Source: a virus
Taxonomy: Duplodnaviria; Caudoviricetes
Strand: one strand, 5' to 3'
Length of the DNA stretch: 27,251 nt
IMG/VR virus record: IMGVR_UViG_3300020042_001735
Location: 1 to 27,251 of that record
The notes beneath the pieces were generated by a model. The model did no database searches. It saw nothing but the letters and a program-made list of their open reading frames with translations, and was not told where the DNA came from. Numbering within the stretch: position 1 is the first letter of the stretch; each line of letters starts with the position of its first letter. The translations under genes were made by a program, and so were the position numbers. Below are positions 1 through 27,251 of this stretch, in pieces.

Positions 1-63
1 AATGGTTTTGAACTATCGATTCAAAAAATTGAAATTTTGGCCAAACGTGGCCGTATAAGTTAA
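1..63 (+). CDS. 3' end of a probable tail hub/stabilisation protein (partial, truncated by window start)
   Basis: Frame 1 is open from base 1 (NGFELSIQKIEILAKRGRIS, TAA at 61-63). It has a beta-strand-like C-terminus and lies directly before a fibre gene and an ejection cluster. The function is inferred from context. Confidence 0.5.
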   Translation, partial: NGFELSIQKIEILAKRGRIS

Positions 64-73
64 GGGGCGGCAC

Positions 74-754
74 ATGTCTAACTATACCAAATCGACCGAC
101 TTTGCATCTAAGGACTCATTATCCTCCGGCAATGCGGCCAAGATTGTTAAAGGTACGGAGATTGATACCGAGTTTAATAATATCGCCACGGCAATTGCTA
201 CTAAAGCAGACTTGGCAAGCCCAGGCTTTAGCGGAACTCCGACAGCGCCAACAGCGTCGTCTGGCGATAGCACAACCAAGTTGGCAACAACTGCATTTGT
301 GGCAGCGGCTATCACGACAGGTATTGCAGCTGCATACCCAGTAGGCTCAATATATATTAATGCTTCAGTTGCTACTAACCCAGGCACGTTGCTTGGTTTT
401 GGTACATGGACGGCGTTCGGCGCTGGCCGTGTCATGGTTGGTTTAAATGCTGGCGATGCTTCATTTGATACTGCTGAAGAAACAGGTGGCTCTAAAGATT
501 CCATTGTTGTTAGCCATACTCACACGGCTACATCAAGCGTCACTGACCCAGGCCACTTGCATTCTTTAGGGAGAAGCAGAGAATCAGGAAATGATGGTGG
601 ATGGGGTGCTGGATCAACTTCTGTATCTGGTAATACTGGATCAGCAAGCACTGGAATTTCTGTTTCAACCTCAATATCGTCAACTGGTTCAAGTGGTACT
701 AACGCAAATCTTCAGCCTTACATCGTTGTTTATATGTGGAAGCGTACAGCATGA
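74..754 (+). CDS. Short tail fibre / baseplate gp10-C-like structural protein
   Basis: SD-like AAGGGG upstream. It has the fibre motif SPGFSGTPTAPTA..TKLATTAFV, the segment YPVGSIYIN..NPGTLLGFGTW..GRVMVG, an HTH/HLH metal-binding tip and a C-terminal NLQPYIVVYMWKRTA. Confidence 0.8.
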   Translation: MSNYTKSTDFASKDSLSSGNAAKIVKGTEIDTEFNNIATAIATKADLASPGFSGTPTAPTASSGDSTTKLATTAFVAAAITTGIAAAYPVGSIYINASVATNPGTLLGFGTWTAFGAGRVMVGLNAGDASFDTAEETGGSKDSIVVSHTHTATSSVTDPGHLHSLGRSRESGNDGGWGAGSTSVSGNTGSASTGISVSTSISSTGSSGTNANLQPYIVVYMWKRTA

Positions 755-1077
755 GCGCCATACTTGAAAATTTGGGTGGTGATATTACTCACCACTTTTC
801 AGATGGATTGTATGCCAAAGAAGCGTTTGTCCCTGCTGGCACGGCCATACTGAAGCACACGCATAACTTTAGCCATCTATCTATTTTGGCTACAGGTAAA
901 GTAGCGGTTATGAAGGGCGACGTTATTGAAATAATTGACGCGCCAGCGTGTATAGAAGTTAAAGCGAACGTAGTTCACGGCATTAAGGCTGTGAGCGATT
1001 GTGTATGGTTTTGTATCCATGCGACGGATGAAAAAGACCCGTCTAAGGTGGATGACGTTTTAATTAGAGGGGAATAG
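751..1077 (+). CDS. Cupin-fold (RmlC-like) small protein
   Basis: The ATG at 751 overlaps the upstream TGA (ATGA), so this start is preferred to 736. It has cupin motifs HHFSDGLYAKEAFVPAG, KHTHNFSHLSILATGKVAV and a later H (VVHGIKA..WFCIH). Confidence 0.75.
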   Translation: MSAILENLGGDITHHFSDGLYAKEAFVPAGTAILKHTHNFSHLSILATGKVAVMKGDVIEIIDAPACIEVKANVVHGIKAVSDCVWFCIHATDEKDPSKVDDVLIRGE

Positions 1078-1078
1078 T

Positions 1079-2152
1079 ATGCCTTTTATCATTGGCGGCG
1101 CGGCGTTGCTTGGTGGGTATTTGCAAGGACAATCAGCACAAAACGCAGCTCGAACATCCGCAGACGCGCAAGAACGCGCAGCACGATTAGCGGCTGAAGA
1201 AGCGAGATTCCGACCAATCGGAATGACCACGCGATTTGGCTCTAGTCAGTTTACGATGGACCCAAAAACTGGCCGCTTATCTGCTGCTGGTTATACGGTG
1301 TCGCCTGAACTTAGGGCGTATCAAGATCGCTTGATGGGGTTGAGTAATCAAGCATTGACTGACGCTGAAGCCGCTAGAGGTCAATATCTTCCTTTAACTG
1401 GCGCTGCGTCTAGCCTGTTTAACTTAGGCAACCAATACTTAGCGCAATCACCTGAAGAAGTTGCCGCCAAATATATGCAAGGGCAGCAAGATTTGTTAGC
1501 GCCAAGTCGCGAACGTCAATATGCGCAGCTACAAAATCAATTGTTTAATACTGGTCGCGGTGGGTTAGCCGTTGGCGCAACTGGTACACGCCCAGGTGGC
1601 GGTGCTGGTCTTGGTGCTAGTAATCCAGAAACAGAAGCGTATTACAACGCAATAGCGCAGCAAGATGCGGCATTGGCCGCTAATGCTCAAGCTGAAGGTC
1701 AACGTCAATTAGCGTTTGGCACTGGATTGTTTGGCCAAGGCGCTGGATTGTTGGGTCAGTTCCAAGCTGGTCAAGTCAGTGCTTTGAACCCATTTTTCAC
1801 AACTCTTGGCGGCGTTGGTACTTTAGAAGAACTTGGCCAACAACCATTTAATTTAGGTGTAAATCTTGGTGGTAGAAACACCAACCCAACAGGCGCACAA
1901 GCGCTATTTCAAGGCGGTCAGGATGCAGCGTTAGCGATGCAGCGAGCTAACTCCTACGATCCATTTGCAACTGCACTGCAAGGGGCTGCAAGTAACCCAT
2001 ATATTCAACAGGGCGCGCGCAGTTTATTTGGTGGTGGTTCACCAAATGCGCCAATTGAAGATAGAAATGCTTTTAGTTTCACCGGCGGCGGGGCATATCC
2101 TTCAGGCACTGGCGGGGGTGGTGGTGGCGGTGGCTACGGACGTTTTTACTAA
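1079..2152 (+). CDS. DNA ejection/pilot protein (P22 gp7-like role), module A
   Basis: Hydrophobic Gly/Ala N-terminus (MPFIIGGAALLGG) followed by an Ala/Gln-rich helical body and a Gly-rich tail. It is the first of three consecutive internal-virion-type genes. Confidence 0.65.
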   Translation: MPFIIGGAALLGGYLQGQSAQNAARTSADAQERAARLAAEEARFRPIGMTTRFGSSQFTMDPKTGRLSAAGYTVSPELRAYQDRLMGLSNQALTDAEAARGQYLPLTGAASSLFNLGNQYLAQSPEEVAAKYMQGQQDLLAPSRERQYAQLQNQLFNTGRGGLAVGATGTRPGGGAGLGASNPETEAYYNAIAQQDAALAANAQAEGQRQLAFGTGLFGQGAGLLGQFQAGQVSALNPFFTTLGGVGTLEELGQQPFNLGVNLGGRNTNPTGAQALFQGGQDAALAMQRANSYDPFATALQGAASNPYIQQGARSLFGGGSPNAPIEDRNAFSFTGGGAYPSGTGGGGGGGGYGRFY

Positions 2153-2161
2153 AGGATTATC

Positions 2162-3508
2162 ATGGCAAGCGAAATTTTAGGGCTGTTTACCTCGCCACAA
2201 GACTATCAAATGAGACAGCAACAAACAGCGCGAAGTCAAGCGCTTCAGTTTGCTCAACTAAGTCCATTTGAGAAAGCTAACTTTGGCATCTATCAAGGTG
2301 CTAATCAATTAGCTGGCGCAACTGCTGGTTTGTTTGGTATGCAAGACCCACAACTGCAAAAAATAACTATGCGCCAGCAAATGCTAACTGGCGCAGGTGG
2401 CAACCCACGAATTAATCTAAATGACCCAGCTTCAATGCTTCGTGCGGCAGAAGTAGCGCAGCAATTTGATCCTGAATTTGCTCAGGGTTTAATTGTTGCA
2501 GCTAACGATTTGGCCAAAAACATTGCTGATATGCGCTCAAAGTCAGCTACTGCGGCAAAAACTGAATTGGATATTGCTCAACAAGAAAAACTTCGTGATG
2601 AACTTAGCAACCTTGGCCCCAATCCAACCAACGAGCAAGTGTTAGCGGTTGTGTCTAAATATGGCTCACCTGAGAAAATCTTAGGTGTGTTGCAAGTTGC
2701 TCAAACAGCGGAAGCTAATAGAGAGGCGCGCAAAGAAGAAAAGCAATTAATGCTTGATCAACGCACACAAGAATTAGCAGATAAAGCGGCTCAAAGAGAA
2801 AGAGAATTGGAAGTTGCTCACGCAAGAAGATTGGAAGAATTAAGGCAAAGAGGCGCTGATGCAAAAGATTTACAAGCACAAAGATCGGCAGATAAGAGAG
2901 AGCTAGAAGCTCAAAGATTGGCAGACAAAAAAGAGGCAAGAGATTTAGCGGCGGCAAACAAACCATTACCCCCAGTCATTCAAAAAGCTGAAGATGCTGA
3001 TTATGATGCGGCTCAAGCAGCGATTAATCTGGCTACTGATGCGGATAAATATTTGACTAGTATTAAATCCGGCAATATTAAGTTTGGTTTAAAAGATCGA
3101 ATAAGCATTACAGCTCGCAGCGCGCTTGGTTCGGGCGATCCAGATGTGGTGGCACGTAATGACTTTGAACGCTTTAAAACAACGCTAGTCAATGAATCAT
3201 TGCGTTTAAATAAAGGTACTCAAACTGAAGGTGATGCAGCTAGAGCAGCCAAAGAATTGCAAGGTGCTGAATCTGCTGCTGATGCAGGAAAAGCTATTCA
3301 GACATTACGCGACTTAAATGCTCGCCGTGCTGCTGATTATAAAAACACTATTGAGCGCCGTCGTGCTAACGCTAAGTTACCGATGCCTGAGATGATATTT
3401 GAGTCACCTAAGTTTGAGCCGCACGTATTCACCAATGCAGACTATGCAGCATTGCCAAAAGGTACGGTATTTATTGATGACAAGGGCGTTAGAAGGAGAA
3501 AACCATAA
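2162..3508 (+). CDS. Internal virion/ejection protein (coiled-coil), module A
   Basis: SD AAGGA upstream. 448 aa, alpha-helical and A/E/K/Q-rich, with a small C-terminal domain DYAALPKGTVFIDDKG. Confidence 0.6.
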   Translation: MASEILGLFTSPQDYQMRQQQTARSQALQFAQLSPFEKANFGIYQGANQLAGATAGLFGMQDPQLQKITMRQQMLTGAGGNPRINLNDPASMLRAAEVAQQFDPEFAQGLIVAANDLAKNIADMRSKSATAAKTELDIAQQEKLRDELSNLGPNPTNEQVLAVVSKYGSPEKILGVLQVAQTAEANREARKEEKQLMLDQRTQELADKAAQRERELEVAHARRLEELRQRGADAKDLQAQRSADKRELEAQRLADKKEARDLAAANKPLPPVIQKAEDADYDAAQAAINLATDADKYLTSIKSGNIKFGLKDRISITARSALGSGDPDVVARNDFERFKTTLVNESLRLNKGTQTEGDAARAAKELQGAESAADAGKAIQTLRDLNARRAADYKNTIERRRANAKLPMPEMIFESPKFEPHVFTNADYAALPKGTVFIDDKGVRRRKP

Positions 3509-5376
3509 TGGCCAAAAACGCATGGGAAGACGCTCCGGTCGTTCAGGAAGAAGCGCCACAAGTATCAACGTCAGTTTTTCAGCCTTCCGTTCCATATTCT
3601 GGTGTGGCAGAGGCGGCTCGCTCTGTAGCGCAAGGCGCTACATTCGGCTTTGCTGATGAATTGGAAGCTGCCGCACGTACAGGTCGGATTAGTGGCCCTG
3701 AATATGAGCGCTTGCGCAATCAATTGCGCGCCCAGCAAGGTCAATTCGGCCAAGATTATCCAAATGTCAAAACGCCATTGGAAATAGCTGGCGGCGTAGC
3801 TGTTCCATTTGGTACTTTAGGATTGGCAAAAAATGCCAAAACTGGTACTCAAAGCATGTTGGCTGGTGAGACACTTGGTGGCCAAATAGCGCGTGGGACA
3901 GCCGTGGGAGCCGCTACAGGCGCTTTGTCTGGCGCTGGCTATGCTACCCAAGACACTGGCGAAGAAACGCTCAAAGGCTCTATTTTTGGCGGTGTATTAG
4001 GTGGCACAGTTCCAGTGGCAATCAAAGGCGCTGGAAGCGTTATTCGCAATGTCCTAAATGCTTCGGGGATTGGCGACCAACAAGCTGCATCGTCCAAGAT
4101 TCTGGCCAACTACCTGCAAAAAGATAATCTAACGCCTGACGAGGCAATGGCCGCATTAGATGAGCTGCGTCGCATTGGCGTTCCTAATGCAACTTTGGCC
4201 GATCTTGGTGAGAATCTCCGAGGCCTGGCTAGTAGTGCTTACGCCGTGCCATCTAAGGCCAAGACAGGTACTCAGAACTTTTTAGAAAGCCGCATCATTG
4301 ACCAAAAGAATGATGTAGTTAAAGCATTGGCAGACAAAGCTGGCTTAGATATAAATGCTAATGGCTACGAAAGATTAAATAAGCTAATTGAAGATCAAGC
4401 ATCGGCAGCAAAAATAGCTTATCCAGCGGCGTATAGCAAAGACGTTTTTGCCAAAGATTTTCGGCAGTTTATGGATCGTAATGTCTTTAAAAAAGCATAT
4501 AAAGAGGCAGCTGATCGAGCTGATGTTCGTGGTCAAGCATTACCGTCATTAGATGTATTACTAAGTGATCGTCGTGTTCCAACGGATGTTATGCACCAAA
4601 TCAAAATTGGTTTAGATCGCGTTATTGAAAAAGAAACAGACGCAGTTACCGGAAAAGTGACCGGTTATGGCCGTGATGTTATCCAGGTTAAAAATGAATT
4701 TAATGATTTACTAAAACAAAAAAACCCAACGTATGCAAAAGCTAATGCTGAATTTGCTGATTCTGCAAAAGTGCAAAACGCATTTCAAATGGGTCAAAAG
4801 TATCAAAAGTTAGACGTTAAAGAAGCTGCCGCAGAACTTAAAAAGTTTAACCCTGCTGAAAAAGAAGCATTCCGTATGGGCATGATGGCTGACATCAATA
4901 ACCGCCTTGGTGATTTCAAAGGTGGTGACTTTACACGCCAGATATTTAAAAGTGACAATCAAAAAGGATTAGCACGATTAGCTTTTAACGATCAAAACAA
5001 ATACAACGAATTTTCTCAGTTCATCAAAGCAATTGATGAGCAAGGCAAAACTGCCAAAAAAGTTATTGGTGGCTCACCAACTGCCGAGCGCTTGGCTACT
5101 CAGCAAAACGCTGGTGAGATTGCGCAAATTGCTCAGAATGCTGCGCGTGGTGATTTGCTTGGTACAACTAGAGCGTTGGCCAGTACGTTGTTTTCTAGAG
5201 CAAAAGGCATCAGCTCTGAATCATCTGAGGCATTGCAAAAGCGTTTATTTACGTCTAACCCTGATGAGCAGCGCGCCATTTTGCAAGAATTACAAACAAG
5301 GACTCAGCGCCGACCAGTTGGGTTGTTATCTGGCGCAGCTGCTACAGGTACGGCCACCGGTATCTTGGGCGATTAA
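3508..5376 (+). CDS. Large internal virion/ejection protein (P22 gp16-like role), module A
   Basis: TAATG overlap and SD AAGGAG. N-terminal WEDAP, then AQGATFGFADELEA, a Gly/Ala-rich membrane-like segment and a helical body with GGSPTAERLA near the C-terminus. Confidence 0.65.
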   Translation: MAKNAWEDAPVVQEEAPQVSTSVFQPSVPYSGVAEAARSVAQGATFGFADELEAAARTGRISGPEYERLRNQLRAQQGQFGQDYPNVKTPLEIAGGVAVPFGTLGLAKNAKTGTQSMLAGETLGGQIARGTAVGAATGALSGAGYATQDTGEETLKGSIFGGVLGGTVPVAIKGAGSVIRNVLNASGIGDQQAASSKILANYLQKDNLTPDEAMAALDELRRIGVPNATLADLGENLRGLASSAYAVPSKAKTGTQNFLESRIIDQKNDVVKALADKAGLDINANGYERLNKLIEDQASAAKIAYPAAYSKDVFAKDFRQFMDRNVFKKAYKEAADRADVRGQALPSLDVLLSDRRVPTDVMHQIKIGLDRVIEKETDAVTGKVTGYGRDVIQVKNEFNDLLKQKNPTYAKANAEFADSAKVQNAFQMGQKYQKLDVKEAAAELKKFNPAEKEAFRMGMMADINNRLGDFKGGDFTRQIFKSDNQKGLARLAFNDQNKYNEFSQFIKAIDEQGKTAKKVIGGSPTAERLATQQNAGEIAQIAQNAARGDLLGTTRALASTLFSRAKGISSESSEALQKRLFTSNPDEQRAILQELQTRTQRRPVGLLSGAAATGTATGILGD

Positions 5377-5395
5377 AGTTTAAGAGGAAATTGCG

Positions 5396-6007
5396 ATTGA
5401 CCCGCTTACTATTCTTGCGGCTGCAAAACTGGCTGCAAGTGCAATTAAACAAGGTTGTGAGTTATATCAGACAGCTAAAGCTGATGGTATGGAGCTGGTA
5501 GATGCCTACGGTAAAGTTAAAGATGTGGTTGCTGACATTAGTAGTCATCTGGGACACTTTTTTAAAGCGCATGAGCAGTTGGAAAAGCATGTTCACGAGG
5601 AAGAACTAAAGACTAAAAAAGTACGTGACCCGGAATTATCGGTAAACCAAGAGGCTTTTAACCGGGTCATGGCAGTAAAAGAAATGCAGCGGTTAGAAAC
5701 AGAGTTACGCGAGACCTTAGTGTATTCAGCCCCAAAAGAGCTTGGTGCAATATGGTCATCCTTTGAAGCTATGCGGGACAGGGTAAAAGCAGAACGCGCT
5801 GAAGTACAGCGGCAAGAATTACAGAAACAACAGATGGCAGCTTGGCGAAGAGCAAGAATAGTAAAGAAGGTAAAAGAACAAACGACACTAATCTGTGCAG
5901 TATTGTTCGTAACAGGGTGGTTTTTATGGCTAATGATAATGCTAAGAATGAGTCTGACGTACCGTGGTCTTTACTCATCGCCGTCATCGCTCTGTGTTTT
6001 GTGTTGA
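5396..6007 (+). CDS. Coiled-coil membrane protein of the lysis cassette; probable ATT start
   Basis: The frame is open upstream of ATG 5489 back to TAA 5381. SD AAGAGGA (5382-5388) sits 7 nt before ATT 5396, giving (M)DPLTILAAAKLAASAIKQGCELY. There is a C-terminal TM segment LICAVLFVTGWFLWLMIML. Confidence 0.6.
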   Translation: MDPLTILAAAKLAASAIKQGCELYQTAKADGMELVDAYGKVKDVVADISSHLGHFFKAHEQLEKHVHEEELKTKKVRDPELSVNQEAFNRVMAVKEMQRLETELRETLVYSAPKELGAIWSSFEAMRDRVKAERAEVQRQELQKQQMAAWRRARIVKKVKEQTTLICAVLFVTGWFLWLMIMLRMSLTYRGLYSSPSSLCVLC

Positions 6008-6132
6008 TTATTGCGCTCCCAGTCATGGGGATCATGTATATGGACATGAATAACGCAACAGTAGCAGCGATGGAAGAAATAAAGAAAATGCGTGAACTAC
6101 GCGCCAAAATATTATTAGGAGTACAAGAATAA
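5926..6132 (+). CDS. Small single-TM membrane protein (lysis accessory?), overlapping the upstream gene
   Basis: ATG 5926 is preceded by AGGGTGG (alternative TTG start at 5842). It has a TM segment WSLLIAVIALCFVLIIALPVMGIMY and then a short coiled coil. Its stop overlaps the holin start (TAATG). Confidence 0.6.
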   Translation: MANDNAKNESDVPWSLLIAVIALCFVLIIALPVMGIMYMDMNNATVAAMEEIKKMRELRAKILLGVQE

Positions 6133-6647
6133 TGCTTACAATCTTTTCAACTTTTGTGTCGTTTTTGATGGGCGGTTTGCCTAAGCTGCTTGATTTTTTC
6201 CAAGACAAGTCAGATAAATCCCATGAGCTAAAGCTGGCTCAGATGCAGACTGAGCGCGAGCTACAACTAGCCGCCGCAGGATATGTTGCACAGCAACACA
6301 TTGAAGAAATTAAGTTAGACGAGATTAAGACCCAGACACAATCTGCGGAGAAAGTCTCGCTAATCGACGCACAAAAAGCGGAGATGAATGCAATCTATGC
6401 TCACGACACGTCGCTAAATGAAGGCACATCTAAGTGGATGAAAGACCTACGCGCATCTGTGCGCCCTGTGATTACTTATGGGTTCTTCTTTTTGCTAGTC
6501 GGTATCGACGCTGTGATAGCTTACAAGGGGCTAACAACTGGGGTAGATTTTGTTCAGTTAGCTGAACAATTATGGGATGACGAGACTCAGGCTTTGTTTG
6601 CCAGCATCATAGCGTTTCACTTTGGCGGTAGAGCGTTTGGGAAATGA
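6132..6647 (+). CDS. Holin (GTA 3TM-holin-like)
   Basis: N-terminal hydrophobic helix, W..LRASVRPVITY, two further TM segments and a C-terminal [11 protein letters not shown]. It lies directly upstream of the lysozyme. Confidence 0.75.
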   Translation: MLTIFSTFVSFLMGGLPKLLDFFQDKSDKSHELKLAQMQTERELQLAAAGYVAQQHIEEIKLDEIKTQTQSAEKVSLIDAQKAEMNAIYAHDTSLNEGTSKWMKDLRASVRPVITYGFFFLLVGIDAVIAYKGLTTGVDFVQLAEQLWDDETQALFASIIAFHFGGRAFGK

Positions 6648-7123
6648 TTAGCAAAAAAGCACTTGACATGATTAAGCATCATGAGGGGGTAAGGAATAAA
6701 CCTTACCGGTGCCCTGCCCGACTCTGGACAATCGGCGTGGGCCATGTAATCGAAGCGAATCACGCAAAAGTGCCGTTTGAAGATAGGTTAAGTTTGCCTT
6801 GCCCAGAGGGCTGGAACCGTGTATTTACAATGGAGGAAGTAGATGCCATACTTGCAAAAGACCTTAATCGTTTTGTTGCGGGAGTTTTGCGTTATTGCCC
6901 TAGCGCTATTAATAATCAAAGCTGGCTTGACGCTCTTGTAAGCTTTAGTTTTAACGTAGGTTTAGGTACTCTACAACGCAGCACGCTGCGACAAAAACAC
7001 AACCGGGGCGACCATGCGGGAGCTGCCGAAGAATTTTTAAAATATTGCAAAGCTGCGGGTAAAGTCTTAAAGGGACTAGAAAACCGCCGTAAAGATGAAC
7101 GCGCAATCTATTTAGGGAACTAA
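6644..7123 (+). CDS. Endolysin, GH24 phage lysozyme (muramidase)
   Basis: [18 protein letters not shown] gives an E-x8-C-x5-T triad. It also has [11 protein letters not shown] and [18 protein letters not shown] overlap with the holin. Confidence 0.93.
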
Positions 7124-7124
7124 C

Positions 7125-8603
7125 ATGGCAAGTACCTACTCCAACGACCTACGTATTGAACTTATTGCTAGTGGCGAACAGTCCGGTATTTGGGGCAATA
7201 CTACCAACAATAATCTAGGTACGTTGCTCGAAGATGCAATTTCCGGTACAGCTACAGTTTTAGCAACATCAACAAACTACGCTTTGATCGCCTATAGTGG
7301 TGTAGCAGACGAAGCTAGATGCGCTGCACTTAATTTAAATACGTTAACCAATGGGGCGTTTAATGTATATGTTCCCCCCGTATCTAAGTTATATGTTGTA
7401 GGGAATAGCAGTGCCTATACTTGTTCAATATATGTAAGTACGTCTATTGGTAATACTACAGCCGCCGGTGCGGCATATGTGCTTCCTGCTGGGGCTACAG
7501 CGTCAATATATTGTAACGGAACTGTTTGCATAGATGCTATTAATCAGGTTAGAGGTAATCTTGCAGTAAATGGAAACCTTCCAGTAAATGGAAACCTATC
7601 TATAGGTGGGACTACTACGTTAGGCGCAGACCCTACGTTGGCTTTACAAGCCGCAACTAAACAATACGTTGATACCGCTGTATCTGGAGGAATTCCTTCC
7701 GGTGGCTTAATGATGTGGCCTACTGCATCCTCTCCTACAGGGTGGTTATTGTGTGATGGCTCGGAAGTTTCACGGACAACCTATGCGTCTTTGTTTGGGG
7801 TAGTAAGTACTACGTTCGGTGTTGGGAACGGCACGACGACATTTAATCTACCTAACTACATAAACCGCATGCCGTTTGGCGCAAGTGCCGCCACTACTGG
7901 GTCAGTAACAGGAATTATTGGAGCAGTAGTTACCGGGTCAATAAGTACAGGTGGAGTGCTTACTGTAACCGCAGTTACGCGAGGGGCATTGTATATAGGG
8001 GATATTATTACCGGTACAAACGTGCCAGCCAACTGCACAATTACAGCATTTGGTACGGGTACTGGAGGCGCTGGTACATACACGGTTAGCCCAGCCCCAA
8101 CCTCCGCCATTGGTTCAAGAACTATAACTTCCTCTAGTACAGTACTTAATGTTACCGCTGTGGGTTCCGACACTGTAGCTATAGGACAGGCTTTGGCTGG
8201 TACGGGTATAACTACTGGTACAAAAATTACAGACCTCGGTACTGGTACTGGAACCACTGGCACTTACATCATTAGTACTGCACAGAATGCGGCTAGCACC
8301 ACAATTACACTAACTGCGTTTGTTGGCATCGGGGTAAAAGGCGGTACTTCTGATACGGTTGTTGCAAGCCACACTCATACTGCAACAATTACTGACCCCG
8401 GTCACCAGCACAGTATTCTAATGTCAAGTTCCCAAAACACTAGCTCTGGTACTCCGTCAAAGCTATCAACCACACAAAATCAAACAGGCAATACAGAATC
8501 AGCTACAACAGGTATTACAGCGACGATAGCTTCAGCCGGTGTATCAGGTGTTAACCAAAACTTGCCGCCGTACTTAACTATTAACTTTATCATCAAGACG
8601 TAA
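7125..8603 (+). CDS. Tail fibre with phage tail-collar domain, module B
   Basis: Collar motif [47 protein letters not shown], an HTH/HQH tip and a C-terminal [14 protein letters not shown]. The sequence is T/G/S-rich. Confidence 0.85.
7564..7597 (+). repeat. Tandem repeat, 18-bp period (CAGTAAATGGAAACCT x2), encoding VNGNL units
   Basis: 16 identical bases at 7564-7579 and 7582-7597. Confidence 0.85.
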
Positions 8604-8611
8604 GGCACCTC

Positions 8612-11239
8612 ATGCCATTACAAAAACTCCAATTTCGGCCCGGTGTTAACCGAGAAGGCACTACACTCGCCAATGAGGGCGGCTGGTTTGAATCGGACAA
8701 AGTACGTTTTCGTTCTGGGTACCCTGAGAAAATTGGTGGTTGGGCTGCGCAGTCGTATTCAACCTTTATTGGAACGTGCCGTTCATTGTGGAATTGGATT
8801 ACATTAAAGCAATATAACTTACTTGGTATTGGCACAAATTTAAAGTTTTATGTACAAGATATTGGTGGCGAGTACTACGATATAACGCCACTTAGATTTA
8901 CTTCGGCTGCTGGCGCAGTTGCTTTTGCTGCTACTAACGGCTCCAGTACAATCTTAGTTACTAACGCAACAGGCTCGGGGTTTCAGACAGGGGACTTTGT
9001 TACGTTCAGCGGAGCGGCATCTTTAGGGGGCAACATAACTGCGCCTATCCTAAATCAAGAATACCGAATTACCTACGTATCAAGCACCACCTATACCATC
9101 CAAGCTCGTGCAGTATCTAGCATAGACACCCCCGGTGCCGCTGTTAACGCAAACGCCTCTGATACGGGGAGCGGTGGGGGTTCTACTGTAGCTAAATACC
9201 AAATAGATACAGGTCAGGATATTTTCACGGTTGGTACAGGTTGGGGTGCCGGGCCTTGGTCTAACGGGCCGACTATAAGTACAACGCTGGGTGCAAACCC
9301 TATCGCTACTACAAGCGGCAGCAACGTCATAACAGTTACGCAAACATCCCACGGCTATACAACCACAGCGGGTTCTTTCTTTGTTGGGCAGGAATATCGT
9401 ATTACGTCTATAGGCACTACAGACTTTACTTTAATTGGCGCATCGGCTAATAATGTAGGGCTAACTTTTACTGCTACAGGTGTTGGCTCTGGTACAGGCA
9501 CGGCCTCTATTGCATACGTACTTATTAGTGGCGTTGCGAACGCAAGTGGTGCCCTTGATATAACCTTAAGTGGTGTAACAGGTACAGGCGCGGTAGGTAT
9601 ATGCAGTATTAATGCTGCCAATACAGGAGCGCGTTCTATAGCCGTAAGTGGGGTAACTAGCATAGGTGCAGTAAACACAGTTAATAAAAGTGCGATTAGC
9701 TCTGGCGCGGTTTCTATAACCTTAAGTGGTGTAACGGGTACAGGATCAGTAGTTGGGGTCAATAAAAGTATTACAAAATCAATTGGTGGAGTACCCCTAG
9801 AACTACTTAATGGCGTTAAATTCATAACGGTCACTAACGCAAATACTTTTACGTTCCTACTTAATAACGGACAATTACCTACGGTTAATGCTACACAAAC
9901 AGTCGCTTCTGCCGGCGGCTCAAGTGTTGTTGTTAACCCGCAAAATCCATTAACTAGCACTGGAGACCCTGTTCGTGGTTGGGGGGAGGGCTATACAACA
10001 GGAGTCCCATTACAGCTTCGTTTATGGAGCCAAACAAATTTTGGAGAAGAATTATTGTTCTCTCCTCGCGGGGGTGGGCTTTATAAATGGGCACCGGGGC
10101 CAGGGTCAGCACCTGCGTATACCACTCGCGGTACGATAGTAACGGGGACAGATGTCCCAACAGCAATTAATGAAATACTAATGTCCGATCAAAGTCGTAT
10201 TACTATTTGTTTTGGGTGTAATGATTACGGCGAAACCGATTTAGACCCGCTGCTTATTCGTTGGTCGGATGTGGAAGACTATACTTCATGGGACGTATCT
10301 CCTACAAGCCAAGCGGGATTTAATCGTCTATCTTCTGGCTCCTTTATTGTGGGTGCTTTGCAAACCCGCCAAGAAATTCTAGTATGGACAGACGCCGCGC
10401 TTTATTCAATGCAGTATCTTGGGTTCCCATTTATTTTTGGTTTTACCATACTTGCGGAAAATATATCTATTGCTTCACCTAATACTATGGCAACGGCTAA
10501 TGGTGTTACGTACTGGATGGGCACAGATAAATTTTATGTTTACGCAGGTAGGGTAGAAACGTTGCCTTGTTCCTTGCGAACATATGTATTTAACGACATT
10601 AACAGAAACCAAGAGTTTCAATTTTTTGCAGGTGCAAACGAAGGATATTCTGAAGTATGGTGGTTCTACTGCTCTGCTAACAGTGATGTTATTGATAGGT
10701 ATGTAATTTTTAATTACTTGGATCGTGTTTGGTATTACGGAACTCTTACCCGTACAGCATGGCTAGATAGCCCTATTCGTGAGTACCCACAGGCGGCTAC
10801 AGGTAGTAATTTGCTTGTATATCATGAAGCAGCGGTAGATAACGGTGAGACTAACCCACCTTCGCCGATTTCAGCGTATGTCCAATCATCTGACTTTGAT
10901 ATTGGTGACGGGCATAACTATGGATTCGTGTGGCAGATTGTGCCGGATATTACGTTTGATGGGTCAAGTACGCCTACTTCACAAAACCCTAGCGTAGACT
11001 TTATTGTCCGACCAAGACAAAACCCCGGTTCAAACTACGGCAGTGCAAATGCTCCAACAGTACAGTCTACGCAATCATATGCAGGGCAACAAACGTATAA
11101 CGTACAGCAGTTTACTGAACTTGTGTATACCCGAGTACGTGGTCGCCAAATGGCGTTTAGAGTGGAATCAAATACGTTAGGTACTCAATGGCAATTGGGC
11201 ATCCCTAGAATGAATGTTCGTCCTGACGGTAGGAGATAA
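8612..11239 (+). CDS. Tail hub/stabilisation protein (P22 gp10/T7 gp12-like role) with inserted beta domains
   Basis: N-terminal MPLQKLQFRPGVNRE..DKVRFRSGYPEKIGGW and Trp-rich propeller-like motifs (IRWSD, EILVWTD, YWMG, EVWWFY, RTAWLD). C-terminal RVRGRQMAFRVES..WQLG..RPDGRR. Confidence 0.7.
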   Translation: MPLQKLQFRPGVNREGTTLANEGGWFESDKVRFRSGYPEKIGGWAAQSYSTFIGTCRSLWNWITLKQYNLLGIGTNLKFYVQDIGGEYYDITPLRFTSAAGAVAFAATNGSSTILVTNATGSGFQTGDFVTFSGAASLGGNITAPILNQEYRITYVSSTTYTIQARAVSSIDTPGAAVNANASDTGSGGGSTVAKYQIDTGQDIFTVGTGWGAGPWSNGPTISTTLGANPIATTSGSNVITVTQTSHGYTTTAGSFFVGQEYRITSIGTTDFTLIGASANNVGLTFTATGVGSGTGTASIAYVLISGVANASGALDITLSGVTGTGAVGICSINAANTGARSIAVSGVTSIGAVNTVNKSAISSGAVSITLSGVTGTGSVVGVNKSITKSIGGVPLELLNGVKFITVTNANTFTFLLNNGQLPTVNATQTVASAGGSSVVVNPQNPLTSTGDPVRGWGEGYTTGVPLQLRLWSQTNFGEELLFSPRGGGLYKWAPGPGSAPAYTTRGTIVTGTDVPTAINEILMSDQSRITICFGCNDYGETDLDPLLIRWSDVEDYTSWDVSPTSQAGFNRLSSGSFIVGALQTRQEILVWTDAALYSMQYLGFPFIFGFTILAENISIASPNTMATANGVTYWMGTDKFYVYAGRVETLPCSLRTYVFNDINRNQEFQFFAGANEGYSEVWWFYCSANSDVIDRYVIFNYLDRVWYYGTLTRTAWLDSPIREYPQAATGSNLLVYHEAAVDNGETNPPSPISAYVQSSDFDIGDGHNYGFVWQIVPDITFDGSSTPTSQNPSVDFIVRPRQNPGSNYGSANAPTVQSTQSYAGQQTYNVQQFTELVYTRVRGRQMAFRVESNTLGTQWQLGIPRMNVRPDGRR
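9559..9744 (+). repeat. Three-unit direct repeat, 78-bp (26-aa) period, inside the tail hub gene
   Basis: 9559-9588 and 9715-9744 match at 29/30 nt (TATAACCTTAAGTGGTGTAAC[A/G]GGTACAGG). A degenerate copy starts at 9637. Confidence 0.85.
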
Positions 11240-11241
11240 TT

Positions 11242-11541
11242 ATGGCTGTAGGCATACCAGCGTTTCCAATGGCCCCTATTGAGTACGATCAAAAATACCA
11301 AGACCAACTTAATAATATTCTTCGCCAATACTTTACGCAAACTAGTAACCCCGGGCAGGTTGCGGGGTCTGCATCAGATGTGGGAACTGCACGAGTAGCT
11401 GCGGGGATGACTTTTAATAGGCCACTAGGGACAACCCAGATTTATAGTTTTGCCACCCAAGCGGATTTAGCTAACCTTCGTGTGGGCGATGTGTATGTAG
11501 ATACGTCGGCTAGTAATGTTCTAAAGATGAAAACGTCATGA
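11242..11541 (+). CDS. Small tail-associated structural protein
   Basis: SD AGGAG upstream. N-terminal PMAPIEYDQKYQDQLNNILRQYF and C-terminal LRVGDVYVD..VLK. It directly follows the tail hub gene. Confidence 0.6.
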   Translation: MAVGIPAFPMAPIEYDQKYQDQLNNILRQYFTQTSNPGQVAGSASDVGTARVAAGMTFNRPLGTTQIYSFATQADLANLRVGDVYVDTSASNVLKMKTS

Positions 11542-11915
11542 CCCCTCAAGACCGTGCCCTTATTATGGTGTATGAGTCTGTAAAGCACCGCTTGACAGTT
11601 GGCATGGCTGAGTATCTAGAAGCATTAAAAGATTGGGATGTGATACCGCTTACCGAAGATGGGCAAGTAATTGGCGGTGTATTGTTAAAAGGTAACGAAA
11701 TTCATGTAGGATATGGGGTTAAACCAAAAAGGTCTATTCGGGCGTATATTCGGTCTATTCTTGGCGGTGTAGTAGATAAATATGGCTGGGCGGTAACGCA
11801 AGTACAAGAGGAAAACCACGCTGGGCTACGGTTCTGCGAAAGGTTAGGATTTATTAAATTCGGCGCACAAAACGGTACAATACTACTACGTTGCGACAGG
11901 AGTAATTACGCATGA
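11538..11915 (+). CDS. GNAT-fold acyltransferase-like protein
   Basis: C-terminal GNAT signature VQEENHAGLRFCERLGF and a beta-hairpin DGQVIGGVLLKGNEIHVG. ATGA overlaps at both ends. Its position matches P22 gp14/T7 gp13-like genes. Confidence 0.7.
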   Translation: MTPQDRALIMVYESVKHRLTVGMAEYLEALKDWDVIPLTEDGQVIGGVLLKGNEIHVGYGVKPKRSIRAYIRSILGGVVDKYGWAVTQVQEENHAGLRFCERLGFIKFGAQNGTILLRCDRSNYA

Positions 11916-13792
11916 GAATACCAAATAAATTTAATGGTTATAGCCGAGATGGCATACGTCTATACAACGATCCAGTTACGGCTGCGGCTATTGCGGCTGC
12001 GGGTACTAGCACTGCTACTATGGCGGGTACAGCTTTGTTGGGGACGGGTGCCGCTGCCGCTACCGCTGCCGCTCCGTTACTTCAGGGTATAGCAGCAGGT
12101 ACTACTTTGGCTGGCTATGGATCAAACTTGGCGGCGGCTTCTTTAGCCTCTGCTCCCACTGCCGCTGCTCCCGCTGTTATTCCTGCTTCTGGAGTGGCGT
12201 CTGGATTTGATGCCGCTAAGTATTTAGCGAACTCGGGGCTAGGTAATGCGCTTCCTTCCGCAAGTCAAACTGCTATACAACAAGCGGCTACAGGTGCGCC
12301 AGCAAATTTTCAAGCTCTTGGTCAAGCGCAAGCGGATATATTAAGTAAAATTGCACCAAACGCTACACAAACAGCTAACGCTGTCCCTGTTACGCCTACT
12401 TTCCAACCCCCTACACCTATTGTAGAAAACACTTTTCTTAACCCTACTATTAGTGCTCCCGGTACTTCTCCCGCCGTGCAATTAGCTACACCTAAACCAG
12501 CAAATACACCCGGCTTCAATCCTTATGATGCTTTAAGTAACCTACCCAAAAGCGAAAGCGATGCAATTGCGCAAGCTAATAAGGCCATAGAAAATAATGG
12601 CATGACCGGCAACGTATTGAGTGATTTAGAAACGTTAATTCGCAAACCAAACTTTACGAACTTAAAAGCATTCGCTAACGAAAACCCATACACAACAGCG
12701 GCTGGTGCTTATGGTCTATATAAGTTAATGCAGCCGAAACCAATAAAAGAAAGAAATGAGCCGCAGTACCAACGCCCATACAGCAACACAACACGGATTA
12801 ACCCAAATGTGGATTATTACAGGCCATATAGCGGGGGTAGCACTGCCGAGCGTACTTACTTTACGGGTGGTTTAGAAGCGCAACCTATTTACCGTGTGGC
12901 TGAGGGTGGATTAATGTCGTTAGCTGCTGGCGGTACAGTAGAAACTATGTCGGCTGCAAATGCAGTAGGTCAAAACATGGACTACCCACAAGCAGGGTTG
13001 CAGACGTCGTTATATAGCAACCCAATGATGCAGCGCCCTGTATCAACGGATGTAATTAAACAAGGTGTAGATACTAACGTTGACCCGTATACTGGCGAAG
13101 AACGTATGGCTGCTGGCGGTATGGCTAGTGGCGGGGAAGCTGGTGGGTATAAGTATGACTACAACCCAAAGACAATGCAGTTTACGCAATTAAACGATCC
13201 GGTGGCTGATGCCGCTCAAAAAACAGCAAATGACGCAATTATGTATGGTAGCGTTGCCTTTCCTCGATCACAAACAACCGCAGCCCTTACACCATTTACA
13301 CCTGTAGTAACAGGTGGTATAGCTACACCTACAGGTCAAGTCGATCAAGTAGCCCCGATGCAACAAGCGCAACCAATGCAAGAACAGCCTTACCCTGCTT
13401 ATCAAACTCCTGAGCAGCAATTAGGTTTAAATGGGTTCTACGACTATATGAACCAGCAACTAGGTGGTATGGGTGGGTATAAAGGTTTTGCTGGCGGTGG
13501 TATGGCTAGTTTAGGAGGGTACTCAGATGGAGGTCGTTTACTGCGTGGGCCGGGTGATGGTGTCAGTGATTCTATCCCTGCTTCTATTGGCAATCGTCAG
13601 CCCGCTCGTCTTGCTGATGGTGAATTCGTTATACCCGCCCGGATTGTGTCAGAGATTGGTAATGGCTCCACCGAAGCTGGTGCTCGTAAGCTGTATGCAA
13701 TGATGGATAGAGTGCAGAAAGCTAGAAAAAAATCTACTGGCAAAAATAAAGTAGCCGTTAACAGTAAAGCCGAAAGGTTGTTACCCGCATGA
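11912..13792 (+). CDS. Internal virion/ejection protein with AxGG motifs, module B
   Basis: Ala-rich N-region, low-complexity middle with several AxGG motifs, and a globular C-terminal block GPGDGVSDSIPA..ARLADGEFVIPA..GNGSTEAGARKLYAMMDRV. Confidence 0.65.
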   Translation: MRIPNKFNGYSRDGIRLYNDPVTAAAIAAAGTSTATMAGTALLGTGAAAATAAAPLLQGIAAGTTLAGYGSNLAAASLASAPTAAAPAVIPASGVASGFDAAKYLANSGLGNALPSASQTAIQQAATGAPANFQALGQAQADILSKIAPNATQTANAVPVTPTFQPPTPIVENTFLNPTISAPGTSPAVQLATPKPANTPGFNPYDALSNLPKSESDAIAQANKAIENNGMTGNVLSDLETLIRKPNFTNLKAFANENPYTTAAGAYGLYKLMQPKPIKERNEPQYQRPYSNTTRINPNVDYYRPYSGGSTAERTYFTGGLEAQPIYRVAEGGLMSLAAGGTVETMSAANAVGQNMDYPQAGLQTSLYSNPMMQRPVSTDVIKQGVDTNVDPYTGEERMAAGGMASGGEAGGYKYDYNPKTMQFTQLNDPVADAAQKTANDAIMYGSVAFPRSQTTAALTPFTPVVTGGIATPTGQVDQVAPMQQAQPMQEQPYPAYQTPEQQLGLNGFYDYMNQQLGGMGGYKGFAGGGMASLGGYSDGGRLLRGPGDGVSDSIPASIGNRQPARLADGEFVIPARIVSEIGNGSTEAGARKLYAMMDRVQKARKKSTGKNKVAVNSKAERLLPA

Positions 13793-14235
13793 ATAATTAC
13801 GGAAAACTAGAATGGTTTGGTGGGAATCAAGATGCACTAAGCGTGTATCGGATGTTAGTTGATCTTGCGCACATTTGGGATGATTTAGTTGATAAAGATA
13901 AAGAAGTAACGGAACAAACAATTAACAACGCGTTTCTTATCAGTCTTGTGTACTTACCTTTGAACCCGTTTTATCAAGCTATCCAACGCGACATCATGCC
14001 AATGTGGATAACAGTAGTGTCGGCATATCAGACAGCAAACAAGTTTGAACGTGAAAAAGATGAACGTGGGTTAGAAGCGGCACACATACTTAGATATGCG
14101 GCGGGTAACATCTTAGCTTATGCAATACATGTGTGTGTTGGGCCTGAAAAAGCCGCCGAATATATACCAGAAATGTGGAAAGATGTTGTTAACGAGAGTT
14201 TTGCGGAGTACCGCGAGGGGCACTTAAATGCTTAA
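13789..14235 (+). CDS. Alpha-helical DDxxD protein, isoprenoid-synthase/prenyltransferase-like
   Basis: AHIWDDLVDKD (DDxxD at 13879-13893) lies at the end of an amphipathic helix, in an all-helical-looking 148-aa protein. The CDS is solid and the function is an inference. Confidence 0.55.
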   Translation: MNNYGKLEWFGGNQDALSVYRMLVDLAHIWDDLVDKDKEVTEQTINNAFLISLVYLPLNPFYQAIQRDIMPMWITVVSAYQTANKFEREKDERGLEAAHILRYAAGNILAYAIHVCVGPEKAAEYIPEMWKDVVNESFAEYREGHLNA

Positions 14236-15238
14236 ATTTCTAAAATTATTATTTTCCCCGGACTGGGCTACCTTTAACTTTGGTGGTGGTGGCGGTGGCG
14301 GTGCTCCTGCAAATACAACTACGTCAACTACTAACGTTGCGCCATATTTACGACCTAATATGGAACGGCTTGCGGGTAAAGCCGAGGCGGTATCTAATCA
14401 AGAATATATACCATACGGTGGTGAGCGCACTGCTGGGTTTTCTAGTTTGCAGAATCAAGCATTTAATGAAGCCGCTAATCTAGGCCCTGCAAAACAAATT
14501 GGGGTCGGTACGCAGTTAGCAGGTCAAGCGGGACTTGGTTCGTTAATGGCTGGGCAGAATTATCAGAACATGGCAACCAATCCCGGCGCTATGCAAGCCT
14601 ATATGTCGCCATACATCCAAGGGGCGTTAAACCCTGCAATGGATGAAGCCCGTCGCCAATCTGAAATTACTGGGATGCAAAACAACGCGGCTGCTATTAA
14701 GGCAGGAGCCTTTGGTGGTAGTGGTAGGTATATACAAGAGTCGGAACGCCAGCGTAATTTAGGGCAATTGCAAAACAATATCTATGGCACCGGTATGCAG
14801 AACGCATTCCAAAACGCCCAGCAAGCGCAACAGTTTGGAGCGCAGTTAGGTCTACAGGGATATGGTCAAGGGCTACAAGCTGCTAATACGCTAGGTCAAT
14901 TAGGCCAGACTCAGTTCGGTCAGCAACAAGCGGCTATGAACGCACGTCAGCAAGCGGGTGCCCAACAACAAGCATTAGAGCAGCAAAAACTGAATGTAGC
15001 CTATCAAGACTTTATAAATCAACAAAACTTCCAAAAGAATCAATTACTTTTCCTAAACGATATATATCGCGGCATGCCCGGATCACAAACAGTAAACAAC
15101 GTGTATCAAGCCCCGCCGTCTATGATTTCTCAAGGCGCAGGTTTAGGCATGGCGTATTTAGGTGGGCAGAAAGCTGGGTTGTTTGCTAATGGTGGATTGA
15201 CAGGGCTTGCTTTGCATAATATGGCGAAGGGTGAATAA
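14228..15238 (+). CDS. DNA ejection/pilot protein, module B
   Basis: Leader followed by G7 and T-rich TTTSTT, then YIPYGGERTAGFS, AYMSPY, AGAFGGSGR and a Gln-rich helical body. Confidence 0.7.
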   Translation: MLKFLKLLFSPDWATFNFGGGGGGGAPANTTTSTTNVAPYLRPNMERLAGKAEAVSNQEYIPYGGERTAGFSSLQNQAFNEAANLGPAKQIGVGTQLAGQAGLGSLMAGQNYQNMATNPGAMQAYMSPYIQGALNPAMDEARRQSEITGMQNNAAAIKAGAFGGSGRYIQESERQRNLGQLQNNIYGTGMQNAFQNAQQAQQFGAQLGLQGYGQGLQAANTLGQLGQTQFGQQQAAMNARQQAGAQQQALEQQKLNVAYQDFINQQNFQKNQLLFLNDIYRGMPGSQTVNNVYQAPPSMISQGAGLGMAYLGGQKAGLFANGGLTGLALHNMAKGE

Positions 15239-15240
15239 TT

Positions 15241-16932
15241 ATGTTGCGTGATATCCAAGAAATTCAGGCGCTTGCTACTAAGTACAGTAAGCAACAGCTA
15301 GCGCAGATGGCGTATATGGGGCTACTCGACCCTACAAAAGCTGTTTTGGCTGGCAACATGATTAACCGTATCCAAGATCAAAATTCAAAGCCACCACAGA
15401 CTACTACGGCGCAAGATGTATTAGGTGTCCCGCAGCCACAACAACAGCCACAACAACAGCCGCAGCCACCGCAGCAACCACAACCAACTCAAATGGCGCA
15501 AGCTCCTATGGGTATGGAAAGTCTCCCTGCTGGGGATGTAGGTAACTACAGCATGGCTGGTGGTGGGATTATTGCGTTCGACGATGGTGGCTCTGTGCCG
15601 GGTTACGCAAGTAGAGGGTATGTAGATGAGTCCGAATTTGAGGGCGCTAACCCAGTATTTCCAAAGCCGTTTACTGAAGCAGACCGGTTCCAGAAGGGTT
15701 TAAGAAGTATATACACCCCCGATGTAAATAGTATTAATAGCCTTGGGCTGTCTAATATCCCTGTCAAACGAGAGCAGCCTGTTGATAAATATGGTGTCCC
15801 ACTGCCAAACCCACAACGCAACTTAGACATAGCTAAAGAACAAGTTAGCGGCTTAATCCCGGAGCAAAAAGCAAGATCAATAAATGAAATTATTGATGCC
15901 CAAGAAGCGGTAAATAAACGATTCGGTGTGGACGAAAACATATTTGCAAAACAAAGGCAGACATTCGAAGATGAAAGAACTGCGCTGACAAAAGATCGTG
16001 AAGATGCTAAAGGTATGCGCCTTCTTGAGGCAGGACTAGGCATTATGGCTGGCGAATCTCCCCATGCGTTTGTCAATATCGGTAAAGGTGCTACTCCAGC
16101 ATTGCAAGGTTTGGCTAGTGATATTAAAGATATTAAGAAAGCTGACAAAGAACTTGTACGTTCTAAAATGGCGCTGGATGTATCTGAGAACAATTATAAG
16201 ATGGATAAATCAAAATCGGCCTTCACTCAGCTTGAGAAAGACCAAGAACGTGTGGAGAAAAATCAACAGGCTAGAGCTAGCGCAACCGCCTCTCTTGGAA
16301 GTTCTTTAAATACTGTAGCAGGTTCAGTATATGGTGCTCGACTCGGTGCCGAATCTACTAAACAAAACGCATTAATTAGCGCAGCGTCGGCAGCAAACAC
16401 CGCGAAAATCTACACTGAAGGATATCAGGCGTTAGAAAAACTAAAACAACAAGGCATGCCTGACGCGTTCAAGATGGCTAATAGTCCAGATATGATTGCC
16501 TCAATGCCGGGGTCAACATTTAAAGCTAGGCTAGAAGCGGTAGCACAGGCAACGCATCCCAAAGATATTAAGAACGCAATACTTAACGCCACTTCAAAGG
16601 TGCAAGAACGTGCTGACAACGAATGGGCTAGCCTGTCAATGACAAATAAAGAAATTAAAAAGCTTAAGGATAAAGCTGCTAAAGGTGATGTTGAAGCTCA
16701 AAAACAACTAGAAAAACGCAAATCAGATATATTTGATAGTAAACTACAAGAGTTTTACGACGGGTATGAAAGTATGCGGACAGGTGTTGGCGGCTCTGAG
16801 GGAGATAAATTACCAAGAACTAGTCCGCCACAATCTGCTATTGATTACTTGAAAGCCAATCCAAATCTTTCCGCAGATTTTGATGCTAAATATGGAGTTG
16901 GCGCCGCTGCGCGTATTTTAGGGACACAATAA
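15241..16932 (+). CDS. Internal virion/ejection protein, module B
   Basis: Gln/Pro tract, MAGGGIIAFDDGG, LLEAGLGIMAGESPHAFVNIGKGA and a C-terminal PPQSAIDYLKANP..FDAKYG. Confidence 0.65.
   Translation: MLRDIQEIQALATKYSKQQLAQMAYMGLLDPTKAVLAGNMINRIQDQNSKPPQTTTAQDVLGVPQPQQQPQQQPQPPQQPQPTQMAQAPMGMESLPAGDVGNYSMAGGGIIAFDDGGSVPGYASRGYVDESEFEGANPVFPKPFTEADRFQKGLRSIYTPDVNSINSLGLSNIPVKREQPVDKYGVPLPNPQRNLDIAKEQVSGLIPEQKARSINEIIDAQEAVNKRFGVDENIFAKQRQTFEDERTALTKDREDAKGMRLLEAGLGIMAGESPHAFVNIGKGATPALQGLASDIKDIKKADKELVRSKMALDVSENNYKMDKSKSAFTQLEKDQERVEKNQQARASATASLGSSLNTVAGSVYGARLGAESTKQNALISAASAANTAKIYTEGYQALEKLKQQGMPDAFKMANSPDMIASMPGSTFKARLEAVAQATHPKDIKNAILNATSKVQERADNEWASLSMTNKEIKKLKDKAAKGDVEAQKQLEKRKSDIFDSKLQEFYDGYESMRTGVGGSEGDKLPRTSPPQSAIDYLKANPNLSADFDAKYGVGAAARILGTQ
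15431..15492 (+). repeat. Low-complexity CAG/CAA/CCA repeat encoding PQPQQQPQQQPQPPQQPQPTQ
   Basis: CAGCCACAACAA occurs twice in tandem, followed by degenerate units. Confidence 0.75.
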
Positions 16933-19900
16933 ATGGCGAACGTATTTGACCAGTTTGACACCAAACAAAAAGCTGGCAATCCGTTTGACCGGTTTGATCA
17001 AACACAACAGCCGCTAATAGCAAACCCGTTCGCGGATCAAAAAGCTGCCGAACCTCCAGTAGAACAATCTAATCTGTTGGAGTTTCCTAAAGGGATTGTA
17101 CGTGGGGGGATTAACCTACAAAGTATTCCTGCTAAGCTACAGCAACGGTACTACGCGCTCGGCATGGAGGTTCCAGATACAGCCCTCAATGCGTTTGACA
17201 AGATTGATGCCGGGGAACTTAAATCTAAGAAAGAAATTAATAATTTTCTTGGGGTAAAGAGAGATATTACCGAGGACATAACAGGCGCACTGGGGTTAGA
17301 AAAAGGAAGAAAAGACCCCGGAGAAGTTTTACGTTCTATTGGTCTAGCACAAAATTATCTAAATGCCTCCCCAGAAGACCGTAAGAAATTACGTGACGAA
17401 ACGCAAGCCGAGCTGCAAGAAAAGTCTAAGGGTTTTGACGAAGCGGTTGCTTATAGCGAGAAAATTAAGAAGCGAGCAGAACCATATGCTCCTCGTCTAA
17501 AAGACTTTACTGATATAAGTAGGGAGTCTCCGGGTGCGTTTATTGGTGACGCGGCTTCGTACTTTGGAAGTAAACTGGGTGAGGCCATACCGCAAATGGT
17601 GCCAGTTATTGCTTCAGGCGTGGTTGCAAAAAAGCCGGGCTTGATTGGGACTAGTATCGGCATGGAGCTTGGCCCTGCTACACAAGACCGAGTTGACTAC
17701 ATCACTAAGCAAGTACAGAACGAGCCTGATCCAGAAAAACGCGCCGCTGCTATTGCTCAATATGTTCGTGATACAAAAGATGTTACGCTGACTGCGGCTA
17801 CGGTAAGCGGACTATTCGACGCTGTTATCGGCCCTGAAGCCGATATTGCTAAACGCATGTTGTCTGGGGAACTACGGCAACAAACCCGCAAAGAAATTTT
17901 AAAGGCTATTCCAAAAGTTGCGGCAAAGAGTGGCGCCCAAGAATTCTTAACTGGTGGTTTGCAAGAGACCGTGATGATTAATGCCGAGCGTATGCTTGGC
18001 GAACAAACCGGCGATGCGTTAACTAAAGAAAACATCATACGTGTCGTTGACTCTGCGTTGTCGGAAGCTATCGGCGGTCTTGGTATGTCCACCACAATTG
18101 AAGGTGCGCGGGCGCTAGGAGCTAAAAAGAATATTGCCGAAACGAATACTCGTGAAGGTCAAGCAATCCGTGATCTTGATGCACTTGCAGATAGAGAAGA
18201 ACAAGGTGCCGGTGCCGCCGAAACCACAACTAAAAAATCTAGAGCCGCTAAAACTACAAAGGCTGCGCCACCACCACCACAACTACGTTCGTTGGACAAC
18301 TTAACTGAAGAAGAAGTAAGTGTTATCCAGCGTCAGTTGTATGCAGAGCTTGGTAGACCTGCAAATGAACAAGAACTTCGGAAGGCTTTCGATGACTACA
18401 TTGTGGAGCAAAACGCGGGTAATACAACTGAGTCCGGAACAGATAGAACTGGCTTTTCGGGTGTTGGCTTTGGATTCGAGGACACAGGGGTTTCTGATAC
18501 CGGAACCACTACAACATCTACTTCTGGAGGATTGGATGGAACTAGCGAGGCTACTACAGTCTCTGGAATACCAAAAAGAAATGAGTCAGCTTCATTAGAA
18601 GAACAAGAAGACGCCGCGTACGATTCGCTTTTGCAAGCGCAGCAGCTACAAGATGATGTAATGGAAGAAGGTGGCGTTGCATGGACAGAATACCAAGCCG
18701 CCGAAAAAAGATTTAATTCGCTTACTGAAAATACTCCAGAAGAAGAGCAGGTAGCTGCAAACCAAGCATTTGAAGAAGCAAAGCAAAAATTAGATGGGAT
18801 AGGAGTTAGACTTAGAGAATCTATATATAAAGTAGAAGAAGCAACGCAAATATTTAATGATTTAAACGCGCTCCTAAAAGAAGCTAGGACGAATGCAACG
18901 CCAACCGCAGAAGAAGTAGTAAATGAAGAAGAAGTAAAAAGCGGCGTAGACATAGCCGCGCTCGAACAAGAAGAACTTGCTCGACACGATGCAGTAAGAA
19001 ATATTGTAGAACAACAAAAAGCGCTTCTGACTAAGGCTGGTCGCATCCCAGCAAAAAATTCCCCTGCCCGTAAAAAGTATGAAGAGCTAGAACAGCAGCG
19101 CATAGAAGCGCACTGGGATTGGGTTGCGTCTGAGAAAAAATTGATGGACGCTAAAGCCGCCGAAACAAAAACACAAGAAGATGCGGAGTTAGCAAATAAC
19201 CCTGAAGTAGCTGCTGCTATACAAGAAGTCGAAGCCGCAAATAATGCGTACTTTTCGGCAAAGTCTGATGAAGAAAGAAATACGTTAGCGCAAAGGAGAC
19301 GGGAAGCGTATGCTAAGTTGGGGCAAGCCAAACTTAAAGCTAAAGGGGTTTTAGAGTCGGTTGATACCGAAGATACTTCTGCTGATACACAGGATAAAGA
19401 CGTACTACCTAATCTTGCGCGTCGTTTATCGCAGATAGATACTTCTCTTGCGGACATGGTGCCGCAAAATCAAAACGGCATAAACCGAATTAACCAGTTG
19501 TGGAGAGACGGCGCAATAACGTATTTTGAGTACACCCGTGAGATGAATAAACTTACGGAGCGTCTTGCTGAACAACGCGCAATGCGTAATGCTACTAGGT
19601 CTAATTTACCAAGAGAGCGTGGATTCGGTAGAGTTGTAAAAGCATTAGAAGATGCAGCTAGACAAGGAAGAATTTCTCCACAGATGGCTGACATGGCAAT
19701 CTGGTTCCTTACGCAAAATCGTGCGATGGCTGCGAATTTAGCTATATCTATTGCCGAACCTACTGGTTCTAGGGGGGCTATAGCTGAGAGCGCTGACGGT
19801 ATATACCAACGAACACAACGCCTTATAAACCTGTTCCTAGTTCGTGATAAAAACGGTGTGTATAGGGAGATGGATGATCTTACAGCGGTGCATGAAATAC

Positions 19901-22900
19901 TGCATCATATGGAGAGGATGCTCCCTGACCATTTACGTAAGCTAATACGAAATGAATGGCGCGTAAGACTTGAGGTTACTACAAAAGAAGCAGAGCAAAA
20001 GCGCGATAAAGCTAACGCAGATATAGAAAAATACACTAAAGATTTAAACAGCTTTGACGTTCGTAAACGTAATGAAGCCCAAGATAGATTAAGACGGGCG
20101 CAAGATGAAGTTACACGCCAAGAAAATATATTAAATTACCTCCGTGTTGTTGCGGAAGCAAATGCTACACAAGATGGTAGCGCGTATACACGCGCATTAA
20201 ATATGATTGTAAAGGGGGAAGTACCCCGTGCGCTTTATGCGTTAATGAACCCTTCAGAATTTTGGGCGGTTACTGGCTCTAATATTATTGCCGGTAGGTA
20301 CGGCGCAGCCTACCAAAATAGATTCCGTAGGATCATTCAGTATTTAAGAGAACTTGTACAAAAAGTAAAAGAAGTTTTTGCTTTACCAAGTGATGATCCT
20401 ATTATCCGTGGAATAAACGCCGTGTTGCGTGGGGATGGTACGTTTGTAAGCCGTGAAATGTTGATGGACGGTGAGAACATAGTGTTCCCGAATATAAACC
20501 CAAGCAAGGGCTGGACTACGGCTGAAACCGAAATTAGTCCAGAAGAGAAAAGACTGCAAGAACAGTTTAATAAAACCGGAGACTTACATCCTTCCGTGGT
20601 AGAAGCTATAAAGAATAACGACCTAAACGGCGCGTTAAAAATACTTTCGGAGAATATGACTGGGTTCTATGGTGAGCTAGCCACAAAACTTTTGTCTCTC
20701 AACCTGCAAACTACTATTAGTTTTGATAATACTGAACAAGTTGCGCAGCAAGTAATTAACAAACTTGTAGGGCCGCAAATTAGTCGCATCATGAGTTATT
20801 TAGAAGTTGCCCAACCTAAAATATATGCGCAGTATTTTTATGATTACCGTAACCCTGAAAATATAAATAAAGTAGCTTCTGGATTAAACACGCTTATGTT
20901 TTCAGTCCTTGCGGGTAAATACGCAACTGTAGTAACAGGACTTGGCCCAATTGCAAATGAAATTAGAGATGCTGCTACCGTATATAGGCAGATGTATAAC
21001 GCTAAATATATGCCGGGCGCGTATTTTAATACACTTAATACTATTACCTTAGATAGTAAAAGGATACGTGGGCTTGGTAATCGGATACTTTTACATGAAG
21101 TAATTCATGCGGCTACAGTTTCATTACTAAAAGCAGACTCGTCTCAACTTACCCCTGAGCAACTTGCTGCGCGAGAAGAACTTATAAAACTTTTTCAAAT
21201 TGCTAAAGACAACATAAAAATTAAACACTACGGGTTTACTAATATAAAAGAATTTGTTGCCGAACTATTTACTAATGAAGAATTTTATAAAGACTTAAAA
21301 AAGATTCCATACCCAGCGGCAAAAAATTACGCTGCCGAATCTGGTATGTTGTCTAAATTTATTAACGCTATCTTCAAACTAGTCGGCTTTAACAATCTTG
21401 CTAGTCGTGCAATGACGGAAGCCGAGAAGTTATTTACTGCCACTCGATACCAAGAAACTAAACCTTCAGGCCCAGACTTTGCTCAAGGTAAGAAACGAGG
21501 TAAGCGGGTACGTGGGCCTATAACTACCCCTAGCACTTATCGAGATGCAGAGAGCCAACAAGGTTCAATTTTGCAGACTATGAAAGATGCATACGAAGGT
21601 CGTATGGAGTGGAAAGATGCTATAAAAATTATTGGCCCTGCTCTATGGGACTCTAAAAATACTTTAATGAGGCAAGTAACTCTCCCGGTGCTTAACCTAA
21701 CTCATCTTGAGGATTTGACTCGTACAAAGTTTACGCAACTTACTGGCGCCCTTACAATCATTCGAGACATGGTTGCGTATCGCGCTAAGAAATTAAACGT
21801 TGCTTCGCAGATTACCGCCGACTGGGTTAGGTTACAGAATAAGAATTTTGCGCAATCTCAGTTGATGGGTCGCATCATGATGGAAGCCACTATACGTGGT
21901 ATTGACCCAGATACCGCGCAGCCCGGTGCGTTAAACGCCGAACTGCTAAAAGCTTGGAATACTCTTAAACCTGAGTACAAAGATATTTATAGACGCGTTC
22001 GTAACTTCTATTCTGATTCTGTCAATCGGATGGTTCGGGAGATGAAACGTAGGGCATCGGCTATACAAGACCCTGTGGCGCGTGCAGAAAAAATACGCCA
22101 GATTGACGCTCAGTTCGGCCCAGATAAATTAGTCAAGCCCTATTTCCCTCTACGTCGTTTTGGTCAACACTGGTTCCAAGTGGGTAAAGGCGAGTTCAAA
22201 GAGTTTTACGAATTTGAAAGCCCAATAGCGCGAGACATCGCCATGAAAAAACGCATCCGGGAGTTATCGGGTGGGAATGAAAAGCAAAAAGCTTTGGTTA
22301 AAACGGTGCGTAAAGGTAATGGAATCTCAGAACTTTATGGTAAAAACATAGGTACTACTCAGGTACTAAAAGATGTTAATGAGTTAGTACAGAACATTTC
22401 GACTACAGATGTAACTGACCTAAAAAACCAGTTAGAAGATAGCCTGAATCAGCTTATCTATATATTGCTACCTCAGCAAAGTATGCGGAAGATGTTTATC
22501 AACCGTAAAGCAATTCAAGGTGCTAGTTCAGACATGCTTCGCGTATTTGCTACCACTGCGGTGCATAGTGCGTATCAGCAGTCTCGGTTTATGTACGCAG
22601 AGAAATTCTTACAGAACTTAAACAACGCACGAAGCGAAATCGACGGTGCTGAAACGGCTGGTATGTTGAATGCCGACCAAGCAGCCATGCATAGAGACTT
22701 TATTAACGAAGTAGAGAAACGTGTTCCTACTATTATGAGTAATGAGGATACAAGCCTTGTTGCGCAGGTAGCAGGTAAAGCCTCAGAGATCACGTTCTAC
22801 TATATGTTATCGGCTCCATTTACAGCAATACTTAATACAATCGGCGCGGTGCAGTTGGCTATGCCGTATATCGGTGGGTCTTATGGGTACCTTAAAGCAA

Positions 22901-24603
22901 ACACACTACTTGTTAAAAATTTAGGTAAGTATCTTGGGACTGTGCCGAAACGAGTATTTAGTCCTATTAAAAATGGCACAATTGTAGGAGTAAGTTTCCC
23001 TTCTATTGTAGAAGGTGCAAACCTTTCGCCTTTGTTACGTCGTGCGGCAGATCGGTTTATTGATAACGGGCAGATTGATATATCAATAACTAACGACATT
23101 ATGAATTTAGGAGATCGTCCGTCAGCGCTTTATACCGGCATAGGGGCTACGGTTAAGAAAACAATCTCTGGTTTGTTCCATCAATCTGAACGTATGAATC
23201 GTGAGATTATTTTGATGACTACGTTTGAGCTAGCGTACGATAAATTTTTAAACGATTACCAACGTCAACCGGGCATGGAAGGACTTCGCGGAGTTTACTT
23301 GCGAGATGCTCAAGGTAATAAAATAAAAAATACTCCAGCCCAAGCATTTGAGCTTGCTATTGAAGATGCTACTCGGGTAGCCGCCTTAACGTTAGGTGAC
23401 TTCTCTCGGCAGATGAAAGGTCGCGTTTTTGCAAACCCAGCCGGTATGGTGCTTTTGAAATTTAAACAGTATCCAATTTTGGCGATGTACGCTCTTGCAC
23501 GTAATTTAGATTATGCAGTCAGACCCTACGATAAAGAGGAGCTTGCCCAATACAGGAGCATGTTGGAGGAAGAACTTAAAAACGCTACCGACAAAGACCA
23601 AATTATTGAACAACGGATGGAAGAAGTTCAAGCGCAGCAAAAAGCTCTAGGTAAAGAAGCGCGTCGTCGGCTTGCGGGTATTCTTGGTATGACTGCTGTT
23701 CTAGGCGGTCAAGCTGCAATGCCATACTTCTCTTTGGTTATTGGCACGTTAGTTAAGATGTTTGCCGGTGACGACGAAGATGATTACTTCGATTGGGAAA
23801 ACTGGTTCTATAATTATATGGAAACAGAGTTCGGTGGATATCTTGGAGCGATGCTTGCTAACGCAGGAGTAAAGCCAGAAACCGCAGAAAAAGTTGGGCG
23901 TACTACTGGAGAGATTGTTTCCCGTGGCGTACCCGCTGCTATGGGCATGGCGCTATCAGATCGTATTAGCTTAGACCCTAAAGCCCTACTATGGAGAGAT
24001 GGTCGCTATTCCCCAGATGCCCGTGAGAGCTTTATTGAGTCCGTCATTGCTAACTCTGGCCCTGTTGTTGGTCTTGGTATGAAAGGTATAGATGCATATC
24101 AACTAGCAAAAGAAGGTCAGTATGAACGTGCCGCCGAAGCTGCGCTTCCAGCAATTGTATCCAAACCACTATCCGCTGTTAGGATGAGTAAAGAAGGCGC
24201 AAGAACTAAGGGTGGGGACGTAATACTAGATGACTTCACTGCTACAGAATTAGCTATGCAAGCTATCGGCCTTCAGCCTGAACGGTTAGCGCAGAAACAA
24301 AAAGCTGCTATTGCAATGAAACAGAAAGAACAAAAGATTCTGGACGAGCGCAGCGCAATTATGAATAGGCTGTGGCTGGAACGAGATAATGATGATGGGT
24401 TCGATACGGCGCTTGAACGCGCAAGTGAATTTAGTATAAAACACCCCGGCCCCGGTACAGCTATTACGATAAAAAATATTAAAGAGTCTTTCAAGAAGAG
24501 AGCTACCCGTGCGGCTGAAGCAGAAGCCTTCGGTGCCGACATTGATAAGAGATTACGTGGGGAGCTATCGGGTATGGGTGGATTTGCTGAAGATGAAAAT
24601 TAA
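16933..24603 (+). CDS. Giant polyvalent internal virion protein (2 zincin-like metallopeptidase motifs, PLxRFG motif)
   Basis: 2556-aa ORF. HEILH (19891-19905) has a downstream SEFWA, and HEVIH (21094-21108) has a downstream KEFVAE. YFPLRRFG lies at about 22141-22164. There are N-terminal NPF/NVF repeats. Confidence 0.8.
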   Translation: MANVFDQFDTKQKAGNPFDRFDQTQQPLIANPFADQKAAEPPVEQSNLLEFPKGIVRGGINLQSIPAKLQQRYYALGMEVPDTALNAFDKIDAGELKSKKEINNFLGVKRDITEDITGALGLEKGRKDPGEVLRSIGLAQNYLNASPEDRKKLRDETQAELQEKSKGFDEAVAYSEKIKKRAEPYAPRLKDFTDISRESPGAFIGDAASYFGSKLGEAIPQMVPVIASGVVAKKPGLIGTSIGMELGPATQDRVDYITKQVQNEPDPEKRAAAIAQYVRDTKDVTLTAATVSGLFDAVIGPEADIAKRMLSGELRQQTRKEILKAIPKVAAKSGAQEFLTGGLQETVMINAERMLGEQTGDALTKENIIRVVDSALSEAIGGLGMSTTIEGARALGAKKNIAETNTREGQAIRDLDALADREEQGAGAAETTTKKSRAAKTTKAAPPPPQLRSLDNLTEEEVSVIQRQLYAELGRPANEQELRKAFDDYIVEQNAGNTTESGTDRTGFSGVGFGFEDTGVSDTGTTTTSTSGGLDGTSEATTVSGIPKRNESASLEEQEDAAYDSLLQAQQLQDDVMEEGGVAWTEYQAAEKRFNSLTENTPEEEQVAANQAFEEAKQKLDGIGVRLRESIYKVEEATQIFNDLNALLKEARTNATPTAEEVVNEEEVKSGVDIAALEQEELARHDAVRNIVEQQKALLTKAGRIPAKNSPARKKYEELEQQRIEAHWDWVASEKKLMDAKAAETKTQEDAELANNPEVAAAIQEVEAANNAYFSAKSDEERNTLAQRRREAYAKLGQAKLKAKGVLESVDTEDTSADTQDKDVLPNLARRLSQIDTSLADMVPQNQNGINRINQLWRDGAITYFEYTREMNKLTERLAEQRAMRNATRSNLPRERGFGRVVKALEDAARQGRISPQMADMAIWFLTQNRAMAANLAISIAEPTGSRGAIAESADGIYQRTQRLINLFLVRDKNGVYREMDDLTAVHEILHHMERMLPDHLRKLIRNEWRVRLEVTTKEAEQKRDKANADIEKYTKDLNSFDVRKRNEAQDRLRRAQDEVTRQENILNYLRVVAEANATQDGSAYTRALNMIVKGEVPRALYALMNPSEFWAVTGSNIIAGRYGAAYQNRFRRIIQYLRELVQKVKEVFALPSDDPIIRGINAVLRGDGTFVSREMLMDGENIVFPNINPSKGWTTAETEISPEEKRLQEQFNKTGDLHPSVVEAIKNNDLNGALKILSENMTGFYGELATKLLSLNLQTTISFDNTEQVAQQVINKLVGPQISRIMSYLEVAQPKIYAQYFYDYRNPENINKVASGLNTLMFSVLAGKYATVVTGLGPIANEIRDAATVYRQMYNAKYMPGAYFNTLNTITLDSKRIRGLGNRILLHEVIHAATVSLLKADSSQLTPEQLAAREELIKLFQIAKDNIKIKHYGFTNIKEFVAELFTNEEFYKDLKKIPYPAAKNYAAESGMLSKFINAIFKLVGFNNLASRAMTEAEKLFTATRYQETKPSGPDFAQGKKRGKRVRGPITTPSTYRDAESQQGSILQTMKDAYEGRMEWKDAIKIIGPALWDSKNTLMRQVTLPVLNLTHLEDLTRTKFTQLTGALTIIRDMVAYRAKKLNVASQITADWVRLQNKNFAQSQLMGRIMMEATIRGIDPDTAQPGALNAELLKAWNTLKPEYKDIYRRVRNFYSDSVNRMVREMKRRASAIQDPVARAEKIRQIDAQFGPDKLVKPYFPLRRFGQHWFQVGKGEFKEFYEFESPIARDIAMKKRIRELSGGNEKQKALVKTVRKGNGISELYGKNIGTTQVLKDVNELVQNISTTDVTDLKNQLEDSLNQLIYILLPQQSMRKMFINRKAIQGASSDMLRVFATTAVHSAYQQSRFMYAEKFLQNLNNARSEIDGAETAGMLNADQAAMHRDFINEVEKRVPTIMSNEDTSLVAQVAGKASEITFYYMLSAPFTAILNTIGAVQLAMPYIGGSYGYLKANTLLVKNLGKYLGTVPKRVFSPIKNGTIVGVSFPSIVEGANLSPLLRRAADRFIDNGQIDISITNDIMNLGDRPSALYTGIGATVKKTISGLFHQSERMNREIILMTTFELAYDKFLNDYQRQPGMEGLRGVYLRDAQGNKIKNTPAQAFELAIEDATRVAALTLGDFSRQMKGRVFANPAGMVLLKFKQYPILAMYALARNLDYAVRPYDKEELAQYRSMLEEELKNATDKDQIIEQRMEEVQAQQKALGKEARRRLAGILGMTAVLGGQAAMPYFSLVIGTLVKMFAGDDEDDYFDWENWFYNYMETEFGGYLGAMLANAGVKPETAEKVGRTTGEIVSRGVPAAMGMALSDRISLDPKALLWRDGRYSPDARESFIESVIANSGPVVGLGMKGIDAYQLAKEGQYERAAEAALPAIVSKPLSAVRMSKEGARTKGGDVILDDFTATELAMQAIGLQPERLAQKQKAAIAMKQKEQKILDERSAIMNRLWLERDNDDGFDTALERASEFSIKHPGPGTAITIKNIKESFKKRATRAAEAEAFGADIDKRLRGELSGMGGFAEDEN

Positions 24604-24638
24604 AAAAGACCCCCGGCGAAGAGGAGGGATGCCGGGGG
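24602..24638 (-). terminator. Rho-independent terminator for the - strand replication transcript
   Basis: Perfect 8-bp GC stem CCCCCGGC (24610-24617) / GCCGGGGG (24631-24638) with a 13-nt loop, followed on the - strand by TCTTTTTT. It lies between convergent genes. Confidence 0.75.
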
Positions 24639-24690
24639 CGGGTACCGCAAGGAGAAACAACATGAAGGTGTTGCGGTTCCAATCATACCC

Positions 24691-24885
24691 CTAAACTCTC
24701 CATGTGCGCAAGCCTCGGATACCATCTTCAATAACAACTTTAAAAACTACTTTAAATCCAAGACGGCGAGTAGTTTTTCTAATAGCATCTCTGGCTTGCT
24801 GCGCGTGTATGCAAGGGGTAAAGAAGGACGCCCCGATCGGGAAATCCCTCCAATTAATGTTGTAACTAATCCCATCAATTACCAT
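24691..24885 (-). CDS. Small basic hypothetical protein (possibly nucleic-acid binding)
   Basis: 64 aa, overlapping the primase/helicase stop by 11 nt. Pattern W..FPIGASFFTPC ... GLRTWRV. Confidence 0.7.
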   Translation of the reverse strand: MVIDGISYNINWRDFPIGASFFTPCIHAQQARDAIRKTTRRLGFKVVFKVVIEDGIRGLRTWRV

Positions 24886-27250
24886 CAGTGCCGGTGGCTA
24901 AGGCTTCCCCATCTGCGTCGGAATCGGCTTTGGCTGCACCGATATAGGTATCTGGGTCAAGGAAATCACCGCGAGAGCAATCAAATACGTACGTATCTAC
25001 CGGCGGGGTGCTGGATAACTTAGTGCCTTTCGACATACGCTTCTTTATTGTGCCGACATAAACACCCTCAGAGGCAAGAGCGTTTAGTACGTCCTTTAAA
25101 GTAATCTGATTCTTTGAGCAATACTCCCTAAACTTTTTAGTAATAATGAATAGCTTTTGGGTATCAGGCTCCATGCGCACCGTCAACTCCCCCCGAGGCT
25201 CTAGAATCGGCAGAAGCTCAACCCCCGTGCGTTTATCTATCTCGTCGTTAATAACCAAAGTATTCTGGCGTTGCTCATTCCAGTATTCGCCTATAACGCT
25301 AGCATAGCTAGATGCCGGTGGTTTAATCTCTTGGCGCATCTGGGTAAACTCTTTGACTAACCACTTAAATACTTTGCCGACGTCAATGTCAATCAAGCCA
25401 AGCCTACGTGCAAACATAGCACCGGCGATATTACATGCGGCTACGCCAGACCAAAACCGCTCTCGGTTTGTAAAGCCAATCTTACGGTCTATAAGAAGCT
25501 GGATATCCTTAACTTCCCTGATACGCTCTTCAAGGTTGCATACTAAGTCGCGGATGTATATACGCCCAGCGTGTCCGTAATTTGTATACAATTTTGGGAA
25601 CAACTCGTCAGCTTCTTCCTTTGTAAGTACCTTAGTCTCCGGAATGGTGTACTCAATAACCCGCATCAATTCACCATCAGCAGTTGCTTTAAGAGACTTC
25701 AACTTATCCACAGCCGATGCATTTGAGGAACACAGCAGCATAGTTTCCCATCTGGCAAAATTATTACGTTCGGCGTTCTCGTTAGACTTCATCCTCCCCC
25801 TGCCCCTACCCTGCGATGCTGCATAGGAAAGGTCTGAAAAATCTTCAGGGGTCATCTTAGTAAGTTCATCACACCCAAGCGCGAGGTTATTCATTACTCC
25901 AAGGCGGTGTAGTTTCACGTTCATAGTATCGCGCTGAATTAGCATGATTTCTTCTGGGTGCCCGTAAACGCTATGCATCGCCTTAATTGCCGTGGTTTTA
26001 CCAGTACCAGATTGGTTATTAATCATGTTGATTAACGCGCCTTTTAGGTTCAAGTGTTTCAGTAACGGTGCGCCGAAAGCAGTAAAAAACCCAAACGCCA
26101 TCGGCTCTAAACCGGGCATGTCGTATACGTTAACTACCTTCTTCCATTCCTCCAGCGATCCCACAGGGATAAAGTAATCTGATAGAGGTGCGGTGTAACT
26201 TGATGGCGGGCTATATCTATCCCCATCTGCACATATCTCGGTATCGCCCACAACGAATGAACGGTTACCTTCAGTCCATCCAAATTGGGTTCTCATAATG
26301 TCTGCTCCTTCTCTACATTGAAGTTCTTTTGTAAATCTGACGATATATACCATGATAGCGTCCATCTGCTTTTTTAAGGCAATAACGCCATACCATGCTA
26401 GTTTCTCGCGCAGCTTCTCTGTTGTTAGTAAATCTACCGCAGGTAAAGCAAACTCCCGCACACCATCTTTAGGGGTATGCAGTCGCATCCAAACAACTTC
26501 ACCATGCTGCGGGTCTTTCATACGCTTGACTACATATAAATCATGCTCGTATATAAGAACCGCCTCGGTATCGTCCTCGTCATCTGCCTTCCTATACACC
26601 CCACCGCCCTTACCACGAAAATATGGAAATGGGTACTCCGGTATGGTATAAGTTACTGGTTTAATAGCGTCTGACGCAGTAAACTGAACAACGTTATCTT
26701 CTGGCTCCGCTGCTATAACTTCTTGACCAAGCACAATAGGAGATGTGATCTTGCCTTTATTTGGACAGTTATTACAGCCATCGGGGTTGATCTTACTAAA
26801 CGCGTCGCAAGTGTACGGCCCCTTTATCTTAGACGCTTTGTTTAAAGCCGCCGACTCCGAATACTCTGGATGCCTAAACGATATGTCGTGTACAGCTTTT
26901 TCCATATCCACACAATGCGCGGCTATAGATAATGCGGCTCTCCATCGAGGTTCCTCTAAAGTTTCTTGATCTGCAACCGCAGCAGCTAACTGTGGGCATG
27001 CACCGTCCTTCTCAACCTTCATCATTATGGTTGAAAACCGAGACTGCTTATTTCCCATCAATGATTTTGTTAACTCATTAATCTGAGTGCGGGCATACTC
27101 AGGGACTTCATCAAGAACACCAACTATGTCCTTAAACTCTTCATAGCTAGTCTCTGTACCGACACACATTAAAACAACATCTAACGGAGGATCGCCCTTC
27201 GTGTTAAAAGTTCCGGGTATCCTAAGAATAGATGCTGCATCGGAAGTACG
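24875..27250 (-). CDS. AEP (RepB-like) primase fused to DUF927/Cch-like helicase (5'-partial)
   Basis: The frame stays open beyond ATG 27169 to the window end (RTSDAASILRIPGTFNTK, a primase motif). A Cys-rich module follows (CPQL..AAHC..PYTC..GCNNC), then FGW, Walker A SGTGKTT and Walker B LGCDE. Confidence 0.85.
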   Translation of the reverse strand, partial: RTSDAASILRIPGTFNTKGDPPLDVVLMCVGTETSYEEFKDIVGVLDEVPEYARTQINELTKSLMGNKQSRFSTIMMKVEKDGACPQLAAAVADQETLEEPRWRAALSIAAHCVDMEKAVHDISFRHPEYSESAALNKASKIKGPYTCDAFSKINPDGCNNCPNKGKITSPIVLGQEVIAAEPEDNVVQFTASDAIKPVTYTIPEYPFPYFRGKGGGVYRKADDEDDTEAVLIYEHDLYVVKRMKDPQHGEVVWMRLHTPKDGVREFALPAVDLLTTEKLREKLAWYGVIALKKQMDAIMVYIVRFTKELQCREGADIMRTQFGWTEGNRSFVVGDTEICADGDRYSPPSSYTAPLSDYFIPVGSLEEWKKVVNVYDMPGLEPMAFGFFTAFGAPLLKHLNLKGALINMINNQSGTGKTTAIKAMHSVYGHPEEIMLIQRDTMNVKLHRLGVMNNLALGCDELTKMTPEDFSDLSYAASQGRGRGRMKSNENAERNNFARWETMLLCSSNASAVDKLKSLKATADGELMRVIEYTIPETKVLTKEEADELFPKLYTNYGHAGRIYIRDLVCNLEERIREVKDIQLLIDRKIGFTNRERFWSGVAACNIAGAMFARRLGLIDIDVGKVFKWLVKEFTQMRQEIKPPASSYASVIGEYWNEQRQNTLVINDEIDKRTGVELLPILEPRGELTVRMEPDTQKLFIITKKFREYCSKNQITLKDVLNALASEGVYVGTIKKRMSKGTKLSSTPPVDTYVFDCSRGDFLDPDTYIGAAKADSDADGEALATGTDGN

Positions 27251-27251
27251 C

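Follow-up and report, generated by a model that had tools for sequence, protein, structure and literature searches.

In the window, the 27,251-nt stretch of viral DNA that was analysed as a whole, four open reading frames follow one another on the plus strand: a 125-aa gene (GNAT-125; 11538..11915), a 626-aa gene (EP1; 11912..13792), a 148-aa gene (DDX; 13789..14235), and a 336-aa gene (EP2; 14228..15238). All four were found where the preliminary description had placed a translationally coupled array; the first three carry an ATGA at the preceding stop, and EP2 overlaps DDX by 8 nt. Near-identical contigs covered parts of this region in four of four runs, and all 30 bins were covered in run X4. 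Both larger proteins had been called ejection proteins. EP2 can be retained as an ejection or pilot protein, as it matched phrog_4287 (DNA ejection protein; E 2e-17), with no match in a PDB sequence search. EP1 had no match in Pfam, PHROG, or NCBIfam, and for this reason its label as the probable first ejection protein was drawn from gene order and its N-terminal motif; its conserved C-terminal domain (residues 520–626) has at least 8000 relatives.

The GNAT fold of the 125-aa gene was supported by a confident AlphaFold model (pLDDT 92.5), for which Foldseek returned GNATs throughout (best E 1e-5). The canonical CoA pyrophosphate-binding motif A of GNATs is R/Q-x-x-G-x-G/A. In the GNAT-125 alignment, motif B was present and the canonical motif A was absent, apart from an incomplete version in the member that diverges most. 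Motif A was intact in the 153- and 150-aa GNAT families that occupy the same type of slot, both of which are Pfam-grade. Six of the 42 GNAT-125 family members weakly matched Phage_T7_Gp13 (PF11090; best E 0.0026), the nearest named cluster in the Atlas was PF11039 (score 0.93), and HHalign gave a weak similarity to T7 gp13 (probability 40%) and no detectable similarity to P22 gp14. By gene order, GNAT-125 lies directly upstream of EP1 and after the tail genes, as is the case for IVP-A, a small gene whose non-structural product has an acetyltransferase fold and which precedes gp14 in T7 (as gp13) and gp7 in P22 (as gp14) and is replaced by an unrelated family in phiRIO-1; the available portion of that study names no IVP-A substrate (Hardies et al., PMC4819975). 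The likeness thus consists of a small GNAT-fold gene ahead of the first internal virion or ejection protein, given the role proposed for EP1. Unlike the IVP-A arrangement, the operon here has two slots, an IDS-like protein and cupins are among the replacements, and the slot family matches the first residue of its partner.

The DDX protein, which matches phrog_21390, is all-helical and resembles an IDS or prenyltransferase of half the usual size. Its D31-D-L-V-D35-K-D37 segment (13879..13899) is a predicted Mg/diphosphate-binding motif, and across 134 rows D31 and D35 were conserved in 100%, D32 in 97%, D37 in 96%, and R102 in 99%; a second Asp-rich motif was absent from the 148-aa chain in the alignment. 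The AlphaFold model reached a pLDDT of 95.9, and the top nine VIA rows were all isoprenoid-synthase-fold chains (Z 7.2–8.5, rmsd 3.5–4.4 over 129–146 aa). The best of these, with an rmsd of 3.8 over 137 aa and a Z of 8.5, a value that by the tool's own guide is common among helical bundles, was a 188-aa heptaprenyl-synthase chain, which we take to be a non-catalytic small subunit. Nothing significant was returned by Foldseek or a PDB sequence search, and no real family by Pfam or NCBIfam scans. HHalign against IDS gave a probability of 1.4%, with the best register still landing on the first Asp-rich motif; named neighbours in the Atlas (0.76–0.77) were IDS-like families, to be read as leads only. 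The predicted complex of a homodimer with Mg scored 0.23 against a mark of 0.42, a value that counts neither for nor against any reading. The proposal of a DDxxD prenyl-type gene held for the invariant DDxxDxD, and the predicted IDS-like fold is a moderate match that was not significant in Foldseek. Fusions to SAM methyltransferases and a tandem duplicate were found among DDX variants. The family comprises 671 representatives at 50% identity in metagenomes and occurs in 1 of 50,697 GenBank phage records, which may be why it has gone unstudied. In 20 of 47 genome loci, one DDX branch is adjacent to adhesin operons; three adhesins encoded next to bacterial DDX genes had neither Cys nor a leader at their N-termini.

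Both ejection proteins begin with an extension. In EP1, a 19-aa leader of type A (11912..11968), a predicted propeptide ending in R-L-Y-x, precedes D-P-V-T (11969..11980), the predicted mature N-terminus and predicted target of GNAT-125. In EP2, a type B leader (14228..14278) precedes Phe and seven Gly residues (14279..14302), the predicted mature N-terminus and predicted target of DDX. Both extension sequences had been read correctly, and by its inferred register the second leader probably spans 17 rather than 18 aa. Neither ORF N-terminus contains an internal Met upstream of the DPVT or the Gly run. The likely cut register was set by one DDX subclade, whose partners carry either leader A followed by Cys-Asp/Glu (n=12) or a leaderless Met-Cys-Asp start (n=2); leaderless relatives start at the position matching the predicted mature N-terminus. 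Among 78 distinct copies of leader A, majority-base frequencies were 0.75, 0.74, and 0.51 at codon positions 1, 2, and 3, a pattern by which the leaders are conserved as peptides; an RNA or DNA element was ruled out, as third codon positions vary. A leader was present before 77 of 78 bulky or acidic first residues and before 33 of 63 small ones. Gly was rejected as a mature start in the window, and because the predicted starts are Asp (EP1) and Phe (EP2), the N-myristoyl-type chemistry on Gly that had been invoked earlier is a misfit here. Two further candidates were discarded, namely prenylation of Trp in leader B (leaders A and C contain no Trp) and DDX as the peptidase that cuts the leader (leaders and DDX each occur in the absence of the other).

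Across relatives, the family of the slot enzyme matches the predicted first residue of the next ejection protein, and slot genes matched in this manner to predicted ejection-protein ends are found in a large group of uncultured short-tailed phages. GNAT-125 was followed by a leader and D-P-x-T/S in 37 of 38 distinct downstream proteins, the leader before DP being type A in 21 and an unrelated, longer one in 16, from different phage lineages. In a tally of 141 EP2 proteins, with register and first residues assigned by hand, the DDX clade of the window was followed by F, M, I, L, or V in 71 of 73 proteins, these five residues interchanging and Gly never occurring (0/73). Other DDX clades were followed by Cys, Pro, or Ser, the 153-aa GNAT by a leaderless Met-Cys (17/17), and the 143-aa GNAT family by Met-Gly-Lys (7/7); the match was looser for the 134/135-aa GNAT-like families (n=27; Gly 16, hydrophobic 9, other 2). 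Small cupins of the type found in module A, the left part of the window, preceded Met-Pro in 75 of 77 readable loci. The wider statement that all cupins pair with Met-Pro was rejected, as it applied to none of 10 slot cases in cultured phages, which belong to a larger cupin subfamily and all showed Met-Ser or Met-Thr. Among cultured phages, Vibrio phage VPMS1 has a cupin ahead of Met-Ser-Trp, Achromobacter phage CF418P1 has DDX ahead of Met-Gly-Cys, and gp14 of T7 begins with Met-Cys. GNATs, DDX, or cupins filled the slot across related and unrelated ejection proteins, and 99 of 136 EP1 genes had no slot partner of this kind.

The match persisted when ancestry was taken into account. On the EP2 tree the slot family switches at least 41 times, and among eight independent pairs the first residue changed in the same direction in 6.5 and in the opposite direction in none (median p 0.016). 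First-residue class changes 10 times on the DDX tree, versus at least 50 in 200 shuffles, and one DDX clade had 37 of 40 Cys-type partners drawn from seven unlinked protein groups. With leaders A and C only, the first residue was hydrophobic in 29 of 29 cases behind DDX versus 5 of 20 behind GNATs. These counts bear on the idea that the enzyme gene simply recombines as one block with the 5' end of the gene after it, the enzyme acting elsewhere, on a host target or a small molecule. Co-inheritance would be expected of overlapping genes, DDX clades are monophyletic, and the same folds are used otherwise, as in the DDX branch by adhesin operons and a cupin relative before a MazG-like gene. However, the leader, which separates the matched residue from the enzyme gene, is swapped while the farther residue stays, so that simple linkage does not explain the match, and F, M, I, L, and V replace one another behind DDX, yet Gly does not appear. 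We consider block inheritance of this kind improbable.

The leaders themselves followed a different pattern. It had been proposed that a leader recruits its cognate enzyme, as in RiPP pathways, and that the enzyme then attaches a lipid to the freed N-terminus so that the protein can cross the membrane. This recruitment was not supported because the same leaders stand behind different enzymes: leader A occurs behind GNAT-125, DDX, and a further three GNAT-like families; the DDX clade of the window is paired with leaders A, B, C, and F, at least four types in all, or with no leader; leader B is exchanged for A, C, or other leaders within a single enzyme clade; and some enzyme families have wholly leaderless partners. 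The covariation of enzyme and leader that the proposal predicted failed to appear for DDX and leader A in independent pairs (median p 0.375), the first residue covarying instead. A coarse association does exist, with leader D accompanying the 150-aa GNAT in 7 of 8 cases and leader B enriched with DDX; over 106 rows, Cramer's V was 0.58 between leader type and enzyme family and 0.50 between first residue and enzyme family. Leader type is thus not wholly independent of enzyme family, and conservation of the leaders as peptides would also suit recruitment. RiPP pathways further differ in that the partners here are proteins of 336 and 626 aa rather than short precursor peptides, and in that the leaders are not tied to one enzyme family and many pairs have none. 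Taken together, we regard leader-directed recruitment as very improbable.

The match between family and first residue suggests that slot enzymes likely tag the tip of the injected protein. In the reading we prefer, to which we assign a probability of roughly 55%, a host protease cuts a propeptide like that of P22 gp7, and the newly exposed N-terminus is modified by the neighbouring enzyme before packaging. The protease would remove a leader of 17–35 aa, as P22 gp7 and the comparison of leadered with leaderless relatives suggest, and the leader would mainly be required where Met removal cannot expose the first residue (Asp, Phe, Met, Ile, or Leu). The slot enzyme would then recognise the exposed end: GNAT-125 may acylate Asp-Pro on EP1, DDX with Mg and an allylic diphosphate may prenylate the alpha-amine of Phe on EP2, and the Cys-linked DDX clade may prenylate the Cys thiol. 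Speculatively, the tag could help loading, shield the end, or assist membrane insertion at ejection. According to the available text on P22, the host removes 20 aa from gp7 (PMC4992974), an amber fragment of mature gp7 from particles gave the N-terminal sequence Lys-Gly-Gly-Lys-Gly, and about 60% of the burst remains when the leader is deleted (PMC8402733). The system described here is similar in having an extension of ~20 aa on an ejection protein downstream of a slot gene, with a Gly-rich start next. It differs in that several unrelated, interchangeable leader families occur, that cleavage is predicted, and that the mature P22 end could be sequenced; by eye, the leaders showed no evident sequence likeness to that of P22.

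That the P22 terminus was sequenced implies a free amine in the sequenced gp7 fraction despite the neighbouring gene 14, which is consistent with slot proteins being assembly chaperones. Such proteins would bind the N-terminus and deliver it to the procapsid with no lasting covalent change, their enzyme folds having been recruited as terminus-binding modules. In the available text, T7 IVP-A is needed for morphogenesis and absent from the virion (PMC4819975), which fits the same role, as does the degenerate motif A of GNAT-125, and binding alone would also produce the first-residue match. Points against modification are likewise that GNAT-125 lacks the canonical motif A, that DDX has one Asp-rich motif and a moderate fold match, that the P22 burst stays at about 60% after loss of the leader, and that the first-residue match is loose for the 134/135-aa GNAT-like families. 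However, three unrelated catalytic folds occupy the slot, and catalytic-type residues are retained in the aligned slot proteins, which counts in favour of modification: pure binders would not need the near-invariant DDxxDxD and Arg of DDX, the intact motif A of two Pfam-grade GNAT families, the His ligands kept in cupins, or the methyltransferase fusions. A chaperone role therefore appears unlikely, though clearly less so than recruitment by the leader.

In the ComQ-ComX system, the gene for the enzyme adjoins that for its peptide substrate. DDX likewise lies beside the gene for its predicted peptide substrate and, with its DDxxD and predicted IDS-like fold, resembles the trans-IDS-like peptide prenyltransferases ComQ, PalQ, and ChrPC, which combine an isoprenoid-synthase-like helical fold with DDxxD. 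According to the available part of the source, the characterised members all act on Trp, the ComQ/PalQ type has a second Asp-rich motif with an upstream Gln for Trp recognition, and PalQ acts on terminal residues (PMC13290415). In contrast to these enzymes, DDX is about half-size, has one Asp-rich motif, and is phage-encoded, and most of its predicted targets lack Trp (Met-Gly-Trp in 3 of 135 rows only). Another point of comparison is AgeMTPT, a methyltransferase-prenyltransferase fusion from cyanobactin pathways that reportedly prenylates the alpha-amine of a hydrophobic residue in the peptide once the leader is gone and is said to have an ABBA-type fold and small RiPP substrates. The proposed alpha-amine prenylation after leader removal and the DDX fusions to SAM methyltransferases are shared features, while the IDS-like fold and the size of the substrates set DDX apart.

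More tentatively, and at less than even odds, podophages may possess an interchangeable N-terminal modification code, in which DDX proteins would be new half-size phage protein prenyltransferases that help the first ejection protein enter the membrane by lipidating its alpha-amine (as in the window) or a near-terminal Cys (in other clades); bacteria would have domesticated one branch, placed next to giant adhesin operons. In the literature covered, which included few subscription papers, no account of ejection proteins being acylated or prenylated was found. T7 gp13 and P22 gp14 share an acetyltransferase fold and are established factors in morphogenesis. The first-residue match opens mass-spectrometry tests for the IVP-A substrate and for how soluble, capsid-packed proteins insert into membranes, and enzymatic tagging of the tip of an injected protein, if demonstrated, would add to phage infection a chemical step that has not been described. 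Should DDX prove to be a prenyltransferase, it would represent a minimal N-terminus-lipidating enzyme with residue-specific variants (Phe/Leu/Ile/Met, Cys, Pro, and Ser) that extend beyond Trp, the only acceptor reported for IDS-like peptide prenyltransferases.

The cupin-pilot pair that had been cited as a repeat of the same logic exists on the plus strand of module A, with a cupin (736..1077) in the same slot followed by a leaderless pilot-like protein that starts Met-Pro (1079..2152); its origin from the same phage is doubtful. Module A probably derives from a different phage and was joined to module B at about 5396, the probable chimeric or recombinant join lying at 5380..5396, the start of a shared gene. 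None of the module B relatives fetched aligns left of 5380, one (L081) is 99.8% identical to the window from 5396 and different before it, and contigs of runs X1, X2, X4, and X13 align to the window only from 5396, those of X1 and X13 with 133 other bases ahead of that position. Module A (2500–5395) was thinly covered in four runs, which proves nothing alone, as the runs were chosen on a module B-dominated stretch. The pilot-like protein had no family match in Pfam or PHROG, and the cupin matched Cupin_2 below the cut-off (E 9e-4). One cupin relative was located before a MazG-like gene, and in relatives of the pilot-like protein the preceding slot was occupied by GNAT-like or DDX genes instead.

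The four translationally coupled ORFs of the array were confirmed, all on the plus strand, in the order GNAT-125 (125 aa, 11538–11915), EP1 (626 aa, 11912–13792), DDX (148 aa, 13789–14235, with the DDxxD motif), and EP2 (336 aa, 14228–15238). Tail genes lay upstream and two further large proteins downstream, the final one with an LPD39 domain; the window was the entire 27,251-nt virus record, and near-identical copies of the array region occurred in public freshwater runs. EP2 matched phrog_4287 ('DNA ejection protein') and DDX matched phrog_21390 (unknown), and neither GNAT-125 nor EP1 had a family match; thus, of the two ejection proteins proposed in the preliminary description, EP2 was supported by homology, and EP1 is assigned this role from its position. 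The ~100-aa C-terminal domain of EP1 (13471–13792) was very widespread (at least 8000 relatives) but had no Pfam, PHROG, or NCBIfam model; the N-terminal part of EP1 was freely replaced.

Loci were fetched using DDX (80 of 247), GNAT-125 (44), EP2 (80 of 112), and two genes of module A, the left part of the window, namely its cupin (736–1077; 80 of 593) and its pilot protein (1079–2152; 80 of 454), together with distant DDX loci. In loci selected by EP2 alone, the slot directly before EP2 held DDX, any of seven other 133–153-aa families, or none, and its family switched at least 41 times on the EP2-core tree. Two of the seven were Pfam-grade GNATs, four more were joined to these by BLAST at E 1e-3, and the last had a weak acetyltransferase match and nothing else. 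Six loci carried both a GNAT-like gene (135–143 aa) and DDX before EP2, which suggests double modification or ongoing replacement. The available text of earlier reports already describes an IVP-A slot whose protein has an acetyltransferase fold and can be exchanged for one of an unrelated family (PMC4819975), as well as the P22 gp7 propeptide (PMC4992974, PMC8402733).

The covariation of enzyme type with leader type expected in the preliminary description was not supported. At least five unrelated leader types were recurrent (labelled A–E here), and leader A, whose 78 distinct copies show conservation at the peptide level, followed GNAT-125 and DDX as well as three further GNAT-like families. 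The DDX clade of the window preceded leaders B (40), A (27), C (2), and F (2), or none (2). DDX and leader A were not associated in independent pairs (median p 0.375), and a coarse leader–enzyme association remained (V 0.58, 106 leadered rows); judging from these sequences, leaders are not tied to particular enzymes. Leaders were present before bulky or acidic first residues in 77/78 cases and before small ones in 33/63. Methionine aminopeptidase does not expose bulky or acidic residues by Met removal, so near-universal leaders before them are expected if leaders expose residues inaccessible to this enzyme.

What did match the enzyme family was the predicted first mature residue. Behind one DDX subclade, 12 distinct proteins carried leader A followed by Cys-Asp/Glu and two started leaderless with Met-Cys-Asp, so leader A is likely cut after R-L-Y-x. 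This register was assigned manually to 141 distinct EP2 N-termini, after four of the 145 were discarded for mis-called starts; on it, the predicted mature EP2 began with F/M/I/L/V after DDX (71/73), Met-Cys after the 153-aa GNAT (17/17), Met-Gly-Lys after the 143-aa family (7/7), and Gly after the 134/135/150-aa families (23/35), the match being loose for the 134/135-aa families. With the leader fixed at A or C, hydrophobic residues followed DDX in 29/29 cases versus 5/20 for GNATs (Fisher p 1e-8, kinship ignored), and among eight independent pairs, 6.5 had the same direction and 0 the opposite (median p 0.016). GNAT-125 preceded a leader plus Asp-Pro in 37/38 distinct proteins, behind unrelated leaders (checked by eye wherever the pattern matched an earlier Asp-Pro); the sole exception was the most divergent member. 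Among 136 EP1 rows, leader A plus Asp-Pro followed GNAT-125 (14/14), and Met-Pro followed a 101-aa family, GNAT-like by our own reading only (13/13), and cupins (5/6). The unrelated module-A pilot (49 rows, four without a readable upstream gene) started Met-Pro after the cupin (30/32) and Met-Gly after a 97-aa family (7/7); in two rows it carried a long leader behind GNAT-125, and in one it began Met-Pro-Asp behind DDX. A tree built from 135 DDX proteins, 120 of them labelled, showed 10 changes of first-residue class versus at least 50 in shuffles, and 37/40 Cys-type partners, spread over seven unlinked protein groups, fell in a single clade. Such a low number of changes may reflect no more than descent; the stronger argument against linkage is that the swapping part is the leader, which separates the enzyme gene from the matched residue.

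We favor, with a probability of roughly 0.55, a mechanism in which a host protease would cut off the leader, exposing a new N-terminus that the adjacent enzyme would modify before packaging. The alpha-amine is the only nucleophile common to Phe, Met, Ile, Leu, and Val, the predicted targets of the window's DDX clade; in the Cys clade, Cys was kept even at mature position 2 (Gly-Cys, Ser-Cys), pointing to the thiol as the candidate group for modification. The partner was absent in 99 of the 136 EP1 rows; most EP1 genes need none, which counts against modification. The main rival, in which the slot protein chaperones the ejection-protein terminus non-covalently, appears less likely. No report of modified ejection-protein termini was found in the freely available papers searched, and the available text of PMC8954989 and PMC9728967 held nothing further on modification. 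The 2556-aa polyvalent protein (LPD39; 16933–24603) has two HExxH metallopeptidase-like motifs and is a candidate for phage-encoded leader removal.

The GNAT call at 11538 held: the predicted fold was confident (pLDDT 92.5) and matched GNATs (best E 1e-5), with weak Phage_T7_Gp13 matches in 6/42 family members. In the alignment, the canonical CoA-binding motif A was absent, and motif B and the conserved N-E-x-H strand were kept, so GNAT-125 may use a different donor or be catalytically reduced. DDX was predicted to be all-helical (pLDDT 95.9). The top nine hits of a VIA wide search were isoprenoid-synthase-fold chains aligned over the whole length (Z 7.2–8.5, a range VIA itself flags as not decisive for helical bundles), and D31, D32, D35, D37, and R102 were 96–100% conserved (134 diverse rows); Foldseek gave no significant match, and two characteristics of ComQ/PalQ-type enzymes were absent. 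Seven longer relatives were fetched, including one tandem duplicate and four fused to a SAM-methyltransferase-like domain, which NCBIfam confirmed in two of them and which could lie at either end of DDX. On this ranking, conservation, and the longer relatives, DDX looks like half of an IDS-type prenyltransferase and possibly a new, testable enzyme family; IDS-like peptide prenyltransferases are described as Trp-specific in the available text of a review, with phage unmentioned there (PMC13290415). Prenyl transfer by DDX is tentative, and a membrane-anchoring purpose more doubtful still. Nested in the Cys-linked phage clade was a DDX branch in a non-phage chromosomal context (Achromobacter, Halomonas, and relatives), adjoining, at 20 loci, giant adhesin and LapG/LapD-like genes, named from sequence and layout; three adhesin N-termini inspected had neither Cys nor a leader.

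Module A had been described as repeating the same logic. This logic recurs across phages, but probably not within this genome: at 5380–5396, tail/ejection modules from two phages have probably been joined into a chimera. No fetched relative of module B, the part to the right, aligned left of this point; the upstream sequence shared by a contig of 99.8% identity and a close relative differed from that of the window; and contigs of the four runs examined aligned from 5396 only. The best run contained 0.71 of the words of 3000–12500, near the module-B share. Module A probably comes from a second phage, joined where a common gene begins, or else reflects a rare recombinant; a TTG close to 5396, ahead of the ATG at 5489, is the likely start codon of this gene.

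Distant cupins from 11 phage records comprised one in a non-structural context and ten slot cases, whose following proteins started with Met-Ser or Met-Thr (0/10 Met-Pro). A general pairing of the cupin fold with Met-Pro was thereby ruled out; the first-residue rule holds per subfamily, not per fold. These cupins of the IVP-A slot occurred in cultured Vibrio, Ralstonia, Dickeya, Shewanella, and Thalassomonas phages, where they carry the probably wrong annotations 'short tail fiber' or 'adhesin'; four of the proteins that follow them are listed as ejection or internal virion proteins.
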